IMG/VR virus record: IMGVR_UViG_3300020050_015145
Location: 8,208-72,207 of that record
Strand: one strand, 5' to 3'
DNA: 64,000 nucleotides
From: a virus
Taxonomy: Duplodnaviria > Caudoviricetes
Shown here: positions 1 through 64,000 of the stretch, in pieces
Numbering within the stretch: position 1 is the stretch's first letter
Layout: each line of letters starts with the position of its first letter
Notes under the pieces: generated by a model
Databases searched by the model: none
Told to the model about the DNA's origin: nothing
What the model saw: only the letters and a program-made list of their open reading frames with translations
Made by a program: the position numbers and the translations under genes

Positions 1-210
1 GTTTCTGATTTTGGTGTGATATTCTCCCGAAAAGCTGTATTGAATATCGTCCTCGTACTTCTTTATTACTTTGTCGATTTTCAGTACCGCGCTTGACAAT
101 AGTTCATCAGCTTTCAGCGTGGCGTATTCTTCCATGTATTGCGCCAAATCGTCAATAGAAACCACATGGTCTTGAATATTTTTACTTTCTAAAAATTCGT
201 TAACGTTCAT
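1..210 (-). CDS. hypothetical protein, 3'-truncated by window edge
   Basis: Manual translation MNVNEFLESKNIQDHVVSIDDLAQYMEEYATLK... from ATG at 210, open to position 1. Confidence 0.5.
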   Translation of the reverse strand, partial: MNVNEFLESKNIQDHVVSIDDLAQYMEEYATLKADELLSSAVLKIDKVIKKYEDDIQYSFSGEYHTKIRN

Positions 211-309
211 CGTTTTGTTGGTTGAGATGTGTAAAATTTTGTTGAAGCAAACGTTTCTGGAAACCCATGTTGACTAATCGCATTTGATACATCCGCAAAT
301 GAGCCCTCA

Positions 310-501
310 TCAATCACCATTGTTCATTGTTAGTAGGGCATATTTCCCCCTATACTGCCCAGTAAATGGCAAACGAAACTGCCGAAGATCAGACAGTGAA
401 GAAACTAACGATAAATTTATCGTATCAATTAGAATTTCATTTTTTAAGTCATCCGCACAAATGTCCTCTGACTTTTTAAAGTAATGAAGTTTGTAAAACA
501 T
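310..501 (-). CDS. hypothetical protein; may continue by frameshift to about 207
   Basis: 63-aa ORF; an adjacent frame continues VIDEGSFADVSNAISQHGFPETF... Confidence 0.45.
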   Translation of the reverse strand: MFYKLHYFKKSEDICADDLKNEILIDTINLSLVSSLSDLRQFRLPFTGQYRGKYALLTMNNGD

Positions 502-534
502 GATTTTTTAATATTTGTAAGATTCAATGCTTCT

Positions 535-801
535 TTAAAAAGGGCAATATTCATTTTTGATTTTGATTAAATGCGGCCTTAAAAACTTTAAAGAGTAAAA
601 CTTTCCAGCAATACAATAGCCTATACTCCCCTTTTGATATACTTTCTTTATTTCGCGTCCAGTCTTACAATTAAAGCACTTTTTACAAGTTGTGAATTTG
701 TAATAAGGCGCAAAATCTATCTCGTATTTAAGGGTGTAAGTAATTGATATTGTGGTCATTTCCCCATATTTAAGTTTCGTCAATCCACTCGTTATGTGCA
801 A
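535..801 (-). CDS. hypothetical phage protein (true start possibly ATG at 759)
   Basis: ORF co-oriented with neighbours; CxxC-x2-C motif; 5' end overlaps the attC-like half-site. Confidence 0.55.
   Translation of the reverse strand: MHITSGLTKLKYGEMTTISITYTLKYEIDFAPYYKFTTCKKCFNCKTGREIKKVYQKGSIGYCIAGKFYSLKFLRPHLIKIKNEYCPF
772..799 (-). repeat. attC-like half-site (R'' plus left arm only)
   Basis: Minus strand GCACATAAC-GAGTG-GATTGACGAAAC; R'' is complementary (8/9) to the R' GTTATGTGT that opens the radical SAM cassette. Confidence 0.55.
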
Positions 802-819
802 TTTTATTTTTCATTTTTT

Positions 820-1770
820 TTACCCTCCCAAAAAATGATTTAATGATTTTCTATTCGGGTTATATTCGTAATCTTCCCAACTACACGAATTGAAGATTAT
901 CCTATTGTTTACATATCTTGTGTATGATTTTTGATACTTGTCTGACTTATTGTAAGGCATCACAAAAGGTTTGCATCCTAATTCCCTTAAAAATTCAACT
1001 CTGTAATAGTCTTGTTCTGGAGTTGTATCATAGCCAATTAAGACAAAGAATTGCATATTTTGACAAGGTATTCCCCATTTGTTACATCGTTCAATTCCTC
1101 TTATTATTACTCTTTCATCTTTGAACTGATCCCAAGCAAAAGTTAAATACTTCTTATTGAATTTAGAGTTTGAGTAATTAACTTTTGCTAATAATTCGGC
1201 TTGTCTATCTGAAAGTATGCGAATATTTAAACCTTGAACAAAACACACTTTTAATTTTAACTCTGCAATCCTTTCTAAATTAGACTGCCAATTTGTGCCA
1301 CCAAAAAAATCATTATCTAACAACATCAAATTTTTACCGCCTGATGGGTTGGTAAGTAGCTCGTCAATAGTGTTATAATTCTTTGGCTTTCCCTCCTTTG
1401 TTGGCACACAACAGAATGAACAGCTAAAACGACATCCTTTCATTGAAAATCCATAATGAAAAGGAGTGTTTGGGTATATTTCCCAATCCATTGTAGCAGC
1501 TTCAATTTCAGCAGGTAGTTTATTATAGAAATCTATTCCAGTTCCGCCAATCACCATATTATCGGGTATTTGTGGCATTTCTGAAAACTTAAATATTTTA
1601 CTTGCATAAATTTTATCGTATTGATTTGCAAATAAAATTCCCTCATACCAACTTACATCATCGCCAATAGATTTGTGATACCCACTAATCTTCATTAGTG
1701 CTATGTTTGGAAATTGAACGCCTTGATATTCCGTTCCATCAACTTGATATATTCCTATTCGTGCCATCAA
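820..1770 (-). CDS. radical SAM family protein
   Basis: GCRFSCSFC (CxxxCxxC) motif; FPNIALMKIS N-terminus; LLDNDF, GLNIR and FVLIGY barrel motifs. Confidence 0.85.
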   Translation of the reverse strand: MMARIGIYQVDGTEYQGVQFPNIALMKISGYHKSIGDDVSWYEGILFANQYDKIYASKIFKFSEMPQIPDNMVIGGTGIDFYNKLPAEIEAATMDWEIYPNTPFHYGFSMKGCRFSCSFCCVPTKEGKPKNYNTIDELLTNPSGGKNLMLLDNDFFGGTNWQSNLERIAELKLKVCFVQGLNIRILSDRQAELLAKVNYSNSKFNKKYLTFAWDQFKDERVIIRGIERCNKWGIPCQNMQFFVLIGYDTTPEQDYYRVEFLRELGCKPFVMPYNKSDKYQKSYTRYVNNRIIFNSCSWEDYEYNPNRKSLNHFLGG

Positions 1771-1821
1771 TGATTTAATGATTTAATTGCCCACGCACAA
1801 AAAATGAAAAAGAAAACAGAC

Positions 1822-1953
1822 ACATAACAGCACATTGCCAAAAGTGGCGATGTAGTGCTAAAATCAAGTGTAGTGCTTCTAATTTTCATTTGTGCTATGT
1901 TCAAAATTTGTACTTCTAATTCGCCACCTTCGGCAATCTGCAAAACGTTATGT
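1822..1953 (-). repeat. complete attC-like site (132 bp)
   Basis: ACATAAC-GTTTT-GCAGATTGCCGAAGGTGGCGA...TCGCCACTTTTGGCAATGTGC-T-GTTATGT imperfect palindrome; upstream stop codon abuts R''. Confidence 0.7.
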
Positions 1954-2298
1954 TTAATTGCTCGTTCCTCGCAACTCCGCTTCGCTAAACATAACACAGT
2001 ATTTGCGATAATAATTTAAAACCTCTGAGCGTAACCATTTCTCAGCAAAGTTTTTTAATTCATCTACTGTGTCGCCAAAGCCACTATACATTACCCTGTT
2101 TTTGTATCGTATCATTAAAGTAAGTCCACAATTATTTGGCTTTATATCATCTCTAATACTTTTACTTCCTTTATCATAAATACCATCACAATCGTAACGT
2201 ATATCAAATTCATACGCTCCTACTGTGGCTTTTGCTGTGGCATAATCAAGACCAAAAAACTTTGCTTGTTCTACCCAATTATTAATTTTTGTTTCCAT
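1954..2298 (-). CDS. hypothetical protein
   Basis: 114-aa ORF lying between two attC-like elements. Confidence 0.7.
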   Translation of the reverse strand: METKINNWVEQAKFFGLDYATAKATVGAYEFDIRYDCDGIYDKGSKSIRDDIKPNNCGLTLMIRYKNRVMYSGFGDTVDELKNFAEKWLRSEVLNYYRKYCVMFSEAELRGTSN

Positions 2299-2325
2299 AT
2301 TAAATTCTCGTTAAGGTTTTAAATT

Positions 2326-2354
2326 ACTACGCAAATACTGATACCGTTAGTGGC
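2326..2354 (-). repeat. attC-like half-site (R'' plus left arm only)
   Basis: GCCACTAAC-GGTAT-CAGTATTTGCGTAG; R'' is an exact complement of the R' GTTAGTGGC at 2737-2745. Confidence 0.6.
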
Positions 2355-2399
2355 AACCGTAGGACACCCGACACCGAGCATCCTACGAACCACAAAAAA

Positions 2400-2678
2400 T
2401 TAAATCCTTGTATTGCCTTCTTCAAACGCTTCGGCAGGTGAAAATGATTTGTAGCCATCTTTGTAAACTACATAATAGCCACCTACTTGTGGTTTGTGCT
2501 TATGTAAATAATCTACTTCAACTCTAAAAGGTGCATAACCTTCTTCTTCGGGAGTAATAATTGCACTTCCATCGCTTTCACGATTTTCACCTTCTCCATC
2601 TCTTACAATGGATTTAATTTTTAAAGCCCATACTTCTTTATGGCTTCTGTACTTTGGCATTTCTACTGATACACTCAT
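2400..2678 (-). CDS. small conserved phage protein (GYYVVYKDGYKSFSPAEAFEEG family)
   Basis: C-terminal motif I recognise as common in phages and often fused to DUF2829. Confidence 0.75.
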   Translation of the reverse strand: MSVSVEMPKYRSHKEVWALKIKSIVRDGEGENRESDGSAIITPEEEGYAPFRVEVDYLHKHKPQVGGYYVVYKDGYKSFSPAEAFEEGNTRI

Positions 2679-2738
2679 ATTGTTTTTTTGTGGGTTTTAT
2701 AACTCCGCCCAGAAGTTTTATCGTGAGAAAACGGCAGC

Positions 2739-2822
2739 CACTAACACGGGTTTGGCAAAATGGCTTTCCGACACACAAGCCAACGCACAAAAGCCACTTC
2801 GCCAAGCCCGAAAACGTTACCC
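2739..2822 (-). repeat. complete attC-like site (84 bp)
   Basis: GGGTAAC-GTTTT-CGGGCTTGGCGAAGTGGCTTT...AAAGCCATTTTGCCAAACCCG-T-GTTAGTG; same architecture as 1822-1953. Confidence 0.7.
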
Positions 2823-2878
2823 GCCACACCTTCCCACCCTCTCCCCGCAATTTTTACATTTAACCCATCGCTTGCTTG

Positions 2879-4618
2879 TCACTCTCGTTCCAAACCCGCA
2901 CTTCGGACACATACCCGCCCCAACGCCTCGGCCCATACTTTCATTTGCCTTGGTACCACACTGTTTCCGATAAATTTCTTTTGGTCGGTCTGCGTACCTT
3001 TCAAGACATAACCGGCTGGAAACCCCTGAATAAGCAAAAGCTCCTTTACCATCAGCATCCGCATATAAATATCCGCAATGCCCGCCGCCCGCATAAACTG
3101 CTTGATTTTTACCATGGCCTCGCTGTCGGTGGAATTAATTTCCCAATAAGGCGAACCCGTGGCCAGCGTAACCATACCAATAGGCGCTTTGTCCTGACGG
3201 GCAATAATAACTGGGCTGGGCACTTCTAAGCTGTGCGTTGCGCCTCCGTGATTAGTCGTCACCAAATAATGATGGTGGTCCGTCACACGGTTGCCCGTGA
3301 GTAGAGTAGGAGCGGGTTCATCCAATGATTTCGGTAAGTTGCTGTGCTGATTGGTCATCAAATAACTGGAGCTTACCAAGCTAAACCTATCTTTGGTGGA
3401 CAATGCTCCGCAGGGAACATCGGTACTGTGCGCCTCTTTTTCGGTGCCGTTGTATTTTAACAAAAACTCAGGGCTTACAATCGCGTGGCGGTTCTCAGTC
3501 GTCACCGTCAAACACGGTTCGTCCATTCCTCTCAAACGATTGTCATTGCTTCCTGAATAATACGTCATCACAAACGGTTCGGGCGTTACAAGCGACATTT
3601 TACTTTGTGTTGTAATCGTAGAGGCTGGATTGTCAATAGCCATAACCCGACAATCATCATTGCCCGAAAACTGACTGCTTAAAAACGGCTCCACACTTGC
3701 CAACGAATGACTATCCGTCGTGGTCATGGCACCCGCAGGCACGTCCAATGCAACACACTTGCCTTCCGGATCTCCTGAATAATGTTTCTGCAAAAACTCC
3801 TTATCCCCCTTCACCACGTGCTTTATCAGGCCCGCAAAAATCCGCTTCAGCGTCTTTTCAACCAACGGTATTTTTCGGGTAAAAATAGATTCCCCTTTCT
3901 CCGAAAGGTCCAAAACCTCCCGTACCGGCATCCATTTTTTCAACTTCTCGTTATACATCGTAGAGGCTTTCGGGGTTTTTGCGTGTGTCGGCTCAGGCCA
4001 TGCCACAGGCATTCCATTTTTGGAAAACATAGCATAGTACCTAAGCCTCGATGTATAAGCCCCGTAATCCGCTGCGTTCAATAGCCGATGCGAATAACAA
4101 TAGCCCAACTCCTCAATGTCCCGCGTCCAGCGCACGTACTCCCGCCCTTTTTGTCGGCTAATAGGCTTCCCTTTGTCGTCCAGCGGCCCCCACGACATAA
4201 ATTCCCGTACGTTTTCAACCGTAAAATAATCAGGGCTCAACGCCTTAATATACATCGGCATAAACTCCGCCAAACTGCGGCTGTCTCCGTCCCGAGGCTT
4301 ACCACCCTTGGCGTTACTGAAGTTGGTACATTCCAAACTCGCATGAAGCACCACCAACACTCTACGCCCTATACGTTGCAATTTCTCCCGTTCTACCTTT
4401 GCCAATTCGGCTACTTTCTTCACTACGGCCATATCCCGAATGTCTTCCGTAAAATGATGCGTGTCGGGATGGTTGGCCGCGTGGCTTTCAATGGCTTTGG
4501 CATCGTGATTAACCCCTGCCAGTACCCGAAATTCAACACCTGGTACAGATGCCTGTTCAAACCCTTCGGGCACGCCTCCGGCTCCACAAAATAAATCTAT
4601 GATTAAAATAGTTGTCAT
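2879..4618 (-). CDS. DNA (cytosine-5)-methyltransferase
   Basis: DLFCGAGG (motif I), SLECTNFS (catalytic Cys), ENV, RLR, IGNSV motifs; long repeat-containing variable region. Confidence 0.92.
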   Translation of the reverse strand: MTTILIIDLFCGAGGVPEGFEQASVPGVEFRVLAGVNHDAKAIESHAANHPDTHHFTEDIRDMAVVKKVAELAKVEREKLQRIGRRVLVVLHASLECTNFSNAKGGKPRDGDSRSLAEFMPMYIKALSPDYFTVENVREFMSWGPLDDKGKPISRQKGREYVRWTRDIEELGYCYSHRLLNAADYGAYTSRLRYYAMFSKNGMPVAWPEPTHAKTPKASTMYNEKLKKWMPVREVLDLSEKGESIFTRKIPLVEKTLKRIFAGLIKHVVKGDKEFLQKHYSGDPEGKCVALDVPAGAMTTTDSHSLASVEPFLSSQFSGNDDCRVMAIDNPASTITTQSKMSLVTPEPFVMTYYSGSNDNRLRGMDEPCLTVTTENRHAIVSPEFLLKYNGTEKEAHSTDVPCGALSTKDRFSLVSSSYLMTNQHSNLPKSLDEPAPTLLTGNRVTDHHHYLVTTNHGGATHSLEVPSPVIIARQDKAPIGMVTLATGSPYWEINSTDSEAMVKIKQFMRAAGIADIYMRMLMVKELLLIQGFPAGYVLKGTQTDQKKFIGNSVVPRQMKVWAEALGRVCVRSAGLERE

Positions 4619-4630
4619 CTTTATTTTTGG

Positions 4631-4924
4631 TTACACAATAAAACTTACCAAACGAAATTCAATTTTGTGCTGACATTCCCCTTTTTCGTTTGGCTCAAAA
4701 CGGGAGACGGGCTGGTGAGAGTAATGCACGGGAATCAGATTGGGAGGGGCTTCGCCGGTTATTCTAAGTTCTAACCTTTCAATACTTTTGGTTGACTCCG
4801 GAACATTTACAAACCGCATACACCTCTCTTTGTGCGGGCAAGACCGGTTGTTGCACCGGCTCACGTCATCAGGCAGTGCTTCCATCCTTAAAAAAGTCAG
4901 TTGGCTTATTTCCCGCCATGGCAA
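4631..4924 (-). CDS. hypothetical Cys-rich phage protein
   Basis: DVSRCNNRSCPHKERCMRF...GECQH. Confidence 0.6.
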   Translation of the reverse strand: MPWREISQLTFLRMEALPDDVSRCNNRSCPHKERCMRFVNVPESTKSIERLELRITGEAPPNLIPVHYSHQPVSRFEPNEKGECQHKIEFRLVSFIV

Positions 4925-5255
4925 AACCTATGAATCGCCCCAGTTCAATAGAAAGTCCGTGATGCTTACAAAAGATGCCGCATAAATTCCGCATTTTCCG
5001 ACTGCTGCTCACCTGTTCTTTTTGGGCCTGAAACAATCGGTCGTTTTCGGCCAACGTGCGTTTTAGCTCAATTTGCCCGTGTTTAACTTCCGCTTTCAGT
5101 ATTTCAATTTCGCGACACTTTCTTTTTTCAAATTCTTTGGTTTGCTCGGTAAGCATATCCAGCCTTTCTGACAGTGTAGCACAGTAGCGAAGCAATAAAT
5201 TGACCTTGTTGGCATCCGGCAACTGGTCGAATGTGATGGGAGGAAGTAGATTCAT
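4869..5255 (-). CDS. hypothetical coiled-coil protein
   Basis: 128-aa ORF, start overlaps stop of upstream gene. Confidence 0.6.
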   Translation of the reverse strand: MNLLPPITFDQLPDANKVNLLLRYCATLSERLDMLTEQTKEFEKRKCREIEILKAEVKHGQIELKRTLAENDRLFQAQKEQVSSSRKMRNLCGIFCKHHGLSIELGRFIGFAMAGNKPTDFFKDGSTA

Positions 5256-5809
5256 AATGCTTTTTTGAGTTTAGCGTGTAATGCCTCTAACCATAGGCAT
5301 TCTCTGTTTTTCTTGGTCACAATAAAACCCCAAGGCTCACTGATAGACTTGAATTCTTCTTCAACAAACTCTTTGTCGTAACTATAATCGTCAATCAGGT
5401 AGTAATCAAGGCGTTTAATAAACGAATAGAAGTTATCAACAAAAAAGTGTTCTGATGGGCATTCCGCGCATTCGTTTTGAAAGCTATTCAGCTTTTCCCG
5501 CATATCTGCCTGAAAATCCAAATTCTTATACCATGGCAAAATAGCCTCTCTGATATGTTTGCGAATGGCCGAAAATGTTCTTTTTACATCTACTTCAGTA
5601 CAGCTTGCCGAACCAAGTAATTTATTTGCAAAATAATCTACATTGATTTGGCAAAGAAAGCTTCGTAATGGCATACCCATTGCACCCCAATACATTGAAT
5701 AGTTATGTCCGTAATCACTGATTGTGATTTTACCCTGACCATTCCCCATATCTTCAAGGAAAATATCAGCACTCTCAATTTTGATTCGGTCGGGAGCGAT
5801 TGCGTTCAT
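5252..5809 (-). CDS. hypothetical phage protein
   Basis: 185-aa ORF, GKITISDYG...YWGAMG motif. Confidence 0.7.
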   Translation of the reverse strand: MNAIAPDRIKIESADIFLEDMGNGQGKITISDYGHNYSMYWGAMGMPLRSFLCQINVDYFANKLLGSASCTEVDVKRTFSAIRKHIREAILPWYKNLDFQADMREKLNSFQNECAECPSEHFFVDNFYSFIKRLDYYLIDDYSYDKEFVEEEFKSISEPWGFIVTKKNRECLWLEALHAKLKKAL

Positions 5810-5837
5810 TTTGGTTAGATTAGAAATTGAAAAATAA

Positions 5838-5856
5838 CCCCGCCATTACAGCGGGG
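5838..5856. terminator. hairpin, putative intrinsic terminator
   Basis: CCCCGC-N7-GCGGGG in the intergenic gap; T-rich tail on the minus strand. Confidence 0.5.
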
Positions 5857-5876
5857 CGGTAGGGTAAAGGGTAGCA

Positions 5877-6497
5877 CTATTTCTTTTTACGTTTCGGCTT
5901 CAGTTCTCCCCCGTCAAAATCAGCTTCATCGCCGAAAATATCATCCAGCTCCGATGGCACTCCCGCATCTTCAGCCGTCCTTTCCAACTCATTGGCTGCT
6001 TTCTCATCCTCCAGCGTCAACTGCAATTCTTCGGCACTCATCGGACGGGTATCCACCACAATGTTGGTGAGAGGATTGTAATACTCAAAAATCTTCTTTT
6101 CCATGTTTTTGCGACGCGGGAAAAACTCTCTGATTTCTTTTTGGGACATTTTGCGCGTTTCAATCAGGTCAGAGTTTTCGGGATGATAGTATTCAAATTC
6201 CAGTGTATTGCCGTTGATTTTTTTGATGGCTTCCACCTGTTCAAATTTATACCCATCGTTCAGGTAGTTGCCTGTAATGTTCATTTCTGCCTCTTTGGCT
6301 TCAATGCGACTTTTCCAAGTGGACATGGCGGACTTTTTGTCCAGTTCCATCTGGTTTTTGTCCTTGCGTTGGGTGTTCAGCTCCGCACCTAAGTTGATCA
6401 ACTCTTTATCATCGAATACGTGTTTGTACTCCACGCGTTCGGTTTTTTCGGGAAACGTAAACTGAACAACTTCTTCCTGTATGTCTTGATTTTGCAT
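5877..6497 (-). CDS. hypothetical phage protein with internal duplication
   Basis: FEYYHPENSDLIETRKMS / FEYYNPLTNIVVDTRPMS repeat; acidic C-terminus. Confidence 0.75.
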   Translation of the reverse strand: MQNQDIQEEVVQFTFPEKTERVEYKHVFDDKELINLGAELNTQRKDKNQMELDKKSAMSTWKSRIEAKEAEMNITGNYLNDGYKFEQVEAIKKINGNTLEFEYYHPENSDLIETRKMSQKEIREFFPRRKNMEKKIFEYYNPLTNIVVDTRPMSAEELQLTLEDEKAANELERTAEDAGVPSELDDIFGDEADFDGGELKPKRKKK

Positions 6498-6531
6498 GAT
6501 TGTAATTAGTAAAAAGGTTTGATTGAATTGA

Positions 6532-6834
6532 TTAAATAATTTCCCAGTCTTGGGCTAAAAGATTGGAGACAGAAAGAAAACTTTGAGCGGAACTTGGCCC
6601 TTTATCGGGATGAATCCGCTGTGCATACGGAAGTTTAATTCCTTCTTCGTCGGTACCGAACTCAAAATGTTTCGGATGAATGCCGTGAATGGTTTCGACC
6701 GCATCTGCACCAATGGGATAACTGCCCTTTTTAAGTTTCAGATGCACACCCTCAGCCCAGTGCGGGCGACGAATTCCCTGCTCATCTTTGAAGGCTTCCA
6801 GCGCTTGGCTGAATGTTAAGTTTTGCTTTGGCAT
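6532..6834 (-). CDS. DUF2829/Tad2-like protein (Thoeris anti-defence 2 family candidate)
   Basis: TFSQALEAFK...RRPHW...LSVSNLLAQDWEII resembles the family signature F.eAl..lk.G..v.R..W / s..DllA.DW.iv. Confidence 0.6.
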   Translation of the reverse strand: MPKQNLTFSQALEAFKDEQGIRRPHWAEGVHLKLKKGSYPIGADAVETIHGIHPKHFEFGTDEEGIKLPYAQRIHPDKGPSSAQSFLSVSNLLAQDWEII

Positions 6835-6848
6835 AAAATAATTTATTT

Positions 6849-7220
6849 TTAAGGTTCAACTACATCAGTTATTTCAATCACATATTTTTCAAGCGATTCA
6901 CTTGCAACCCGCACCTGCCTGAATTCGGGAATGCCTATAATTCGCATTTTGTCATCTTTGATGATGTGGGCGTTTTTAACAGCGTCCATCGGAATCTTCA
7001 TCGTGCAGGCCAGATTATCAAAGTCTTCCATAATCTTGATTCCGTAGCGGGTAATAATCACCTTAACTTTTCCGAGGTGTCTGTTTCCTTTGGCCTGACT
7101 CAAAAACAACCACGTCCACGTTTCTTTTAATCGGGCGCGGTCACGATAATGCAGGTTTATCAAACCTTCTTTGCCGTTTAGCCCATGAACGCGCCCGGGG
7201 ATGGTTAGGATAGTGGTCAT
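6849..7220 (-). CDS. RusA-like Holliday junction resolvase
   Basis: DFDNL...KIPMDAV...IIKDD motifs. Confidence 0.7.
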   Translation of the reverse strand: MTTILTIPGRVHGLNGKEGLINLHYRDRARLKETWTWLFLSQAKGNRHLGKVKVIITRYGIKIMEDFDNLACTMKIPMDAVKNAHIIKDDKMRIIGIPEFRQVRVASESLEKYVIEITDVVEP

Positions 7221-7253
7221 TTAGATAGGGTCAATTGTTTGGTTTTGGCGTTT

Positions 7254-7592
7254 TTATAGCTTCGTTCTCATTTTACCCATATCCACCTCCGGTATTCCTC
7301 CCGCCCGATTCACCCTTCTTGAAATCACGTTTTTATCCGAGGGCAGTCTCAAAAAAGAAACCTTCGTATCGGCCAAATAGAAATCGTAACGCGAATGAAT
7401 CGTTGGAGGGATAGGCTCAAGAACGGGCCTTCCGTCCTTGGTAAAGTCACCCGTGGCAAGTCCTGCCGTGTAAGCTGTTGTGGTGGCATTGGGGCGTTCG
7501 TTGACATAAACGCGTACCGTATTGCCTTTTCGTATCACTTCCGACAATGGCGGAAGTACGGATTTATTGGTAGGGATAGTGTGATTTTGCAT
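7254..7592 (-). CDS. hypothetical protein
   Basis: 112-aa ORF in operon. Confidence 0.6.
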   Translation of the reverse strand: MQNHTIPTNKSVLPPLSEVIRKGNTVRVYVNERPNATTTAYTAGLATGDFTKDGRPVLEPIPPTIHSRYDFYLADTKVSFLRLPSDKNVISRRVNRAGGIPEVDMGKMRTKL

Positions 7593-7628
7593 GTTTAGGT
7601 TTTTGATAAGGACATTTATGTCCCTGTG

Positions 7629-8804
7629 TTAATTTTCAAGGTCAATGGGTGCAATTTCCTTTTTGGTCCATTCGGGAAGCGTTAATTCAATGATACCGCG
7701 ATGCCCGAATTCGGCACGGGCGTCAAAGCCGGGGAATAACTTGGAGTCCAGGCATTTCTTTACATCGACAATAGCCGAACGGTATCGGTATTTCCCCACG
7801 TGCAAATCATCGGCGGAGTACATAAATACCGCAGGTAAAAACGGCTCAACGGTTTGCAACATCACACAGATAACCGCATTGAAATGCCGCCCCGTGATTT
7901 GAGAAGCAACCTCCAAGTACATTCCTTCGGCCATGTGGTACTGGAATTTGGCCGCATCGTAGGCAAATTTCTCCACCGTTTCGGCGCTGGTGGTCTTGAA
8001 GGAAATAATAGCGTTGCATCCGATATTTTCTTCCAGTTGCAGTCCATCGGGGCGAATCTTAACGGGTAGTCCCGTTTCCGGATCGTGACCGTAAAAGCTT
8101 ACTTCGTTCGCCGAGCCTTTCATTATTGCAGGAAGAATCCCTCCGCCGTAGGTGTAATAGTGTCTGCGCACCAACTCGATCTTTCGCTTCGATACTTCGT
8201 CAACGGTGATTTTCCCGCATCGCTTCACCAGCTCCTCGCGGTACCGCTTCAAGCCGTCCTGTTTTGCGACGTTCAGCCCCGAGCGCTTCAAGGCATCTTT
8301 GGCGTTTTTCAAAAGGTGTTTTTTACCTTTTTTCTTCATTACGTCTTTCAGGGTCTTTTCCCAAAACTCAATGGATTTCTTCACACCTTCCGTGGTGGCC
8401 ATACTGTAATTGGGCTCCACGATCAAGGCATCAAACAAATCGGGCTCCAAAAACGCCATGTGGCAAAACGTGCCGAATTCAAAGGCTTTTTTAGAAGCCA
8501 CAGGGATTTTCTCGTGCAGGTAACACCAGTAGTGTAACGGCGTTTTCAATATCTGCTTCAAAGCGCTGGCACTGTTGGCCGGAGCGGTCAGGTACTTGGT
8601 CATTTCATCCTGAATCACCGTGCCGTAAAGTGACAGCTGAGGAAGCAACTCTTTAACTTCCAGCGTTTTTTTGCGGTGCAGGATGTGACTGACCACGTCT
8701 TGAATAGTGGCGTAGTCGTCGGGATTGTAAGAGAGCGGGTTGATTTCCCGCTCTTCTACTGTCGCATTTCCCAATGCGCTCAACATTTCATCAACGCTAA
8801 GCAC
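7629..8804 (-). CDS. PD-(D/E)XK exonuclease (RecE/exonuclease VIII-like)
   Basis: SASALKQILKTP..Y, FEFGTFCH, VKIRPDGL...SFKTT, QYHMAEGMY motifs. Confidence 0.8.
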   Translation of the reverse strand: MLSVDEMLSALGNATVEEREINPLSYNPDDYATIQDVVSHILHRKKTLEVKELLPQLSLYGTVIQDEMTKYLTAPANSASALKQILKTPLHYWCYLHEKIPVASKKAFEFGTFCHMAFLEPDLFDALIVEPNYSMATTEGVKKSIEFWEKTLKDVMKKKGKKHLLKNAKDALKRSGLNVAKQDGLKRYREELVKRCGKITVDEVSKRKIELVRRHYYTYGGGILPAIMKGSANEVSFYGHDPETGLPVKIRPDGLQLEENIGCNAIISFKTTSAETVEKFAYDAAKFQYHMAEGMYLEVASQITGRHFNAVICVMLQTVEPFLPAVFMYSADDLHVGKYRYRSAIVDVKKCLDSKLFPGFDARAEFGHRGIIELTLPEWTKKEIAPIDLEN

Positions 8805-9264
8805 TTTGCACCTGAAGCATTAAAGGTTTAACTGACCAATTGTCGCTTTTAAAAGCATTGGTTTTGTTGCCTATTTTCCCGCGATAAGTAATTTGCAAAG
8901 GCGTACCCGGTGTAAGATTTTCCAGCGCCGCAATCAGGCGTTTGGAGCCGTTGCGGATTTGCTTCACGCCGTCAGAAGACTTTTCAAGGAAAAACGCACA
9001 GGGTAGATTCAGTACCACCGATGCGTCGTTAATGTCCTGCACCTGCGTGTCTTCTATTTTGACGAAAATCAGGCGTTTTGCTTCTCCCGCATTTAAGGGC
9101 GTCCAATACTCGCTCGATAAGTCAAGCGGCAATACCTGTGCCCCGTCCAAATCGGGCATTTCTTTCATCGTCATTAAATCGACGGTAGGAATGGAAAGCG
9201 TAGCGCGTGGGCGCAATTCGTTTGCTTCTTCGGTCGTTACGACCAATTCATTAGACTCAGACAT
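8797..9264 (-). CDS. putative ssDNA-binding/recombination accessory protein
   Basis: Start at MSESNE; coupled to the exonuclease; function inferred from context only. Confidence 0.55.
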   Translation of the reverse strand: MSESNELVVTTEEANELRPRATLSIPTVDLMTMKEMPDLDGAQVLPLDLSSEYWTPLNAGEAKRLIFVKIEDTQVQDINDASVVLNLPCAFFLEKSSDGVKQIRNGSKRLIAALENLTPGTPLQITYRGKIGNKTNAFKSDNWSVKPLMLQVQSA

Positions 9265-9278
9265 GATAAAATATAGAT

Positions 9279-9488
9279 TTAAGTTAAAAGATAAATGGCA
9301 AGGCAAAAGGCAAGGACAAAGCAAAGCCCGGCAAAGAAGTGACGCCAAAACGCTTTGCTTGGCATCAAAGAAGGGTCACCGTACTGCGGCGGTGTGTCCC
9401 ATTCGGTGTAGTTATCAAAGCTCATTTGATAAAAAATAAAAGTGCGACCAATCCAAACAGTAAAACCATTACCATGACCGCCCAGCAT
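9279..9488 (-). CDS. small membrane protein
   Basis: C-terminal hydrophobic helix; true start probably MSFDNY. Confidence 0.45.
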   Translation of the reverse strand: MLGGHGNGFTVWIGRTFIFYQMSFDNYTEWDTPPQYGDPSLMPSKAFWRHFFAGLCFVLAFCLAIYLLT

Positions 9489-9628
9489 CCCGACCCTTGG
9501 GTTTTTGGCCCCTCTTGGTCGTAAACGATGTAAAGCAATCCGCCTATCGTTGCGATAGCTGCGGCCAAAGTGGCAGAGCCCGCTGTGAACAAAAAAGAAG
9601 CCGCTCCTAAAACAATCAGTGCCTTCAT
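9422..9628 (-). CDS. small two-TM membrane protein
   Basis: Two hydrophobic segments. Confidence 0.55.
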   Translation of the reverse strand: MKALIVLGAASFLFTAGSATLAAAIATIGGLLYIVYDQEGPKTQGSGCWAVMVMVLLFGLVALLFFIK

Positions 9629-9743
9629 GCGTATTTTTTCTTTTTAAGGTGAATCAAAAAACAAAGCAGGGCCGTTATGGCGGCGGCATACAGGGAATGA
9701 AACCCCCATATTGCCGCCGAAATCGTTAGCGTACTTATGAGTC

Positions 9744-10148
9744 TCATAGAGACATATTTTGAAGATTGCAGCGGTCAACGGTTTTGCCGGAAGCGATAGA
9801 CAATGCCTGTCCAATCGTGAAGTGATAATCGGCAATGATTCTTTGAACCAGCGCCCAGCGTTCTTTGTGCTGTTGTTTGCGACGAATTTGCGCGGGTGTT
9901 TCGGTGCGCTCGGGTTTAACCATCGTCAAACGTTCTGCACAGCACGAAATCCAGTCTCCTTTTTTGAGATCAAAAAAACAGATGGTCTTTTTGCTTGATT
10001 TTCCGCCTTTAGGGTGCTTTTCGGCAGGAATATTTGAAAGGTTGGTCGTCACTCTGGCGCGACGGACTGAACTGTCTTTTTTAACAAATTCAATCAAAAC
10101 AGTTTGCCCGGCTGAAAGGGCTTTTTGAAGTTTGGTTGTTGGTTTCAT
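9744..10148 (-). CDS. WYL_2/SH3-like beta-barrel protein
   Basis: IEFVKKDSSVRRARVT...FFDLKKGDWISC. Confidence 0.7.
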   Translation of the reverse strand: MKPTTKLQKALSAGQTVLIEFVKKDSSVRRARVTTNLSNIPAEKHPKGGKSSKKTICFFDLKKGDWISCCAERLTMVKPERTETPAQIRRKQQHKERWALVQRIIADYHFTIGQALSIASGKTVDRCNLQNMSL

Positions 10149-10192
10149 TTTTGAATCATTTTGAACGGCTACCCCGTCTTTGTGATACAATA

Positions 10193-10208
10193 TTAATACT
10201 ATTATTAA
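10193..10208. promoter_or_regulatory. 16-bp palindromic operator candidate
   Basis: TTAATACTATTATTAA, fits TTAATA-N4-TATTAA. Confidence 0.6.
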
Positions 10209-10238
10209 TAATAAGCAAAATATATTATTAATATTTTT

Positions 10239-10544
10239 TCAAGCGGCCAACAAACTGTTGATGCGAGCCTCTACCACCAAAGGCTCGTATTTGTTTTTGA
10301 GAAGATAGGCGCGAATTGAATTCAGTCCTACCTGTATTTTTCTGCCGGTCTTTAATACAGCTAATTCATTGCGCTTAATTAAGCGCCAAATTGTTGTGCG
10401 TGAGACATTTAGTATTACCTCCGCCGTTTCCATTCCCACCCATTCCACGCTCACCTTGGCGGACATAATCTGATTAAGCATGTCTTCCAGTGCCTTAATC
10501 CGAAGCTCAAGCGCATTTACTTTTTCAAGCGGAGCTACCTGCAT
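10239..10544 (-). CDS. excisionase-like HTH protein
   Basis: WVGMETAEVILNVSRTTIWRLIKRNELAVLKTGRK helix-turn-helix; near the integrase. Confidence 0.75.
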   Translation of the reverse strand: MQVAPLEKVNALELRIKALEDMLNQIMSAKVSVEWVGMETAEVILNVSRTTIWRLIKRNELAVLKTGRKIQVGLNSIRAYLLKNKYEPLVVEARINSLLAA

Positions 10545-10549
10545 GATTT

Positions 10550-10831
10550 TTAAGGGTTAATTTGTTGAAGATGAACATTAATAATATTGATGACGCTCTC
10601 CCGGTTGGATTGGTCGCCTTCGATCAATTTTTTAACTCCGTTCAGAATTTTTATTTCGGAGCTTTCCGATACTGGCTCACCCTTGCAAAAGACCCATACC
10701 GTTTGGTAGGCTTTTAAACCACCCGCCTCCGCAACTGCCTGATAACCAAGCTTTGTGATTTCCGATTTAATTTTTTTAAAGGATTCTTCATCCTTTTGTA
10801 TCTCCGAATTAACTGCGCGTGTCTTACCCAT
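10550..10831 (-). CDS. Cro-like regulator
   Basis: Small basic protein divergent from the repressor; GYQAVAEAGGLKAYQTV HTH-like. Confidence 0.55.
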   Translation of the reverse strand: MGKTRAVNSEIQKDEESFKKIKSEITKLGYQAVAEAGGLKAYQTVWVFCKGEPVSESSEIKILNGVKKLIEGDQSNRESVINIINVHLQQINP

Positions 10832-10887
10832 AGTTTTTGCCTTTTGTATCGCGTTTTTTACCGTTCAATAAAAACGCTTGCATATTA

Positions 10888-10944
10888 TTAATACAAGTAT
10901 TAACTATATAATACCTTTGAACACAAAATTAATAATAATATTAA
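10888..10944. promoter_or_regulatory. genetic switch: two operators and a leftward -7 promoter element
   Basis: TTAATACAAGTATTAA (10888-10903), TTAATAATAATATTAA (10929-10944); minus-strand TAATTTTG at 10924-10931. Confidence 0.65.
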
Positions 10945-10979
10945 TAGAGTTACAACATTAATAATAAATTATTTGCACC

Positions 10980-11831
10980 ATGCCTTACTTAAATGAAAGT
11001 GAAATGCTTAGAAAAATCAAATTGCGCCGCTTCCTGCGTGAATTCGCGGGAGGAAACCAGAAGAAATTCGCGGACCTTACCGGTCTTCAACAATCGCAGG
11101 TAAGCCAACTCGTGGGCGACCGCAGGGAGGTGACCGATAAAATGTGGATTAAAATACTTGGAAGCCTGAATGTACCCGACACAGCTCTGCCCGAAGATTA
11201 CGATATGCTTCAGCAGGAGTTGGAGGTGAGCAAAAAAAGCGTTCACCAGGGAAGGCAACTGGAAGAGTACATGCGCAAACACAACATAAAGAACATTGAC
11301 GTTGCCAAAATACTGGGTGTAAGCCCCCCGATGGTAAGCATATACAAATCTTCCGAGCAGTTTCGCCCCGATGTAGCTGAAAAAATTAACAAATTCCTGA
11401 CTGTCAACGAAGACCCGGTGCTGTACGGAGCGTCTTCCGGTACACCCGACTCGCTGCCCTTGATTTCCGACAGCGTTCGCAACCTCACAGACTTATCCAA
11501 ATGCCCGCGTTATGAAATTGTCCAAAAAACCGAGTATGACCTCAAAGACGCGGTTGTTATCAAGGTAGATACTGATTTTATGGAGCCCGTTTTTAAAAAA
11601 GACTCCGAATTGCTGGCCATTGCCGTGCCGTCTGCCAAATACAAATACCATACAGGTTTGACCGCCATCCACTACGCCGACATGGTAGCCATTGGTGAAG
11701 TAATGTCCAATGATTTGCTGGACAAAGGATTTATTACGCTTCAGCGGGGAAAAGGTGCCGTACTTCGCGTTTTGGGAGAGGATATTCAGCATTTGTGGCA
11801 TATTGCACTGGGCCTTAACGTGAAGTTTTAA
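10980..11831 (+). CDS. CI-like repressor with two HTH domains and degenerate S24 domain
   Basis: HTH1 NQKKFADLTGLQQSQVSQL, HTH2 KNIDVAKILGVSPPMVSIY; TDFMEP in place of GDSMEP. Confidence 0.8.
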   Translation: MPYLNESEMLRKIKLRRFLREFAGGNQKKFADLTGLQQSQVSQLVGDRREVTDKMWIKILGSLNVPDTALPEDYDMLQQELEVSKKSVHQGRQLEEYMRKHNIKNIDVAKILGVSPPMVSIYKSSEQFRPDVAEKINKFLTVNEDPVLYGASSGTPDSLPLISDSVRNLTDLSKCPRYEIVQKTEYDLKDAVVIKVDTDFMEPVFKKDSELLAIAVPSAKYKYHTGLTAIHYADMVAIGEVMSNDLLDKGFITLQRGKGAVLRVLGEDIQHLWHIALGLNVKF

Positions 11832-13063
11832 TGGTTACCTTTCGTGTTGAACTTGCTTCGGCCCCGAATCGGGACGGGCAGTTTCCGGTACGTTTGCGCA
11901 TTACCGCCGACCGCCGACACAAACGTATCAGCTTGGGCTTCGCCATTGCAAAAAAAGACCTGAACCCCAAAGCTACCTTGGATAAGGCGAATTGGATACG
12001 CGCCGGCCATCCGCAGCAATTGGCCTATAACAATCGAATTCGGGAAAAATGTGAGGCAATTATCAATGCGGTTTCTGAGTTATCCAAAGAGACCGAACCT
12101 ACCCTTGAAGCAGTGGAGCACGCATTGCTCAATGGCAACGACCAGTCTTTCATTGCTTATTACCGAAAGCAACTGGAGTATGTGGGCATAAAGAATTCGC
12201 TGGAAACGGCGGAAAACTACGGCGTACCGCTGAATAAAATCATCAAGCAGTTGCAGGAGAAAGGGAAAAGCGATTTAACCTTTCGGGAACTTACCCTGGC
12301 GTGGCTGAAAAGCTTTGAGACTTACATGATTCAAATCCCCAATTCAAAAAACACGGTAAGCAAACAATTGGGGTTTGTCAAGACCATCGTCGGTGCGGCA
12401 ATAAAAGACAAGCTGCTGAGTCCTCTTAACAACCCGTTTCAGGATTATAAATTTTCTTTTGAAGAAACGGAGCGCGAAAAACTAAGCCCGGAAGAAGTTA
12501 AGCAATTGGAGGATATGCCGCTGGACCCAACCTACCGCGTTTGTCACGCCCGCGACATTTTTCTTTTTATGTATTACACCCACGGGATGCGCATTGGTGA
12601 TGCGTTGTTTTTAAGGGTCAGCAACATTCACAAAGAGCCCGAGGCGTGGCGTTGCAGATACCAAATGCACAAAACCGACTCGCGGCGTAATGTGAAGCTC
12701 ACGGAAAAAGCCCGTTTGATCGTGGAGAAATACGCCGAAAACAAAGGCCCGAATGACTTTTTATTTCCTTTTGTGGAGCTGGGGAAAAACTACAACGACG
12801 AAAGAACTTACAAAGATACAAAATCAGCCAAGACATCCATCGTAAACAAGGGACTTGGCAAAATAAAGGAAAGGCTGGGCTGGGAGAAGAATTTGACCTG
12901 CCACATTGCCCGTCATACCTTTGCCGATGCGGCCCGGGTAAAAGGTGCCAATACCTATACCATTTCCAAAGCGCTGGGTCACGCCCGATTGTCCACCACC
13001 GAAAAATACCTGAAATCCTTTGACCAAAATGCAGTGGATGAAATTAACGATATATTTGAGTAG
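11831..13063 (+). CDS. int: tyrosine recombinase (phage integrase, Bacteroidota type)
   Basis: GMRIGD, HIARHTFA, LGHARLSTTEKY catalytic motifs; N-terminal arm-binding domain PVRLRIT...RISLG. Confidence 0.95.
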   Translation: MVTFRVELASAPNRDGQFPVRLRITADRRHKRISLGFAIAKKDLNPKATLDKANWIRAGHPQQLAYNNRIREKCEAIINAVSELSKETEPTLEAVEHALLNGNDQSFIAYYRKQLEYVGIKNSLETAENYGVPLNKIIKQLQEKGKSDLTFRELTLAWLKSFETYMIQIPNSKNTVSKQLGFVKTIVGAAIKDKLLSPLNNPFQDYKFSFEETEREKLSPEEVKQLEDMPLDPTYRVCHARDIFLFMYYTHGMRIGDALFLRVSNIHKEPEAWRCRYQMHKTDSRRNVKLTEKARLIVEKYAENKGPNDFLFPFVELGKNYNDERTYKDTKSAKTSIVNKGLGKIKERLGWEKNLTCHIARHTFADAARVKGANTYTISKALGHARLSTTEKYLKSFDQNAVDEINDIFE

Positions 13064-13282
13064 TGAAACATGAGTGAAACAATTACGCAACACAGTGAAA
13101 CATTGAGCGTTTCAGGTTTTTCGTAAAAAGCATCTATACAGTTACTTTGCAACATTGAGTGTTTCGGATAGTATCAAAGTTCGAGAACCTCTCTCTCTGC
13201 TTATTACAATCAAAACCCCGTGTAAATCAGGTATTTACACGGGGTTTTTGCTTTAATGGTGTAACAAAAGTGAAACAATTAC
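13062..13282 (+). other. putative attP (core about 13188-13200 with arm-type repeats)
   Basis: CCTCTCTCTCTGC core preceded by GTTCGA (tRNA-Ser 3'-like); AGTGAAACA at 13062, 13073, 13094 and 13269. Confidence 0.7.
13212..13248. terminator. bidirectional intrinsic terminator
   Basis: AAAACCCCGTGTAAAT...ATTTACACGGGGTTTT between convergent genes. Confidence 0.85.
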
Positions 13283-13926
13283 TTTTTCTGCGCTTCTTTT
13301 TTTCGTTCCGCATCGGGCAACAGCACTTCTTTTACAAACTTTTGCGAATGGGCCGCATAGGCCATATCCATCCTGCTTGCTTTAGCGCCTAATAAAGCAT
13401 GGAGTATGATTCGGGTGGACTCGTCGCCCTCAACTTTTGCCATTTCAATGACTTCGCGTAATTTTTGTTCAATGCTCATTTTGTTTGTTTGGATTTGCTT
13501 GGTGGAAGGTTTCTTTTTGATTGACTGGGCCATTGCTCCGAAAGAAAGCAAAAACAGAATCAGGAACATTTTAGGCTGAGCCGACATTGCCAATGAGCCG
13601 GCGCTTTTGATTCGGATTCGATAACATTTATCAATGAAGTCCAAGTCCTCCCTATCCCTTTTCCATAATGACCTTTCAAGCGCTTTTTCAATATCAAGAT
13701 CACAAAGGACACACATTTTTGCAAAGTGCAGGTAGTCCATTGGTGTTTGGCGCAACTTCTCCCTTACTTCATTGATTTGTTTTTGAGTAGCACCTGCCTG
13801 TATCAAAATACGGGTCGGTTCGTCCATGCTTTGAACAACGGCCAGCCTTTCGTCCCTGCCGAAGGTTTGAGAATGTTGATGAAAATCAGCGAGGGCTTTT
13901 GCGATTTTTTTAATTAGCTCTTTCAT
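13279..13926 (-). CDS. hypothetical protein (possibly composite)
   Basis: 215-aa ORF with an internal signal-peptide-like segment. Confidence 0.55.
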   Translation of the reverse strand: MKELIKKIAKALADFHQHSQTFGRDERLAVVQSMDEPTRILIQAGATQKQINEVREKLRQTPMDYLHFAKMCVLCDLDIEKALERSLWKRDREDLDFIDKCYRIRIKSAGSLAMSAQPKMFLILFLLSFGAMAQSIKKKPSTKQIQTNKMSIEQKLREVIEMAKVEGDESTRIILHALLGAKASRMDMAYAAHSQKFVKEVLLPDAERKKEAQKK

Positions 13927-13930
13927 TGCT

Positions 13931-14569
13931 TTACGAATTTATATGGTCAAATCTGTCATGGTTCCATCCGTTATCCCTTTCGTTTTCCAAATCTGCACTA
14001 TTGGTGCTTTTGGGTGGCTTGACCTTTAAAGAGACCGGCAAAGGTTCGTGCCGTTGTAGGGTTGTTTTGTCTACTGCAAGCCCTGCCTTAATCAGTCCAA
14101 AAACATCAAAGTTTTTAGATAACTGCCACTTAACAACAGTTGGCGCATGGACATGGTAATGTTGCAAGTCAGAATCTGCACCTACATCGCCATCACGATA
14201 AATAAAAAGCCTTTCGACGCCGCTCCATAGCACCCATCTTTCTTCTTTTTTGCCAATATCTCTATGGGTAATGTTGTTGCCGATAAATTTTTTATTGAAA
14301 ACAAGAAAATACGCCTCCTTCATTTCATCTTGTGACATATCGCTTAATGGGCGAAGGATGAGCTTTACATCTTTCGCATCATTCCAAGTTGGACTTTCTT
14401 CAAGATGGGTGCCGTCCTCCAAAAAAAACTGCACTCCACATTCAAATCCACCATTGATAACGTCGGACAAATGACCCCTTCTTTTGCTTTGATCGGAGTA
14501 TACTCCCAACACGTCACAACCCATGTATAGGTGTAAGTAATTTTCAATTTTCATAATTAGTTCTTTCAT
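13931..14569 (-). CDS. hypothetical phage protein
   Basis: Start revised to MKELIMKIENYLHLY; KLILRPLSDM motif. Confidence 0.7.
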   Translation of the reverse strand: MKELIMKIENYLHLYMGCDVLGVYSDQSKRRGHLSDVINGGFECGVQFFLEDGTHLEESPTWNDAKDVKLILRPLSDMSQDEMKEAYFLVFNKKFIGNNITHRDIGKKEERWVLWSGVERLFIYRDGDVGADSDLQHYHVHAPTVVKWQLSKNFDVFGLIKAGLAVDKTTLQRHEPLPVSLKVKPPKSTNSADLENERDNGWNHDRFDHINS

Positions 14570-14579
14570 TGGTTTTATT

Positions 14580-14813
14580 TTAAAAATCAAATTCCCAAAA
14601 TGCACGGTCAATTGCCGCGCTGCCACAAATCGAACAAACCGCCGAACCTCCGCGTATTTCATTCGAATGCTTTTGAATATTTTCTTCGGTATCTTCCAAC
14701 CGTTCCCCGTTCTCCAAAAGGATAATCCCTTTTTCATCATTGCATACATGACTTGAGGGAGCACCATCAATAAAAGCGTGTGCGCCATTGGGTAACTGAA
14801 TAAGTCCGTTCAT
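14580..14813 (-). CDS. hypothetical zinc-finger protein
   Basis: H-x-C and CSICG motifs. Confidence 0.65.
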   Translation of the reverse strand: MNGLIQLPNGAHAFIDGAPSSHVCNDEKGIILLENGERLEDTEENIQKHSNEIRGGSAVCSICGSAAIDRAFWEFDF

Positions 14814-14825
14814 ATTGGTTTAACA

Positions 14826-15161
14826 TTAAGTGTTAAGAATTTCAGCCGTGCCCAATTCATCCAAACCTTTAACTTCCTGCCTGTGCAAACTTTCACGAAT
14901 GGTGTTCAAATCTCTGAGAAGTACATCTACACCTTTTGTGTTAGCAAACGAGAAGACAAGCGCTGGACGTCGGCAGTCTGCCGGCTGTCCCTTTGCAAAG
15001 TCGGGGTGTTGTTCTCCGACCGCTCCCGCTTGCTCGGCCGGATAAAATCCTATCATATTTACAACGCCATAGTTGCTTATTGCGCCCAGCACTACCGAAC
15101 CGTGGCCAAATTCAATGAACGGCACTTCTTTTTCTTTTCCAAAATCGGTTAGTCCTAACAT
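14826..15161 (-). CDS. hypothetical protein
   Basis: 111-aa ORF in operon. Confidence 0.6.
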   Translation of the reverse strand: MLGLTDFGKEKEVPFIEFGHGSVVLGAISNYGVVNMIGFYPAEQAGAVGEQHPDFAKGQPADCRRPALVFSFANTKGVDVLLRDLNTIRESLHRQEVKGLDELGTAEILNT

Positions 15162-15192
15162 GTTTTTTAATGGTTAAATGGTTGATTGTACT

Positions 15193-16002
15193 TTACCAAT
15201 CTCTTCCGCACGCGCAATCGTAGTCTTTTTCCAATTCCGCATCTTTGTTATCAAGCCCTTCAATAAGTAAATCGCGTGATAACTTTTTGCCTCTAAAAAT
15301 CTCCGTGTCGAGCTCCCAGTATTTTTCCTGCATATCATCCCACCACAAAAAGCGGCTTGAATGTTTGGCAAACATTTTCATTAATTTTGAATGCGATTTT
15401 TTGTAGCAGAAGTCGCAGTTCCCTTCAAATTCTTCAATCTGAAGTCCGTAGATTTCGCGACGATGGTAATCTTCCTGAAAAAAATCATTAACGTGTTGCT
15501 TAGTTACTCCCAAGTCATAAAGCGGATAAATATAGTTTGGGTCATTTTTAACCCTTTTCGGTTCGTCAAAACGCATTCCTATTGCCTCTACATATTCATC
15601 CTTTTGCAAGCCCAAATGTTCGCGAATAAAAGCTTTAATTGGGTTGATTTTCAACTCTCTGGTGCAGTGCGGAAAAGCAATGGAAGGCAGACCATATTTA
15701 CTGATAACCGCTTCAAAGGGCTCGCCGTCCATTGAAATATTATTCCAGTCATCTATAATGGTATAGCCTGTAGCCTTCCTTTCGTCGGGATATACTTTTG
15801 CCTCAATCACATAAAGGGGAGCCTCTAAATAATCGCGCATCCAACCTCTTGCAAAAACAATTGTGCTATCTAATTCCCTGCCTGTATTGGCAAAAACATA
15901 GTGCTTTTTTCTGTGTTTATAGTCATGGTGATTTTCCATCAACCAACACAGGTATGCCGAAGATTTACCGCCCGAAAAACTAACTACAATGTCCTTTTCC
16001 AT
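15193..16002 (-). CDS. PAPS reductase-like (PP-loop) phage protein
   Basis: SFSGGKSS, NTGRE, CTRELK, GMRFDE, GNCDFC motifs. Confidence 0.85.
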   Translation of the reverse strand: MEKDIVVSFSGGKSSAYLCWLMENHHDYKHRKKHYVFANTGRELDSTIVFARGWMRDYLEAPLYVIEAKVYPDERKATGYTIIDDWNNISMDGEPFEAVISKYGLPSIAFPHCTRELKINPIKAFIREHLGLQKDEYVEAIGMRFDEPKRVKNDPNYIYPLYDLGVTKQHVNDFFQEDYHRREIYGLQIEEFEGNCDFCYKKSHSKLMKMFAKHSSRFLWWDDMQEKYWELDTEIFRGKKLSRDLLIEGLDNKDAELEKDYDCACGRDW

Positions 16003-16017
16003 GTATCTACCAACCTT

Positions 16018-16299
16018 TTAAAACCCAAACTCCCTAACCTGCACATCCTGACCGCGCAACGCCTTGGCAAAGGCTTCGTAGAAGTACACAAAAACAACTC
16101 CTTTTGTGTACAAACCCATGTTGATGGATTGCTCGGCGTAAGAGGTACACCACTTTATACCGAACTTAGCCACGATCAACTCGCGTGCCTGGTTCTCTGT
16201 TTTGGCATTGACCTGCACCAACCCGTGCCGGTCCCATTTGGTGCCATTAGGCAGGATATGGGAATGAGCCTGCCCCAGCGTAAAAAAGTACTTGTTCAT
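16018..16299 (-). CDS. hypothetical protein
   Basis: 93-aa ORF directly downstream of the promoter/operator at 16338-16370. Confidence 0.65.
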   Translation of the reverse strand: MNKYFFTLGQAHSHILPNGTKWDRHGLVQVNAKTENQARELIVAKFGIKWCTSYAEQSINMGLYTKGVVFVYFYEAFAKALRGQDVQVREFGF

Positions 16300-16337
16300 T
16301 TTGCTTCGATTTTGATGAATTACTTATTTTGACTCCA

Positions 16338-16370
16338 CAAAATTAATAATAATATTAATAATATAGTTAA
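16338..16370 (-). promoter_or_regulatory. leftward promoter with tandem operators
   Basis: Minus TAATTTTG at 16338-16345; TTAATAATAATATTAA (16343) and TTAATAATATAGTTAA (16355); 16336-16360 is identical to 10922-10946. Confidence 0.65.
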
Positions 16371-16459
16371 TATTGACCTGATTTATTTTCACAAAACACA
16401 AAAAAAACCGCTCGGAAATCTCCGAACGGTCTTAGCATCACGCAACGATTAAAAATATT

Positions 16460-16900
16460 TTAGATAGGCCCCGCCCATTTCAATCGGCAATACCAAAGCG
16501 TTGACTGCGTTCCGCTTCCCACCCCTTTGATTCTGATGTGGGTATAAGCGTAATTATCCACCTCAATGGTTTTGGACTGAAACACCCCCGATGTGGTATT
16601 GACAAAAGCCACTGTGTCCGCCGTGGGGTGCGTCGTAAAGTTTGTGCCGTCGTTTGACACTTCCACCGTAAAGGTAATGTTGGCCGTACCGGAAAGCTCT
16701 TTTCCGATAATGTGCGCCGTAACTTTTTTCCACGCTCCGCCCAGCTTCAGGGTTTGCGTGTCGGTGGTAGCGTCGGCCGTTGTGTCGCTTTTGTAGGTGT
16801 TTTGGTCGGAAATGGGAGTTCCTATTCCTGTTACGCCTGACTGAGCAAAGCTCGTAACGGCCAGCATTAAAATTGCAATAAAAGATACTATGGTTTTCAT
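16460..16900 (-). CDS. secreted beta-rich protein
   Basis: Signal peptide MKTIVSFIAILMLAVTSFA|Q; TVEVSNDGTNF motif. Confidence 0.75.
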   Translation of the reverse strand: MKTIVSFIAILMLAVTSFAQSGVTGIGTPISDQNTYKSDTTADATTDTQTLKLGGAWKKVTAHIIGKELSGTANITFTVEVSNDGTNFTTHPTADTVAFVNTTSGVFQSKTIEVDNYAYTHIRIKGVGSGTQSTLWYCRLKWAGPI

Positions 16901-16936
16901 TGTGTAAAAAGCGGAATACCACCGCCATGTTTTTAG

Positions 16937-17299
16937 TTAAATTTTTCTATACTTCTTCCAAACTTTGCCGCCAAACGCCCTGACAAAACCGTACATCGTA
17001 TATCGTTGCCACTTGGGAACTCCTGCCTTTTGCATCAATTCCAGCCAAATAATATCTACCTGTTTGCGTGTTAAGTTGTGCGAAGAAGGTACTTGGTACA
17101 TATAATCATGCACAATACTTGGCATTGCGGCCAATCCCTGCGGAGGTATCAACCACCAGACCGCCTGCGGCACAGATGCAAAATCGGTCGTGAATCCCGA
17201 CGTAATCAGCACCGAACCGAACGCACAATCCTCCACAACCTCAAACCAGTCGTATTTTCCTGAATGTTTCACAAGGATGATGCGCGGGTAAGTGGTCAT
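16937..17299 (-). CDS. DUF1353 family protein
   Basis: GFTTDFASVP...SIVHDYMY. Confidence 0.85.
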   Translation of the reverse strand: MTTYPRIILVKHSGKYDWFEVVEDCAFGSVLITSGFTTDFASVPQAVWWLIPPQGLAAMPSIVHDYMYQVPSSHNLTRKQVDIIWLELMQKAGVPKWQRYTMYGFVRAFGGKVWKKYRKI

Positions 17300-17721
17300 T
17301 ATTCGGGATTTTCTGGTTCGGGCGTTGGTTCCGCGTAAAGCGGGTCACCGTTTTGCTCTTCGATTGGGGCAAGCCCGTAGCCGTAAATGCCCGCCAACCC
17401 TGTGGCCGCTGCGTACTTTTGCGCCTCGGTTCCAAAAATCAACCCCTGCACAATTTGCCCGATTTGAACTTCCGCTTGCTCCTGCGTAGCGCCCAATCCA
17501 ATCGCCTTTTCGACAAATTCAGAAGTCAACGCATTTAGCCCGCCAAACTTCGTTCCTGTATCCAGAAGAAATTCAACAAAGAATCCGAATTCAATATTGG
17601 GCAAAAGCGATATAACAATATTGGTATTGATACGCGCCGCAATCCCTACTACCGTGCGCGTAATGTTGGCTTGGTCGGTGAATGTCCGTGTTGGATTCAC
17701 CTTGAAAAAGTAATTTTCCAT
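17299..17721 (-). CDS. hypothetical protein
   Basis: 140-aa ORF in late operon. Confidence 0.65.
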   Translation of the reverse strand: MENYFFKVNPTRTFTDQANITRTVVGIAARINTNIVISLLPNIEFGFFVEFLLDTGTKFGGLNALTSEFVEKAIGLGATQEQAEVQIGQIVQGLIFGTEAQKYAAATGLAGIYGYGLAPIEEQNGDPLYAEPTPEPENPE

Positions 17722-17723
17722 AA

Positions 17724-18227
17724 CTATATTGTTTTAAGTTGAAAGTGCATTCCGTCCTCATTCTTTCCTTTCCAGTATCCGCCCCAATCGAAGCCGGCAT
17801 CCGTGAAGCATTTTACAAATCCCTCCGAAAGCGTTGACTTTCCCCCAAAAGGATTCCATGCGGCATTCACATCAATAGCCACCGCCCAACTGTGAAGGCT
17901 CCAAGAATCTTTGCCGCGTTTGTAGCGGATGTTAAAACACCCATCCCACGTTTTCAATTCATCCGCATGACCCCTTGCAATCAGGTTCCGAAAAGCTTTT
18001 TCCAAAGGAGCTGTCAAAATTCGATTACAGTACAGACGGTTTGGCAAGGCGGGTATGGCATCGTTTATGCTCGTTGGAATATCCCACAGTACAAGCAGGG
18101 AGCCTTCCCACGCGACAGACGCGACAGGAAGCCCCCATTTTTTGATACATTGATTACTTGTCAGCATCTTTTTTGCCTCTTGTTTTACCTCCGCCCATTT
18201 TCCCAAGTACCGCGTCGGTTCCTGCAT
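17724..18227 (-). CDS. endolysin, peptidase M15 family
   Basis: SLHSWAVAIDVN (SxHxxxxAxD) and DGMHFQL. Confidence 0.85.
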   Translation of the reverse strand: MQEPTRYLGKWAEVKQEAKKMLTSNQCIKKWGLPVASVAWEGSLLVLWDIPTSINDAIPALPNRLYCNRILTAPLEKAFRNLIARGHADELKTWDGCFNIRYKRGKDSWSLHSWAVAIDVNAAWNPFGGKSTLSEGFVKCFTDAGFDWGGYWKGKNEDGMHFQLKTI

Positions 18228-18651
18228 TGGCTACATCGTCCGCACGCCGTTCAAGTGTCTTGAAAAAACGCGTAACGATTTTCAGAATCAGAACACCCGT
18301 GCAGCCTATCAGAAAATACACCGCATTCACATCCCACTTGGGCAATACCAATTCATGTACCGTGGAAGACAAAGCCAGCGAACACGAAAAGCCGATTCCC
18401 ACCTTTATCCAAAATTCGGAGGTTGAAAGCGTCGTTGATAGCTTTGCACCTGCTGCGCTGCCGGCACCTGCTGCCAACGCTTTGATGGCGAATGCAGTTG
18501 CGGCACTTCCTAAGAAGCCCAAAATCGTTGCCAGTACTGGCACACCTGCAAGGATGCTCAATATGCCGTACAGCGCGTATATTGTCAGTTCCATAAGCAT
18601 ACTCGTATTTTTAGTGGGGTTGTTGGTTGCTAATTGTGCTTGTGTTTTCAT
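18154..18651 (-). CDS. putative holin
   Basis: Several TM helices and a basic C-terminal tail, adjacent to the endolysin. Confidence 0.6.
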   Translation of the reverse strand: MKTQAQLATNNPTKNTSMLMELTIYALYGILSILAGVPVLATILGFLGSAATAFAIKALAAGAGSAAGAKLSTTLSTSEFWIKVGIGFSCSLALSSTVHELVLPKWDVNAVYFLIGCTGVLILKIVTRFFKTLERRADDVANAGTDAVLGKMGGGKTRGKKDADK

Positions 18652-18667
18652 ATCAGTAGGGTATAAT

Positions 18668-19069
18668 TTACTTTATAGTGACAATCAAAACACCCACCCC
18701 AACGCCTCCCAAAGCCGACAAAACGGGCCGCAAAATCTTGTATTTCCGTATTCGCCAAATCACTTTCCGCTCATTCCAAACTTCAAGATTCAGCACTTTC
18801 AACAAACGCGCCTGTTGGTTGGCGTTCAGCGTTTTGATATTGGTCAAGGCTCGCTTCAAAAGGTTCGATTCGGCAAGCAAATCAGGATAATCATTCAGAA
18901 TCTTAATGGTTGAATCAATCTCAATTTGACTTCCGCACAGACAATTTGAATCCGTTTTTTTTGTTAGCTGACTCCAGCTTTTTGTTGCGCACAGAATCAG
19001 ACTTAAAAGGAATAGGCACAGCATTAGCACTTGCCCGCTTGGTTTCGATAACTTCAATTTTGATTTCAT
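18668..19069 (-). CDS. putative spanin-like protein
   Basis: N-terminal signal (..CATKSWS|Q), coiled coil, C-terminal TM; overlaps upstream gene. Confidence 0.45.
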   Translation of the reverse strand: MKSKLKLSKPSGQVLMLCLFLLSLILCATKSWSQLTKKTDSNCLCGSQIEIDSTIKILNDYPDLLAESNLLKRALTNIKTLNANQQARLLKVLNLEVWNERKVIWRIRKYKILRPVLSALGGVGVGVLIVTIK

Positions 19070-19241
19070 CTTCCTTAATTTGCTCTTTTAAGTCCAAACC
19101 TCCGCAACTCTTCACCGCCAAAATCACCATGCAAATCATGGCCACGAATACGATTAGCGCAACTGAGAACCTGAACGCTTTCATAGCCTCTCCTTCACCT
19201 TTTTCTTCGTGGCAGCACTTGCTTTTTTGTACAGTCAACAT
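18921..19241 (-). CDS. putative spanin-like membrane protein
   Basis: N-terminal TM ending LAVKSC; overlaps the next gene by 149 nt in the lysis cassette. Confidence 0.45.
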   Translation of the reverse strand: MLTVQKSKCCHEEKGEGEAMKAFRFSVALIVFVAMICMVILAVKSCGGLDLKEQIKEDEIKIEVIETKRASANAVPIPFKSDSVRNKKLESANKKNGFKLSVRKSN

Positions 19242-19288
19242 CCCCCTGTGGACGAATCGGCATCGTTAGGGATATGCTTGGCTACATG

Positions 19289-19759
19289 TCACGCTGTGGG
19301 CATATACCCCTCATAGTCAGGTATTAAGTTTTGCGGCACAAAATAGGTGAAACGAACCATGCGACGCTTAGTAACAGGATTGAAGAAATAGTCCTGCGGA
19401 TGCGCTTGATGTATCTCGCAGATTGTCACCCAATCACCCAGCCCTTTGTTAAGAACTGCCACGCCCTGCTTTGCCTTTTCTTCGTCGATATAGACACACA
19501 GGCGCAAAACAGGGATATTATAGTTTTTGTCGGGCTGACCCGTCCATGCGTTATTGCGCTCCATTTTGGACACATTCTCAGCAATCAACGCATCGTCGTG
19601 AGGAATGCGAAGTCTAACGAAAGCAGTTTTCATGTTCTCAAAAGCAGAACCACGTAAGGCGTCAACGACTGAAACATATACAGGTTGTACTTTGGCTTTC
19701 TTTTGCGCCTGCGCCGCTACTACCAACAGCGCTAAGCAGAGTATAAATAAGTTTTTCAT
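19289..19759 (-). CDS. secreted hypothetical protein
   Basis: MKNLFILCLALLVVAAQA|Q; start revised. Confidence 0.7.
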   Translation of the reverse strand: MKNLFILCLALLVVAAQAQKKAKVQPVYVSVVDALRGSAFENMKTAFVRLRIPHDDALIAENVSKMERNNAWTGQPDKNYNIPVLRLCVYIDEEKAKQGVAVLNKGLGDWVTICEIHQAHPQDYFFNPVTKRRMVRFTYFVPQNLIPDYEGYMPTA

Positions 19760-19796
19760 CTTCCTCGATTTGTTTTTACAATCCAACTGCAACTTT

Positions 19797-20630
19797 TTAT
19801 TGTGGCAGCGGGTATCTAATAATAACTATTCCGGAGGCGCCACCCATGCCGGGTGGGGTACTGGAATGGCCGCCACTTCCTGTATTTGCGGCTGGCGGTG
19901 TGCCGGTGTATGTGAATACCGGCGCGGGCGTGACATGTGCTCCATTGCCACCAATCGAATAGGTTACCGATGCGCCCGAAATTGAGTAGCTGCGCCCCGC
20001 CCCGCCCATACCCCGAGCGGCGTTTGTTCCCGCCGTTCCCGCCCCGCCGGCCCCGCCGCCGCCGCCGGAAGATTGATTGGTAGAAAGCACTCCGTCGCCG
20101 CCATTGAAGCCATAACCGGTTGCTCCGCCATTGGAGGTTTGAGAGGCCGCTCCAGCCGAAGATCCGCTGAAGCCCGCCTTACCACCACCGGACCCGCCAC
20201 CGCCGCCGCCAACACTGCCATCGGACCCGCCGCCGCCACCGCCAAAAGCTGTGATGTTGTCGAAAACGGAATTCCCTCCCGTTCCTCCTTTGCTACCGGA
20301 GATACCAATTGCACCACCCACCCCTACTGTGACGGTGTATGTTCCCTGTGTAACAATTCTCCCTGTTTGATAGGCAAGCCCGCCGGCCCCGCCGGCCCCG
20401 CCGGAATAGCCATACCCACTTGCTCCTCCCCCGGCAACTACCAGCACGTCAATTGTGTCAACCACGTTAAAAACTGCTGTTCCCGAGGTGGTGAAGGTGT
20501 GAATTCTGTACCCTCCAATGTCGGTCACAACCCCGCCATCGACCGGCGAAGCCATGATGTAGGGGTTGATTATCGTTTGCCCTGTCGTCTGAATTGCGGC
20601 CAGCAACAGGAATATCAATAGCTTTTTCAT
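19797..20630 (-). CDS. glycine-rich tail-fibre-like protein with signal peptide
   Basis: MKKLLIFLLLAAIQTTG|Q; GGYRIHTFTTSGT, VLVVAGGGA, GGASGIVIIRY; TAATG coupling to upstream gene. Confidence 0.75.
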   Translation of the reverse strand: MKKLLIFLLLAAIQTTGQTIINPYIMASPVDGGVVTDIGGYRIHTFTTSGTAVFNVVDTIDVLVVAGGGASGYGYSGGAGGAGGLAYQTGRIVTQGTYTVTVGVGGAIGISGSKGGTGGNSVFDNITAFGGGGGGSDGSVGGGGGGSGGGKAGFSGSSAGAASQTSNGGATGYGFNGGDGVLSTNQSSGGGGGAGGAGTAGTNAARGMGGAGRSYSISGASVTYSIGGNGAHVTPAPVFTYTGTPPAANTGSGGHSSTPPGMGGASGIVIIRYPLPQ

Positions 20631-21706
20631 TAGTTCATGTATCCGTTTATGGTCACCTTGCCTCCCTTTGCCGTTCCGTTTCCGACTTGATCGACATCGA
20701 TGGTTATTTTTGCCCATTTTGCCCATGAGGTATCCGATATGACCGGGGCGGTCGCTGCTGTGTTACTGCCTTCCTCTGTATTATCCACAGTTAATTTTGT
20801 AGACAGGACGGTAGTGCCGGCTTTGTTAATATCGACCGTGAAAAGCGACCCCGACACCTGGGGGGTCGACAGCCCCAAATGCATCTCTGTTACCGTCATG
20901 CTGTAAGGCATGTAGAAAGTCACCTTTGAGGTGCCGGCGGTAATGAATGAGGTTTCGTCCGAAAAGGAGACAACAATAGAAGCAGGTGTATTGATAGTCA
21001 GGGTACCGGCACTACCCGAATTACCCATTGTTGCATAAGGTCCTACTATATTAAGAGAAGTAATCTCTCCTGAACTTCCGACATTAGAACCTTCTTCCCT
21101 GTATTGTATATTTGCCTGTTTTGCGTTCAGCGCCGTTTGGGTCGCGGTTGAAACAGGTTTGTTGGCGTCGGAAGTGTTATTGGTAGCATCCACCCCTAAT
21201 AGGATTCTCGCCTGCGAAACGGTTAAATCCTGCACCGCCGCTGAACTTCCTGTATTATTGCCTTTCAGCGAATTGGCCGCAGCATTGGCGAGTTTTGCGT
21301 TAGTAATCGCATTGTCCGCTACGGTCGTTGCCAAAACCGGCTCACGCTTATACCTGCGACCGTTGGCCGCAACAATGCAATCCGTTCCGTCATCTGCCGT
21401 AGCGCTGCCTGATATGTACCGAAACCAACCTTCTTTCCCTGAATCGGTGATGTAGATTAATTCGTAATTGGTGTTATTGATAAGCCGCGTATTGGCAATT
21501 GTCTTGGTGTAATACTTCTTTTTGAGCGTGTCAACATGGTCAATCACATCATTAAAAGTCTCACGAAGCTTAACCGCCTGAATGGACTTATTATTGGTCG
21601 AAGGGAAATACGTATTGATTTCGCCCCTGATAGCAGGAATAGGCTGCTGTCCGAAAGACGAAACGGCCAGCGAAAGCGCCAAAAGCGCCAGTGTTATTTT
21701 TTTCAT
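20630..21706 (-). CDS. tail-fibre-like protein with signal peptide
   Basis: MKKITLALLALSLAVSSFG|Q; NNTSDANKPVSTATQTALNAK tail-repeat motif; GWFRY...DDGTDCIVAANGRRYKR. Confidence 0.75.
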   Translation of the reverse strand: MKKITLALLALSLAVSSFGQQPIPAIRGEINTYFPSTNNKSIQAVKLRETFNDVIDHVDTLKKKYYTKTIANTRLINNTNYELIYITDSGKEGWFRYISGSATADDGTDCIVAANGRRYKREPVLATTVADNAITNAKLANAAANSLKGNNTGSSAAVQDLTVSQARILLGVDATNNTSDANKPVSTATQTALNAKQANIQYREEGSNVGSSGEITSLNIVGPYATMGNSGSAGTLTINTPASIVVSFSDETSFITAGTSKVTFYMPYSMTVTEMHLGLSTPQVSGSLFTVDINKAGTTVLSTKLTVDNTEEGSNTAATAPVISDTSWAKWAKITIDVDQVGNGTAKGGKVTINGYMN

Positions 21707-23982
21707 AATTTCGCTATAAACAGTCTATTGCCTTCTGTTTTTCCTGAATACATCTTCCCTTCGATTTCAACTTCAAATTCAGTCCAGCGTCCGGGTCGCG
21801 ACCAAACATCCTGCACTAACAGCACTTTTTGCCCGTTATTTTCACACACCAAAGCAAACGGCTGGCGCTTTTGTAGTGCATCTATGTACCAGCTTCCGTT
21901 TGTGATTTCGTCTACCGTGACAGCCGACAAAACGGAGCCATCTTTTGTTGCTCTTTTGTAGGTAAATTTGGGAGCCCTGCGGCTTCCGTCCATGGCATCC
22001 TGAATGAGCGAATAGGTATAGGCGGCCTTAATGGTTGCATTGATGGCCATCGCCTCTTTGCCGATATAAAACTTATCCCCCTGCGGAGCGCGCCCCTGTT
22101 CAAATGTCCAGACTGAAAAACCGCCCGCCTCGGTATAGGCATTGTTGTATTGTGCTGTGCCGGAAGGGTTCCAGCCCACGGGTCCGGGACACCAATAGAA
22201 TAGGTATTTTGAGGTCAACAACCCCAATGTCATGTTATCTTCCCACTGCGTAGGCGGGTACATGGGCTTATTGTCGGTACGTCGTGCTCTTGCATTATGT
22301 TCAGGGATTTCTACGACGTGGTTGGGAGGAAAAGACACAAATTCGGTTTCCTGAAACGGCCACGAGAAGTACACCTGATCTTTGTCCGGCCACGATCTGC
22401 GCCACAATTCGGAGGCGTCCAGTGATTTTAGGTAGGTAAGTTGAGGGCTGATGTTGCGCCCGTTGCCGTCGTTTTCAGAAAGATTGTTGTCGTAACTTAC
22501 ATAGCCATACCCTGTATTTATTACCGAATAAGGATTATACTTTTTCTGCAAGTCGTTCAGTCTGCTATATGCTTCTTCGTACTTTGCAATGTCTTTATTC
22601 TGCTGGCCGTAGTTTGTGTGAGGGGTAAGCTGAACACCGTCAAGCATCAAGTTGTTTGGCGAATTTGAAGGAATGTCCATCCAATTGTAAGCCATTGCCC
22701 CGCGCTGTTTCAATCGCTCGATTACGTAACCCATATTTCGGGTGAAGTTTGGAGCGGCATAATCTACAATCCACGTTTCGGAGGCGTGAGGCTCAATGTC
22801 AAAAGCAACAATCTGTTCGATTGGCAATCCGTTGGCAAAATCAATGCACTCCTGTTCGGTCAGGTCGTGAAAGCCTTTGCGACTTGGTAAACTAAGTAAA
22901 TAACTGCTTAGCGAATGGGCATAGAGCTTTAGGTGCCTTTTGCCTTTTTGCCAGTTAAACTGTATGCCGAGTTGTTTTTTGCGCTCGTCGGTTTCATCCA
23001 AAAATTCGTACTCGAAGCCGTAAGAGCGATTTTTAAGCGAAAAAGCAGGGAGTTTTGAAAAGGCAGACGGACGGCCGATTGGATTCGGGGAGTCCCCTGC
23101 CGGGTTCCAAGTCTCCGATTTTGGAACGACGTAGAAAAACAATTCAGAGCGCCGAAACTCGGCCTTTGGATTATCGTACATCGCCCTCCATACCTCGCGA
23201 ATACTTGATTGTGAAATAGAGTATTTGGAAACGTGGTAGAGTCGATAGGGTAAAATGGGCTCATTTTCCAACTTGCCGCAATTTTCCAAATCCGTCCATC
23301 CGTTTAGGGTATAAGAGGCCGACTGCAAGCTATTGCCTATATCCGAAAGAAGTAACTGTCCGTTTAGTTGCGAAATTCGTAGGTCTAAGTGCTCATCGGG
23401 ACGGCTTTCGATGTAGCGCAACTCGTATTCGCCCGCCAGCTCTGCTGAGGGCAGAAATGGGTCTTTGAGGGCAAAAAGATTGTGCCCTCCTGTGTGTCTA
23501 TCTGAATTTGGCAAAAGTGCTGCATTCGACACGTCGAAAGCTCTTTTTCCTTTTGCCGGATCGGAATTGCAATTAGTTGCCCTAATTTGCAGTTCATAAG
23601 CTCCGGCCGTCAGCTTTTGTTGAATAGAAACCTGCGAGGAAGTAAGCTGTCCTGTATTGCCGCCGCTCACAAACGCGCCCGATTGCGTAAGTGTCCAATC
23701 TATCGACCGTACATCTACCGCCTGAAAGGAAAATTCAATACGACCGTCACTGTACTTTGCAGTAAGCAGGTCTAACCCTGTCTTGCAATCAAGTTTTGAG
23801 ACTACAACGGGCGCATGAGGATTTAGCCTGCTTTCGATGTATTCGCGTACCCATTGGCGGGTAGCAACAGTGTCTTTGTTTTCGGTTTTCGGGTTTTTGG
23901 GTTTGGACAGTTTTTGTCCAAAACTTTGCCCAATGCCTAAAAGCATCGTCGTTAGCAGGAGAAGAAGTTTGAGGTTTTTCAT
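21703..23982 (-). CDS. large secreted protein (Ig-like domain plus possible carbohydrate-active domain)
   Basis: MKNLKLLLLLTTMLLGIGQSFG|Q; beta-sandwich-like N-terminal region; aromatic-rich C-terminal region. Confidence 0.7.
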   Translation of the reverse strand: MKNLKLLLLLTTMLLGIGQSFGQKLSKPKNPKTENKDTVATRQWVREYIESRLNPHAPVVVSKLDCKTGLDLLTAKYSDGRIEFSFQAVDVRSIDWTLTQSGAFVSGGNTGQLTSSQVSIQQKLTAGAYELQIRATNCNSDPAKGKRAFDVSNAALLPNSDRHTGGHNLFALKDPFLPSAELAGEYELRYIESRPDEHLDLRISQLNGQLLLSDIGNSLQSASYTLNGWTDLENCGKLENEPILPYRLYHVSKYSISQSSIREVWRAMYDNPKAEFRRSELFFYVVPKSETWNPAGDSPNPIGRPSAFSKLPAFSLKNRSYGFEYEFLDETDERKKQLGIQFNWQKGKRHLKLYAHSLSSYLLSLPSRKGFHDLTEQECIDFANGLPIEQIVAFDIEPHASETWIVDYAAPNFTRNMGYVIERLKQRGAMAYNWMDIPSNSPNNLMLDGVQLTPHTNYGQQNKDIAKYEEAYSRLNDLQKKYNPYSVINTGYGYVSYDNNLSENDGNGRNISPQLTYLKSLDASELWRRSWPDKDQVYFSWPFQETEFVSFPPNHVVEIPEHNARARRTDNKPMYPPTQWEDNMTLGLLTSKYLFYWCPGPVGWNPSGTAQYNNAYTEAGGFSVWTFEQGRAPQGDKFYIGKEAMAINATIKAAYTYSLIQDAMDGSRRAPKFTYKRATKDGSVLSAVTVDEITNGSWYIDALQKRQPFALVCENNGQKVLLVQDVWSRPGRWTEFEVEIEGKMYSGKTEGNRLFIAKL

Positions 23983-24037
23983 AAAAGAGTGTATTGTCAC
24001 AGACAGCACTCGAAAGCGCTGTCTGTGAAATGAATTA

Positions 24038-25273
24038 TTAAGCCGGAGTGGTTAATTCAAAACCGAAGATGCCGGTTACATCTTTTAAGATGTTTCCGCT
24101 CACGCTCGTAAAGAAGCCTGTAGGACGCTTGTAAAGTCCATAAAGCAATGAAGGCGTTACGTCAAGTGTTGGATATGCCTTGGTTGAAACCGCCATTTGA
24201 GCGCGGAAATCCACGTCCAATTCAAAGAAGTCGCCGCCTAAACCTGCAATGGAGCTGTCCAAAGCGGATTGCTCTACGCGGAAGCTGAGGCTTCCGTAAG
24301 AGTGGTCAAACCAGTTGCCGCTGTTAACAAAGCCATTTTCTCCGTGCTCAGGGCAAGGGCAGAATGCCGCTGCCGCCGTATCGAAGGCAATGATTTTGTT
24401 CTCACCGTAGATGGTATCCACAGCAGGGTCAAAGTACCACAACACAGGCAGTTTTGCGTAGGCTTCTGCCAAGTTTACACCTGCGTTGTTGACGGCCATA
24501 ATCCCCTGTTTGGCCATGTACTTGCTCAAGCGCTGTCCACCCACCACGATCAAACGACCTTTCAATGAGTTCAAAAGCATCGTTTGCTGGAAGGCCTCCA
24601 ATAGGTTTTCGGTTGCTTTTCCCGCAGAGTCAAATACCTCAACAGGCACACAGGGAGCCGCAGCGGTTGGAGTTACTTCATCCGGATACGCGGCATTTTT
24701 ACCGATACCGGCCACCATCGAAGTGGTCAGTACGGAGTCAACGGGCTTTAACAAGGTTTCGTCCACCGTGCGGTAAATGTCCATACCGATGTCAAGCATC
24801 TTATCGCCGTATTTTGCGCCGTCAACACCGCCGTAGGGTTTTACCTTACCGTCAATCAAGCCGTTGATATACTTGAAGTAGCCAGGCTCCTTCATTACGT
24901 CCGAGATAGCCCATTGAATACCCCACTCCCGACGCAGGTTGAAATCAACCGTTAAGTTGGTAGCGCCCTGAATAGCCGTTCCCGATGTTTTGGTACGGGT
25001 ATTGCGACCCGTGCCGGCATAAGCGGGCTTAAAGTTGGTCGTTACGCTAAAATAAGGAAGCTCGGTTTCCGTGTCGAACTTCTTGGTTGTGCGGTTATCG
25101 CGCCCGCCGCCCGCAAAGGCTTTGACCGGGTCGATTTCGTTGATGATCTGGCGAAGCTCAGGAGCGCGGAGCGCCTTGAGCATACCTAAGTGAGAGAATT
25201 TGTACTCGTTGCCGGGTACGTGACCAACGGCCGCATACGTGATGCGACCGCCACTCAAATTAATGTCATTCAT
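24038..25273 (-). CDS. major capsid protein (putative)
   Basis: 411 aa, directly downstream of a scaffold-like gene in the head cluster; context-based. Confidence 0.7.
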   Translation of the reverse strand: MNDINLSGGRITYAAVGHVPGNEYKFSHLGMLKALRAPELRQIINEIDPVKAFAGGGRDNRTTKKFDTETELPYFSVTTNFKPAYAGTGRNTRTKTSGTAIQGATNLTVDFNLRREWGIQWAISDVMKEPGYFKYINGLIDGKVKPYGGVDGAKYGDKMLDIGMDIYRTVDETLLKPVDSVLTTSMVAGIGKNAAYPDEVTPTAAAPCVPVEVFDSAGKATENLLEAFQQTMLLNSLKGRLIVVGGQRLSKYMAKQGIMAVNNAGVNLAEAYAKLPVLWYFDPAVDTIYGENKIIAFDTAAAAFCPCPEHGENGFVNSGNWFDHSYGSLSFRVEQSALDSSIAGLGGDFFELDVDFRAQMAVSTKAYPTLDVTPSLLYGLYKRPTGFFTSVSGNILKDVTGIFGFELTTPA

Positions 25274-25344
25274 TTTTAATGCCGTTTTTTCTGTTTCACA
25301 ATTCCTTTCCCTTCATGCCTTACGACATCATTTTTTCGTTCGTC

Positions 25345-26214
25345 TTAGACGGACTTGGCTCTGCTGAAATTCTTTTCAGCAACTCCGCCGAGGGACGAAC
25401 CGGCCCCGCCTCTTGGTACTTCTATCTGATCTTCCTGACCGGCATCCGATTTCTTTTCCCACGTTTCGTATTCTTTAAAAAACACGTCGGACAAATCTTC
25501 CACCGTCATTTTCTTTGTCGTTCCTTCCACCAAAACCGCTTCTTCCGGTGTGCCCTGCTTGCGTATCTCGCCCGATTCGTAATCAATCAACCAGCCCGCT
25601 TTTTTAACCATTTTAGAGGTGCGCGACTGGAAATCGTCCCGAACGTCTTTGTCTTTGAGTTTTTCAGCACTCATTTTGGGCATGGCCATAGCAAATAATT
25701 CCGCGTAGGTTTTCCCCTCCAATGCCGAGTTTACCTTGGTGCTGATTTTCTCGTACTCCGACTTGGTGATGTAGTCTCCCGCCGTAATTTGGCCCAGTAC
25801 TTTGTCCAACTCTTTTTTGTAGTTGGCCGCATCCTGCCCTTCGCGTCCGGCTCCTTTGGAAAGAAAGTCCGTAACGATTTTGAGTTTTTTGTAGCTCGAA
25901 TCCGCCTTGTTAAACTCCGCTTTGTTGGCCTCATCCAAAATCGCTTCGTACGGTTTGGTGATGGCGTCCACGGGATCTAAAAATTCGGGCTTCAATTTTG
26001 TTTTCAGCTTATCCTTCAGTGATTTCTCCACCTCCGGATGGGCCGTTGCTTCGGCAAGGGTCATCAAACCTTCGCCTACCAATTTCGCATCGTCATCGTC
26101 GAGGTCTTCCTCCAAGGTGTTCAATGCGTCCACTATTTTACTGTGTTTTTCGGCGTTAAAACGCCCGGATTTTTCGAGGATTCTTTTGAAAGTTCCTCCC
26201 AATTTTACTCCCAT
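25345..26214 (-). CDS. capsid scaffolding protein (putative)
   Basis: Charged helical protein upstream of the MCP. Confidence 0.6.
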   Translation of the reverse strand: MGVKLGGTFKRILEKSGRFNAEKHSKIVDALNTLEEDLDDDDAKLVGEGLMTLAEATAHPEVEKSLKDKLKTKLKPEFLDPVDAITKPYEAILDEANKAEFNKADSSYKKLKIVTDFLSKGAGREGQDAANYKKELDKVLGQITAGDYITKSEYEKISTKVNSALEGKTYAELFAMAMPKMSAEKLKDKDVRDDFQSRTSKMVKKAGWLIDYESGEIRKQGTPEEAVLVEGTTKKMTVEDLSDVFFKEYETWEKKSDAGQEDQIEVPRGGAGSSLGGVAEKNFSRAKSV

Positions 26215-26237
26215 GATTAAGATAATTAAGAATCAGA

Positions 26238-26253
26238 TTAAGTATATTATTAA
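26238..26253. promoter_or_regulatory. operator candidate
   Basis: TTAAGTATATTATTAA, inverted copy of the 42187 site. Confidence 0.55.
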
Positions 26254-26269
26254 TTTGATTTACAAAAAA

Positions 26270-26671
26270 TTACATCTCCTCCACTTCGGAGTCGTCGATG
26301 ATTTCCACTACGCTGTAACCGTCTTTTTTGGCTACGTACAGCCCAAGCAGTTTAATTCCCTGCAAACGGTCCAACTCCGCATTTTTAACACTCTGCCAAT
26401 ACGCTTTGGTTACCTGTGTCTCAGTACCGTTGGCGTTTTCAATCACCAATGGTGTTTTGTAGCTTAGTTCGCTAAACCTTTTCACCCGCGCAGCTTCCGC
26501 CTCTGCTTCCGCAGCAGCTTTTTCCTGTTCCGCTTTTTTCGCGGCCTCCGCGTCTGTCTCTGCCTTCGCTTTTTTTGCAGCTTCCGCAGCAGCCTTTTCC
26601 TGTTCCTTCTGAGCTTTTGCGGAATTTTTCTCCGCTAACGCCTTTTTTTCTTCTTCGGTCAACTCTGCCAT
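26270..26671 (-). CDS. Ala/Lys/Glu-rich hypothetical protein
   Basis: AAAEAAKKAK-type low-complexity N-terminus. Confidence 0.65.
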   Translation of the reverse strand: MAELTEEEKKALAEKNSAKAQKEQEKAAAEAAKKAKAETDAEAAKKAEQEKAAAEAEAEAARVKRFSELSYKTPLVIENANGTETQVTKAYWQSVKNAELDRLQGIKLLGLYVAKKDGYSVVEIIDDSEVEEM

Positions 26672-26713
26672 TTTTGTATTGTTTTAGGTAAAAAATAAAT
26701 CATAATCTTTGTT

Positions 26714-27535
26714 TTAGCCCGCCATTCTTTCGTATAACTCCTTTGAGATGGGCAGCAGTCGGTGCCGGCAGTTGTACCCGCCCGCATACATAAAAATACT
26801 TTGGGCGTTGGTGCCGGGAATTTTGCCGCCCCATTCTTTTTTTGCCCACTCTTTCACTTCCGCTTTGGTATAGGCTTTGCCCACCCGTACATTGCAGAAC
26901 TCACGTGTGGTTTTAATGCGTGTGCCCATGTAGTAATAATGCTGCGCTCCCAGTGCCTTGGTTACTTCGTCGGTATAAGCCCGCGAGTATTGGTACAGAG
27001 CATCCGAGGTATAGGTGGTAAAGTATTTCATGGGTTGACCTTTTTCGCCCAATATTTTCTTTAACGCCTCTCTGAAGTCGCTTTTTCGGGATTTGCTGTA
27101 CACATGAAACTGCAAGGTTTTTACAATTTCACTCACGTATATCTGCTGCACTCCTTCACCCGTCAAAGAGCGACGCACCGCTTCCAGCGCTGCCCGGTAG
27201 GTATTGGTAACTTCCAATCCTTTTTGAGGAAAATCAAAGAACACTTTGCCGAAATACTCCTCCAGCTTGGTGATGGATTCGGCCATTTTGGATACCAAGT
27301 CACCCACCAAAACCGTAAAGCCCACGTTTTGAATCAACAAAGGCAAATTGGTCTGCATTTCAAGCAGTACACTCATGTTCTGAGCGAGGCTCCCGCCCTG
27401 AAAATCAAATTTGTCAATGAACTCAAAGAGTTTGTCAAGCAATTGCGAATTGATCGACAGTATTCGACTGTTTAATGAATCTATCCATTTTGACAGCAAT
27501 TCTTCCCATTTTTCAAAGTCTTCAATCGGCTCCAT
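26714..27535 (-). CDS. minor head (MuF-like) protein
   Basis: YMGTRIKTTREFC...GGYNCRHRLLP. Confidence 0.75.
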   Translation of the reverse strand: MEPIEDFEKWEELLSKWIDSLNSRILSINSQLLDKLFEFIDKFDFQGGSLAQNMSVLLEMQTNLPLLIQNVGFTVLVGDLVSKMAESITKLEEYFGKVFFDFPQKGLEVTNTYRAALEAVRRSLTGEGVQQIYVSEIVKTLQFHVYSKSRKSDFREALKKILGEKGQPMKYFTTYTSDALYQYSRAYTDEVTKALGAQHYYYMGTRIKTTREFCNVRVGKAYTKAEVKEWAKKEWGGKIPGTNAQSIFMYAGGYNCRHRLLPISKELYERMAG

Positions 27536-29474
27536 CTTCTTCTATGGGGTCAGGTTTGGGACTTGGAAACAGTACAGGCAAAGCCAGCGGCTTGGGGATG
27601 GCACTGCTGTATTTTTCGGACAGGCTCAAAAGCAATTCCTGTTGACTTTTCAGGTCTAACAGGTAGAATTCGGGGCTTGCCATTTCAGCTTCGTCCAACA
27701 ATGCATTAAGCAATACCGAAAAAATCAACTGCTTTACCATGGCTTTGTGTGAATCGCTGCCCGTTTCGGCCATTTGCGAAAACAAATTCAGCAGCAACAC
27801 TTTTTCAGCAGGCTTGTATTCGCGGTGCGGGTCCAGCCGTGATTTGATGGTGTACCTTTTGTATTCCGCCGAATCTTTCCCTGCCTGGTATTCAATCATT
27901 CTGGATTGAATGATACTTATCAGTGCAGTGTCGTACCCGTTTGAAATAGCTTCGTTTAACTCGGCCCGGGTTTCGTCCATGCCCGAAAGCATAAAGCGAC
28001 TTGGCGCAATGACCTTGGGTAGTTGTGTATCGTCCACGCCTTGGAGTCCAAACATATAATTGGCCTCGCACAAATACCCCCATTGCAACAGATTGCACAG
28101 GTGTTTGGCCAGTGTAATGCAGTCGCGGTAGAATTCCTCCCGATCCACTTCTTTGGCCGTACCTGATTCAATCAGCGGCGTACGGTTGTGAAACGCCATG
28201 TGAACATCCGCGTAAGCTTCGTCCACTTTGCGCTTGTATTCGCTTACCAATTCACGCACCGATTCAATGGGTCTTGGGATAAATCCGCCCGGCACGGGAG
28301 GAACATTGCCGATGGCATTATCGGTAAATCCCTCTTTTTTGGGCATGGAATAAACAATAAAATCCAGCGCACTGGACCCGATTTCCATTCCTGACCCCTG
28401 ACAGTGGCCGCACGGCTTTTTCTCGCCCGTCAGCAATCCTTCCCGGTCGCGTACCGAAATAAAACCTTTGTTGCAATCGTCGGCCGAACACGGCTTGGTT
28501 GCAATTCGGTATTCCTGACTGTTGACGTGATAATTGAATTCAATCTGAATGTCACTGTAGCGCGACTGAGCGTCTTTGATGTGCTCCAGTGCATTGGTGA
28601 CGGTCGAAGAAAACAACTCTTCCCCTTTGCCGTTGAATTTCAGGCGTTTCTTGCCGATTTTTCGGGCAGGTATGCCTTGACAACGGTGCAAAAACGGAGT
28701 AAACAGCGTTAAAACCTCGTTGCTTTCGGGAGAAATCTCATTTGAAAGCCCCCAAATGGAAAAATTGCTTTTCAGCGCTTTGTTGCTGCCGGTACGCATT
28801 GTTTCCCGAACCACCGTATAGCTTTCGTCGTCGAAGAAATACAGCAGCAATCCGTTGTTTTCTATCTTGCCGGTTGCTTCGTTGATGACTTTTACTTCAC
28901 GCATTGAGCGAAGCACGGCGTACTTGCCTTTTCTGAACGCAAGTACATTCTCGCAGGAAATCAGCTCTGCTTTGGGTTTAAAGTAATCCGTATCCGATGC
29001 GGGTATTTCGTGCGGAACAAACGCCAATACGGCATTGGGGTCTTTGACAAATTCTTCTTTCACAAAGTCAAAGAACCAGTCCTGAAAACCCGATTTTTCC
29101 ACAAAGGAAGATTTATCGTGGGCTTTCAGCAGCTCGGTTTGCTTACCTTCCGACTTCCAGACCACCGAAAAATCATCGCTCTCCGGAATGTAGTCCAAGC
29201 GCTCAATTTGTTTGTCCAAAAACCCTTTGAGCGGATTGCGGTATACCTCTTGACGATACTTTCTATGGTCTTTTTTCTCCCGTGGCCTGTTTTTATTCAG
29301 GTAATCGGGGTATTCATCCCCGAAAGCTTCTTCAATGTCTTTTTTGATTTTTTCGCTCTCCTCATAATATTCGTGCGTCATTCCTTTAGGCAGTTTCCCG
29401 TCTATTGAAATATTTTTAAGTACATCCAGGATTTGCGAAAGCTTCAGCATAACAGGTAAGTAACTGAGGGACAT
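27522..29474 (-). CDS. portal protein (putative)
   Basis: 650 aa upstream of the MuF-like gene; FVKDPNAVL, ESGTAKEVDRE; Cys-rich insertion. Confidence 0.7.
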   Translation of the reverse strand: MSLSYLPVMLKLSQILDVLKNISIDGKLPKGMTHEYYEESEKIKKDIEEAFGDEYPDYLNKNRPREKKDHRKYRQEVYRNPLKGFLDKQIERLDYIPESDDFSVVWKSEGKQTELLKAHDKSSFVEKSGFQDWFFDFVKEEFVKDPNAVLAFVPHEIPASDTDYFKPKAELISCENVLAFRKGKYAVLRSMREVKVINEATGKIENNGLLLYFFDDESYTVVRETMRTGSNKALKSNFSIWGLSNEISPESNEVLTLFTPFLHRCQGIPARKIGKKRLKFNGKGEELFSSTVTNALEHIKDAQSRYSDIQIEFNYHVNSQEYRIATKPCSADDCNKGFISVRDREGLLTGEKKPCGHCQGSGMEIGSSALDFIVYSMPKKEGFTDNAIGNVPPVPGGFIPRPIESVRELVSEYKRKVDEAYADVHMAFHNRTPLIESGTAKEVDREEFYRDCITLAKHLCNLLQWGYLCEANYMFGLQGVDDTQLPKVIAPSRFMLSGMDETRAELNEAISNGYDTALISIIQSRMIEYQAGKDSAEYKRYTIKSRLDPHREYKPAEKVLLLNLFSQMAETGSDSHKAMVKQLIFSVLLNALLDEAEMASPEFYLLDLKSQQELLLSLSEKYSSAIPKPLALPVLFPSPKPDPIEEDGAD

Positions 29475-29504
29475 TTGCGCCCCTCAGTTGATTTTTATGG
29501 GGAA

Positions 29505-30455
29505 TTAAGCGGCAACAACCACTTTAAAGCAGTAATACCCGAAAATGCCTACTTCGTTTTCAAAGGCGTGTGTAAAGCGGTGCGTGCCCGCGCTGAGCGT
29601 GGTCAGGCTGACGACTCCCGTGGACGGGTTGACGCTTCCCGCTACGCCTGACGGCATAGCTTCGTTGTCGTTGTAATACAGATAGTGCTTGCCGCAACCT
29701 TTGGCCTCCACTACGTCCCGCGTAAAACCACAGGTACCTGAAGTGGTACGGTTGAAAGTGATACAGTCACCGGCGCATCCTTCCTGTTGGGTGCAGTTAA
29801 CCAAAGACCCGATGGTATCAAAGGTGTAAGCAATACCTTCGGCATCCAAATCAGCCACCTTTACGCCCAAATCTGGCACCAATTCACCGTTTTTGTTGTT
29901 CCACGCCACGGAGAATTTACCCGAAATAATGGAGTTGCGCTGACCCGGTACGCTGTGGCCAAGGTTTTTGAAGATGGGTTTGTTGTCCTCCCAGTCTACT
30001 TTTTGTACTGTCGTTTCCGTAAAAAGAAAAACATCTTTCCCCTTGGTGTTCCGACGCAGATCATTGAAGAAAGGAATGTTCAAAAAGAAGTGTTTGAAGG
30101 TAAAGTTCGCTACTTCATTTACCTCGCCCGTAGGCCGTGCCTCAACGGCCAAACCGTAGGCTTCCGGCTCCAGCACTTCTGTTGGCATGGGCTTTTCGCC
30201 GTTGATGGTGCCGTGCCCAAAAAGCCACGCACCGCCCTGAAACGCCAAATCTTTCAGGTTTTCAAACATGTTTGCCGCCGTGATCACCACAGCATCTTCG
30301 GCCGCGTTGGTATAGGTACCACCCACGCCGGGAAATTTCCCTTTGTTCACTATGGCAACGGCTATGTAATTGCCGCTCGGGGCCTTTTTTTTATCGGTTT
30401 GGCGAAGCGCATTAGCCTCCACATCGCCCACCAGAAAGTCAACTAATCCGCTCAT
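29505..30455 (-). CDS. major tail tube protein (putative)
   Basis: 316 aa beta-rich with Ig-like C-terminal extension; inference. Confidence 0.5.
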   Translation of the reverse strand: MSGLVDFLVGDVEANALRQTDKKKAPSGNYIAVAIVNKGKFPGVGGTYTNAAEDAVVITAANMFENLKDLAFQGGAWLFGHGTINGEKPMPTEVLEPEAYGLAVEARPTGEVNEVANFTFKHFFLNIPFFNDLRRNTKGKDVFLFTETTVQKVDWEDNKPIFKNLGHSVPGQRNSIISGKFSVAWNNKNGELVPDLGVKVADLDAEGIAYTFDTIGSLVNCTQQEGCAGDCITFNRTTSGTCGFTRDVVEAKGCGKHYLYYNDNEAMPSGVAGSVNPSTGVVSLTTLSAGTHRFTHAFENEVGIFGYYCFKVVVAA

Positions 30456-30493
30456 ACCGCTCTCCTCGTTTTATTAATAATGAAAATAAGTAA

Positions 30494-30733
30494 TTACTTA
30501 ATTATGTGGGTGTAGGTTCCGGGCAACTCCCGCTTTAAAACCACAATGGCCACGTTTTCCGCCGCTACCGCCTCTCCCCATTTTTCGCCGTTAATTTCCA
30601 CCGTAACGGTTTTGCCCGTTTCGGCTTTGACCACAAACGTATTTTTGTTGGCAATGTAGTCCAGTTGGGTTTTTACCTTTTTTGGTTTTTCCACTGCCAC
30701 TACCGCCTTTTCTTCTTCCTTTGGAGTCTCCAT
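30494..30733 (-). CDS. hypothetical protein
   Basis: 79-aa ORF in late operon. Confidence 0.6.
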   Translation of the reverse strand: METPKEEEKAVVAVEKPKKVKTQLDYIANKNTFVVKAETGKTVTVEINGEKWGEAVAAENVAIVVLKRELPGTYTHIIK

Positions 30734-30734
30734 G

Positions 30735-31652
30735 TTAGTATATTGTTGAACTGATTACAATTTCATCGGGTGTATCGGTCTTTACCCGCACCCGCATGGT
30801 ATAGGCTCCGGCTCCCGGCACAACGTACGTGCCCGAAACCCACCTTTTCCCGCCTACCAGTACCATGTCGGCAAACGAGCCCGATACGCCGTCTATTTTC
30901 CCTTCCAAAGCGTATGTACTGTCAGCAATCAATTTCACATTTACGCCGTCCTGAACGTAAGAAGCATTGGAAATTTCACTGTCCTCGGGAGGAGGCGAAG
31001 TAGAGGTAACGGTAAAAGATACGGTTGTAAAACGCGTGTCGTCTTCGGCATCAATCACCTTTACTTCATACGTGCCGTTAACGGTATAGTTCTTGGCATC
31101 AATGTTGCTCGGTTCGTCCTCATCAAACTGAATCAAAAACCCGCTCAACGCACCCGTTACATCTTCCACCGTTACAGTCGTAGTGCCGTAGTTGCGGTCA
31201 ATTCGCAGGTTAAAGGCGATTGTTTGTGCGGGGATTTTCTCGTAAAAAGTACTGTTTACTTCGGCAACCCGATTGATTGATTCAGGATTGTACACATCCG
31301 GTACCTGTGTATCGGTATCGGCTTCGTATTCGTCCACGGGAATCTGTACTTCGTCCACTTCTACTGTCACGGGCCTTTCCCATCCGGTGTGCAATTCTCC
31401 CGAAGGCAGTACCGTAATACCGCCCATGGTATAATAGCCCACCGATGTCAGGTAGGCAATAATGCGCTGACCTTCGGCCAAAGCGGGTGAAACCGTAATG
31501 GATACCTCTCCGCCTGACAACTCTCCCGTTCCCAAAACACTTTGGTCGCTGTCATCGCAGACAAAAACGTCGGTACCTTCCACGGCATCCGCCTGCACTT
31601 TTACGAGCGTACTGCCATCTGTGTATCCGTCATAAATGAATGCTAATGCCAT
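30735..31652 (-). CDS. acidic Ig-like-domain virion protein (putative)
   Basis: NGTYEVKV and GAGAYTMRVRVK beta-sandwich motifs. Confidence 0.6.
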   Translation of the reverse strand: MALAFIYDGYTDGSTLVKVQADAVEGTDVFVCDDSDQSVLGTGELSGGEVSITVSPALAEGQRIIAYLTSVGYYTMGGITVLPSGELHTGWERPVTVEVDEVQIPVDEYEADTDTQVPDVYNPESINRVAEVNSTFYEKIPAQTIAFNLRIDRNYGTTTVTVEDVTGALSGFLIQFDEDEPSNIDAKNYTVNGTYEVKVIDAEDDTRFTTVSFTVTSTSPPPEDSEISNASYVQDGVNVKLIADSTYALEGKIDGVSGSFADMVLVGGKRWVSGTYVVPGAGAYTMRVRVKTDTPDEIVISSTIY

Positions 31653-31655
31653 GTG

Positions 31656-34013
31656 TTAATTGGAAAAGTCGTCTGAGAAATCGTCGTTGAAACTTGCCAA
31701 ATACAGGGTTTCTTTTTCCGCTACGTACTCTGTTACTTCATAATCGCCGTAAACGGCTTCAGGCTCAAAAACTACGGACGGAGCAGCGGCTTTTTCACAG
31801 TAGATTTCGAGCTCTTTACCGCTCTCCACCCTTACCAATCGCCTCAACCTTGCCTTAGACTGCCCCGGCACCACTCCGCTCACCGTTTCAAACCCCTCGG
31901 GTGCTATCCGTATTTTTCTTGCATCGCCGTCGTTATAGATAAGAATCTGATATTCACCGGCGCTTAAAATATTGCTGCCCTGTTGCAACTCTGACTCAAA
32001 ACTGTCTGTTTTCAGTAGTATTCGCAAGCCGTAGTCAAACCCGTGCAGGGTGACCCCTCCGCAACGCATTGGCTTTGAGTCGGTTGCAAAGTAGGTGGTT
32101 TTGTTGTTGCGCTCTTCGGCCGGTACCATCATGGCTTTGGCCTGTTTTTTTTGCGACAGTTCTGAGATGATCATTTCGGTATATTCACCTTCGCAGTAAT
32201 ACGCTTTGTCATCAACCCACACGTTGGAATGCTTGAGCCACGCGGCCAATACCTGATGAAAGTCAGCGTTTTCCGCCCGCGTTACCAATTCTCTGACCTG
32301 CTCAATTTTAGTGCTCGCCCTGCGGTAACCGCCGTTAAGCAAGCCCGTTCTATTTTCCGATATGCGTTGCTTGGGAATGCGCAGATATACAGGCAGACGA
32401 ATGCGCTGGGTTGTTTTTTCGTAGTACTCGTATCCCACGGCATCAAAGCTGTCAGCCACTTCCAGAAGGCTTGTTTCGGGCGATTCGCCCACCAATTCCA
32501 CTAAGTTGCTGTATGCCAATACCTGCTCGGTACGGGAATTATAGAGTTGAATACTGTAGGTTTGGTCTAATGCCAAATCCGACCAGTCCACCTCCAAAAC
32601 CAAATGACTACTTTTGAAAATGCGCGGCTGCTGAATAATGCTTACGTCACAAATATCTTCATCGGTGTATCTTTTGCCGACTTTGGCGTAACATTTCAAA
32701 ACGCTGTTTTCCGGCACTTCCAACAAATCCACTTCTCCGCTCAATCCCAAGGCAATACCCACCGTTTCGGCTGTATCACCAGCGGTGGCAATGTAGGAGG
32801 TTTCGCCCAAAAAGTATTGATTGCCTTTTTGAACGTCGGCTCCTGTAATGATGCGGTATTTGTCTTTGGTTGCCGCCGCAATGGATTGTTGGTCAGATAA
32901 ATAAATGCGCGGCGTGTTAATATTGTCCACGCGCTGTATCCCCGCAATGGCCAGCCACTCCGGAACCGTACCTTCGGGTACTTCGTAATACCCGCTTACT
33001 TCCGTTAAAGCGGCTTTGACGGTGGCAATGGTGTCACTTGCCGTAGCGGTGTATGATTTCAGTGCTGTGCCTGTGGCCTGAATTTGATAGGTGTTGCCGG
33101 GCACAATGCTTGCTCCGATGGATACTTCATACCTGTCTTCGCTGCTTAGGGTATCCACGTACGAAAGTTCAATTCGTGGTGTATTGCTGTTGACAATTGT
33201 TCTGGCCCCTTTGGTAGCCAATGGACTGACCACTTCCGATTGCAATACAACCAAACGCTCTGCTGCTGCGAGAAGGGCTTTTTTTACCGTTTCGGCGTCG
33301 TCTCCGCTTTGGGCTTCGTAGCTGATTCCGCCCAATTCAAACAAATTGCCCGGCTCTACATTTTCAATAACCAATTCAAAGCTAAACTGTGCTGCGTAGC
33401 TGACCGTACCCAAAAAGATTGCTGCCAGCGAAGGGGAATTGGTATTGTATTCCGATACCCGACCGATGCCAATACTGACTTCTTCATCATCCATGTAAAA
33501 GCGCTTATTGGTATAGACCCGAACGGCCAAAAGCGTTCCTTTTCTATGGACAATCACTTTGGCAAAAGGATAACTTTCAAAATGCGCCTGCACTTTGGCC
33601 GCGTAGGATTCGGCATCGGTCGCCGTTTGCCTGACTGTGCCCAATACAGTTTGCCCGTTGGAGCGGGTTAAAGCAAACTGTCGGTATGCACTTTGGGTGG
33701 AGGCCTCGTTGATTTTAATGACGAATTCCGTATAGCTTTCGCAGTGCTGCTTTCTCAGTACAGCTCTTCGCTCCGTATCCGAAAACGTTTCATTGTCCCA
33801 CACACCCAAGGTTTCCACGCACTGCATGATTCTTGGCTGTATGTCGCTTAGATTTTGGCCGCGCAAAACGCTGTTTTTGATAAGCAACCGCCATGAATCC
33901 CCGTCTTTGGCCTCCCACGTACGGAGCTTTTGGGTAGGATGGTACAGGTTTTTGGCCTGCGCTGTGGGGTCGTCAGTGACGAATTCCAGAAAATTAATGA
34001 ATCTGTTATTCAT
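31656..34013 (-). CDS. tail/baseplate protein (putative)
   Basis: 785 aa with internal SYxAxxGDTAExV repeats; C-terminal FNDDFSDDFSN. Confidence 0.6.
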   Translation of the reverse strand: MNNRFINFLEFVTDDPTAQAKNLYHPTQKLRTWEAKDGDSWRLLIKNSVLRGQNLSDIQPRIMQCVETLGVWDNETFSDTERRAVLRKQHCESYTEFVIKINEASTQSAYRQFALTRSNGQTVLGTVRQTATDAESYAAKVQAHFESYPFAKVIVHRKGTLLAVRVYTNKRFYMDDEEVSIGIGRVSEYNTNSPSLAAIFLGTVSYAAQFSFELVIENVEPGNLFELGGISYEAQSGDDAETVKKALLAAAERLVVLQSEVVSPLATKGARTIVNSNTPRIELSYVDTLSSEDRYEVSIGASIVPGNTYQIQATGTALKSYTATASDTIATVKAALTEVSGYYEVPEGTVPEWLAIAGIQRVDNINTPRIYLSDQQSIAAATKDKYRIITGADVQKGNQYFLGETSYIATAGDTAETVGIALGLSGEVDLLEVPENSVLKCYAKVGKRYTDEDICDVSIIQQPRIFKSSHLVLEVDWSDLALDQTYSIQLYNSRTEQVLAYSNLVELVGESPETSLLEVADSFDAVGYEYYEKTTQRIRLPVYLRIPKQRISENRTGLLNGGYRRASTKIEQVRELVTRAENADFHQVLAAWLKHSNVWVDDKAYYCEGEYTEMIISELSQKKQAKAMMVPAEERNNKTTYFATDSKPMRCGGVTLHGFDYGLRILLKTDSFESELQQGSNILSAGEYQILIYNDGDARKIRIAPEGFETVSGVVPGQSKARLRRLVRVESGKELEIYCEKAAAPSVVFEPEAVYGDYEVTEYVAEKETLYLASFNDDFSDDFSN

Positions 34014-34360
34014 GGCGTTACGGAAATGTCTAAATAAAACTGATTGTCTTCTTGGTAGGTAGAGTCGGCACGATAGCCGCCCCGATTCAGATTAATGATG
34101 TACGAATGCCGACCTCCGGGCAAAACGCTGTATGAATATCCGCTTGGCACCGCGTAGTGAAACCCTGTCATTATCATATCCAATGCCTGTATCAATTCAA
34201 AATGAGGCTTCGGATTGTCAACCCATGGAATGGCAATCAAATCGCAGTCCCGATTCAAAGAGCCGTGTAAAACCAAATTGTATCCCATTTCGCGGGCTTT
34301 TTCCTGCAAAATCCCTAAATAATGGGCGTATAACATGGGCTTGGTTTTGATGGGCTTCAT
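34010..34360 (-). CDS. hypothetical phage protein
   Basis: LHGSLNRDCDLIAIPW, nucleotidyltransferase-like GS..D.D pattern. Confidence 0.65.
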   Translation of the reverse strand: MKPIKTKPMLYAHYLGILQEKAREMGYNLVLHGSLNRDCDLIAIPWVDNPKPHFELIQALDMIMTGFHYAVPSGYSYSVLPGGRHSYIINLNRGGYRADSTYQEDNQFYLDISVTP

Positions 34361-34370
34361 AGCATTGGTA

Positions 34371-34733
34371 TTAATCCTGAATTTTCAGCGTTTTTGTTCC
34401 TTTGGTGAACCTGCTTTTGTAGGTCTGTTTCATGCCGTTGAAGTATTCATCCCGATTGACTTCGTTATAGAAATACAGAATCGGAGCACCGGATTGATTA
34501 CAGATGGTAAAGAAATTGAGCGGGTTTCCTTTCGGACGGTTTTCTTCCACCGTTATCAAATAAGAAATGCCGCGTCCAAGGTCGTTTATAGCTTCGTCCG
34601 TTTGTGTATCGCGCACTTGGATTTTTCCCAATTGAGCACTTAGTTCGTCAAATTTTTTAACGGCTTTTTTAGCCAAAACAAGTACCGCCGCAGTCAGCGA
34701 CAAAAAGGTGATTATGTGCAGTAAAATTTCCAT
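34371..34733 (-). CDS. membrane-anchored hypothetical protein
   Basis: N-terminal TM followed by coiled coil. Confidence 0.65.
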   Translation of the reverse strand: MEILLHIITFLSLTAAVLVLAKKAVKKFDELSAQLGKIQVRDTQTDEAINDLGRGISYLITVEENRPKGNPLNFFTICNQSGAPILYFYNEVNRDEYFNGMKQTYKSRFTKGTKTLKIQD

Positions 34734-34755
34734 GTTTCTATTGGTTTGTTTGTGA

Positions 34756-35172
34756 TTATTTACCCCTCATTAATTTTAAACATTGCCTCATTATATGTGT
34801 GTGCAAATAGGCTTCGCACTCATATTCATTATCCCTTTTCAATACGAGAGGAAGGAAAAATTGGCAGATATGAAGCACCTCATGTGCCAATTTGCAGTAG
34901 TCCTCATCCTCAAATCTAAAAGGCGTTTTCAGTATGATATAGAAGTAAAGGACATCCCGCCCGTGCTCGTTTATACTGCTTCTCAATGCGCACCAATCGC
35001 CCCCATTTGTGAGCAATTGCTCGTGCATCTTTATGCCGAAAACCCATTCATTGCACTTTTGCGCTTCCAACTCTTTGACAATCTCCTCATACGCAAAACC
35101 GTTGCAGAATAGAATGTCGGTTGGAAATATTCCCATATTCAGTATGCCAAGTACCTTTTTAGATTTTTTCAC
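34756..35172 (-). CDS. HExxH metallopeptidase-like protein
   Basis: LAHEVLHI...ECEAYL. Confidence 0.65.
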   Translation of the reverse strand: MKKSKKVLGILNMGIFPTDILFCNGFAYEEIVKELEAQKCNEWVFGIKMHEQLLTNGGDWCALRSSINEHGRDVLYFYIILKTPFRFEDEDYCKLAHEVLHICQFFLPLVLKRDNEYECEAYLHTHIMRQCLKLMRGK

Positions 35173-35576
35173 TTTTTAATCAAGGTTAACTCTTCACCCG
35201 TAAGAGCATGAAAAATATTTTGCAGTTGGTGGATAAATTCGAGCTTATAGTAAAGGCTAACATCTTCATTGTCAATTTTTATCTTCCAGCTATAATAGGG
35301 CTCGCCACCGTAGTTTGAGGTTACAAAACAAACCTCGAAGTCATACATTTTTTCAACCAACCTCTTTCCAATATACCTAACCTCTGACTCGTATCGATTA
35401 ACGGTTCGTTCCTCTTGGTATGTTAAGCCGAATTTTGGCATCCAATCTTTTGAGATTGGAATGGGCCCGGCCCCAATTGCCTTTCTGACAAAGTCGTTGA
35501 CTATTTCAGGTGTGCCGGTAATTACATTGCCGACACCATTAAAAATCGCATTTCCAAGTAAATCTCTTGCTTCCAT
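35169..35576 (-). CDS. hypothetical phage protein
   Basis: Start revised to MEARDL; FIHQLQNIFHALTGEEL C-terminus. Confidence 0.7.
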   Translation of the reverse strand: MEARDLLGNAIFNGVGNVITGTPEIVNDFVRKAIGAGPIPISKDWMPKFGLTYQEERTVNRYESEVRYIGKRLVEKMYDFEVCFVTSNYGGEPYYSWKIKIDNEDVSLYYKLEFIHQLQNIFHALTGEELTLIKK

Positions 35577-35578
35577 AA

Positions 35579-37399
35579 TCAATCCTTTAAAACCCAACCT
35601 TCCACAATCGTATTGGCTTCCGCTCCGCTTCCTGCGGCCCCCGGTCGAAACGTGGCTGACATAACCAATACCCGCCAACTTTTTCCACCGTCGTAAAAGG
35701 TTAGCACATCACCCAAAGCTGCCCATTCCGCCCCGGTCAATACACCTTGTACCAGCGCTATATCATCCGTGAAATAACGTGATATTCCGTTTTGAACCCA
35801 TGCCGAAGTATCGGGACTGCCGTCCGTCTTAGTGAGCTTGGCAGAGGAAACACCCCAAAAGTTTTCCCACCGCGCCAAAATCTGTTTAAGGGCAAGATTA
35901 GCGCCTTTGATAAACAGTTGTTCGTCGTTGATTTCGTCTTTGTCAATCCGACTGCCGCCCCAATCAAACTGCATTCTGCGAATAGCCTCCATAAGTTTTT
36001 CGGAGGCACATAAATCCATTGACACCAAATCCATAATTTCGGAGATTTTTTTCAGACCGGTACTGTAATCTTCATTGCCGTAGATTTCCTCCCGTCCCGT
36101 AGGTGTACTGCTCTGCCAGCGGTTAAACCCAGCCCTGACCCGACTCACCAATAGATTCATATTGGGTACAAATTCGTACGAGCTCACATCCCGCATAACA
36201 ACGCCGCCTGCCAGCCCCGCCAAAAAATCGTTGCGGTTTGCGATACGGATTTGATTATTGGTATTTCTTAAAAGCATCAGCGGGTACAGCTTGGATAAAT
36301 CATCCCAAATACCGCCAAAACTTACTTTGAGCGGGGCCGATTTTACGCCTCGAAGTTGCTGTCCGTTCGTTATCCAATCCGTTTCCAGTTCGGGTACATT
36401 GTTAACAATGGTGATTTCGGGAGTGATTTTGGCCGATATGGCTTTGAGTAGGTCAATACTTGAAATCACCTTAGCTGTACTGTCGGCAATGGCGATGTCT
36501 TGGTTGACGCACAAATACGACTCTTTAACATCGTAGTTGAACTCAAAATCGGTGCTTTCTTCGTCAAAGTCTTTGTTCTGAACAAACAATTCACCACCCA
36601 CGGGCACATTTACTATCAAATCCACGGCATAGGTTTTCTTTTCTAAAACCGAAGTAATAACAATACTTGTAGTAGGGTAGGAGATGACCTCGTTTCCATT
36701 GATGACATACACCACAATGCGCCCGTTGGTCGCCGTAGCGCTTCGGTGAGAAACCACAATCCGCGCCGTGAGTTGCAGTCGCCTTTCACCCGCCGTAGTG
36801 TTGCGCCAAATCGGCTGTTGCTGATACACATTGGTAACAGTGGCCGGATCTCCCGTCGCATCGGCCCGCGTGGTTTCGGCCAGCCATGCCGGATAGTGCG
36901 CCAAACTCTTTTCCAGTCCGTTCACTTTCCACGCAACCCTTGCCAGATTAGGGTCAACGGAGTGGGTTTTTTCCTGCGCCAAACTTAGCGCCTGCAACGT
37001 CACTTCTTTGTTGGGCAGTATGTTTACCCTTGTATCGGCCTGCATGTCCAAGGCTTCCACGTAGCCCGAATCCCGTAGCGTCACACTCCACCCGTCGCGG
37101 CGTACGCGAATATTGGCAAAGTTGATTTCTGAATCAATCAGTACAGCCCCGGTATCATCCACCATTTGGTAAGTCACGGAGGCATCCACTAATTTCTTCT
37201 CTTTGGCCGCTTTCAGGATTTCAATGGCCATGGGTTCTTCAAAAAGGATTTCCCCGATGCCGCGCACTCTGCCGATATTGTTGCGAAGCATTCCCCAAAA
37301 ACGGCGTGAGCGTATTTTTTCAAAATACACCCCTGCCGAACCGCTCGGTTCTTCAATCAATATGCCGCTTACGGCGTTTCCGTCCAAGTAGTGCCTCAT
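35579..37399 (-). CDS. tail protein downstream of tape measure (putative)
   Basis: 606 aa; position after the TMP. Confidence 0.65.
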   Translation of the reverse strand: MRHYLDGNAVSGILIEEPSGSAGVYFEKIRSRRFWGMLRNNIGRVRGIGEILFEEPMAIEILKAAKEKKLVDASVTYQMVDDTGAVLIDSEINFANIRVRRDGWSVTLRDSGYVEALDMQADTRVNILPNKEVTLQALSLAQEKTHSVDPNLARVAWKVNGLEKSLAHYPAWLAETTRADATGDPATVTNVYQQQPIWRNTTAGERRLQLTARIVVSHRSATATNGRIVVYVINGNEVISYPTTSIVITSVLEKKTYAVDLIVNVPVGGELFVQNKDFDEESTDFEFNYDVKESYLCVNQDIAIADSTAKVISSIDLLKAISAKITPEITIVNNVPELETDWITNGQQLRGVKSAPLKVSFGGIWDDLSKLYPLMLLRNTNNQIRIANRNDFLAGLAGGVVMRDVSSYEFVPNMNLLVSRVRAGFNRWQSSTPTGREEIYGNEDYSTGLKKISEIMDLVSMDLCASEKLMEAIRRMQFDWGGSRIDKDEINDEQLFIKGANLALKQILARWENFWGVSSAKLTKTDGSPDTSAWVQNGISRYFTDDIALVQGVLTGAEWAALGDVLTFYDGGKSWRVLVMSATFRPGAAGSGAEANTIVEGWVLKD

Positions 37400-37695
37400 T
37401 TTCTTTTGACGGGTTTGTCAATGGATTCTCCCATTTGGTTTTCAAATTCCATTTCAACCATATCCCGCACCTCCAAAATGCGCTCAATCTGCCCGGAGCG
37501 TACACTTTCGGGCTGATGCAGATACAAAGTGATGGTGTGCAAAGCGTTGAATACTCTGACGGACTGGGCTTTGGTCAATGTAATGTGCCCGCGTTTGCGC
37601 TTGGCCATGCCCAGTATTTGACGAAGCATGTTGTGATTGGCGCGGCCTATTTCTTCCTGCGTACGTTGTTTGGTTGGTTTGACAGGTGGCATCAT
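37396..37695 (-). CDS. hypothetical protein
   Basis: 99-aa ORF overlapping both neighbours by 4 nt. Confidence 0.6.
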   Translation of the reverse strand: MMPPVKPTKQRTQEEIGRANHNMLRQILGMAKRKRGHITLTKAQSVRVFNALHTITLYLHQPESVRSGQIERILEVRDMVEMEFENQMGESIDKPVKRK

Positions 37696-40600
37696 CTGTT
37701 ATAGAGGTTTTCGTAATAGGCTACGTGCTGTTGATTATGACTTATTTCCGCAATACTCACGCGGTTGGCGTCAACGTTAATTTTAAGTTCCGGTTTGGAG
37801 CGAATCACCTCCGTTAAATTCTTTACCTCTTTTTCCAATCCCTTCAAATCCACCGATGTGCCCAATCTGTCTCCCTCTAAGTTGAAATTCATTCGCCCAA
37901 ACTCCTCAATTCTCAAACTGCCGAATTTCTTCTGCAATTCCTCAAAGGCTAAATACCCGTCCACTAACTTTTCGTTGGGCAACTCTTTACCCAGCTTTTC
38001 GTTGAGCGTTCTTTTTACTATCCGCTCTCCCTTGTCAACCATCGCCGGCACCGTATCCCTTCCGTCCGGATAACCCAATCCATCCACCCAAGGCGTTCCT
38101 TCAAAGTAGCTTTTGCCCGTAGCTGACACGTAACCCGTAGCATTTCTGATGGTGAAGGAATTCCCCGCTGCGTCATAAGCCGTAAATTGCCTGTCTTCGT
38201 CAGTGTATGTCAGGGTCATTGCGTTTTTGTTCTGGTCAAATGCCTCATTGACCGCCTCCAGATTATCTGCCCGGAACGGTGTTCTGTTGGCTTTGCGCTG
38301 GGCAATCAGGCCTTCCTTTATGTTACTGGTCCATGTGTCAGGAACGGTCACAATGCCACCGCTGCCTTCACCCATCAACGCCTCCAAATCCCTGATAGAG
38401 CCTTGCAAATCTCCCACCGCTGCGTCAATTTTGCCCCGGTTGAAGATATTCCGCTTTCCTTGCAGCATGGCAATTTCGGCGCGTATTTGCGCAATAGCCA
38501 TCTGGATTTGCGACTGCATAATTTGCTTATTGGCCTGTAAAACAAAGTTGGCATAGTCTCTTTCCGCTGCCGCTTTTTGGGTGGAGGCATCCTGTTTTTT
38601 GGCAGTCACTTCATCTTCGAGTCCTTTGACGGTTATTGCCAATTGACTTTGAAGCTGGGTTATTGTAGCTTTCAGTGCCGTTTCTCGTGCCACATAGTCG
38701 TTTTTCAGCGCTTCCAATTTAGCGTCGCGCTCATCCGCCATCTCCTTGAACTTATCCTGATAGGATTGCTCCAAAGCATTTACCGCTTCTTTTTCTTCTT
38801 CCTTCAGCTTTACCGCCCCGTCTTTGGCTTCTTGGTTCAATTGCTTGGTTGCCAGACTAACCCCTTTGGATTTGTCCAACTTGGCATCCTCGACCTCTTT
38901 GTGAACGTCGGCAATTCTTTGGGCGTAGGCATTGGTGACTTCTTCGCGCTCTTTTTCGTCCGTCAGCGTGGCTAAGATGCGGTCGCGGGTTGCGGCTAAA
39001 CGATTGGTTTCGTCGGTTCGGTAACGTTCCAATGCCTCATTGCGAAGGCGGTCAATAATAGTAATCGTTTCATTTTCGTCGGCCTTGGACTGCTCAAGTA
39101 ACTGTTGCCTGTAGTCGTACGTGGCCTGTAACGATGCCTTCTCTTGGCTTTCTTTCTCTTTTAATGCCGCCAATTGTTGGTCGTAGGCTTCTTTGACGGC
39201 GTTGGTTTGTTGCTCGTACGTATCTTTGGCCGTGTCCAATTGTGATTTCAGGGCATCAACCTGCGTATCGGTGAAATCTTCAAGCCTTTTGATTTCTTCC
39301 TCTTTGGCCTCAATGTAGGCGTCCAACTCATCTTCAATGGCCTGAATTTTCCTATCCCGCACTTCCTGTGCCGTTTCAATTTCCCGTTGAAGCTTTTTGA
39401 TGCGGTATTCTTCTTCAAGCGCCTGTTGCTCGTACATACCTGCGACGATTTCCCCCATCTGCTTTTTAGCGGAGGCGGTCATGTCCTTTTTCATCTTGGA
39501 GTCATTCTCCAGTGTAAGTTTGGTATAAGCAGCTTGGTATTCAATCAGTTCTTTGGCTTCGGCGTACTCGGTTTGTTTGGCGTAGTGCTCATCAATGATT
39601 CGTTCTCGCTCGGCGTACGAGCCTTTGAAGTCTTCGAGTTGAGCGTCCAGCGAATCGGCATTAACCCGAATAAGTGTGTCATAATAATCACCCATGACAT
39701 TTGCCAAGGTGTCGTAGGCTTCAATGATAGCCGTATTGGTTTCTACCAACATATCGTTGATAGCCGCCGCAACTTTCTGCATTATATCAGCCACCATCAT
39801 GGCCATATTGAGGGATGCCATAGATGCCGCACCCTCAGCTTCGACCAGATTTTGCTTTGACTCCGCTACTTTTAGCGAAGATTCGGCATATTGTGTTGAG
39901 TGTTCGCCATACAGGATTTTAATGGTGCTGCTGTAGGCCTGCGCATTCTTTACCTGATTTTCGTAGGTCGTAACGGTTTTGCCGCTAATCAAATCGATGT
40001 CATCCACCATTTTGATGGCAAAATTGGAAAAGTCGCTCAACGCGCTGTTTAATGATCCCACAAACCCCAATACCGCCTTTAATCGCTCATTGTGCGATTT
40101 AACTTCAATCTCCGCCGTTTTTTCAGTAACCTTTTGCTCTTCTTCGTTGATTTTGCGAATCGCCTCCAACGTATCCAACTTGGCCTGTTGTTTTTCTTTT
40201 TCGGTTTGTTGGGTGTTCAAAAGCCGCTGCACCTCCGAAGCCTGCACGGATAGCGACAAATCGGTTTCAATCTCAACTGACTGCCTGACAAATTCGATTT
40301 GCCCCGCCGTAATATTTACTTGGCTTTCTTTAATAAGGGCTTCCTTTGCGCGATTGGCTTTGATAATAATAGCTTCAATAGCTAAGACTGCGTCCTCCTC
40401 TGTTTTAACATATTCAACTTTATGCGCATTAACCTTTGCAATCTCCTCCTTCATGCCACGGTCAATTATCTCCAATTTATCACTTAGGCTTTTTTCTTCT
40501 GCCTCTTTGATTAATATGGCAATCTCATTGGAGGAGAAAAACGCCTGCTCTTTAAGCTGCTTGTGCTTATCGGCATCCTTGCCGACTGCCATTGCATTGT

Positions 40601-42074
40601 ATTGATCCTTGGCTTTGAGCATATTTGTCTCATGCTCAAAATAAGCACTGGCGTACTGTGACGTACCTTCAGTCAACGTGCCTTTTATCTTGGTCCAACG
40701 GGCTTCTTCCGCTGCAACGGCTTCCTGCTGCTTTTTGGTGAGGTTGGTCGTAATGTCCGCCACGGTAACGGCCGTTACCTGATGGCTATCCATAATACGT
40801 TTATTTGACTTTTCGACCGATTGCGACATTTCGTCCCAAATGCTGCCCATTTTCTCGTAATTGGCCTTGGACTTATCAAAATAACCGCTTGCCTGTGAGA
40901 ATAGCACGCCCATTTGATCCCAGTCACCCGTGATTGCCGCCCAAACGCCTTTCAGCCCGGTTTGCACCCCCTGTAAACCATTGTAAAACAACTGCAATCC
41001 CTGCCAGCCTTCGCGAAGTACGGTAATCAAGGTATAGAAAGGTCCCATTACCACGGTATTGATTACCACACCCAGCACTTTCATTAGCTCATTGGAACCA
41101 TTGGCGCTATTGAAGAATTGGGGAAACAGATTGACGGCAATCTCCTTAATAGGCGTAACCAATTCCATAAAGGCAGACCACAGATACCCGGCACTGACCT
41201 TCATATTGGTAAAAATGGCATTCAACAACCCGCCTTCCTGCGCGGAATTCTTCATGCCAACGGCCAAACTGATACCTGTTTCAATGACGGCTTCAAATAC
41301 GGGAAGCAAGCCGTTACCCGCTTCACGCGCCAAACCTGCGGTGGCATCACTCAATGACGACCAACGACCTGCTAAAGTGAGGGCTTGTTTTTCGGTGGCA
41401 CCCTGTACACCGTTCAGCGTTCCAAAAGCGGCCGTGGCCAGCATAACGGATTGCTCGGTACGTTCAGCCTCGATGGTGGTACCGCGAAAAGTCAGGCTTA
41501 CTTTGTCGCCTGCGGTTTTGGCCTTGATACCCAATTCCGTCCAGCGCTCCGTGTTGTTAATGTCGAGTATAGCTTCTCCCAAATCTTTGAAAGGTTTTTG
41601 CAGGGCGTTGGCCACATCGCCCAGCTTTTCCATATTCTCCCTCCCCAGTACCACATTTCGCCCCGCAAACTTGGAGAATGTGTCGGCCAGTTCGTCTAAT
41701 TCAAAATTGGATTTGTCGGCGTAGTTTTGCAGCATTTGTAAAGCCTCCGTCGCCTTTTGCTGACTACCCATCGAAACCGTCAAAGCAGCAGTATATTTCT
41801 GGTAAGTAGCTGTCAAATCAAAGATTTTTGAAATCGCTTCTTTGATCTGGTCAATGCCGAAAGCGGTCAGAAGTAAGTTCTTTACGCCGCTGATACTGCC
41901 GCTCAGGGAACTATACTGCTTACTGTGGCTCTCCATGTTGGAATTCATGGATCTGATCGCCCGCGAATTCTCATCGCCCAATTCATTCTGCTTGCGAATC
42001 AACGCATCTAAGTCGCTCAGCAACTTAGGTAAATCACTCTCTGCACTTACCCTAAACCGTACGTTCTCATCCAT
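37692..42074 (-). CDS. tail tape measure protein
   Basis: 1460 aa, helical/coiled coil; MGSQQKATEALQML..A.KSNFELDEL tape-measure motif; DTVPAMVDKGERI near C-terminus. Confidence 0.9.
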   Translation of the reverse strand: MDENVRFRVSAESDLPKLLSDLDALIRKQNELGDENSRAIRSMNSNMESHSKQYSSLSGSISGVKNLLLTAFGIDQIKEAISKIFDLTATYQKYTAALTVSMGSQQKATEALQMLQNYADKSNFELDELADTFSKFAGRNVVLGRENMEKLGDVANALQKPFKDLGEAILDINNTERWTELGIKAKTAGDKVSLTFRGTTIEAERTEQSVMLATAAFGTLNGVQGATEKQALTLAGRWSSLSDATAGLAREAGNGLLPVFEAVIETGISLAVGMKNSAQEGGLLNAIFTNMKVSAGYLWSAFMELVTPIKEIAVNLFPQFFNSANGSNELMKVLGVVINTVVMGPFYTLITVLREGWQGLQLFYNGLQGVQTGLKGVWAAITGDWDQMGVLFSQASGYFDKSKANYEKMGSIWDEMSQSVEKSNKRIMDSHQVTAVTVADITTNLTKKQQEAVAAEEARWTKIKGTLTEGTSQYASAYFEHETNMLKAKDQYNAMAVGKDADKHKQLKEQAFFSSNEIAILIKEAEEKSLSDKLEIIDRGMKEEIAKVNAHKVEYVKTEEDAVLAIEAIIIKANRAKEALIKESQVNITAGQIEFVRQSVEIETDLSLSVQASEVQRLLNTQQTEKEKQQAKLDTLEAIRKINEEEQKVTEKTAEIEVKSHNERLKAVLGFVGSLNSALSDFSNFAIKMVDDIDLISGKTVTTYENQVKNAQAYSSTIKILYGEHSTQYAESSLKVAESKQNLVEAEGAASMASLNMAMMVADIMQKVAAAINDMLVETNTAIIEAYDTLANVMGDYYDTLIRVNADSLDAQLEDFKGSYAERERIIDEHYAKQTEYAEAKELIEYQAAYTKLTLENDSKMKKDMTASAKKQMGEIVAGMYEQQALEEEYRIKKLQREIETAQEVRDRKIQAIEDELDAYIEAKEEEIKRLEDFTDTQVDALKSQLDTAKDTYEQQTNAVKEAYDQQLAALKEKESQEKASLQATYDYRQQLLEQSKADENETITIIDRLRNEALERYRTDETNRLAATRDRILATLTDEKEREEVTNAYAQRIADVHKEVEDAKLDKSKGVSLATKQLNQEAKDGAVKLKEEEKEAVNALEQSYQDKFKEMADERDAKLEALKNDYVARETALKATITQLQSQLAITVKGLEDEVTAKKQDASTQKAAAERDYANFVLQANKQIMQSQIQMAIAQIRAEIAMLQGKRNIFNRGKIDAAVGDLQGSIRDLEALMGEGSGGIVTVPDTWTSNIKEGLIAQRKANRTPFRADNLEAVNEAFDQNKNAMTLTYTDEDRQFTAYDAAGNSFTIRNATGYVSATGKSYFEGTPWVDGLGYPDGRDTVPAMVDKGERIVKRTLNEKLGKELPNEKLVDGYLAFEELQKKFGSLRIEEFGRMNFNLEGDRLGTSVDLKGLEKEVKNLTEVIRSKPELKINVDANRVSIAEISHNQQHVAYYENLYNR

Positions 42075-42160
42075 GCTGTATTCGAGGTCAAATCATTGAA
42101 TTGCTTCCTGTTGTGATTTTTCCCCGCACTTGGCACTTGAGAGTCGAGCATCCTCATGTT

Positions 42161-42202
42161 CAAAATTAAGAATTAATTTGTAAATATTAATAATATACTT
42201 AA
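42161..42202 (-). promoter_or_regulatory. promoter element and operator upstream of TMP
   Basis: Minus TAATTTTG (42161-42168); TTAATAATATACTTAA (42187-42202). Confidence 0.55.
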
Positions 42203-42288
42203 TAAGCAAAACAAAACAGACCTTCAACAACCAAAAAAGACCGCCCCATTTGAGGCAGTCTTTATAATTTTTCAAAGAGGGTAGTGTG

Positions 42289-42609
42289 TTAAGGTTTGGT
42301 AACGGGCGTTCGTTTGGGGTCCATCTCCCGAAGGGTTCGCTTCAGCAGATAGAAAACAAACTCGTAGCGAAGAATGAATTCTTCACTCAGTTCCCGCTTG
42401 ATTCCTTCGTTGACCAGGAGCAAATCCAGCTCTTCAAAGGTTTCGATGATTTGATCTGCGGAGTAATGCTCGTACATGTCCTGTACAGCATTAAAGGTTA
42501 ATTGGTCTTGAAATGGCATAACTCTAAACGACGGGGTTTTTGGCGTCGTGCGTAGTTGTCGAAAAATCGCGCCATTTTTACTGACCCTTCCAATAAATTT
42601 ATCAAGCAA
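42289..42609 (-). CDS. hypothetical protein, paralogue of 42674-42907
   Basis: YSADQIIETFEELDL...FYLLKRTLR. Confidence 0.6.
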   Translation of the reverse strand: MLDKFIGRVSKNGAIFRQLRTTPKTPSFRVMPFQDQLTFNAVQDMYEHYSADQIIETFEELDLLLVNEGIKRELSEEFILRYEFVFYLLKRTLREMDPKRTPVTKP

Positions 42610-42673
42610 ACAATGAATTTATTTAACGGTAAAGAGACATAAAAAAAGCCCCCTGTTTGGAGGCCTTTTTTGT

Positions 42674-42907
42674 TTAGTTGTTGTTTGGCAAAGGCAGCTT
42701 TACGGGCTCCAATGCTCTGACCGCCCGTTTGAGCAAATGAAACGTGAGTGCGTATTGGTTGTTCATTTGTTTGCCCATTTCCTGTTTGGCTTCGATGCCT
42801 TCCAGATACAAGTCCAACTCTTCCAGAAATTCAACGATCTCCGCTGCGCTGTATGCCGCAAACAGCTCTTTTACGTCCTGCGGCAAATGTTTGTCAAATA
42901 CTAACAT
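42674..42907 (-). CDS. hypothetical protein, paralogue of 42289-42609
   Basis: YSAAEIVEFLEELDL...FHLLKRAVR. Confidence 0.65.
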   Translation of the reverse strand: MLVFDKHLPQDVKELFAAYSAAEIVEFLEELDLYLEGIEAKQEMGKQMNNQYALTFHLLKRAVRALEPVKLPLPNNN

Positions 42908-43092
42908 ACCGCACCTCCTTTCCGATACGTTGCCCGTTGGCGTTCAATGGTCAGTGTTCGGTTTATTTCTCTGAGCATTCGCTGCAAATCTTCGTAGGGG
43001 ATTTTGTTCCATTGTACCGTGAGACTTTCGTTGGTTGCTTCCAATACCACTTCATCGCCTTGCGATACAGTGATTTTTAATGTGTCGCTCAT
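42901..43092 (-). CDS. hypothetical protein
   Basis: 63-aa ORF coupled to the antirepressor. Confidence 0.55.
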   Translation of the reverse strand: MSDTLKITVSQGDEVVLEATNESLTVQWNKIPYEDLQRMLREINRTLTIERQRATYRKGGAVC

Positions 43093-43874
43093 GCCTGTAT
43101 CTGAAGATTGGATTGGAGATTTGATTGTGTCAGCTTTTTAGCCTTAGCGGGTTTGCCGTACGAAAGCGACTCATTAAACAAATAATGAAGAAAAGCCCGA
43201 CCGCGCTCGGTCCAAACCATGTACATACTCGTGTGTTGTATTCCCTTGCTATCGGTATAGGAATTGGTACGGGTAGCGGTATAACCTTCGTTTTCGTAGT
43301 TGGCATACAAAACATACCGCCCGTCGTGCCAGTACTGGATTTTCTTTTTGCAAAGCTCGGCATTGAGTTTGCGGGCAGGAATCCCCAATTCTTTGGCAAT
43401 GTTGGTCGTGGTGTAATTGGCGTCGCTTTGCAGTACTTTGTCGGTCCATTCGGCTTTGGGCGCCAATTTATTGATCTGCTCATCTTTTTCGGCAAGCAGA
43501 CGATTGGCAAGCAGTACGGCACTTGAAAGGATTTCTTCGTTGGTTTGGGGACGTTGGATATTTTGGCGAAGTCGGTTTTCACATTCGATGAAATATTGCC
43601 GCGCCTGTTTGCCCTTTTCGGAGCGTTGTAGCATGGCAATTTCCTTGGCGGTATTCAAGGTGAGGGCGTAGTCTATCGTTTCTTGCTGATTTTGGGGGTG
43701 TACAAAAAAGTACGGGGTATAGTCTTCGTTTTCTTTAAAACCATACTCGAACATTCTGTCTATCCAAAGTCGAAACGGCGTTTTAACTTCAAGGAACTCG
43801 TACAATTCCCTTGCGGATACTACTTGCCCTTCCCCACCTTGCGGATTTGGGCTTACTTTGATTAATTCTTGCAT
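43089..43874 (-). CDS. phage antirepressor (AntA/AntB N-terminal plus KilA-C-like domain)
   Basis: VSARELYEFLEVKTPF..W...AKEIAMLQRSEKGKQARQYFIECE; APKAEWTD...TTNIAKELG...WTERGRAF. Confidence 0.9.
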   Translation of the reverse strand: MQELIKVSPNPQGGEGQVVSARELYEFLEVKTPFRLWIDRMFEYGFKENEDYTPYFFVHPQNQQETIDYALTLNTAKEIAMLQRSEKGKQARQYFIECENRLRQNIQRPQTNEEILSSAVLLANRLLAEKDEQINKLAPKAEWTDKVLQSDANYTTTNIAKELGIPARKLNAELCKKKIQYWHDGRYVLYANYENEGYTATRTNSYTDSKGIQHTSMYMVWTERGRAFLHYLFNESLSYGKPAKAKKLTQSNLQSNLQIQA

Positions 43875-43929
43875 TTGGTTTTTTTAGGCTTTTAAATGCA
43901 GTGAACTTATATACTTACCTTCGTGATAA

Positions 43930-44200
43930 GACAACAAAAAGCGGTGCCGTAGCAAGTTCCGCGCCTAATCCCAACCAAGGGCAATCAGTCAGGCATAAAG
44001 CCCGCATCTTACGGAAATAGCATACGACACCGCTTGAGGGTATCGAAATGAAAAATAAAAGCAACAAAAAAGCCTCGACACACGGTCCGCCGTTGCGGTT
44101 GTCGGAGGCAGCTTTCGCCGCTTGGTTGTAATTAGGCACTGCAAACATGCAGGACCAATCCGACATTTCCAAATACCCACCTAAAAATATTTTTGACCCT
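43930..44200 (-). ncRNA. structured regulatory leader of the antirepressor operon (C4/immI-like logic)
   Basis: Promoter TACATTTG (44202-44209); long-range complementary pairs 44121-44139/43961-43979 and 44024-44035/43939-43950 followed by a U-tract. Confidence 0.55.
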
Positions 44201-44227
44201 GCAAATGTAAATAATAATTTCTAAACA

Positions 44228-44243
44228 TTAATAATATTATTAA
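44228..44243. promoter_or_regulatory. perfect palindromic operator candidate
   Basis: TTAATAATATTATTAA between divergent promoters. Confidence 0.65.
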
Positions 44244-44321
44244 TAATAAATTTTAACTACTTATTAAACGGTGTTGCAAATTGACATACTGATTTTGTAG
44301 CTTTGCCAAAACTCTATCACT

Positions 44322-44888
44322 ATGAAAAAAATTACGGAAATGTGGAAGTCTTTTTCTACCAATTTAAAATTGGTTGTCGTCGGGCTGATTTTGTTCTTCG
44401 GTTATGTTATTTATAAAAAAACATCAACTGTTACACCCGCATCGGTATCCAACGTAAAAAGCAGACAAACAGAATCGGTCAGCGACAGTGTATCAACAAC
44501 TAACAAAGTTGCCAATGTTGCTTTAGTGTATAACATTAAGCCTCTTTTAAACAGATCCATGAAGGAGGTTGAAAAAATACTTGGCAAAGCGGAGTCCAAA
44601 AGTAAAATAAATGGCTACCCCTGCAAATATTCAAGGTGCACCAAGGTTATTTACAAGAATGGAAAATACGAAGTGATTTTCAAAAATGGCAAAACCTCAA
44701 GAATCATTGTAAATTCATTTCCCGATTACACCAACACCCAAGACGCTATTCAATCTATTGGATTTCCCAAATCAAGCCCTTCCTTTCTTAATCCAGGCAT
44801 TGTTGCAAGATGGTCAACTATTGAAGGTATCCACGAGATTGACTTTTTTACGGATTACGTTTTAGTTATGGTTAACGCCCCAGAGTAA
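44322..44888 (+). CDS. membrane-anchored moron protein
   Basis: N-terminal TM; own promoter TAGCTTTG at 44297-44304. Confidence 0.75.
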   Translation: MKKITEMWKSFSTNLKLVVVGLILFFGYVIYKKTSTVTPASVSNVKSRQTESVSDSVSTTNKVANVALVYNIKPLLNRSMKEVEKILGKAESKSKINGYPCKYSRCTKVIYKNGKYEVIFKNGKTSRIIVNSFPDYTNTQDAIQSIGFPKSSPSFLNPGIVARWSTIEGIHEIDFFTDYVLVMVNAPE

Positions 44889-44912
44889 TTATCTATCATC
44901 CCCCAGCCTCCT

Positions 44913-45167
44913 ATGAAAAGCCTACTGATTTCTACTTTTTTAATACTTCTTTTCGCTTCCTGCAAAAAAGAAGCCGAGCCCCAAAAGTGCTACGCCTGCA
45001 CCCAAACTATCAATAAGTTTGAAGGATCAAAAGTGACCGTCACAAAAGTGGAAAAAGAAATGTGTACCGTCATTTCCAGAAACTTCTTTGAAGAAAACTT
45101 CACTTTTTCCAGAGATTACGGACTGTACAAAGAGGTGAGTTTGGCAAGTTGTACTTTGAAGCCATAA
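44913..45167 (+). CDS. small lipoprotein
   Basis: MKSLLISTFLILLFAS|C lipobox; three further Cys residues plus a C-terminal Cys. Confidence 0.75.
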   Translation: MKSLLISTFLILLFASCKKEAEPQKCYACTQTINKFEGSKVTVTKVEKEMCTVISRNFFEENFTFSRDYGLYKEVSLASCTLKP

Positions 45168-45180
45168 AAAAAAGCCCCGA

Positions 45181-45351
45181 TTAAGGGGCCAATGCTTTTC
45201 TTATCAAATCGTTTACGAATTTATTTCGCTTCCCTTTTTCTGCCAGATTGTTGACAATTTCAAATAAATCATTGTCCAGCCTTAAAGGAAAATTGGTTTG
45301 GGTGCGACCCTCCCGCCGCTTGCCTCCCCATTTTTTTACGGGTTCTTCCAT
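45181..45351 (-). CDS. ribbon-helix-helix (Arc-like) protein, not in ORF track
   Basis: Manual translation MEEPVKKWGGKRREGRTQTNFPLRLDNDLFEIVNNLAEKGKRNKFVNDLIRKALAP. Confidence 0.7.
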   Translation of the reverse strand: MEEPVKKWGGKRREGRTQTNFPLRLDNDLFEIVNNLAEKGKRNKFVNDLIRKALAP

Positions 45352-45353
45352 GT

Positions 45354-45854
45354 TTAACCGGGAAAATTCTTTTCAATCAAACCCTTCATACTGCCCCAAC
45401 CCAAAGCCCCGGGAGCTTCAGTAAATGCCCGAGTCATTAACTCAATGTCCTTTTTTGCGACTGCAAAAGAGTGAGTGTGAAAAATACCTTCGCGGCCATG
45501 GTCATCAAGTCTCGTTTGAAACTTCAATTTGATGGCATCGAACTTCGACTTGAATTTTAGAAAATCCTCTCTGTCATCTTTTAGGGTAGTGTTGACCGCC
45601 ACTACTACCCGTACTTTTTGCGACCCTTCCTCAAGTGCAATTCCTTCGCCAATGTGGTCGCCTGTCGAAATATAGTGATTAATGGCAACAAAAAGGAGGC
45701 TCAAAGGTTCGCCGTTTTTTACGATAATTGGTTTCATATTTATTGGTTTAGTAGGCGTGAGAAAATGATTCAGAGGTGGTTCCGTCAGGATTTGCCCACG
45801 TGCAAAGGTGTCCCATGTCGCTATCTTCGTCACGGTGGCGGCGCGGAATATCAT
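45354..45854 (-). CDS. hypothetical protein (true start probably MKPIIV)
   Basis: ORF in the 46878-45181 operon. Confidence 0.6.
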   Translation of the reverse strand: MIFRAATVTKIATWDTFARGQILTEPPLNHFLTPTKPINMKPIIVKNGEPLSLLFVAINHYISTGDHIGEGIALEEGSQKVRVVVAVNTTLKDDREDFLKFKSKFDAIKLKFQTRLDDHGREGIFHTHSFAVAKKDIELMTRAFTEAPGALGWGSMKGLIEKNFPG

Positions 45855-46563
45855 TGCCTGACATAAAATATTGAGACAGCAAAACGCGCTTGCCGGTTAC
45901 TTTTGCTTCTTCAAATTTGGCTTGACGAGCAGCTTTTGCGTCGGCTTCCTTTTTGGCTTCCGCACTGATTTTATCCTCTTTGTTCTTTTGGCCCGTTTCG
46001 ATGATGTTAGCCATATCACCCGCCGCCATTTCGTAATAATACCACGACGAATAATCTCCGTAATCAGAACCGGTCATAAAGGTTTCGAGGGTATTTTTTT
46101 CAACGTGGGAAATGGAATTGATGAATCTTTTACAAACTTCACTGTATTTTGCAAGCACGTAAGGAACCTTAACATCTCCCTCAAAAAAACTAAAATTGAT
46201 GTACTTATGAGATGTGTGCCACTCAAATTTTACACGGGTTGGATTAATGATTTCGGCCTCCTGTTTCAGTAATTCGATATTTGCGTTGTCAAATGCTTTC
46301 TTAACCTCCGAAGGAATACCACCAAAGACCTCAATCAAAGAGTTGGTGTTGCGTTTTACTGTGATTCCAAGTAGTTTTTTTACCTGAATATCGTTCAGGC
46401 ACAAATATTCCTTGCCTTCGTGTACCGGGAATGTTGGAGCATTTACCGCTTGTTCGCCTACGCTTGCCACCCAGTATGATTCGTCCCGTGCCTGTTTAGG
46501 CTTCAATGAAAGATTGATGACGATACCTGATTTTGTTTTTGCGAAAATTGTTACATTTGCCAT
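45748..46563 (-). CDS. hypothetical protein
   Basis: 271-aa ORF. Confidence 0.75.
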   Translation of the reverse strand: MANVTIFAKTKSGIVINLSLKPKQARDESYWVASVGEQAVNAPTFPVHEGKEYLCLNDIQVKKLLGITVKRNTNSLIEVFGGIPSEVKKAFDNANIELLKQEAEIINPTRVKFEWHTSHKYINFSFFEGDVKVPYVLAKYSEVCKRFINSISHVEKNTLETFMTGSDYGDYSSWYYYEMAAGDMANIIETGQKNKEDKISAEAKKEADAKAARQAKFEEAKVTGKRVLLSQYFMSGNDIPRRHRDEDSDMGHLCTWANPDGTTSESFSHAY

Positions 46564-46632
46564 GATTGTAAGATTTTTTGAGGTTTTACGATTTATTTAA
46601 CCCCGTCTCCCTGCCAGTTGACGGGGTTTGTT

Positions 46633-46878
46633 TTATTTCACTAAATAGACTTCACAACGGTTGTGTCTGCCATTTCTTGTTTTGCAGGAAGTAGCGCACG
46701 ATACTTGCACTAAAACACCTTCTTTAGATTGTTTAACGGTGCCGGAGGTTCCGAAATCCCATTTTACACCTTCGTAGATAACTTGATACCCCGCAGCTTG
46801 TAAAGCATTAATTCTTTTTGAAGCAACATTTTTTGCCCCGTAAAAAGGAGCGACGATAGAAGCGATTTGATTTAACAT
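46633..46878 (-). CDS. hypothetical protein
   Basis: 81-aa ORF, first in operon. Confidence 0.65.
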   Translation of the reverse strand: MLNQIASIVAPFYGAKNVASKRINALQAAGYQVIYEGVKWDFGTSGTVKQSKEGVLVQVSCATSCKTRNGRHNRCEVYLVK

Positions 46879-47089
46879 GATAGTAATTTGTTTTGAGGTT
46901 TTTATTTCGCTCTGCCAAGCGGTCGTTTCAATCGAACTGACAATACAAAGTTATTGCAATTATTTTGATTTGCAATACATTTCAAGAAATATTTATCATT
47001 TATTTTGTACCCATAAAAAAAGAGAGGCAACAGCGTCGCTTCTCTTTCCAATTACCTAAACCCACGTCTGACTTTAACAGCCTATATTT

Positions 47090-47500
47090 TTACTTCTCCA
47101 CCACAAACCCCAGTGCCTGCGTATCCAATCTTAATTCCATCGGCGGAGGAGTTCCCCAAATCCGTACAGCCAGCAATCCATGCACAAAGAAATTCCACCG
47201 AAACATAAAGTTATCCGTGCGCCAAATGGAAGTCGGCACACCGTCAATCTTTTTGCAGACTAAATCCCCGATGCCGCTGTCAGGAGGCCCCACAAACCGA
47301 ATCAGCGTTGACGGGTCAGGGTCATCAATGGGCACCGGTGCCAAAAACGGCTCTTCGTGCCAATTATCCTGTACCGTATCCAGCCCTTTGGCAATGTTTT
47401 TAAGTAACTGTGCCGTCATAGCGCTATCCGTTTGTTCCGAAAGTCGCAGCAATTCATCGTGCATGTGCTTGGTTTCGGGATCAATGTCAAGGTATTTCAT
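47090..47500 (-). CDS. hypothetical protein
   Basis: 136-aa ORF. Confidence 0.65.
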   Translation of the reverse strand: MKYLDIDPETKHMHDELLRLSEQTDSAMTAQLLKNIAKGLDTVQDNWHEEPFLAPVPIDDPDPSTLIRFVGPPDSGIGDLVCKKIDGVPTSIWRTDNFMFRWNFFVHGLLAVRIWGTPPPMELRLDTQALGFVVEK

Positions 47501-47592
47501 AAACTGTATTATTTTAAGTAATGAAAAGTGTTTTTTCTGAAATCGGGCAAAGAAAAATAGAACTATTCTTAGAAGCGTGCCGCCTGTGCCGT

Positions 47593-47787
47593 TTACGTTT
47601 TTGGCCAGTATTTGTCCAAATATTCTTTTACCGTCTTTTTGTCTTCGCTGTCGTTCAAATTGAGTTTTACTGTCAGCATGGTATGCACCTCTATCAATTC
47701 CTTTCTAAGGTTCATGATTTCTTTAAACAGCAAATCTTTGTGCAACGCTTCTTCGTTGTAGCCTTCGTAACATGGCAAAACTCTCAT
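47593..47787 (-). CDS. hypothetical protein
   Basis: 64-aa ORF. Confidence 0.5.
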   Translation of the reverse strand: MRVLPCYEGYNEEALHKDLLFKEIMNLRKELIEVHTMLTVKLNLNDSEDKKTVKEYLDKYWPKT

Positions 47788-47836
47788 ATTCTCGCTTTTG
47801 TCTTTTTATCCAATATTATTGTTTTCAAAATAAAAA

Positions 47837-48163
47837 TTATCGGGTATTCTTCCGACTCATTTCCTCCGCTTCTTTTTTGGCGCGTTCGGCACGTTCTTTT
47901 TGGTCGCTGTACCAGGTACCAATGTAGGCGAGATACGCTTCAAGCGGCTGATTAAGGAGGTAAGTGATGCGTTGAGGGTCTCCACCCGCAATTTCAAAGT
48001 GGTATTTGTAGCGCTCGTCAGTCCTATCCGCTTTGTAGCGGCGAGGCTGGATTCCAAAATCGACAACTCCATCATGAGTTGTTTTTTCAAATAATTCAGG
48101 CCGTCGTAACTGTACAGCATTTGCCAGTTGACGTACTTGGCCATTGGTTGCGCCAAAAAAAAA
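47837..48163 (-). CDS. ATG-less -1 frame ORF; putative frameshift extension of tail assembly chaperone
   Basis: 108 codons open from the T9 run at 48155-48163; ...YHFEIAGGDPQRITYLLNQPLEAYLAYIGTWYSDQKERAERAKKEAEEMSRKNTR. Confidence 0.6.
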   Translation of the reverse strand, partial: FFFGATNGQVRQLANAVQLRRPELFEKTTHDGVVDFGIQPRRYKADRTDERYKYHFEIAGGDPQRITYLLNQPLEAYLAYIGTWYSDQKERAERAKKEAEEMSRKNTR

Positions 48164-48624
48164 TCAAGCGATTCGGGCTGCTTCATCCAAAGTAGCTTAT
48201 TGCGCTGGGCTTTGGCCGCATCGTACACCAACGGATTTTCATCTTCAGCAAAATACCACGCCGTTGCGTTGTCGTAGGTGCGCTCAATGCTCAAGTCATA
48301 CTTGCGTCGTTGCCTCAAATTAACCACGTGCAGTTTGGCCGTCATTACGGCAGCATTGATGGCATCTTTGTCGGTTTCACTCATGATGGTCGTCAACACA
48401 TCGTCAATAACTGAAATAGCACTGTCCAACGTCAAGCCATCCAGCTTCAATTCGTCATGGTCGCGGTTCATATCGGCCATGGCGTAGAATCTCCCTGCAC
48501 TCATGGTGGTACCGCCTTGCGCAAATTGGTAGAACTTTACGCCATCTACCTCAAAAGGTTGCTCTTTAATGAGCGCCGGCTCAATCAGCCCTTCATCGAG
48601 AGCCTGTTTAAAATGTGGGTTCAT
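47857..48624 (-). CDS. tail assembly chaperone (putative, gpG-like)
   Basis: LDFF encoded by GAT TTT TTT TTG slippery run; overlapping -1 ORF. Confidence 0.55.
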   Translation of the reverse strand: MNPHFKQALDEGLIEPALIKEQPFEVDGVKFYQFAQGGTTMSAGRFYAMADMNRDHDELKLDGLTLDSAISVIDDVLTTIMSETDKDAINAAVMTAKLHVVNLRQRRKYDLSIERTYDNATAWYFAEDENPLVYDAAKAQRNKLLWMKQPESLDFFLAQPMAKYVNWQMLYSYDGLNYLKKQLMMELSILESSLAATKRIGLTSATNTTLKLRVETLNASLTSLISRLKRISPTLVPGTATKKNVPNAPKKKRRK

Positions 48625-49185
48625 TTATTTTCGTCTTTTAAAATCGCGTTTTTTATCCCAAGGAATACCGTGCGGTATTTGTTTGGTTAGCTTTTTATCT
48701 GCCCTCGCAAGTTCATCGGCCACTTTTTGGAGCTTGTCAGAAACGCTTTCGGTCGCAGATCCAAAATTGACAAGTGTCTGCCCAAGCTCTTCTACGTCAA
48801 CGCCCGGGAAAATCACTATACAATCCGGCAACGATTTCTCAACACGAAGCCTAAATAGTTCTTTGCTTATGTCTGGCTCACCTACTACAACAACCACAGG
48901 CCGAGGCGCTGTAACGACTTTTCCGTCTTTATTTTCTCCCACAAAAAGCAATTCTCCTATCTTTTTAATCGCCCGTTTTACCTGCTTTAGGTCGGCTCCC
49001 GTGAGATTAAAAAAATTTTCAGCCTCTTCGCCGAGACTCCTCAAGCCGGCTTCAGGTTGACTATAGGCGCTGTTCACCCCGACCGTACCGGTAAGTTTGT
49101 CCAACAATGGTGCAAGTACTTTTTTTATTTCGGCGTCAAACTCTTCTTTGCTCGTTATCATTTGTCGTTGTTTTTGCGGGATCAC
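48625..49185 (-). CDS. hypothetical protein
   Basis: 186-aa ORF. Confidence 0.6.
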   Translation of the reverse strand: MIPQKQRQMITSKEEFDAEIKKVLAPLLDKLTGTVGVNSAYSQPEAGLRSLGEEAENFFNLTGADLKQVKRAIKKIGELLFVGENKDGKVVTAPRPVVVVVGEPDISKELFRLRVEKSLPDCIVIFPGVDVEELGQTLVNFGSATESVSDKLQKVADELARADKKLTKQIPHGIPWDKKRDFKRRK

Positions 49186-49592
49186 ATAAGCACAACTCCC
49201 TTTTTCTTTTCAAGCCAAACGCTGTCCAACTCTTTTTCGTAAACGGTGAAATGGTAGCCTTTTTCGGTAATCACCAAATTGCCCTCTTGATAAAACACCT
49301 CGATATCCGTTGTTTCGGCGCCGATTCTCATCCAGTTTGCCACGCACGCCAAATGACTGTCCCGCTGAATCATGGCCATCATTGCATCTTTGTCGCTGCT
49401 GATTGGAAAATGTATCGTTACAACATGGCCAATAAACCCGCTTTTGGAGGCAGGGATATTTGTCAGCCAAACCCCAAAAATTATAATAGCGGCGCTAAAC
49501 AGTAAGCAACTCATACTTTCTTTGTTTTGGACTGATTTCTTTCCTTCTTGAAACAGGGACGACTTTCCCCGATACCAACCGAATGCCGCCAA
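49182..49592 (-). CDS. hypothetical membrane-anchored protein (true start probably MSCLLF)
   Basis: Hydrophobic N-terminus after an internal Met. Confidence 0.55.
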   Translation of the reverse strand: MAAFGWYRGKSSLFQEGKKSVQNKESMSCLLFSAAIIIFGVWLTNIPASKSGFIGHVVTIHFPISSDKDAMMAMIQRDSHLACVANWMRIGAETTDIEVFYQEGNLVITEKGYHFTVYEKELDSVWLEKKKGVVLM

Positions 49593-49827
49593 CCTCCCGA
49601 ACCACTACACAATCGGGATGAATCAAAAATGATTTATGCGGCCTTTCCAACTCCAATGTTCGGCACACCAATCCCAAATTGCGCGGCAGAAGCGTTGTTT
49701 TTCCATCCCGAAAATGCACTGTGGTGTAATTTCCGTATATCGCCTCGCAGTACTCCACATCGTCGGGATTGATGCCGAATTTGTTCTTTACCGGCAATAC
49801 TTTTTCAGGGCCTTCGGTCACTTTCAT
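49495..49827 (-). CDS. stand-alone LytTR DNA-binding domain protein
   Basis: YCEAIYGNYTTVH...RPHKSFLI...GKVVPVSRR. Confidence 0.8.
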   Translation of the reverse strand: MKVTEGPEKVLPVKNKFGINPDDVEYCEAIYGNYTTVHFRDGKTTLLPRNLGLVCRTLELERPHKSFLIHPDCVVVREVGGIRLVSGKVVPVSRRKEISPKQRKYELLTV

Positions 49828-50078
49828 GGGGGGGGTAAGGATTTAAGTTGGTTAATTACTTCTTTTGCCTTTAAGGTGCTTAATCGTTCTTTGGCTCGGT
49901 ACACGTCTTTTTGGCTTTCGTGCGACTCAATAGCCTGCATTGCCACCAATACATCAAACAGCCGTTTGTCCAGTTCAAAGGTTATCAAAAGCGCATGGCA
50001 ATAGATCAATTCAAAAGACCCCGAACAAAGCCAGATTCTAAGCACCCGTAATGCTTTGTTGTAATCGGATTCTACCAT
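49824..50078 (-). CDS. hypothetical protein
   Basis: 84-aa ORF coupled to next gene. Confidence 0.55.
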   Translation of the reverse strand: MVESDYNKALRVLRIWLCSGSFELIYCHALLITFELDKRLFDVLVAMQAIESHESQKDVYRAKERLSTLKAKEVINQLKSLPPP

Positions 50079-50259
50079 CTAACGAAGGTATTCCAGAACA
50101 TTACGCCCAGACAAACAGGCCACAAGACCAAGCCGATAATAATAAATATGACGTACTGAATCAGGATACCCTTCGGTTTGGTTTCTCTGATAAAATCCAT
50201 GGCCAAGCCCAGTCCCATCACAAGCCCGATTAAAAATAAACGATTGCAAAAAGCATAGC

Positions 50260-50541
50260 CTATCCTTTTGGATTTTTAACTCCAATATTATCCAGCGCAT
50301 TGGTAAACTCCGCCCTTGCTTTTTTTGCCATGTCCAGTTGGTCGTTAAGCCCCATTATGCGTTTGTCCAGTGCGTTCAGATGAAAAAGTACGGCTTCGTA
50401 CACCACTCTGCCCCGGTCTTCGTCGGACATAGGGTCGAGATGATGTAATATTTCTTTAACAGTGGACTCTACATTACTTTGAGTCCGACCGTCATTGCGC
50501 GAAACTAAAACTTCGCCTTGACCTGCGTAGTTGTTGTGCAT
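50260..50541 (-). CDS. hypothetical protein
   Basis: 93-aa coiled-coil ORF. Confidence 0.55.
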   Translation of the reverse strand: MHNNYAGQGEVLVSRNDGRTQSNVESTVKEILHHLDPMSDEDRGRVVYEAVLFHLNALDKRIMGLNDQLDMAKKARAEFTNALDNIGVKNPKG

Positions 50542-50570
50542 TGTTATAGAATTTAAAAGGTTGAAAATGA

Positions 50571-50930
50571 TTATTTGTAATTTTCGCTATCGGCATCGGC
50601 GTGCGGCCAAATACCTTCTTTTCCCAATTTGGGCGTAGTGATAGGCGGGAATCTTATCGGCTCCAACTTAGACAGCTTTTCAGAAACCTCTTCCTTGGTT
50701 CTTATCTTTCTTATTTGCAAATCATAACCTATCTGCAAATCAATCCAATACTGTGCTGAAATACCCAAGCATTGCTCAAACAAAACCGCCATTCGAGCCG
50801 AAATCGGCCTTTTGCCTTTGATGATTGCGCTTAAATGGGCCTTTGAAATACCTGCCCGAACAGCTAATTCAATCTGCTTGATGTTGCGAGACTTTAACGT
50901 TTGCCCCAATACTTTGCCCGGATGTTCCAT
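50571..50930 (-). CDS. HigA-like antitoxin/HTH protein (orphan)
   Basis: HPGKVL...QIELA.R.GISKAHLSAIIKGKRPISARMA...LGISAQYWIDLQ. Confidence 0.8.
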   Translation of the reverse strand: MEHPGKVLGQTLKSRNIKQIELAVRAGISKAHLSAIIKGKRPISARMAVLFEQCLGISAQYWIDLQIGYDLQIRKIRTKEEVSEKLSKLEPIRFPPITTPKLGKEGIWPHADADSENYK

Positions 50931-51121
50931 TAGTTAAATTTGAAAAGTAAATATCCGATACCGAACCACATGAGCACGATAAAGACAAAGTTGAATGGCG
51001 TAAGAGGCGGCTTGGCTGTGAGGTCATTGCGCAGTGCTTTTTCCTTTGCCTCAAGGTAATTGGTGATTTTAATAGCCAATGGATAACCAAGCATCCACAA
51101 TACAAATGATAGATTTTCCAT
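50930..51121 (-). CDS. small membrane protein
   Basis: Two hydrophobic segments. Confidence 0.55.
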   Translation of the reverse strand: MENLSFVLWMLGYPLAIKITNYLEAKEKALRNDLTAKPPLTPFNFVFIVLMWFGIGYLLFKFN

Positions 51122-51123
51122 GG

Positions 51124-51630
51124 TTACACCAATTCAGTTAAATCGTTGATTTGCAAACTGTATTCAATCCGAAACCCAAACAGGTTGGGATTATAGTTGC
51201 GCTCTTCGCTCACGGGCGTTTTCCAGTCATCCCGTATGATTTGTTCCGAGCGCACATCATACCGCTCCACACTGGCCATAGACACGCTTTGAAAGCATTG
51301 CAGCACTTTCACGAAATCAAACTCCGACTTGGAAACACCCAGATACACCATCCGCAGTTCATGGGTAAAATCCTCAAACTGCCCGTAATTGGCTTTTGGC
51401 TTCGGACTGCCTGAATCAAGCAAATGCGCTCCTTGAAAGTCGTACACCGTACTTTCCACGGTTACTTTTTTCAAGTTGGCATCAAATAGAAGAATCCGTT
51501 TGTCACTTACCGAATACAAAGGTTTTACCCGACCGTGCGCCCTGTATTTAATTTGAGGAGGTTCACATTGACGGGTGATTTTCTTTTCTATAAGCAGGTC
51601 GATTTGTGCTATTTTTTCCGTGAGTGTCAT
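51124..51630 (-). CDS. putative tail completion/terminator-type protein
   Basis: Start revised to MTLTEK; C-terminal FGFRIEYSL; inference. Confidence 0.4.
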   Translation of the reverse strand: MTLTEKIAQIDLLIEKKITRQCEPPQIKYRAHGRVKPLYSVSDKRILLFDANLKKVTVESTVYDFQGAHLLDSGSPKPKANYGQFEDFTHELRMVYLGVSKSEFDFVKVLQCFQSVSMASVERYDVRSEQIIRDDWKTPVSEERNYNPNLFGFRIEYSLQINDLTELV

Positions 51631-52016
51631 GGCATCTGTTTGGCTAATGGGTACTGACAAAAACCTTCGTGTCTCAAAGGAATGGCGGGCAAAATCGTCA
51701 GAACCACTTTCGTCTCTTCTTCGGGAATAGAAAGTAGTTTGAAGATTTGCGCACACAGTGCTTTATGCGAAAATCCGCACTGCGCTGTTTTTTTGGTGAT
51801 GGTTGCCACAAACGCATCTTTTGATGGTCCGTGGATTATGTACAGCTTACCATTCCCATCTGAATTAAATCGAATCTGTAACGTGTCGCCCTTTGCTCCA
51901 AGCAGCTTAACAGCGCCCGACGAAAAACGGACAGCACCCGTTTTGAGCAATACAATGGTGGGTATCAGGTTTTTGGGGCTGATACTTGGCCCCACGGTGG
52001 TTTTGTCCAGTATCAT
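51627..52016 (-). CDS. hypothetical protein
   Basis: 129-aa ORF. Confidence 0.6.
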   Translation of the reverse strand: MILDKTTVGPSISPKNLIPTIVLLKTGAVRFSSGAVKLLGAKGDTLQIRFNSDGNGKLYIIHGPSKDAFVATITKKTAQCGFSHKALCAQIFKLLSIPEEETKVVLTILPAIPLRHEGFCQYPLAKQMP

Positions 52017-52017
52017 A

Positions 52018-52344
52018 TTACCAATCAGAAGTTTTTGGTTTAACTTTTAATTCTCTCATCGTTCTGCATCGGGCAATTAATTTTTCGTCGGTTGCCTCCA
52101 AATAAAACACCTGTCTATATCCGTCTTCCAGCGTGACTACATATCGCGGTATTTCGTCGTCCATTCTTTCCACCGTAGCTTTAGGCCCCAACCCAAAAAA
52201 GTTAATAACCTTTTGTCGGCACTGCTCTTCGGTATCTCCCCAAACAGTCGCTTCAAATCGACCTTCATTGTAGTCGAACCGCCATTTTCTGCCCGATTTT
52301 TTTGGCTTTACATCTTCGGTTTTTAAGGCAAAGGGAGGTATCAT
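52018..52344 (-). CDS. hypothetical protein
   Basis: 108-aa ORF. Confidence 0.6.
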   Translation of the reverse strand: MIPPFALKTEDVKPKKSGRKWRFDYNEGRFEATVWGDTEEQCRQKVINFFGLGPKATVERMDDEIPRYVVTLEDGYRQVFYLEATDEKLIARCRTMRELKVKPKTSDW

Positions 52345-52791
52345 TTATTGTTTATCATTTTGAAGTTGATTGCCCATCGCCCCGCCATTCTCACTTACAT
52401 ACACCTGCAGTTTTTCAATGTTTTCAACCATGCATTGCAGGTCAATGCGGGTATAGGTTTTAAAATGTATGGTCCTGTTTTTGGCAAGCAGATTAACAAT
52501 CTCGTTTTTAAACTCCGACAGCTCTTTGTTTGCCCGCCAGCCGTTACAGTCAAAACAGCAATAGATTTTATTGAACCTGTTATTATACCCGCCTTTTGAC
52601 ACAGGAACAATATGCTCAACGGTTCTTTTTAATGGCTTTTTAAACTTGCGCAAACAATAGCAGCAGGCTTTTACGCTCAGCCCGATTTGGTTTGATTCAG
52701 GCTCTTTTTTCCATCCCTCCAATATCTTGAATGCTTCCAAGTTGAATTTGGCAACAGGCACGGGAATGTTAAAGGTTTTGGAAGGCTTCAT
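52345..52791 (-). CDS. HNH endonuclease
   Basis: CCYC...TVEHIVPVSKGG.N...N....CFDCN. Confidence 0.85.
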   Translation of the reverse strand: MKPSKTFNIPVPVAKFNLEAFKILEGWKKEPESNQIGLSVKACCYCLRKFKKPLKRTVEHIVPVSKGGYNNRFNKIYCCFDCNGWRANKELSEFKNEIVNLLAKNRTIHFKTYTRIDLQCMVENIEKLQVYVSENGGAMGNQLQNDKQ

Positions 52792-53096
52792 TTTCTCAAA
52801 CGGTATAGTCGGTTCAAAAAAGCAATAAGCACCCTTAAATGCGCTTCTTTTCGGCAGTCAATCTGATTCATATTGACAATAAACCGACACGCAACTTCGC
52901 TTTTTGACAGCGTCAAGCGCACATACAAAGGCAGCATCCACAAATCAATCGCCTGCCGGTACCACTTGCGACTTTCCTTTAGGTTTTTGTGAGCGATGCT
53001 CAGCGCAACAATGCCCGCAAACAAGCAAGAAGCACAAAAGCCGACAATTGCCGACCAAACCATCACAAACCCCGTCCAATAGTAAATTGCTTCCAT
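52788..53096 (-). CDS. hypothetical membrane protein
   Basis: N-terminal TM. Confidence 0.55.
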   Translation of the reverse strand: MEAIYYWTGFVMVWSAIVGFCASCLFAGIVALSIAHKNLKESRKWYRQAIDLWMLPLYVRLTLSKSEVACRFIVNMNQIDCRKEAHLRVLIAFLNRLYRLRK

Positions 53097-53563
53097 TAGT
53101 TAAAATCACTCATTACTTTTTGTCTGAACTTATCCAAAAGAAACTTTTTCTCCGAGTCCGATAAATAAAACGCCGGACCGAAATAAGCCTCCAAATACCC
53201 CGCAATCTCCGCCATACCCCTATCCAAAAAACCTACCACCGCTTCTTTGGCACTGCTGCTGATGATGTTGTAATTGCGCATCAAATCACCCTCCATAGTA
53301 AAATCTATATGGCCCGTTTGACGGCCGCGTTTGCGACGCATCAATGCAGCAGCTTTTGAATAAGCCTGAATAGAGCGAGGGCTTTTGGTACGCATCACAT
53401 CGCCCCTCGTATTTCTTCCCTGCTGCTGAATGCGATGCGACACCAAAGCCATTCCGTCCGCCGCCACTTCCAATAGGTAACGTGACATATTGGCCTCCAC
53501 CTTTCGGATGTTGACTTGCAGCTTGTAAGCTACTTCGGCAAGATTGGACTGGATTCTGATCAT
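53096..53563 (-). CDS. putative neck/tail-completion protein
   Basis: HIDFTMEGDLMR...AVVGF; inference. Confidence 0.5.
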   Translation of the reverse strand: MIRIQSNLAEVAYKLQVNIRKVEANMSRYLLEVAADGMALVSHRIQQQGRNTRGDVMRTKSPRSIQAYSKAAALMRRKRGRQTGHIDFTMEGDLMRNYNIISSSAKEAVVGFLDRGMAEIAGYLEAYFGPAFYLSDSEKKFLLDKFRQKVMSDFN

Positions 53564-53574
53564 TGGGCTTTGGC

Positions 53575-53838
53575 TTAATCATAAATACTTGGAATAACGG
53601 TAACAAATGGCTCGTTTTCGGGTCGTTTACCTGCGTAGGTAACATGACATCTAACCTCTTCCGCGCCGTACTCATACACCGTTTTATATCCGAAACGTTC
53701 GCACACTCGCTTTGCTTGTGCTTTATAATCACCCCTCATTTCTTTGGTAAAGAACCCCGCTTTTCGTAGTGGGGTAAAGGGAAAGTGCTCAAGCATGAAC
53801 CTTTTCAAAACAGCGTCTTTTTCTGTTAAGGCTTCCAT
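53575..53838 (-). CDS. hypothetical protein
   Basis: 87-aa ORF. Confidence 0.6.
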   Translation of the reverse strand: MEALTEKDAVLKRFMLEHFPFTPLRKAGFFTKEMRGDYKAQAKRVCERFGYKTVYEYGAEEVRCHVTYAGKRPENEPFVTVIPSIYD

Positions 53839-53847
53839 CTATTTAGG

Positions 53848-54825
53848 CTAAACATAACTCCCCATAAACCAACCGCCCTGATGCTCCGTATTGGTACCGG
53901 TCACCTGACTTTCTTCCAGATTGGTGTAAATGGTTTTAATGGCTTTGGTCAAATGGCTTTTGTACTGCACGTGGTAGTCATCCCGCAGTTCCTCCATTTT
54001 CATCTGGTTCGTATTGGTAAAGCCATTGAATTCATCCGAGGCCAAGCGCTCTTTGAGCAGCAGATGCCCGCACAAATACCGAAAAGCCGAAGCCAATTTG
54101 TCTTTGCGTTGCGTTACCATGCCCGCTATGTCGCCAACCACTTTACAATCCAAATGCACCGGCCATTGTCCGCCGACGGCTTTGGTATTCTCCGTCAAAT
54201 CGTTGTTAGTACTTGAATTATACACCTCCGCCGCATTGCACACCGCGCCGCTAAAGCCTTTATTGGCCCACATGGGTCGCAGTAGGGTAGAGGTTTTTAG
54301 GCCCGCAAACAGACAAAACCCGCCCAAATCCACAATTTTTGTAGCCAATACAATCGGAATGCGGTTAATGCCCGCCGTCAGCGCCTGGTCGTCTTTGCGC
54401 CAAAGTTCCGTGAGTATATCACGGTCATACACCACAACTTGTGCCGTGCCGGAAGATTGGGCCCATACAATCAACTGAATCATTGAAACTCCGACGTGTT
54501 TTTGGTAATTCATTTCAAAAACCACCCCGTGGTACCCGTGGTAAGAAGTGAAAGGCTGTAATGGGTCGGGAGTAGGAGGAACGGTTTCGCAAAGCTCGTG
54601 ACGGAAATCGCGTTTTTCGGCCAATTGCACTTCAAAGTCAAGTGTCAGCTGTTCCAGCGCATTGGTTTTAACCCGCGTCCATAAATCATCAATGCTTTCA
54701 TTGTCACCGCTGCGCGTCAAACTGTCCACCATTTCCTGCGACAAACCCGTAAGGTCATTAACCAAATAGGTGGAGCCGCTATCCACGGGAGCCAAATTCA
54801 CCAAACCATCAAATGTATTTGCCAT
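53848..54825 (-). CDS. putative head-tail connector protein
   Basis: 325 aa; YLVNDLTGLS...FRYLCGHLLLKERLASD; inference from context. Confidence 0.5.
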   Translation of the reverse strand: MANTFDGLVNLAPVDSGSTYLVNDLTGLSQEMVDSLTRSGDNESIDDLWTRVKTNALEQLTLDFEVQLAEKRDFRHELCETVPPTPDPLQPFTSYHGYHGVVFEMNYQKHVGVSMIQLIVWAQSSGTAQVVVYDRDILTELWRKDDQALTAGINRIPIVLATKIVDLGGFCLFAGLKTSTLLRPMWANKGFSGAVCNAAEVYNSSTNNDLTENTKAVGGQWPVHLDCKVVGDIAGMVTQRKDKLASAFRYLCGHLLLKERLASDEFNGFTNTNQMKMEELRDDYHVQYKSHLTKAIKTIYTNLEESQVTGTNTEHQGGWFMGSYV

Positions 54826-54914
54826 ATCGCTTTTGTTTTGACAAAAGGGGAATGATTTATAAAACCATCCCCCTCTAACTCATTCCTAAACCCTTAACCT
54901 TATTTTTTCAGACA

Positions 54915-54976
54915 CAAATATAATAAGATTTGCAAATATTAATAATAATACATAAAAATATTAATAATATACTTAC
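54915..54976 (-). promoter_or_regulatory. promoter element and operator
   Basis: Minus TATATTTG (54915-54922); 54956-54975 is identical to 42182-42201. Confidence 0.55.
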
Positions 54977-56775
54977 GCTAAATCAGCGTATCCCAGCTTT
55001 CTGAAGGTATCGTACTCAAAGCCCGTTAAGTCGTAACGAAATGTGTCACCGCAATTATGAACCAATATATTGTTGGCAAAAAACTCGGGGAGGCCTTCTA
55101 CTGTAAGGTCATAGACCGTCGCTATTCTTTCGGAGTTGGGCAGCGCAAGCTCGGGAGCAACATTTTGGCCCCGTGTATCGGCAGGCGCTGAATGTTTTTT
55201 TGCAATGAGGGCATTGGCGGTCAATGTGGTCAATCCTGTTAACTCTTCGGTACTTGGCTTTACAGGCTTGTTTTTCCATAGTGCTGACTTTGAGGTACTT
55301 AATTTACAAAATAAATCCCATCTCAGCAAGTGCTTTGCCTGAATAAAACCACGATTTTTTGTATAAATCGGGTGGTCGTCGGTGCAGGTAACTAAGTGGC
55401 CGTCCAGATTATAAGTTCTTACTTTTGCCGCTAATTCTGTGATCCCCGATGCCTTTACCCGTTTAAAACCTTTGCGAGTCAATACATATTCCCCCGTAGT
55501 TACCTGCTCAATTGGTTTAGAGCCGGTAAGAGTTTCCACCATTGTTCCCGCCACAAAGCAGTGTCCGTAGTCGAATTTGTCACAATCGGCCTTATTCAAT
55601 TTACCGTCGCTCAGTACCGACATTCGCGCAATGTCGCTCAGCAGTACCGTACAATTTTCCGAAATCACCAAATTGCTTTTGTAATAGCGAAGCAACGAAT
55701 TGCAAATCATGCGACTGGTATCCGTACCCAGGTTGAAGGTCGGCACGCGGTCAAAATTCACCCACGCCGCTTTGTATTTTTTGAAATAAGATTCGATGAG
55801 CGACCAAGCCGATACATTGCCCGTCGTAAGCGCACTTCCTCCGCGACCGCTGGCATCACCCGTACAAAAGATTTGGTTGCGTCCGTATTTTGCGGCCAGT
55901 TCTTTGACCAACGCCTCCAAATCTTCGCCATGCCCGCCCAGCATATAAAACTCTTCGATGTAATACACCTTTCCGCCATATCGCTGACACACCAAACAAC
56001 TGTTGCGCTTATTGAAGTCAAAAGATAGGTAAACAGATTCCCGTGGATTGTAGGCCACTTTGCCCGTCATGGTTTTTTTGTCGAAGTCCCGCAGGTAAGG
56101 ATTGCCGTTGATCAATACCCATTTGGCCTCGTACAAACTTTGGAAAATGTCATCGGGCAAGGTCTTTTTGGCATCTTCCACTTCTTCGCGGCTTAACAAA
56201 CCCGCCGACACGGCATCCCAACAGGTAATTTTATAATACGACCAGTCGCCTATCTCTCCTTTTTCAGCCTGTTCGGCCAGTTTACTGCCCCAGTGGTCGG
56301 GATGCGTTTTGTTGCCGATAAATTTTACTTTGGCCCGGGTTGCCGTGATTGTTGAGCGTAGCGCCCACCAACTTTCCTCTTTGGCCCGCGTGAATTCATC
56401 AAACACTGCTCCATACACGTCTTCCCCGTAGAGGTTATCAGGATTGTCGGCCGATTTAAACCAGATAATTGCCCCGTTCCAAAGGGTAAGTGTGAGCTTG
56501 GAAGTATTGAAGGAAACTTTCTTTTTGAGCGGTGACAAATACCGCTTCATGCGGGCATAAGCAATCGAGGCTTGGGCATACACCGGTGCGATCCACCAAT
56601 AATTGCGACCCTCTTTTCCTTCGGTCTTTGCCAGATTTATCAGCCAAACAATGTGGCTTGCCGTTTTGCCAGCCTTGGTGGAGGCTTCCGTAATGGTGAA
56701 GCGATTTTCATCCGTCAGTATTCTGCGTTGGTAATCAACCAGTACGGGAAAATTAAGCGTAATGGTTGCCGCCAT
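54973..56775 (-). CDS. terL: terminase large subunit containing an intein
   Basis: EASTKAGKT (Walker A), VFDE (Walker B), SFDFN and GDASG nuclease motifs; spliced product restores DYGH-CGDTFRY. Confidence 0.9.
   Translation of the reverse strand: MAATITLNFPVLVDYQRRILTDENRFTITEASTKAGKTASHIVWLINLAKTEGKEGRNYWWIAPVYAQASIAYARMKRYLSPLKKKVSFNTSKLTLTLWNGAIIWFKSADNPDNLYGEDVYGAVFDEFTRAKEESWWALRSTITATRAKVKFIGNKTHPDHWGSKLAEQAEKGEIGDWSYYKITCWDAVSAGLLSREEVEDAKKTLPDDIFQSLYEAKWVLINGNPYLRDFDKKTMTGKVAYNPRESVYLSFDFNKRNSCLVCQRYGGKVYYIEEFYMLGGHGEDLEALVKELAAKYGRNQIFCTGDASGRGGSALTTGNVSAWSLIESYFKKYKAAWVNFDRVPTFNLGTDTSRMICNSLLRYYKSNLVISENCTVLLSDIARMSVLSDGKLNKADCDKFDYGHCFVAGTMVETLTGSKPIEQVTTGEYVLTRKGFKRVKASGITELAAKVRTYNLDGHLVTCTDDHPIYTKNRGFIQAKHLLRWDLFCKLSTSKSALWKNKPVKPSTEELTGLTTLTANALIAKKHSAPADTRGQNVAPELALPNSERIATVYDLTVEGLPEFFANNILVHNCGDTFRYDLTGFEYDTFRKLGYADLA
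55054..55560 (-). mobile_element. mini-intein (169 aa) in TerL nuclease domain
   Basis: CFVAGTMVET...KPIEQV...CTDDHPI...VYDLTVE...FANNILVHN|C. Confidence 0.92.
55109..55279 (-). CDS. out-of-frame Cys-rich ORF nested in the intein (zinc-finger remnant)
   Basis: Manual translation MEKQACKAKYRRVNRIDHIDRQCPHCKKTFSACRYTGPKCCSRACAAQLRKNSDGL. Confidence 0.6.
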   Translation of the reverse strand: MEKQACKAKYRRVNRIDHIDRQCPHCKKTFSACRYTGPKCCSRACAAQLRKNSDGL

Positions 56776-57302
56776 CAGAAATTGATATTCACCGTTATTT
56801 CTTCGTCTTTCGGACCACCCAGTTTGCCGTGAACCTCCAACAGGGTTTTGATGGCATCTTTGCTGTCGTGCAATTCGATTTCAAAGAAAGTCGTTTCGGT
56901 TTTTACGCCTTCAACGGTGGAGGTCTTTGTAGTTTGCTTGATTTTCTTGATGAGGTGCAGGTTCTTTTGGGCTTCTTCGCTTGTCAAATCAAGCTTGATA
57001 TTTCCTTTTTCATCCACCTTCATAAAAGCAGCGAAGGTGCCGCGACCCATGTCGGCCAGTCGTTTGGTGCCTTCTTCGGGCTTCATGGCCAATTCGTCCA
57101 ATCTATCCGTAACCGCCTTTGAAATGTCGGGTTTAGTTAGGTTTTCGGCTCCGGTAGCCTTTGCAGCACTCTTTTTATACCCCGCTCGAATCGCGGCCTG
57201 TGTAGCATTGAAGTCAACACAATACTCTTCAATAAATCTTCTTTGTTTCGTAGTAAGTTTTGGCTCACTACCCGTACCCTCTGCCTTTTTCATATTAATC
57301 AT
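56775..57302 (-). CDS. terS: terminase small subunit
   Basis: LTTKQRRFIEEYCVDFNATQAAIRAGY...GAENL.KP. Confidence 0.92.
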   Translation of the reverse strand: MINMKKAEGTGSEPKLTTKQRRFIEEYCVDFNATQAAIRAGYKKSAAKATGAENLTKPDISKAVTDRLDELAMKPEEGTKRLADMGRGTFAAFMKVDEKGNIKLDLTSEEAQKNLHLIKKIKQTTKTSTVEGVKTETTFFEIELHDSKDAIKTLLEVHGKLGGPKDEEITVNINF

Positions 57303-57306
57303 TAAA

Positions 57307-57322
57307 TTAATATCATACTTAA
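57307..57322. promoter_or_regulatory. operator candidate upstream of terS
   Basis: TTAATATCATACTTAA (14/16 to the 42187 site). Confidence 0.5.
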
Positions 57323-57416
57323 TATTGCAAAGTAAGCAGTTGCGGGACAGAAAACAAAGTATAAGGGCTTTGACCTGCTCCCCCGTCTAAAGAACGGGGG
57401 ATTCCTTTGATTAGCG

Positions 57417-58442
57417 TTAGAGGCCCCTAACGGAGAATTGCAATATGTTTTTAGCCGCGTTAACATCCCGCAAGTGCGAAGTATTACAACAGGAACATAC
57501 CCAATCCCTTACAGTCAAATGCCTTAGACCGCGTGGGCCTGAGCGTGAGCCACAGGACGAACACGTGACAGTTGACCAACTCTCGTTGACCTCTTTCATT
57601 TCGATACCAAGCCTAACGGCTTTAAATGCAAGCATCACTTTGAAGTCTGACCAAGAAGCATCTGAAACGCTTTTAGCCATCCGTGTCTTTATTAATTTGG
57701 AAGAACTCACATTGCCCACTACTATTTTGTCATACTCATTGACGATAGCGGTACTGACTTTGTGGTTCCAATCTTTTCTTTTATTCTTTATTTTGGCGTG
57801 AATAGCCGTGACACGCTTTTTCTTCTTTGCGCGTTGGGCAGCCGCTAATTTTGCCTCATACTTTTTGGTAAGATTTTCCCGATTGAATTCTACGCCGTCG
57901 GAAAGGGTTGCCAAGGTTTTTAAGCCTAAATCAATGCCGCATTCTTTACCCGTTTTTTCTCTGACTATTTCGGGCTGTTCAATCACAAAGTTTGCAAACC
58001 AATGGCCTTTAGAGTCCTGACAGAAAGAACCGAAACGAATCTTAGAATCAATCGGACGCGATAGCCAAAACTTAAACGTTTGCCCGTTGTAAGTGACAGT
58101 ATCGGCATTTACCTTTACGCCTACCCCTTTAAAGGGAATCCAACCCAGCGACTTTTTACGGCTTCTCCAATTGAGCTTACGCTTTTTGAACTGCTTGCAT
58201 GATTTAGCGTATTCTTCGCACACCGCCTGAACCGTTTGAGAGTGTAGCCCTAATTCTTTAGTGCAGCCAGCAGTTAAATTATTAAGGTCAAAAGCCGACA
58301 AAGGTTTGTCGAACTTTTTCCAACTTTCCTGATTGACCTCATTGCAGTAGTTCCAGATAAAATTGCACGACCAGCCCATTTTAACAAGTTTCTTTCTTGC
58401 TGTTGAGTCCTTGATTCGATATTGCAATGTGGTCAGGTTCAT
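57417..58442 (-). CDS. tnpB: RNA-guided endonuclease TnpB
   Basis: GIDLG, IVVGN, VNESWST, CSSC..CSCC, RDVNAAKN. Confidence 0.93.
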   Translation of the reverse strand: MNLTTLQYRIKDSTARKKLVKMGWSCNFIWNYCNEVNQESWKKFDKPLSAFDLNNLTAGCTKELGLHSQTVQAVCEEYAKSCKQFKKRKLNWRSRKKSLGWIPFKGVGVKVNADTVTYNGQTFKFWLSRPIDSKIRFGSFCQDSKGHWFANFVIEQPEIVREKTGKECGIDLGLKTLATLSDGVEFNRENLTKKYEAKLAAAQRAKKKKRVTAIHAKIKNKRKDWNHKVSTAIVNEYDKIVVGNVSSSKLIKTRMAKSVSDASWSDFKVMLAFKAVRLGIEMKEVNESWSTVTCSSCGSRSGPRGLRHLTVRDWVCSCCNTSHLRDVNAAKNILQFSVRGL

Positions 58443-58458
58443 AGTGCAAATATAGCCA

Positions 58459-58474
58459 TTTTGTAGCTACAAAA
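58459..58474. promoter_or_regulatory. perfect palindrome between divergent tnpB and RHH promoters
   Basis: TTTTGTAGCTACAAAA; flanked by -7 motifs TATATTTG (minus) and TAAATTTG (plus). Confidence 0.55.
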
Positions 58475-58509
58475 CTATGCCCTTTCATTTTATTTTGTAA
58501 ATTTGCCTC

Positions 58510-58650
58510 ATGGAAAAAAGACCAAATCCCAAACAAATCCGCATTGAGCCGGACCTATACGAAAAGGCTTTAGTTGCGGCAAAAAAAGCGGGCCTGACGT
58601 TTTCAGGCTACGTTAAAAACTTAATTGCCAAGGACGTTAACCGGTCTTAG
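58510..58650 (+). CDS. small ribbon-helix-helix protein, not in ORF track
   Basis: Manual translation MEKRPNPKQIRIEPDLYEKALVAAKKAGLTFSGYVKNLIAKDVNRS. Confidence 0.75.
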   Translation: MEKRPNPKQIRIEPDLYEKALVAAKKAGLTFSGYVKNLIAKDVNRS

Positions 58651-58820
58651 CGCAAACCTAAGCGTCCTTCGGCACGCTGTCGCTTATATCCCCTGCGTGA
58701 ACACAGGGGTTTTACGCTCCTATATCATAACGCAAAAAGCCAAGCGGTTAGACTTGGCTTTTCTTGGTTAACAAGTTGCGTATGCTCATTAGCAAGGATA
58801 CTGACAAAGGCGATGCCTCA

Positions 58821-58907
58821 TCTTAGCGCAAACCCAATCACGATTCGCCGTGATGTCGCTTATATCCCCGCCCTAAAGAATATGGGATATAAGCTTCTAT
58901 ATCGTAA
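58821..58907. repeat. degenerate second copy of the element left end (first copy 58645-58730)
   Basis: Shared TCTTAGCGCAAACC, TGTCGCTTATATCCCC and CTATATC blocks; hairpins preserved by compensatory changes. Confidence 0.75.
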
Positions 58908-58970
58908 TCTTTGGACTTTATGCCGCAAAAAGGCTTGTGCTTATTTAACAGGGTCATAAATCTATAAATA

Positions 58971-59501
58971 TTATAGGTGTAATTCACTGTTATCTATAGC
59001 CCAATAACCAATCGGCAAAATCGTCAATTCCAAGCTATCCAAAACTTCGGTACTATCCTTTTGCTGTAGTAGTAAATCGGTTGTCACCTGATTGATTTGA
59101 AGAATGATTTCATTTTCCCCTTGAATCAAACACCCTTTTCCGTTTTCAACATAACTACTTATTACCACTCTGACACGGCCTACAGGATTGCCAACAACTT
59201 GCCTAAATTGCTTTCCTGTTATTTTTGTGCAGCTTTTTTTTCTCCAAGCAGACCACAATTCTTCGCGCTCTTTTTTTTGTTGTTTCAGATCGTCGTTTAT
59301 AACCCCAAAATGCTTAAATATTTCCCGCATATCCACCCTGTGAGACTTTCCAGATTCGGCTAAGGAGTTGTCCTTTAAAAAATCATCCATGGTGGCCCCT
59401 ATATTATTTTCTTTGGTATCGTACTTTGCCCACGTTTCTTTTATCACATCTTCGGGCGTGTTTTCAAAATACTTTTTTAACCCATCTAAAAAATTGTCCA
59501 T
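58971..59501 (-). CDS. hypothetical protein, tandem paralogue A
   Basis: MDNFLDGLKKYFENTPEDVIKETWAKYDTKENNIG. Confidence 0.75.
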   Translation of the reverse strand: MDNFLDGLKKYFENTPEDVIKETWAKYDTKENNIGATMDDFLKDNSLAESGKSHRVDMREIFKHFGVINDDLKQQKKEREELWSAWRKKSCTKITGKQFRQVVGNPVGRVRVVISSYVENGKGCLIQGENEIILQINQVTTDLLLQQKDSTEVLDSLELTILPIGYWAIDNSELHL

Positions 59502-59556
59502 GTTGCTCTGTACCTGTTGTATTTTGTTTGGTAGCTTTGCGCCAAAACCATTTGAT

Positions 59557-59685
59557 ATGAAAATCTACAATCCTTTTACCGATCGAAATCCCAAAGAAGT
59601 TTGGGATGAAATCCGTCGCAACAAAAAACCAATCTCGAAAGAAGAAGCATTGAAACAAATGCGTAATTCCAAAAAACAAAGTTGA
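59557..59685 (+). CDS. 42-aa basic peptide with its own promoter
   Basis: MKIYNPFTDRNPKEVWDEIRRNKKPISKEEALKQMRNSKKQS; TAGCTTTG at 59532-59539. Confidence 0.55.
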   Translation: MKIYNPFTDRNPKEVWDEIRRNKKPISKEEALKQMRNSKKQS

Positions 59686-59694
59686 CAATAATAT

Positions 59695-60198
59695 CTACCC
59701 CAAATCCCAATCTATCGCTAAGTCAATCGGCAAAATCGTCAATTGAAGGCTGTCAAAAGTTTCAACTCTGTCTTTTTCCTGTCGAATCAAATCAAGTGTT
59801 GCTTTGTTGATTTGAAGGATAATGGCTTCTTTCCTGCGAAGCAATTGTCCCTTGCCGTCTTCAACAAACTCACTTGTAATTATTTCAACATTAATCCCGC
59901 ACCCTTTTATTGATTCCTGAAACTGCTTTCCTGTTATTTTCGCACCGGACATTGCATTCCAACGATTGGCCCATTGTTCTTCCTGTTGCTCTTTTCCCTG
60001 CCTTTGCTTTTGAAATTTACCTATAACACCTTTAATCTGTTCAACAAGCGTCGCGGTTGAAATACTGTCTTTTATTATAGACTCCACGGCCGGTCCTATA
60101 TTATTTTCTTTGGTGTCGTATTTTGCCCACACTTCTTTTGCCACCCCTTCAGGTGTATTTTCAAAATACTTTTTTAACTTATCTAAAAAATTATCCAT
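59695..60198 (-). CDS. hypothetical protein, tandem paralogue B
   Basis: MDNFLDKLKKYFENTPEGVAKEVWAKYDTKENNIG. Confidence 0.75.
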   Translation of the reverse strand: MDNFLDKLKKYFENTPEGVAKEVWAKYDTKENNIGPAVESIIKDSISTATLVEQIKGVIGKFQKQRQGKEQQEEQWANRWNAMSGAKITGKQFQESIKGCGINVEIITSEFVEDGKGQLLRRKEAIILQINKATLDLIRQEKDRVETFDSLQLTILPIDLAIDWDLG

Positions 60199-60224
60199 AG
60201 CATTAATTAATGATATAACTTTGC

Positions 60225-60350
60225 ATCGAACCTCTGAAAACCCGAATAGGTCGTAGGAGGTGTTTTTGAGAGCAATTTTTGTACGCTATAACCTACATCT
60301 GTCGGGGTTTCCAGTACTGGAACGAGCTACGAAAGATTGCTCTTTTTTTT
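60225..60350 (+). ncRNA. putative structured sRNA/attenuator related to the antirepressor leader
   Basis: TAACTTTG promoter at 60216-60223; AGAGCAAT/ATTGCTCT stem plus U-tract; shares GTAYGCTA and GGAACnnGCTACG with 43930-44200. Confidence 0.55.
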
Positions 60351-60452
60351 GTTAAAAATACGGGAGCAAGACCCACTACTGCCGGACTAATCGCAGTCGC
60401 CGGATTTATACTTGACCTATTACGCGGTATTTCCAAAGCCCGCCACCCGTAT

Positions 60453-60923
60453 TTATTTGACAACACGTTGCATTCCAAAAGGCAGTCTGTCATCAAATAC
60501 CAGACAATCCCAGTAAGTAACAGGTGGTACTTGTTCGGATTTTTGCCTGAAACAAACCTTCTTTCCTTTTAAATTAATACCAAAACAAACACCGTCCAAC
60601 TCCCTTATTAAACACGGCACCCCTTCAAACGCGACCGTTTCAATGGCTTTCTCCTGCGTAACAACCCGACCCTTATTTACCAATGAGCGCTCAATCCAAC
60701 CAACGTCTTCGTAATCTTTCGAGTCTCTGTAGCAAAGCGTGCATCCATAGATATTTGTTGGATTGCTATTGGCAATAGCTATATTGAACTCTTTACAAAT
60801 CTCAAACTCCGTACTTCGATAGGCTCCGCCGTCCCAAAACACCAATAACAATTCTTCATTTGACCGCACGTCGAACGTATCTTCAAACAAAAATCGAAAG
60901 TCTAAAATTTCACTCGCTGTCAT
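60453..60923 (-). CDS. hypothetical protein
   Basis: 156-aa ORF. Confidence 0.6.
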   Translation of the reverse strand: MTASEILDFRFLFEDTFDVRSNEELLLVFWDGGAYRSTEFEICKEFNIAIANSNPTNIYGCTLCYRDSKDYEDVGWIERSLVNKGRVVTQEKAIETVAFEGVPCLIRELDGVCFGINLKGKKVCFRQKSEQVPPVTYWDCLVFDDRLPFGMQRVVK

Positions 60924-61060
60924 GTGTGTGCCAGGATGAATTTAAAACAAATTTACAGTTTTTTGATACAGTTTTCTTATTATGCCCAACAAAACCCCTG
61001 ATTCCCGGTAAGCCAATACGGAGGCTTACAGCCCATCATTCGCACTGCCGGTACATTTTT

Positions 61061-61341
61061 TTAAACAAACAATTCATCCACAAATGAAATGAACGGCGGT
61101 TCGAGCTTCAGGCAAATCGGCTGCTCAGGAATGGCGCTAACTACATTGAACAGTCTCAATAATTGGCTTCGCTCAAAAGAAGCTTCAAACGGCTCTTTGG
61201 ATTCCGCTTCTACCGTTACCTCTTTGTGGCCTATGCAAAGAGAATCTCAATTACATTGATTGCAATTGTGCCGCTCGGCGTACGACTGATAGCGCCGCGA
61301 AGAGCCATGTGCAATGCCTGACTGTTTATGAGTATTTTCAT
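61061..61341 (-). pseudogene. frameshifted small gene (or sequence error)
   Basis: MKILINSQALHMALRGAISR... stops at 61231; +1 nt near 61247 joins it to DSLCIGHKEVTVEAES...SAIPEQPICLKL... Confidence 0.55.
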
Positions 61342-61343
61342 GG

Positions 61344-61745
61344 TTAAGAGGCGATTTTATTAATAAACTCAATAGGATTTTTGCACCCAAACTTCTCAGT
61401 CAAATTAAAAATACACATGGCCCTGTTTCGCTCGGTCGTTAAACCAACTATTCGCTCCAGTTCAAGAAACAACCCATTTTCGCGGATGCCTTTCAAGGTA
61501 ATTTTGGAAATATCCATTGTGCCAGGCACAACTTCCCGTGCCCAAAAATAACTGCCGTCAAAAATGGTTTCTTTTTCAACCGGCTCAACGTGCTCTTTGT
61601 AGTACCTGCGCACCTTCGCATAGTCCAGCTGCGCTACAAAATATTCTTCTTCTTTCTCGAATTCATAACCCGATTTAAAGGGTTTTGATACTTCTTGCGG
61701 CTTAAATTGCTCAACAACCGCTTTTGAGCATAGGAAATAGTTCAT
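61344..61745 (-). CDS. hypothetical protein
   Basis: 133-aa ORF. Confidence 0.7.
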   Translation of the reverse strand: MNYFLCSKAVVEQFKPQEVSKPFKSGYEFEKEEEYFVAQLDYAKVRRYYKEHVEPVEKETIFDGSYFWAREVVPGTMDISKITLKGIRENGLFLELERIVGLTTERNRAMCIFNLTEKFGCKNPIEFINKIAS

Positions 61746-61750
61746 GTGAT

Positions 61751-62083
61751 TCAGGTTAAAAGTTTTGTATCGGTATATCCAAAAGTCTGCATAAACGAAT
61801 GCAGTCTTTCAATCGTAGGAAAAGGAAAGCGCATGGATCCGAAACGTCCTTCAAAAGCGTCCGGATAATTCAGCCATTTGGCAAAAACATGATGCTCTAT
61901 CCAAGGCTGCTTTTTTTGCTCATGCTCCGGCATCTCCAGTACTGAGGCATGGAAGTAACAGTTAGTTCTTATATTGCTTTCAAGTGCCGTTTGGGCGAAT
62001 TCGGGCAGAACCATATCGCCTTTTGTCAGCTTGACAAATCCCGCACCTTCGATGATTTTAAGCCAGTGTTGAGTGTTGCTCAT
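61751..62083 (-). CDS. hypothetical protein
   Basis: 110-aa ORF. Confidence 0.65.
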   Translation of the reverse strand: MSNTQHWLKIIEGAGFVKLTKGDMVLPEFAQTALESNIRTNCYFHASVLEMPEHEQKKQPWIEHHVFAKWLNYPDAFEGRFGSMRFPFPTIERLHSFMQTFGYTDTKLLT

Positions 62084-62337
62084 TTCAGTACTTCCAATAG
62101 CTTTTCAATGGCATCCCTCACACCCTTGCTTTTTAATGCAGATTCTTTTACTACACCTTTGATAGTGACTTTATCCTCAAATTCTTCATCTATTGCCAAA
62201 TGAATATACCCGTCGTCGGAGATTATTTCTATTTGCGCAAAGAACTTTTCTTTATCATCCGGCGCACGCTTCTTGATTGATGTCGTGTGATACCTTGTAA
62301 GAGCATCTATTCTTGCCGCTTCGATTGGCTTTTTCAT
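62080..62337 (-). CDS. hypothetical protein
   Basis: 85-aa ORF. Confidence 0.65.
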   Translation of the reverse strand: MKKPIEAARIDALTRYHTTSIKKRAPDDKEKFFAQIEIISDDGYIHLAIDEEFEDKVTIKGVVKESALKSKGVRDAIEKLLEVLK

Positions 62338-62363
62338 TTTTAGTACATTTAAGGGTTAAAAAT

Positions 62364-62469
62364 CCCCACGCGCACGCTGTGTAGAACGCATTGAAAGCTT
62401 GTGCCGTCATCACTCAAACGCGTTTCAATTGCTGCCCCGCATGGAGCGGGACTCTACCGTGCCGTGAGG
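62364..62469 (-). ncRNA. intergenic multi-branched structured element
   Basis: Outer stem CCTCACG-GCACG-GTAGA / TCTAC-(ACAG)-CGTGC-(G)-CGTGGGG enclosing two hairpins. Confidence 0.4.
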
Positions 62470-62476
62470 CGGACGG

Positions 62477-62710
62477 TTATTTGCCCGTTTGGGCAAAGTC
62501 GTTTGGTTGCTGTGTCGCCTTTGCTTCGCGGATTTTAAGAATAGCTAATTCTATAGCCCGTTCAAAGTTTAAGGAATAAAGGGCCGTAGCAGCCAAAGAT
62601 TCGCTTATGGTCTCAATGTCACCTTCGATTTTTAGGTGATGTTGATTTTTACTCCCGTCTTGGTATACTTTTAAGTTTATATTTGCCAGCAATCCTGTTT
62701 TATTTGCCAT
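62477..62710 (-). CDS. hypothetical protein
   Basis: 77-aa ORF. Confidence 0.6.
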   Translation of the reverse strand: MANKTGLLANINLKVYQDGSKNQHHLKIEGDIETISESLAATALYSLNFERAIELAILKIREAKATQQPNDFAQTGK

Positions 62711-62731
62711 TTGTTTGTTTTTGAAAGATTT

Positions 62732-63100
62732 TTATTTGATTGAACCTTCAACTGAGTAAAACATCTTTATCCACTTATCGGGCTTTACTTGCACGCAAAT
62801 TGAGCCCAAATATCCCTCCGAACTTGATTTTTGATCAACCCAAACGGTTTTTATTTCAGAAAAACGTCTTTCGTTCATTTCAAAACCAATCGGCTCACGT
62901 ACAATGTGCAGTATTGAGTAGGTGCAGCCAATGTGCGCCATCATTTGTTTGAGCTGATTGGCAAACAAGTCGCCTTTGAGATTTATCAAAACTTTGAATA
63001 CCCGCTCATTTTTGGCGAGGTTTTCCTTTCGCTTTTCTTTGATGAATTTCGACCAGCCTTTTTCAAATTCTTTTTCCAAGTAGTCAAACTCTTTATTCAT
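62732..63100 (-). CDS. hypothetical phage protein
   Basis: Start revised to MNKEFD; WVDQKSSSEGYLGSICVQV. Confidence 0.65.
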   Translation of the reverse strand: MNKEFDYLEKEFEKGWSKFIKEKRKENLAKNERVFKVLINLKGDLFANQLKQMMAHIGCTYSILHIVREPIGFEMNERRFSEIKTVWVDQKSSSEGYLGSICVQVKPDKWIKMFYSVEGSIK

Positions 63101-63104
63101 TGCC

Positions 63105-63380
63105 TTAAATAGTTGCCGTTTTAAACTCTTCCAAAAAACGCATTGCCGTTGCTGCTGTTTGAACTGCCTCCGTGTAGGCTTCATTTACCTTGCCTTCTTC
63201 CATCGTTGCCTGATTGCAGGCACGAAGCAATTCTCCCGCTTCTTCTGCGACAATAGCACCACGGTACAGAATATCACTGGGCCAGTTCGGATGCTTTACT
63301 TTGGCGCGTTCGATTTCATCCAAAACGCTTTGTACGATATTGGCAGGAAGAGATGTTGTAACGGTTATTTTATTTTTCAT
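63105..63380 (-). CDS. MazG-like nucleotide pyrophosphohydrolase fold protein
   Basis: EIERAKVKHPNW...IVAEEAGEL...EAVQTAATAMRF. Confidence 0.7.
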   Translation of the reverse strand: MKNKITVTTSLPANIVQSVLDEIERAKVKHPNWPSDILYRGAIVAEEAGELLRACNQATMEEGKVNEAYTEAVQTAATAMRFLEEFKTATI

Positions 63381-63383
63381 CGG

Positions 63384-63686
63384 TCAATGATTATGGAAGA
63401 TTTTCAACAAATTACACACCTGCATGAACCCGCGCAGGGTTTCAGGAATGGGGAAGCGATAGAGTAATTCTTCACTCATTTCAACATTCCACATTTCAAA
63501 AAAGTACATTTCATCCATGTGGCCCGGTATTACTTTCACCTCAGTAAACTCATTGCAGAAATACATCTGTTCGGAAATTATAGAAGATGGAATAGGCTCC
63601 ATGTCCTGTTTTTTGCATTGGGTAATGATGAAGTTTTTAATTTCTTCTTTCATGGGTTTTGCTGCTTTTTGCTGATAGTTTACCAA
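63384..63686 (-). CDS. hypothetical protein
   Basis: 100-aa ORF. Confidence 0.6.
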   Translation of the reverse strand: MVNYQQKAAKPMKEEIKNFIITQCKKQDMEPIPSSIISEQMYFCNEFTEVKVIPGHMDEMYFFEMWNVEMSEELLYRFPIPETLRGFMQVCNLLKIFHNH

Positions 63687-63754
63687 TTTCTTTCCATGCC
63701 TTTTCTTTGATATAAACCAGTGCCGAATTGGACCAAACCGACATGATTAGTTGA

Positions 63755-64000
63755 TTATAGGCAACAATTTCTTTTTTTGTCTGCCGGCGAATCGTGGCGC
63801 GTTCTTTTGATTAAATCCACAGAGTTAAGCCATTCAGGAGTTGAGGTTTTATTTTTCAGATTATCCACCACGATTTTAAGCAATCCCACATCGCGTAAAT
63901 AATCATTTTGCTGTCTTACAGTCAATTCAGAAGGCTTTGTGACGGCATTGACTGTAAGGGTATACTGCAACAACTCATCAAAAAGTGCGGTTTCAATTGC
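63755..64000 (-). CDS. hypothetical protein, 5'-truncated by window edge
   Basis: Frame appears open to the window end (AIETALFDELLQYTL...). Confidence 0.5.
   Translation of the reverse strand, partial: AIETALFDELLQYTLTVNAVTKPSELTVRQQNDYLRDVGLLKIVVDNLKNKTSTPEWLNSVDLIKRTRHDSPADKKRNCCL

Follow-up and report, generated by a model that had tools for sequence, protein, structure and literature searches.

The window analysed here, a stretch of 64,000 nucleotides, belongs to a complete phage genome of 72 kb with terminal repeats and contains, at 790–2830, a low-GC block (30–39% versus 44.6% for the genome) with two intact hairpins, A (2737–2828) and B (1819–1959), and two decayed sites. GC content stays at 30–39% over positions ~294–2794 and reaches 51% in the following 500 bases, in agreement with a preliminary description of this DNA, which had noted an AT-rich block and four elements punctuating the genes at 772–2822. 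Read on the gene (minus) strand, a site consists of ATTGC-nnn-TAAC, GTTTT-stem-loop-stem-T and GTTA-nnn, the end with TAAC being referred to as R'' and the end with GTTA as R'. A profile of the four arms detected no copy in the 72-kb genome beyond hairpins A and B.

Hairpin A (minus strand) opens with the R''-like GGCGGGTAAC (TAAC at 2819→2816), followed by a GTTTT bulge (2815→2811), a ~20-bp stem enclosing a 13-nt loop, a T and the R' GTTAGTGGC (2745→2737). Folded as DNA, its minus strand reaches −19.1 kcal/mol (z −3.6) versus −14.6 kcal/mol for the plus strand, and identical copies occur with differing flanks at other loci (L089, L099, L106, L109, L130 and L131). Cassette 1 (2347–2816, minus strand; the limits are the putative G|TT crossovers on the plus strand) comprises hairpin A, a 92-aa gene (2400–2678; phrog_11049, function unknown), a GC-rich 3' hairpin (2358–2392) and the R'' GGTTGCCACTAAC (2358→2346). 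Its two ends match, GTTAGTGGC pairing with GCCACTAAC (2354→2346) over 9 bp. The right boundary falls at TAAC 2349–2346 in L300 and L302 and the left boundary at GTTA 2745 in L302, which carries the same 92-aa gene and R' but another hairpin in front; here the break lies at the other core.

The first decayed site (2322–2358, minus strand) joins the R'' GGTTGCCACTAAC to a degenerate left arm, GGTATCAGTATTTGCGTAGT, and within it TAACGGTATCAGTATTTGCGTAGT aligns ungapped with A's left arm, 16 of 24 positions being identical. The second (768–804, minus strand) has the R'' AAATTGCACATAAC and the degenerate left arm GAGTGGATTGACGAA, and its TAACGAGTGGATTGACGAA gives a gapped alignment with B's left arm; the R'' consensus TTGCNNNTAACG is matched exactly only at these two remnants. 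They had been described as left-arm-only remnants, which is correct in that neither has a right arm, but they amount to more than bare cores, since their arms match the left arms of A and B. A downstream search for a right-arm partner found none for the first remnant and, for the second, only a 3-mismatch match more than 6 kb away with no GTTA core after it; a reading in which the genes lie inside the loop was dropped for want of such partners downstream. Cassette 2 (1948–2346, minus strand) consists of a decayed leader, a 114-aa orphan gene (1954–2298) whose TAA (1956–1954) directly abuts ACATAAC, as had been claimed, and the R'' AAACATAAC. One locus, L380, shares window positions 2349→1947 at 93% identity and is unrelated on both flanks, which places the breakpoints inside the two TAAC cores; this unit thus has clean TAAC-to-TAAC limits although it lacks an intact hairpin.

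Hairpin B (minus strand) runs from the R'' AAACATAAC (TAAC at 1950→1947) through GTTTT, a ~21-bp stem, a ~70-nt A/T-rich loop containing an ATG, the returning stem and a T to the R' GTTATGTGT (GTTATGTG at 1828→1821). Its minus strand folds at −24.5 kcal/mol (z −4.1) and its plus strand at −15.7 kcal/mol (z −0.85); a fold of the bottom strand had been proposed as a check, and the minus strand folds better at both A and B. Cassette 3 (792–1947, minus strand) contains hairpin B, a 40-codon ORF (1767–1889), a 315-aa radical-SAM protein (820–1767; phrog_9298) and the R'' TTGCACATAAC. Here GTTATGTG pairs with CACATAAC (798→791) over 8 bp within a ~30-nt imperfect inverted repeat, and the R''/R' complementarity noticed earlier is thus present both in this unit and in that of the 92-aa gene. 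Cassette 3 recurs in L271, L272 and L273 at 86–90% identity, exactly from window position 1951 to 790/787, with different flanks each time.

Two small genes at 310–765 on the minus strand (76 aa, 535–765; 63 aa, 310–501), for which a family search returned no family, lie in the same low-GC block (GC 30–33%) and possibly form a fourth cassette with an undefined end. Both are absent from L424, a 99.9% identical relative recovered in a metagenome scan, and this absence together with the low GC suggests a foreign origin of the block. The 4.1-kb block in which L424 differs, the one presence/absence difference seen with a close relative, starts within the methylase gene, ends near window position 223 and is not bounded by cores, so that the anticipated limits at G|TT are absent from this comparison. 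That methylase, a C5 cytosine DNA methyltransferase of 579 aa (2879–4618, minus strand), borders the array, and its 3' flank supplies the R''-like GGCGGGTAAC of hairpin A; no matching R' was found upstream, so the gene is not demonstrably a cassette. Its IMG/VR relatives are at most 45% identical and lack the element, and a search for relatives of the neighbouring 187-aa protein found none.

These hairpins are members of an extensive and as yet undescribed integron-like family common to Bacteroidota bacteria and their phages, and the window is one case among hundreds of phage and genome contigs. An exact 18-base signature was present in at least 119 contigs from viruses and at least 120 from Bacteroidota genomes, where a rough size-based estimate predicts a handful by chance, and the viral loci examined contained 244 TAACG[GT]TTT sites versus ~16 expected. 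The flavobacterial phages vB_FspS_mumin, filifjonk and tooticki also carry members of the family. Among the matches listed there are 303 distinct complete hairpins; hairpin lengths range over 49–186 nt with modes at 78, 88, 120 and 126 nt. The stems covary: 20 consecutive positions are paired in 89% of cases versus 32–53% when the register is shifted, most of these positions showing several pair types, and RNAalifold (hairpin B being the first alignment row) predicted 24 pairs, 16 of them with compensatory changes. Conservation of the left arm is partly owed to detection because the seed pattern fixes part of that arm. TAAC and GTTA are invariant while the three bases beside each core are free, giving the constant frame ATTGC-nnn-TAAC / GTTA-nnn-GCAGT, and the viral and bacterial sets both conserve a C.A at stem position 5, and a G.T at positions 11 and 14; the bulge is asymmetric (5 nt versus 1 nt). 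An Rfam 15 cmscan of positions 500–3200, made with a collection that includes no attC model, gave chance-level matches only, the best being to a microRNA model (20.6 bits versus a gathering score of 90).

Each set has its own fixed orientation of gene and hairpin. In phage cassettes the hairpin stands 5' of the gene on the gene strand in all 34 cases, a pattern that includes the window, whereas 29 of 30 bacterial cassettes have the gene on the other strand, so that there the better-folding strand is not the mRNA strand. This division supports the phage-specific cassette pool that had been suggested from the cargo of the window. We rejected an invertible, shufflon-like cassette on the same counts, since inversion is at odds with an orientation that is fixed per set.

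Adjacent sites are related to each other through their ends. An end match, defined as complementarity between the R' of one site and the R'' of the next that extends 4 nt or more past the core, was found for 34 of 80 adjacent viral pairs, versus 9 of 176 for the R' and R'' of the same site and 3.9% of random pairs; the bacterial contigs replicated this result (30/54 adjacent pairs versus 11/132 in the control). The rule fails in about half of the adjacent pairs, chiefly those with a spacing above 1 kb. Matched inverted ends of this kind are characteristic of circular cassettes. Pairs of identical hairpins from separate contigs shared the downstream flank alone 23 times and the upstream flank alone never, and the flanks on both sides were unrelated in 164 of 192 pairs; of the pairs in which just the downstream flank is common, 31 have different hairpins and 27 the same one. 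Homology between the window and L271, L272, L273 and L380 stops inside the TAAC cores (GTTA on the plus strand), and the gene boundaries in these relatives therefore coincide with G|TT, as the preliminary description had expected of an integron-like array.

The phage encodes a single tyrosine recombinase, a 410-aa integrase with an N-terminal arm (11831–13063, plus strand), which falls outside the array-linked family described below (69.7 bits versus NF040815; 36.8–44.5 bits versus the integron integrase model TIGR02249, cut-off 265). The array itself, as originally observed, is without an integron integrase, and 36.8 bits is the score of the phage genome against TIGR02249. Elsewhere, arrays of the family are accompanied by an Xer-like recombinase of 265–294 aa without the IntI-specific insert: among the matches listed, hits of at least 200 bits occurred in 15 of 120 bacterial 8-kb loci, all 14 loci with both an array and the enzyme had the enzyme at the array's upstream end as read on the top strand, and it lay within ~1.5 kb of the array in three phage records. 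Examples are encoded by the ORFs at L102:4168–5013 and L044:1584–2477, and there is a host copy in L164. These proteins possess a full catalytic domain and match best to NF040815 (XerA-like, 'tyrosine recombinase/integron integrase'; 166–206 bits), then to XerC/XerD and TIGR02249, all below every curated cut-off; against TIGR02249 they score 133–168 bits in two stretches that skip model positions ~180–238, the place of the IntI insert. Most phages, this one included, lack the Xer-like enzyme, and no tyrosine recombinase at all was detected in 44 of 50 carrier records or in 24 of 26 near-complete phage genomes.

Taken together, these data argue that positions ~790–2830 are probably an array without a recombinase of its own, with three clear cassettes and possibly four, and part of a cassette system that resembles integrons but works independently of IntI in Bacteroidota and their phages. 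Counting against this model are the breakpoints on the other side of the hairpin (L302, and the pairs with different hairpins), the clean limits of the 114-aa unit in L380 despite its lack of an intact hairpin, the L424 difference outside the cores, the adjacent pairs without matched ends and the many carriers devoid of a tyrosine recombinase. The original reading of the locus is largely right, save that the genes are reversed in phages and the enzyme is likely not IntI. Mobilization by a host IntI, as that reading had it, finds no counterpart in the data, the sole recombinase tied to the arrays being Xer-like and devoid of the IntI insert; it is further opposed by the rarity of classical integron integrases in Bacteroidota (PMC9024848) and by the failure of IntI1 to recombine a related published site (PMC9892861).

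Four other explanations were weighed. The hairpins might act at the RNA level, as 5' leaders, translation starts or promoters comparable to the promoter-early stem-loops of T4-type phages, in modules that ordinary homologous recombination shuffles through the conserved arms, without a dedicated site-specific recombinase. In 73 of 177 phage elements an ATG in the loop opens an ORF that extends across the right arm into a long gene (in two different frames), the G.U pairs would work in mRNA too, at least 23 nt of arm conservation would suffice for phage recombinases, breakpoints lie on either side of hairpins, and most carriers have no recombinase. Homologous recombination, however, does not produce matched variable triplets at cassette ends, the breakpoints examined lie in the 4-bp cores and not in the arms, and in bacteria, with genes on the other strand, the hairpin does not form a 5' leader and the transcript is not the strand that folds better. 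As an Xer-like recombinase is moreover enriched at one fixed array end, and a role in phage gene expression is compatible with one in recombination, we consider this explanation unlikely.

More doubtful still is a reading of the sites as classical integron attC, under which the block would be a captured CALIN that a host IntI mobilizes. In favour of attC are the AAC...GTT cores, the imperfect palindrome, the R''/R' end rule and lengths of 78–126 nt; in addition, Qi et al. (2023, PMC9892861) reported CALINs from 17 phages, and a related site, P12002L_attC1, was called as attC by HattCI. This site in Polaribacter phage P12002L gave no match with our strict detector, but an intergenic reading revealed the same architecture with other spacers; it was predicted by HattCI only and not by the Infernal attC model, and it is the only one of six phage sites without verified IntI1 recombinants (PMC9892861). 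Against classical attC also count the rarity of integrons in Bacteroidetes, the low TIGR02249 scores and skipped insert region of the array-linked recombinases, the RYYY/RRRY pattern, which is kept only partly, and the reversed genes of phage cassettes.

The strand-specific folding, the TAAC tetranucleotides at the breakpoints and the many identical hairpins with unrelated flanks on both sides would also be expected of ends or targets of an IS200/IS605-type single-strand transposon or MITE, moved by a hairpin-reading HUH/Y1 transposase that cuts beside a tetranucleotide. We rejected this as very improbable: none of 50 carrier records contains a Y1 transposase (PF01797), matched inverted cassette ends are foreign to IS200/IS605 elements, and the arrays are associated with a tyrosine recombinase instead. 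That these intergenic hairpins are ordinary intrinsic terminators or chance palindromes is barely credible, given that scanning for terminators and promoters yielded no site at either hairpin, that GTTA instead of a T-run follows both, and that a ~20-bp stem with a conserved bulge and mismatches covaries over hundreds of copies.

For the integron-like cassette system itself, a consistent course of events can be proposed. Units are delimited by the TAAC cores on the gene strand (G|TTA on the plus strand), and their complementary ends, GTTA-nnn-GCAGT and ATTGC-n'n'n'-TAAC, would pair once the cassette is a circle or a single strand and so seal the hairpin base as a perfect 'R box'. The gene-sense strand of the phage, equivalent to the 'bottom' strand of bacterial arrays, is presumed to be the one that folds, the two conserved G.T pairs and the 5-nt versus 1-nt bulge favouring this strand. 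A tyrosine recombinase would then exchange strands at TAA|C, so that the hairpin usually moves with its downstream gene. The candidate enzyme, with moderate support, is the 265–294-aa Xer-like recombinase at the fixed array end of some hosts and phages. As it is not encoded here, the array should be static unless a host or a co-infecting phage supplies the enzyme, as in CALINs. In phages the loop may have a part in expression as well, since the downstream gene often has its start codon there.

Integrons are regarded as a largely proteobacterial means to stockpile and shuffle genes and are reported to be nearly missing from Bacteroidota, and phage 'CALINs' have hitherto been treated as stray pieces of bacterial integrons. 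The present family uses the cassette logic of integrons with a site type of its own and probably also an Xer-like enzyme of its own. Whether this amounts to a second, IntI-independent kind of integron in Bacteroidota and their phages seems to us an even question. Such a system would have an insert-less Xer-like enzyme moving one-gene cassettes via its own type of hairpin, arrays of classical type in hosts, and a separate, reversed phage pool in which the loop provides the 5' leader and start codon and the cargo is often an anti-restriction methyltransferase; most phages would be enzyme-less, and their cassettes would be shuffled with the help of hosts or co-infecting phages. If true, this would explain the precise one-gene exchange of methyltransferases and accessory genes among flavobacterial and related phages, represent a second case, independent or early-diverged, of cassette recombination at hairpin sites, and offer a defined pair of substrate and enzyme. 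Annotation is affected as well, many genes of such phages starting inside a hairpin loop.

A similar setting is that of the promoter-early stem-loops of T4-type phages, repeated stem-loops which reportedly lie on both sides of small accessory genes where the early region is hyperplastic and mark the limits of modules, as the hairpins do here. They are said to serve as direct repeats for homologous recombination and, unlike the present sites, to have neither matched inverted ends nor a link with a tyrosine recombinase, nor to be common to host chromosomes. The array-linked recombinases resemble XerC, XerD, XerA and IntI in their full catalytic domain but, unlike the Xer proteins, their genes adjoin cassette arrays instead of acting at chromosomal dif.

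The family hairpins share with integron attC sites the imperfect palindrome, the outer ...AAC/GTT... cores, a bulged spacer and a variable top; their length is 49–186 nt, that of the attC palindrome ~57–141 nt. P12002L_attC1 (PMC9892861) is a hairpin of the same architecture. They differ from attC in that the RYYYAAC/GTTRRRY pattern is only partly kept in the window (GGGTAAC/GTTAGTG and ACATAAC/GTTATGT) and in having a 5-nt versus 1-nt bulge with conserved C.A and G.T in place of extrahelical G and T. Integron cassettes carry their attC downstream of the ORF, as read on the top strand, an arrangement to which the bacterial arrays conform and which the phage cassettes reverse; the linked recombinase, unlike IntI, lacks the insert, and the published relative was not recombined by IntI1. 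The organization is otherwise that of integron cassettes: arrays of one-gene units, an opening R' that complements the closing R'', a putative crossover at G|TT (on the plus strand here), a better-folding strand opposite the genes in the bacterial arrays and a recombinase at one fixed array end. Like CALINs, many arrays of the family are recombinase-less and, as in phage CALINs, DNA methyltransferases are common cargo in phages.

The window (bases 8208–72207) belongs to a complete virus record of 72,207 bp with direct terminal repeats of 121 bp, and every gene in its first 6000 bases is carried on the minus strand. These include a C5 DNA methyltransferase (579 aa; 2879–4618), a 92-aa protein of unknown function (phrog_11049; 2400–2678), a 114-aa orphan (1954–2298), a radical-SAM protein (315 aa, phrog_9298; 820–1767) and two small orphans (535–765 and 310–501). 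Methylases of Bacteroides and Porphyromonas phages were weak DNA matches. On this gene (minus) strand, hairpin A (2819→2742) and hairpin B (1950→1825) share the architecture TAAC-GTTTT-stem-loop-stem-T-GTTA, and two remnant sites (2322–2358 and 768–804) lack a right arm and keep a left arm that is degenerate but recognisable. The bases GTTAGTGGC past hairpin A pair with GCCACTAAC at 2354→2346, and GTTATGTG past hairpin B pairs with CACATAAC at 798→791, within an imperfect inverted repeat of ~30 nt. The block at ~294–2794 has a GC content of 30–39%, against 44.6% for the genome and 51% in the adjoining 500 bases. Re-reading of the window thus upheld the sequence facts of the preliminary description, i.e. 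the palindromes, the R''/R' matches (outer ends around the TAAC and GTTA cores), the remnants and the low GC.

A reading of A and B as terminators was dropped, as neither resembled one in a terminator scan. No Rfam family matched either hairpin, and the genome held no copies of the element beyond these two. When folded as DNA, the gene strand gave −19.1 kcal/mol for hairpin A (z −3.6; complementary strand weaker at −14.6) and −24.5 kcal/mol for hairpin B (z −4.1; complementary strand weaker at −15.7, z −0.85). Within the loop of hairpin B, a 35-nt stretch (1879–1913) shares 80% identity with 1685–1719, the coding sequence for the radical-SAM N-terminus just downstream, a resemblance that may be accidental in such A/T-rich DNA or left over from an older junction. 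The 16-mer AAATCATTAAATCATT (gene strand) is present in two exact copies, one immediately ahead of the radical-SAM start (1769–1784) and one near the end of that gene (834–849), and a leader with this 16-mer also occurs downstream of A-type hairpins in contigs L089 and L131. Immediately ahead of the R'' of the cassette encoding the 92-aa protein is a GC-rich hairpin (2358–2392, minus; GTAGGATGCTCGG...GTCCTAC; −13.4 kcal/mol, no T-run), retained with changes in contigs L300 and L302.

The hairpins belong to a large family. The exact signature TAACGTTTTNNNNNTTGSCGAAG occurred in at least 119 IMG/VR contigs and at least 120 genome contigs, those listed being almost all Bacteroidota (Flavobacteriales, Chitinophagales, Cytophagales, Sphingobacteriales and Saprospiraceae), and it is found at the start of a DNA methyltransferase gene in the cultured Flavobacterium phages vB_FspS_mumin, filifjonk and tooticki. 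Relaxing the search to TAACG[GT]TTT with a closing stem yielded 177 complete elements in the viral loci and 136 in the bacterial loci, 303 of them distinct overall. The flank consensus is ATTGC-nnn-TAAC (left) and GTTA-nnn-GCAGT (right). Twenty consecutive stem positions were 89% paired, compared with 32–53% in shifted registers, most with several pair types; C.A at stem position 5 and G.T at positions 11 and 14 were conserved in both the viral and bacterial sets. For 34 diverse copies including hairpin B, RNAalifold predicted 24 pairs, 16 with compensatory changes, the TAAC/GTTA stem base included. A minimal site in contig L063 (minus, oriented position 11619; TAACGTTTTAGCTGCTGTTA) has both cores and the bulge and hardly any hairpin, suggestive of a lost stem-loop.

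We compared the bases after the GTTA of one hairpin with those before the TAAC of the next, counting a match at four or more further complementary bases. Such matches joined 34 of the 80 adjacent viral pairs, including almost every pair less than 550 nt apart, whereas the flanks of a single hairpin matched in 9/176 cases and random pairs in 3.9%; bacterial contigs replicated the result (30/54 versus 11/132). The units between hairpins thus have matched inverted ends that differ from unit to unit, as expected if each was once a circle or single strand whose ends closed the hairpin base, and integron cassettes follow the same logic. In L274 (650–900 and 1780–1960), a radical-SAM homologue (87% aa identity) lies between hairpins of another class, with outer cores reading ...GCATAA-T...hairpin...GCATAAC-T-GTTATGCG; this class also obeys the rule, suggesting that there are site families beyond the present one.

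Breakpoints fell on the same cores. Hairpin B with the radical-SAM gene recurs in L271, L272 and L273 (86–90% identity), each time between unrelated flanks, and homology stops exactly at window 1951 and 790/787, i.e. from TAAC to TAAC. The unit of the 114-aa orphan recurs in L380, with homology over window 2349→1947, likewise from TAAC to TAAC. That of the 92-aa protein ends at TAAC 2349–2346 in L300 and L302, and in L302 its start, at GTTA 2745, follows another hairpin. Among all elements, identical hairpins on different contigs shared the downstream flank alone 23 times, the upstream flank alone never, and neither flank in 164 of 192 pairs. The main crossover is therefore placed on the TAAC|G side, the position used in integrons (+ strand ...AAAAC-G|TTA), and in some cases the other core exchanges too. 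On this reading the window cassettes (+ strand) are 792–1947, 1948–2346 and 2347–2816, with perhaps a fourth below 791.

The metagenomic contig L424 matches window 8356→4368 at 99.9% identity and then nothing until ~223, lacking a 4.1-kb stretch with the remaining methylase, all cassettes and two small genes. Its methylase remnant (3700–4200; ~118 aa) fuses 84 N-terminal residues to the last conserved motif (...GNSVVPQ...) and is directly followed by a homologue of the gene at window 1–210. The cassette block therefore sits in a variable region; the limits of this difference (4368 and ~223) are not bounded by cores.

Phage and bacterial cassettes differ in design. In rule-obeying phage cassettes the gene lies on the TAAC-GTTTT strand (34/34), with the hairpin 5' of the gene, whereas in bacteria it lies on the opposite strand (29/30), the classical arrangement in which the site follows the gene on its 3' side. 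The better-folding bacterial strand is antisense to the genes, an argument for a role of the conserved wobble pairs in folded DNA and not in mRNA. In 73 of the 177 phage hairpins a loop ATG opens an ORF that crosses the right arm and continues as a long gene, and N-terminal motifs mark many such genes as likely DNA methyltransferases. Two frames are used (...FAKPVL... and ...PFCQTRV...), and selection therefore acts on DNA, not peptide. In hairpin B, a 40-codon ORF (1767–1889, minus) starts at a loop ATG, reads across the right arm and on through R', and terminates in a TGATG overlapping the radical-SAM start; its product is a hydrophobic peptide rich in Cys (...CCYVSVFFFIFCAWAI...). It is open in L271, L272 and L273, even though the L271 hairpin differs in sequence, and could specify a coupled leader peptide or a substrate of the radical-SAM enzyme. 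Judged by N-termini, bacterial cassettes at L253 and L260 carry defence-like cargo, one an ATPase (OLD/ABC-like) and another DUF262-like (IPDYQRGYAW), and many remaining ones resemble secreted proteins or lipoproteins.

The sole tyrosine recombinase of the window genome, a 410-aa integrase with an N-terminal arm-type extension (11831–13063, +), scores far under the integron-integrase model; with such an enzyme the phage is probably temperate. It is unrelated to the Xer-like family linked to arrays elsewhere. Tyrosine recombinases occurred in 6 of 50 carrier virus records (2/26 among those at least 90% complete), and none of the 50 had a Y1 transposase. All six enzymes are alike (265–294 aa), three being encoded within ~1.5 kb of the array. 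Their best family was the XerA-like NF040815 (166–206 bits; cut-off 220), and against the IntI model TIGR02249 (133–168 bits; cut-off 265) they aligned in two stretches that skip the region holding the IntI insert. A profile of the six found the same family in 15 of 120 bacterial 8-kb loci (at least 200 bits), where chance would give roughly one, a rough estimate assuming ~1–3 such genes per genome. The gene stood at the same array end in every one of 14 loci, upstream when the G|TTA crossover is oriented to each site's 3' end. Position and enrichment suggest a link between this enzyme and the sites.

According to IntegronFinder 2.0, integrons are almost absent in Bacteroidetes (PMC9024848), and full-text literature searches returned no description of an Xer-like cassette system in Bacteroidota. 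Among CALINs (attC clusters without an integrase) reported in 17 phages, that of Polaribacter phage P12002L reportedly encodes two putative methyltransferases; its P12002L_attC1, called by HattCI only, was the single site of six without IntI1 recombination (Qi et al. 2023; PMC9892861). The primer table of that study shows P12002L_attC1 to be a hairpin with the present architecture.

We conclude that three or four cassettes form an array in the window that lacks a recombinase and has two sites intact and two decayed; what we infer concerns strand exchange, the enzyme responsible and the present mobility of the cassettes in this phage. The integron-like reading first proposed is largely right, and classical attC and IntI membership is not supported. 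Despite not passing as classical attC and IntI in these tests, the array belongs to a family of Bacteroidota and their phages with integron-like workings.

Follow-up and report, generated by a model that had tools for sequence, protein, structure and literature searches.

Export leaders with a +1 glutamine on fibre-like and glycosidase-like late proteins of a temperate Bacteroidota phage

To our knowledge, tailed phages assemble in the cytoplasm in every case studied. Why, then, would fibre-like proteins of such a phage begin with export leaders? We address this question in a 64,000-nucleotide window of a phage genome that is complete (72,207 bp) and associated with Runella-like hosts in the Bacteroidota. 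The phage is temperate, since it encodes a tyrosine integrase and has a relative integrated as a prophage in Runella salmonicolor. We found no description of fibre-like phage proteins with export leaders in the open-access literature searched.

A leader-bearing block among the late genes

Five minus-strand genes, here called A, B, C, D, and J, start with short, cleavable-type leaders of the Sec/signal peptidase I (SPI) kind (Table 1). The signal-peptide starts and cleavage motifs reported in the initial annotation are present in the sequence, and Gln occupies +1 after each (5/5) as well as after a sixth leader, on spanin-like gene 2. All five leaders have an n-region rich in Lys, a hydrophobic core of 10-14 uncharged residues, and small residues at -3/-1; none contains a lipobox Cys. 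A second possible cleavage site, LGIG/Q, is present in A. In a heuristic scan of all open reading frames of the 72,207-bp genome, SPI-like leaders on real genes were confined to this block, where all fibre-like and glycosidase-like proteins encoded beside the lysis genes carry one. The remaining matches were a lipoprotein, a 68-aa membrane protein, and the spanin-like genes. Gln at +1 in 6/6 SPI-like leaders has a chance probability of ~1e-7 at ~4% Gln, and fits the mean Q-value of 71% among Bacteroidetes SPI substrates (Bochtler et al. 2018, PMC5837995).

Table 1. Features of the late region and integrase, in window coordinates (a slash marks the predicted cleavage site)
Feature	Coordinates	Strand	Description
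Putative major capsid protein	24038..25273	-	Directly upstream of A; synteny portal-MuF-scaffold-MCP
Hairpin	~24002-24029		Between putative major capsid gene and A
A, 759 aa	21703..23982	-	ATG 23982; SPI leader QSFG/Q; putative polysaccharide depolymerase
B, 358 aa	20630..21706	-	ATG 21706; SPI leader SSFG/QQ; N-terminal adaptor, fibre repeats, jelly-roll tip
C, 277 aa	19797..20630	-	ATG 20630; SPI leader QTTG/Q, then Gly_rich_2 domain
D, 156 aa	19289..19759	-	ATG 19759; SPI leader AAQA/Q; very small family
Spanin-like gene 1	18921..19241	-	N-terminal membrane anchor if start is the internal Met
Spanin-like gene 2, 133 aa	18668..19069	-	SPI-type leader KSWS/Q; periplasmic domain, C-terminal transmembrane helix
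Holin-like multi-pass membrane protein, 165 aa	18154..18651	-	From position and hydrophobic segments only
Endolysin, Peptidase_M15_4	17724..18227	-	Pfam E 4.8e-12; PHROG endolysin families
p140, 140 aa	17299..17721	-	Without leader; paralogues in related phages
DUF1353 protein	16937..17299	-	Without leader; Pfam E 1.1e-22; phrog_1158 E 7.5e-32, labelled "tail assembly chaperone"
J, 146 aa	16460..16900	-	ATG 16900; SPI leader TSFA/Q, then small jelly-roll/discoidin-like domain
Intrinsic terminator	16404..16433	-	13-bp stem, then T-run; 27 nt past J stop
Tyrosine integrase	11831-13063		Marks the phage as temperate
Lipoprotein	44913-45167	+	Match in leader scan

Such leaders could be mimicked by misassigned start codons or by N-termini that are hydrophobic by chance, and downstream starts have been called in some relatives (747-aa and 135-aa proteins of L005; P0277, beginning "MAQKK.."). 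We consider this explanation very improbable. Most orthologues have full leaders, the stop codon of A overlaps the ATG of B (ATGA), and that of B overlaps the ATG of C (TAATG). The GTG upstream of A sits within the hairpin, and conservation of the mature sequence starts exactly at the +1 Gln. On these grounds, the start codons are secure as read from the sequence. The leader genes contain no usable downstream start.

The five genes, together with the head and lysis genes, apparently form a single late transcription unit. Its genes overlap or abut, the Bacteroidota -7 promoter motif TAnnTTTG is absent from the coding strand between 28056 and 16345, and a strong predicted terminator closes the unit right after J. 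The gene upstream of A has no family match, and its capsid identity therefore comes from position alone; the holin-like protein also lacks a match in Pfam and PHROG. The two spanin-like genes overlap by 149 nt in different frames. Orthologues of the first occur in the related phages L002, L005, and L006, while those of the second have the cleavage sites SYA/Q and CFS/Q. Among the paralogues of p140, L002_127 and L005_137 carry a leader and Gln and lie directly upstream of a fibre gene, and L002_142 is leaderless.

This arrangement disfavours the suggestion in the initial annotation that the proteins are adhesins or decoys of the lysogen. Cargo of this kind, expressed from the prophage and displayed like the adhesins of Bdellovibrio, would suit a temperate phage. 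However, the block shares its unit with capsid and lysis genes, has no internal promoter motif, is translationally coupled to the late genes, and ends at a single closing terminator. Furthermore, no cell-surface sorting signal was found, and searches of 185,579 species genomes with N-domain patterns returned no relatives outside phage contexts. In the record parts examined, Cellulophaga phages with analogous proteins (see below), unlike this one, show no lysogeny gene. We therefore hold lysogenic conversion to be a decidedly improbable role.

Architecture and conservation of the leader-bearing proteins

B is, from its sequence, a modular fibre with a conserved adaptor and swappable tips. The adaptor (residues ~20-125) corresponds to Pfam PF27114 “Phage_tail_beta” in precomputed annotation and is followed by DUF5907-like fibre repeats, NNTSDANKPVSTATQTALNAK, and by a tip domain at 222-358. 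The fibre motifs quoted in the initial annotation do lie in B, but the segment called tailspike-like there (GWFRY..DDG..IVAANGRRYKR) is part of the conserved adaptor. Matches to B in BFVD comprise tail fibre, collagen-like fibre, and Mtd-N proteins. In annotated tail fibre or virion structural proteins from phages of Sphingomonas, Rhodobacteraceae, cyanobacteria, and Xanthomonas, the tip has counterparts at 37-57% identity, always in the C-terminal part only. A single conserved type of adaptor carries at least four different tips across homologues.

The leader is found in 43/43 B homologues that have the N-domain (Q+1 being scored in 41 by a crude rule), and in just 3/73 proteins that share the tip domain alone. 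Residue Q20 is invariant in an alignment of the N-domain homologues (A2). Outside Bacteroidota, phages carry the B tip on leaderless tail fibres. Elsewhere in the block, orthologues retain both leader and Gln even though the leader sequence itself varies: A, C, and J orthologues with both occur in L002, L004, L005, and the Runella prophage (L006), those of J in all four.

A continues after its leader with a conserved N-terminal helix, DTVATRQWVREY, an FN3 domain (63-157), a beta-sandwich (166-290), a TIM-barrel glycosidase-like domain (~316-665), and a C-terminal beta-sandwich. Its AF2 model (pLDDT 83.6) matches GH66, GH13, GH31, and GH36 enzymes in Foldseek. In VIA-align, the model scores Z 9.7 against a GH42 beta-galactosidase and ~9 against the FN3 domains found in T5 pb4 and lambda gpJ. 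A is a putative polysaccharide depolymerase. Homologues include NPCBM or GH42 fusions and leaderless copies in phage contigs.

The glycine-rich protein noted initially is C (Pfam PF21722 Gly_rich_2, E 1.2e-19; phrog_2295, E 4e-36). Of its 120 homologues, ~85% lack a hydrophobic segment at the N-terminus; a few others resemble prepilins, and a few have leaders. D is ~30 residues shorter at its C-terminus than its homologues. The ESM Atlas clusters nearest to J are 91-100% viral, and in structure J neighbours DUF6385, Bbp16, and F5/8 type C domains. O-glycosylation sequons (D[ST][AILVMT]) show no enrichment here.

Export of A, B, C, D, and J, as originally proposed, is well supported by these conserved leaders. 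Their N-termini might nevertheless be signal-like without full export, acting as transient inner-membrane tethers for tail-tip assembly or leaving an unexported fraction to be built into virions in the cytoplasm. Such a route would agree with cytoplasmic assembly in all studied tailed phages, and Cellulophaga proteins detected in particles have such N-termini although nobody has reported periplasmic assembly. Against this, the cores have the length of a leader and fall short of that of a membrane anchor, the residues at -3/-1 obey the rule, and the invariant +1 Gln is relevant only once SPI has cut on the periplasmic side (PMC5837995). We regard incomplete export as improbable.

Comparison with known systems

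The closest parallels come from Cellulophaga phages, in which consecutive genes encode a leader followed by Gln: gp085-gp087 of phi18:3 (NC_021794) and gp091-gp095 of phi10:1 (NC_021802). The records label phi18:3 gp085-087 and phi10:1 gp091-094 as virion, tail, or tail-fibre proteins “based on experimental MS/MS proteomics”, a detection in purified particles that is compatible with uncleaved leaders or mere co-purification. Other phi18:3 virion proteins (gp104, gp112-115, gp120-123) and the MS-detected gp090 of phi10:1 are leaderless. As in the block described here, the leader genes form runs of three to five just upstream of holin and endolysin genes, and they include fibre and polysaccharide-degrading (pectate lyase) types. 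In 33 records of Cellulophaga phages, the leader and first ~40 residues of gp087 reappear (59-89% identity) on proteins with differing tips, the same architecture of constant N-terminal part and varied tips as in B. These proteins are analogous rather than homologous, as BLASTP against A, B, C, D, and J gave no significant match. Their hosts are Flavobacteriia, whereas that of this phage belongs to Cytophagia, and their place in the virion is an annotation from MS/MS, whereas here it is predicted. The records do not comment on the leaders, and we found no paper discussing them. By analogy, phi18:3 and phi10:1 lend real support to virion association of the leader proteins here.

Other systems share single features. 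Bacteroidota Q-rule SPI substrates also have a leader and then a +1 Gln (PMC5837995; PMC10653852); the phage would use the export and cyclase pathway of its host. The mosaic adhesive trimer (MAT) fibres of Bdellovibrio (Caulton et al. 2024, PMC10769870) are phage-fibre-like, with a signal peptide, a conserved beta-rich N-terminal domain of ~130 aa, a fibre-like shaft, and diverse adhesin tips. However, they are encoded on the predator chromosome and displayed at the cell surface, while the present genes lie in the late unit of a complete phage. Classical tail fibres and tailspikes (lambda Stf/gpJ, T5 pb1/pb4, T4 gp37) share a conserved N-terminal anchor, fibre repeats, a variable receptor-binding tip, FN3 domains, and depolymerase partners; yet they lack signal peptides, and both their folding and their attachment take place in the cytoplasm. 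T5 Llp, lambda Bor/Lom, and secretory endolysins are phage-encoded and Sec-routed, but are lipoproteins, outer-membrane proteins, or lysins without fibre architecture, expressed mostly early or in the lysogen.

Virion appendages or envelope-acting proteins

The main alternative is that the proteins, made late and exported, act on the envelope of the infected cell outside the virion. Substrates cut by the glycosidase would be nascent capsule, EPS, or O-antigen, and the fibres, being lectin-like, would bind receptors or mask them, together stopping superinfection and keeping progeny off debris, as with T5 Llp or viral neuraminidase; the proteins might also assist lysis. This reading accommodates genuine, conserved leaders and a block that is interleaved with the lysis cassette in every relative compared. 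The domain plan of A resembles an ordinary secreted bacterial glycosidase as much as a virion enzyme, and leaderless homologues of its enzyme part adjoin M15 endolysin genes in other phage contigs. Porphyromonas gingivalis phages also encode Q-rule proteins, which have been read as envelope modifiers (PMC10367356), though these have no assigned function, in contrast to the tail-fibre and depolymerase architecture in a late structural and lysis unit seen here. The same region of the Runella prophage encodes fibre-like proteins of 308 and 480 aa without a leader, so export is not obligatory for fibres of this virion type, and unannotated tail-module proteins (606, 785, 305, and 316 aa) could be the real receptor-binding proteins. 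Nevertheless, the adaptor and swapped tips of B have the look of virion-anchored receptor-binding proteins. The B tip occurs only once in the genome and so cannot imitate another, separate fibre of the virion. For reaching the cell surface, neither a T9SS C-terminal domain nor a lipoprotein signal was found, and the analogous Cellulophaga proteins were detected in virions by MS. An envelope role outside the virion is rather unlikely, although the proteins may mask or destroy receptors in the infected cell.

The best explanation is that the block forms a host-recognition and release module, with fibre-like and enzyme parts made as Sec pre-proteins. Their nature is indicated by the tip that B has in common with annotated tail fibres and by the GH-like domain of A with its FN3. 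That these parts are pyroglutamate-capped virion appendages joining particles at lysis is a reading we hold with evenly balanced confidence, partly on the Cellulophaga analogy. Late in infection, Sec would translocate A, B, C, D, and J, signal peptidase I would cut the leaders, and host periplasmic glutaminyl cyclase would cyclise the new N-terminal Gln. The proteins would then fold in the periplasm until the holin, endolysin, and spanin-like proteins merge the compartments, whereupon the conserved mature N-termini would dock onto particles assembled in the cytoplasm. The leaders suggest that host-recognition parts very probably reach their mature form in the periplasm, whereas tailed-phage particles are built in the cytoplasm. 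If the docking model is true, released virions would bear periplasm-matured fibres and a depolymerase.

Signal peptides with glutamine at +1

We find that five minus-strand genes of this phage, here called A, B, C, D and J, encode proteins that begin with a Sec signal peptide followed by Gln, as the initial annotation had claimed: QSFG↓Q (A), SSFG↓QQ (B), QTTG↓Q (C), AAQA↓Q (D) and TSFA↓Q (J), the arrow marking the predicted cleavage site. Each leader combines a Lys-rich n-region, an uncharged core of 10 to 14 residues, and small residues at −3/−1. A simple heuristic rule for Sec/signal peptidase I (SPI) leaders (positive n-region, uncharged hydrophobic core of 7 to 15 residues, small −3/−1), applied to all open reading frames (ORFs) of the whole genome, recovers these five and a sixth, KSWS↓Q, on the second of two spanin-like genes. 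On real genes, SPI-type leaders are confined to a 7.5-kb block; elsewhere the rule picks out just a lipoprotein (44913-45167) and a small membrane protein.

All six SPI-type leaders have Gln at +1 (chance ~1e-7). In Bacteroidetes, a +1 Gln occurs in 71% of SPI substrates on average (the Q-rule), and pyroglutamate formation has been shown in Cytophaga too (PMC5837995). Export of the leader-bearing proteins, as predicted from these sequences, is well supported, because a +1 Gln is relevant only once SPI has cleaved at the periplasmic face. Incomplete export, or a leader that acts as a membrane tether, appears improbable. The start codons are secure, since the stop of A overlaps the ATG of B and the stop of B overlaps the ATG of C, the GTG upstream of A lies within a hairpin 3' of the capsid gene, and conservation among homologues starts exactly at the Gln. 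To judge from sequence, no predicted cleavage site is absent and no true start lies downstream, two of the grounds on which the initial annotation would have given up its claim.

Among the best 47 database homologues of B, all 43 that contain its N-domain carry leaders, and 41 of these 43 have Gln at +1 by a crude rule. Leader sequence varies freely in B homologues, with Q20 and ~30 positions of the mature N-domain invariant (21 aligned homologues). Proteins sharing the C-terminal tip of B alone have a leader in 3 of 73 cases, two of the three being Bacteroidota-like. The spanin-like protein, A, C and J have orthologues that retain leader and Gln in two related contigs (L002 and L004), a near-identical contig from a metagenome-assembled genome (L005) and a Runella salmonicolor S5 prophage (L006). 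Additional fibre-like genes present only in L002 and L005 also encode leader and Gln. An artefact is exceedingly improbable.

Two other classes of exported protein were rejected. The C-terminal sorting domain of T9SS cargo (Por_Secre_tail/type B CTD) had zero matches in the five proteins (Pfam E 0.01, NCBIfam E 0.1), and none of them has a Cys at or near the cleavage site, as a lipoprotein (SPII substrate) would.

Predicted functions of the leader-bearing proteins

In B, a conserved adaptor, assigned to Phage_tail_beta (PF27114) by precomputed Pfam annotation, precedes fibre repeats, and the protein ends in a jelly-roll tip. Identity of this tip to those of proteins annotated as tail fibre or virion structural is 37-57%, the matches coming from phages of Sphingomonas, Rhodobacteraceae, cyanobacteria and Xanthomonas. 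B also matches tail fibre and virion structural proteins by tblastn (E 1e-9 to 2e-20), belongs to PHROG tail fibre families, and has BFVD fold matches to tail fibres, collagen-like fibres and Mtd-N proteins. In an alignment of its homologues, residues 20-125 are conserved and are followed by at least four unrelated C-terminal tip types. This combination of a single predicted adaptor with exchangeable tips is a hallmark of receptor-binding proteins. Patterns drawn from the N-domain, a narrow form of search, matched no relative in either the species-genome or the IMG/VR collection. In L005 (GCA_963852445.1; A 96% identical), the B-type gene (L005:10001-11726) is called as two ORFs, of 207 aa (leader and adaptor) and 351 aa (PTL_trimer, leaderless), which may reflect gene splitting, a frameshift or faulty assembly. 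In the same contig, other genes directly after A stand in for the M15 lysis cassette.

The AF2 model of A (mean pLDDT 83.6) comprises the leader, a short helix with a conserved DTVATRQWVREY motif, an FN3 domain, a beta-sandwich, a predicted TIM barrel and a C-terminal beta-sandwich; the (beta/alpha)8 barrel and flanking beta-sandwiches are confidently modelled. The FN3 domain resembles those of T5 pb4 and lambda gpJ (Z ~9). Every top Foldseek match of A is a glycoside hydrolase, and VIA-align of residues 316-759 gives moderate scores to GH42 and GH164 enzymes (Z 8.7-9.7, the highest to a GH42). Distant homologues are fusions to NPCBM or GH42 domains, and the enzyme part occurs without a leader in phage contigs, adjoining M15 lysins and Ig-domain proteins. 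Given the modelled fold, the fused homologues and this phage context, A is probably a polysaccharide depolymerase. It has zero Pfam or NCBIfam matches, and the sequences of A, B and C have none among PDB chains.

C is a Gly_rich_2 protein (PF21722; 71.6 bits against a Pfam gathering cut-off of 24.3), whose homologues are mostly leaderless phage-type proteins and in some cases pilin-like. J is a small jelly-roll or discoidin-like protein with nearest clusters that are nearly all viral. D is a member of a tiny family; it stops ~30 residues short of its four database homologues, whose sequences extend into a Lys-rich tail, and to judge from these it is possibly a truncated copy.

Gene order, expression and host

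The source record is 72,207 bp long, has direct terminal repeats and is estimated complete; the window covers bases 8208-72207. Terminase, tape-measure, portal and integrase genes together indicate a temperate tailed phage. R. salmonicolor S5 (Cytophagia, Bacteroidota) holds a related prophage with a 66% identical capsid protein, so sequence relationships place the host in Bacteroidota; the integrase of L005 has the Bacteroidota-type domains Arm-DNA-bind_5/SAM_5. Searches by tblastn with the capsid protein, A and C returned zero matches among 50,697 phage records, and the phage thus has no close cultured relative. Neither Rfam nor tRNA scans yielded a match in the window. L002 has a 72-aa Acb2/Tad1-hairpin gene (anti-CBASS/Thoeris sponge; L002:1581-1799) just upstream of its portal gene, and the window has a 79-aa gene (30494-30733) two genes upstream of its own.

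Principal genes of the phage, in window coordinates
Feature	Coordinates	Strand	Remark
Large terminase	54973-56775		phrog_2
Tape-measure protein	37692-42074		
Portal	27522-29474		weak match
Putative capsid	25273-24038	minus	after portal, MuF-like and scaffold-like genes
A	23982-21703	minus	
B	21706-20630	minus	
C	20630-19797	minus	
D	19759-19289	minus	
Spanin-like genes	19241-18921 and 19069-18668	minus	overlapping pair
Holin-like gene	18651-18154	minus	
M15 endolysin	18227-17724	minus	
140-aa gene	17299-17721	minus	
DUF1353 gene		minus	between 140-aa gene and J
J	16900-16460	minus	
Tyrosine integrase	11831-13063		

The coding strand of 28056-16345 contains zero copies of the Bacteroidota −7 promoter motif TAnnTTTG, scored in its canonical form such that non-canonical promoters are possible. 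Block genes are tightly spaced or overlapping, and a single terminator (13-bp stem and T-run) lies 27 nt past J. From these features, we infer that the head, leader-bearing and lysis genes form a single late transcription unit. In relatives, the lysis cassette and fibre genes exchange order, yet always between A and J. This constant position and the predicted late unit argue against the block being independently expressed lysogenic-conversion cargo. Display by the lysogen, as with the MAT adhesins of Bdellovibrio, whose architecture is similar (PMC10769870), is likewise very improbable, and co-transcription with head and lysis genes would count against it. Two plus-strand genes between the anti-repressor and tail genes (44322-45167), encoding a 188-aa membrane protein and an 84-aa lipoprotein (...LLFAS↓C), are better candidates for morons or lysogenic conversion, given their opposite orientation.

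A hairpin between the capsid stop and the ATG of A (24002-24029, minus strand; perfect 9-bp stem, no T-run) may set the ratio of capsid to downstream expression. The spanin-like pair, also present in L002/L004, L005 and the Runella prophage, is unusual in that neither product resembles a classical outer-membrane lipoprotein o-spanin. The first has an N-terminal membrane anchor if started at its internal Met, and its gene overlaps the second by 149 nt; the second has the SPI-type leader (no lipobox) and a C-terminal transmembrane helix. The 140-aa protein encoded after the endolysin is leaderless, and in related phages paralogues with leader and Gln are encoded just upstream of the fibre gene (L002:9617-10000, L005:9247-9660). 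L002 has both forms, which might be paired small partners serving separate compartments.

Leader-bearing virion proteins of Cellulophaga phages and possible routes of assembly

Leader-bearing proteins are annotated as virion components in Cellulophaga phages. In the podovirus phi18:3 (NC_021794), gp085, gp086 and gp087 begin with ...FGYS↓Q, ...GVSA↓Q and ...GLNA↓Q, are encoded just upstream of holin-like and endolysin genes, and are annotated as virion structural protein, structural protein and tail protein, respectively. According to the GenBank/RefSeq record notes, each annotation is “based on experimental MS/MS proteomics analysis”. Leaders are missing from the other virion proteins detected by MS whose N-termini were inspected (gp104, gp112-115 and gp120-123). 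In the siphovirus phi10:1 (NC_021802), the five consecutive proteins gp091-gp095 all have leader and Gln, and the MS note is attached to four of them, labelled structural, pectate lyase or tail fibre. Across 33 Cellulophaga phage records, proteins with different tips (labelled pectate lyase, tail fiber or structural) share the leader and adaptor of phi18:3 gp087, its first 63 residues, at 59-89% identity. This architecture of leader, adaptor and swapped tips is the same as that of the B family. The Cellulophaga proteins have no sequence similarity to those of this phage, and the likeness therefore reflects convergence or very deep divergence, not inheritance.

Our favoured reading, to which we give about an even chance by comparative analysis, is that the leader-bearing proteins are virion appendages that mature in the periplasm and join particles at lysis. 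Fibres and depolymerases would leave the cytoplasm through Sec, undergo processing by SPI and glutaminyl cyclase, and fold in the periplasm, with heads and tails assembled in the cytoplasm. Docking would occur via the conserved mature N-termini after lysis proteins merge the compartments. All textbook accounts that we know of have tail fibres folding and attaching in the cytoplasm.

Support for virion appendages comes by analogy from the Cellulophaga phages and not from this phage: virion presence is annotated from MS/MS in the former, whereas the proteins of the latter are known here from their genes. Several observations count against them. Fibre-like proteins without a leader are encoded in the corresponding region of the Runella relative, and tail-module proteins of 606, 785, 305 and 316 aa could be the true receptor-binding proteins; these leaderless candidates yielded nothing usable from Pfam, PHROGs (E 1) or the ESM Atlas. 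Furthermore, the Bacteroidota O-glycosylation sequon D[ST][AILVMT] is not enriched: A, B and C contain one site each, D none and J two, which does not exceed chance. The main rival, in which the proteins stay outside the virion and work in the infected cell's envelope, is rather unlikely.

Searches of the open-access literature found no account of tail fibres with signal peptides in Bacteroidota or crAss-like phages. The closest remark concerns five Q-rule proteins of P. gingivalis phages, of unknown function (PMC10367356). What is new here is the export route; tail fibres and depolymerases are already known kinds of protein. This phage, temperate and siphovirus-like with Cytophagales hosts, has an adaptor domain of its own and represents an independent lineage. 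It might be one more independent instance of two-compartment assembly in tailed phages of Bacteroidota, in which periplasm-matured fibres and depolymerases attach at lysis, a generalization whose chance we put slightly short of even.

If periplasmic maturation is true, virion completion would be coupled to lysis, and Sec, SPI, glutaminyl cyclase and perhaps periplasmic chaperones or glycosylation would be phage dependency factors. Host-range work would need a periplasmic route to produce these receptor-binding proteins correctly, and annotation pipelines that take a signal peptide as a sign of a non-structural protein would err in Bacteroidota.

Follow-up and report, generated by a model that had tools for sequence, protein, structure and literature searches.

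According to the homing-cycle model, a fixed intein loses its endonuclease and becomes a mini-intein. Out-of-frame intein endonucleases have been known since 2025: Gosselin, Arsenault and Gogarten (bioRxiv 10.1101/2025.01.02.630785) described inteins whose endonucleases are encoded either in 'reading frame 3' or by the antisense strand, proposed that free-standing endonuclease genes invade inteins, and predicted mini-intein and split-intein relics that need 'a survey strategy fine-tuned' to be found. The out-of-frame enzyme in their study is endonuclease VII-like and is carried by actinobacteriophages, and the HNH inteins there are in frame. A hidden out-of-frame HNH endonuclease was reported for the ShiLan insertion in a mycobacteriophage DNA methylase (Arsenault et al., Genes 2025; PMC11855218), an insert without splicing domains and hence not an intein. 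Dassa et al. (NAR 2009; PMC2677866) described fractured genes, in which a free-standing endonuclease gene lies between the two halves of a split intein, and a 2026 preprint announces in its title an out-of-frame endonuclease in a cyanobacterial dnaX intein. A literature search for an intein with an HNH endonuclease in a different reading frame gave no match.

The terminase inteins analyzed here resemble those of Gosselin et al., several of which also reside in terminase large subunit genes, in that a same-strand endonuclease lies between the splicing blocks in frame 3 (equal to +2) while the intein frame stays open. They differ in that the nuclease belongs to Pfam HNH_3 (PF13392) and has two treble-clef fingers, in that the carriers are Acinetobacter, Clostridium, Rhodobacteraceae and uncultured phages plus one Tetrasphaera phage, and in that the locus from which we started holds only a decayed remnant. 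As in the ShiLan insertion, the HNH gene occupies another frame of an insert that is open in the frame of the carrier gene, but the carrier here is a bona fide intein. A separately translated endonuclease between N- and C-terminal intein parts is also found in fractured genes; there the enzyme is VSR-like, whereas here an HNH_3 gene lies in a contiguous intein and overlaps it in another frame. The HNH_3/zinc-finger version is thus a variant of a known architecture, and the new element is a captured decay series.

Our starting point was a stretch of 64,000 nucleotides (the window), which is part of a complete 72,207-bp genome of an uncultured phage with direct terminal repeats. The gene of interest encodes the terminase large subunit (TerL), an essential protein, and was assigned by its match to PHROG 2 (terminase large subunit, E 2.8e-26); Pfam Terminase_3 matched it only weakly. 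It is directly preceded upstream by terS (56775-57302; Pfam Terminase_2, 79.5 bits). The identical 600-aa TerL protein is recorded in 62 blocks of an assembly collection, and 24 contigs were read among these records. The features of the gene, all on the minus strand, are the following.

54973-56775, minus strand: TerL gene; 600-aa precursor, 431 aa after the predicted splicing
55054-55560, minus strand: class-1 mini-intein of 169 aa, with Cys1, TxxH, terminal HN and Cys+1
55297-55560, minus strand: N-terminal splicing domain of the intein, residues 1-88; pLDDT about 90, 84% nucleotide identity to the close relative L023
55165-55293, minus strand: linker in the intein frame, residues 90-132, predicted to be disordered; pLDDT <50, without secondary structure
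55054-55116, minus strand: C-terminal splicing region with blocks F and G; pLDDT 84-90
55109-55279, minus strand: 56-codon relic of an overprinted HNH_3 homing endonuclease gene, +2 frame
55145-55213, minus strand: zinc finger 2 of the relic, with its ligands Cys23, Cys26, Cys41 and Cys45 all preserved in the alignments
55109-55111, minus strand: TGA stop codon of the relic, lying within the Tyr-Asp codons of block F (VYDL, 55105-55116)
55270-55272, minus strand: deletion junction mapped against L023; 465 nt lost, 1-nt microhomology

The intein comprises TerL residues 406-574 (55560-55054) and is inserted inside the C-terminal nuclease motif of TerL, between DYGH and C at its start and between VHN and C at its end. 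A preliminary description of the locus had placed a 169-aa intein at exactly this position, with a central linker rich in S, T, A and P and, across that linker, a shifted frame with its own ATG and stop; all of these readings proved accurate. Residues C1, T60, H63, H168 and N169 of the intein are invariant in our alignment (A3), and with the Cys+1 nucleophile that follows they assign it to class 1. Pfam Hint_2 (26.9 bits) and Intein_splicing (26.2 bits) both matched the intein below the Pfam cut-offs. An AlphaFold2 model placed residues 1-88 and 140-169 at a pLDDT of about 90 and matched the solved mini-inteins gp41-1, NrdJ-1 and Mtu RecA (Foldseek E 2e-6 to 1e-4, probability 1.00), showing a predicted Hint/HINT fold. 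The residues of blocks F and G are conserved across all relatives. Between the splicing domains, a linker of ~43 residues, 44% S/T/A/P and predicted by AlphaFold2 to be unstructured, replaces the endonuclease domain. The insert is in frame at a conserved site of an essential protein, and relatives have intein-free alleles. From these features we infer that the 600-aa TerL precursor undergoes protein splicing through the disordered linker. The canonical mini-inteins (Mtu RecA splicing domain, gp41-1, NrdJ-1 and Ssp DnaB) have the same fold and size class but differ from the window intein in that no leftover of an endonuclease gene can be recognized in their other frames.

The shifted ORF is offset by +2 (equal to -1) relative to TerL and encodes 56 aa between its ATG and TGA. 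Searching 2.3 Gb of phage DNA with tblastn, we found that it matches the annotated HNH endonuclease of Acinetobacter phage BP10 (E 2e-6) and also has hits in Acinetobacter phage Highwayman and Brochothrix phage BL3 that lie within terL or at its end. A profile HMM built from 15 full-length HNH_3/zinc-finger homologues, with the window excluded, gave the ORF an E-value of 7.8e-10, with a match that spans positions 153-202 of the 208 in the profile; among the 1890 six-frame segments of the window, the runner-up reached E 0.47. From zinc finger 1 the aligned part retains the last helix, and it further includes the inter-finger linker and finger 2 in full, so that the C-terminal CxxC...CxxxC treble-clef module of the HNH_3 subfamily is present with its four cysteines aligned. 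PHROGs gave marginal HNH matches (0.006-0.008), and Pfam recognized no family in the 56-aa ORF, its only hit being DUF2396 at E 0.14. The HNH_3 catalytic core (beta-beta-alpha-metal, His-Asn-His) is absent from the ORF by both Pfam and alignment. The complete 72-kb genome contains no HNH_3 gene anywhere, and there is therefore no trans-acting copy in it. Judged from the profile and the alignments, the shifted 56-codon ORF is a real HNH homologue.

The origin of this homology became evident from a close relative of the window, L023, which a protein search brought up with the intein region as query and whose 756-aa TerL is 76% identical to that of the window. The L023 intein, 324 aa long, occupies the same insertion site, and its +2 frame contains an intact 211-aa ORF that scores 47.7 bits with Pfam HNH_3 (cut-off 24.8) and ends in two fingers. 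The window relic consists of the first three and the last 53 codons of this HNH gene, with 42 of the latter 53 residues identical. Its ATG aligns to the HNH start of L023, as well as to that of the more distant L005, and its start codon, its 3' 159 nt and its stop are collinear with the HNH gene of L023. The relic therefore reads, in order, as the ancestral ATG and two further codons, the deletion scar, the end of finger 1, zinc finger 2 and the ancestral stop. In other words, the window form equals the L023 form minus 465 nt, which correspond to HNH codons 4-158 of 211 and include the catalytic core. The preliminary description had proposed just such an ancestor, with an endonuclease in an overlapping frame from which a frame-preserving deletion had removed the catalytic core, and it had expected the shifted frame and its cysteines to be conserved in homologues; these proposals have all been borne out. 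By this collinearity, the window mini-intein is a descendant of an intein with an out-of-frame nested endonuclease.

A second truncated form was found in L026, which has a 614-aa TerL that is 98% identical to that of the window and a 423-nt deletion of HNH codons 25-165. The window and L026 forms each retain sequence that is absent from the other; the two deletions therefore arose independently from an ancestor of full length and do not form an insertion series. The intein is precisely absent from two 432-aa members of the TerL cluster, which are 89% identical to the window protein. One phage lineage thus displays the empty site, the full two-frame element and two independently decayed forms, with both deletion junctions resolved to the base. 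The intact nested ORF is present in L023 and in nine other relatives, the window holding only the remnant. Comparing the window with L023, we obtained a dS of 0.59 for the N-terminal domain of the intein (84% nucleotide identity), whereas the N-extein is saturated (dS about 3.1, about 69% nucleotide identity). With a dS so far below that of the N-extein, the intein is considerably more recent than the divergence of the two terminases, which points to a movement of the element by horizontal transfer.

We consider it very likely that the window intein arose by decay of a mobile element with two genes and that one 465-nt deletion removed its HNH core. In the intact element, an intein frame free of stops is overlaid, in the -1 (+2) frame between the splicing domains, by an HNH_3 gene with two treble-clef zinc fingers, its own start, and a stop inside the first codons of block F. 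The single deletion in the window lineage took out HNH codons 4-158, and because 465 nt is a multiple of three, TerL and the intein stayed translatable and the 56-codon ORF remained automatically. Ribosomes would still read the 600-aa precursor through the disordered linker, and the mini-intein would excise itself and restore the nuclease motif of TerL. It would no longer home alone and would presumably spread only vertically, or with the help of a related HNH endonuclease provided in trans by a co-infecting phage. A mini-intein stage in the decay of overprinted-endonuclease inteins had earlier been predicted, not demonstrated, and the window lineage supplies a case. The decay series also represents a natural set of alleles for the trans-mobilization of a mini-intein that lacks its endonuclease.

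The longer, HNH-containing versions that had been anticipated do occur among TerL inteins. Ten loci have a full-length, Pfam-significant HNH_3 ORF (40-59 bits, cut-off 24.8) nested in a TerL intein, and the offset is +2 in all ten. Besides L023 they are Acinetobacter phage Highwayman (L001), Tetrasphaera phage TJE1 (L013), Clostridium phage phiCDHM19 (L014), a human-gut phage contig (L015), a Rhodobacteraceae phage (L017) and four IMG/VR contigs (L005, L006, L007 and L008), and several of the ten inteins share the exact insertion site of the window. The ten inteins come from unrelated phages, and the architecture is a general one. The overprinted homing endonuclease, to which the preliminary description had reasoned from the window, is thus seen in ten loci, but as an architecture it has a precedent (bioRxiv 10.1101/2025.01.02.630785).

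In the nine loci counted, which are the ten without L023, the TerL frame runs free of stops through the 156-223 codons of the HNH gene, whereas the other sense frame contains 9-34 stops; the TerL ORF of L023 is likewise uninterrupted across the HNH gene. In six free-standing homologues, each a neighbor of terL, the frame corresponding to the one kept open in nested copies contains 1-12 stops. When we shuffled synonymous codons of the nested genes, the probability of obtaining no stops was 0-0.125 per locus. The shuffles also showed that the +2 overlap is by far the cheapest frame to keep open (1.5-6 expected stops versus 14-37), and this low stop cost may account for the constant offset without a single origin. 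The HNH stop occupies the identical position of block F, within Tyr-Asp/Asn codons, in seven loci including the window; this embedded position (-8 nt) is found in L001, L005, L007, L014 and L017 and also in L023.

Each full-length HNH ORF starts with an ATG or GTG of its own, located a few codons ahead of the conserved N-terminus, and a Shine-Dalgarno-like sequence precedes the start of some of them. We considered programmed -1 frameshifting into the HNH frame, for which X_XXY_YYZ heptamers would be candidates; these are scattered, A-rich and at no conserved position. Frameshifting is not favored, because there is no conserved slippery site and every full-length ORF has its own start codon. 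The HNH endonucleases of the intact relatives are probably translated by internal initiation.

The window relic itself is most likely non-functional, a fossil of the endonuclease gene, and any remnant peptide would lack nuclease activity, and selection probably does not act on it. The ATG and stop noted in the preliminary description are both there, but they were inherited from the ancestor: a deletion of 3n nt keeps both frames, and they are consequently no sign of a working gene. It is improbable, though worth weighing, that the relic is still a working gene whose product, a small DNA-binding protein with a zinc finger, is translated from the inherited ATG by internal initiation and might occupy the terL homing site or hamper related HNH nucleases that co-infecting phages bring in. 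Such a role would fit the retention of start, stop and all four cysteine ligands; an ORF left open by a 3n-nt deletion, however, requires no selection. It would also fit the omega values against L023 over the shared block, which are 0.25 in the finger frame and 0.67 in the TerL frame, rough values since dN/dS is confounded on overlapping frames. Such values are nevertheless what one would expect had the endonuclease remained functional through most of the period after the window and L023 diverged, and most of the finger-frame divergence between the two may predate the deletion.

Finger 2 was also spared, together with start and stop, in three independent truncations, those of the window, L026 and Brochothrix phage BL3 (L003), which a retained DNA-binding finger protein, if real, would explain. 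The survival of finger 2 is, however, partly explained by the overlap of the last ~17 codons of the relic with a structured stretch of the intein before block F, and the window and L026 deletions share no N-terminal part beyond three codons. Against a working gene also stand the absence of a Shine-Dalgarno-like sequence upstream of the relic ATG, the lack of any sigma-70-like site near the relic when the minus strand was scanned for promoters, and the failure of any Pfam family to recognize the 56-aa peptide.

Polymorphism that arose after the deletion argues in the same direction. We compared ten DNA haplotypes of the window-type gene and counted the changes in each frame as follows.

N-extein, TerL frame, 1215 nt: 3 synonymous, 0 nonsynonymous
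Relic, TerL frame, 168 nt: 2 synonymous, 2 nonsynonymous
Relic, finger frame, 168 nt: 0 synonymous, 4 nonsynonymous (I/V, I/M, D/E, A/T)

The ratio of four nonsynonymous to no synonymous changes in the finger frame is compatible with relaxed constraint on the relic, at four sites and with counts too small for a formal test. A fossil of this kind can resemble a neat small gene, because a deletion that is obliged to preserve the frame of the carrier also preserves the overprinted frame. Short cysteine-rich ORFs in intein linkers should therefore be annotated with caution, as they can be fossils.

It is very unlikely that the endonuclease was ancestrally in the intein frame and that the shift arose from compensating frameshifts or an assembly error. 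In-frame HNH inteins do exist in phages (bioRxiv 10.1101/2025.01.02.630785), but all ten full-length relatives, which are independent isolates or assemblies, have the gene at +2 with the TerL frame open, and the number of assembly-collection records of the exact window protein, including the contigs read, speaks against an error. That the shifted ORF is nothing but a random open frame with cysteines, a reading that could appeal to its shortness and lack of a Pfam domain, is refuted by the gap between its profile E-value and that of the next segment, by its residue identities with the HNH C-terminus of L023, and by a stop codon at a position conserved in the family.

The decayed and free-standing members of the family are also found outside the window lineage. 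Brochothrix phage BL3 has an in-frame stop between its intein halves and the same finger relic in the +2 frame, and looks like a case of the fractured-gene type. Free-standing genes with HNH_3 and zinc fingers occur beside the terminase genes of Pseudomonas phage PAE1 (Orf3), Lactobacillus phage CL2 (gp3), Acinetobacter phage BP10, Exiguobacterium phage vB_EauM-23, Sphaerotilus phage SN1 and Salmonella phage Shemara. They belong to the same family as the nested enzyme of Highwayman, to which they are 34-50% identical over 75-97% of its length; unlike the nested copies, they are stand-alone genes, as the stops in their matching frame reflect. The HNH frame of L023 is predicted to fold with confidence (mean pLDDT 85.6), and the best PDB match of this model, a weak one, was the homing endonuclease I-HmuI (Foldseek E 3e-3).

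Among ten haplotypes of the window phage's terL, the intein (window 55054-55560) has 2.4-3.5 variable sites per 100 nt, about ten times the density of the N-extein (window 55561-56775; 0.25 per 100 nt). When the window is compared with its close relative L023, which carries an intact nested HNH_3 gene in its intein, the exteins have diverged far more than the inteins. Together, the denser haplotype variation within the intein and its lower divergence between the window and L023 suggest that intein alleles are exchanged through recombination or homing.

The IMG/VR contig L007 (2795-3517) carries a closely similar intein in which an HNH_3 gene is nested in the +2 frame. This intein occupies a different site in terL, with Ser instead of Cys as the +1 residue, and the intein/HNH_3 element therefore seems to have switched its insertion site within the terminase. 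Free-standing members of the same HNH_3/two-finger family adjoin terminase genes in six unrelated phages (loci L018-L022 and L002), lying in the terL-portal interval in five of the six and upstream of terS in the Acinetobacter phage BP10. The position of these copies fits a family that targets terL.

The terminase gene of Brochothrix phage BL3 (L003) is split in its annotation:

L003 (NC_015254), 727-2607: terL, annotated as gp2 and gp3 in the same frame

An in-frame stop within the intein linker ends gp2, and gp3 restarts 10 nt past this end, encoding the C-terminal part of the intein and the C-extein. The +2 frame across the gap between gp2 and gp3 holds a 40-codon zinc-finger relic. BL3 terL appears to hold a naturally split intein, or 'fractured gene', that descends from the same overprinted-HNH element as the window intein.

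The annotation of Clostridium phage phiCD119 (L016, NC_007917; 201-2595) divides terL into ter1, ter2, and ORF3, three pieces in all, and the +2 frame of ORF3 contains the same HNH ORF as Clostridium phage phiCDHM19. This record probably contains an intein-bearing terL that is either mis-annotated or present as a disrupted copy.

Two other genes lie near the window terL:

57417-58442, minus strand: TnpB/IS605 OrfB-like gene (Pfam Cas12f1-like_TNB, 63.7 bits; OrfB_IS605, 44.9 bits)
52345-52791, minus strand: separate 148-aa HNH protein (Pfam HNH PF01844, 28 bits)

The former sits immediately upstream of terS, the gene for the small terminase subunit. The latter is encoded roughly 2 kb downstream of terL, and its HNH family is not the one represented by the intein relic.
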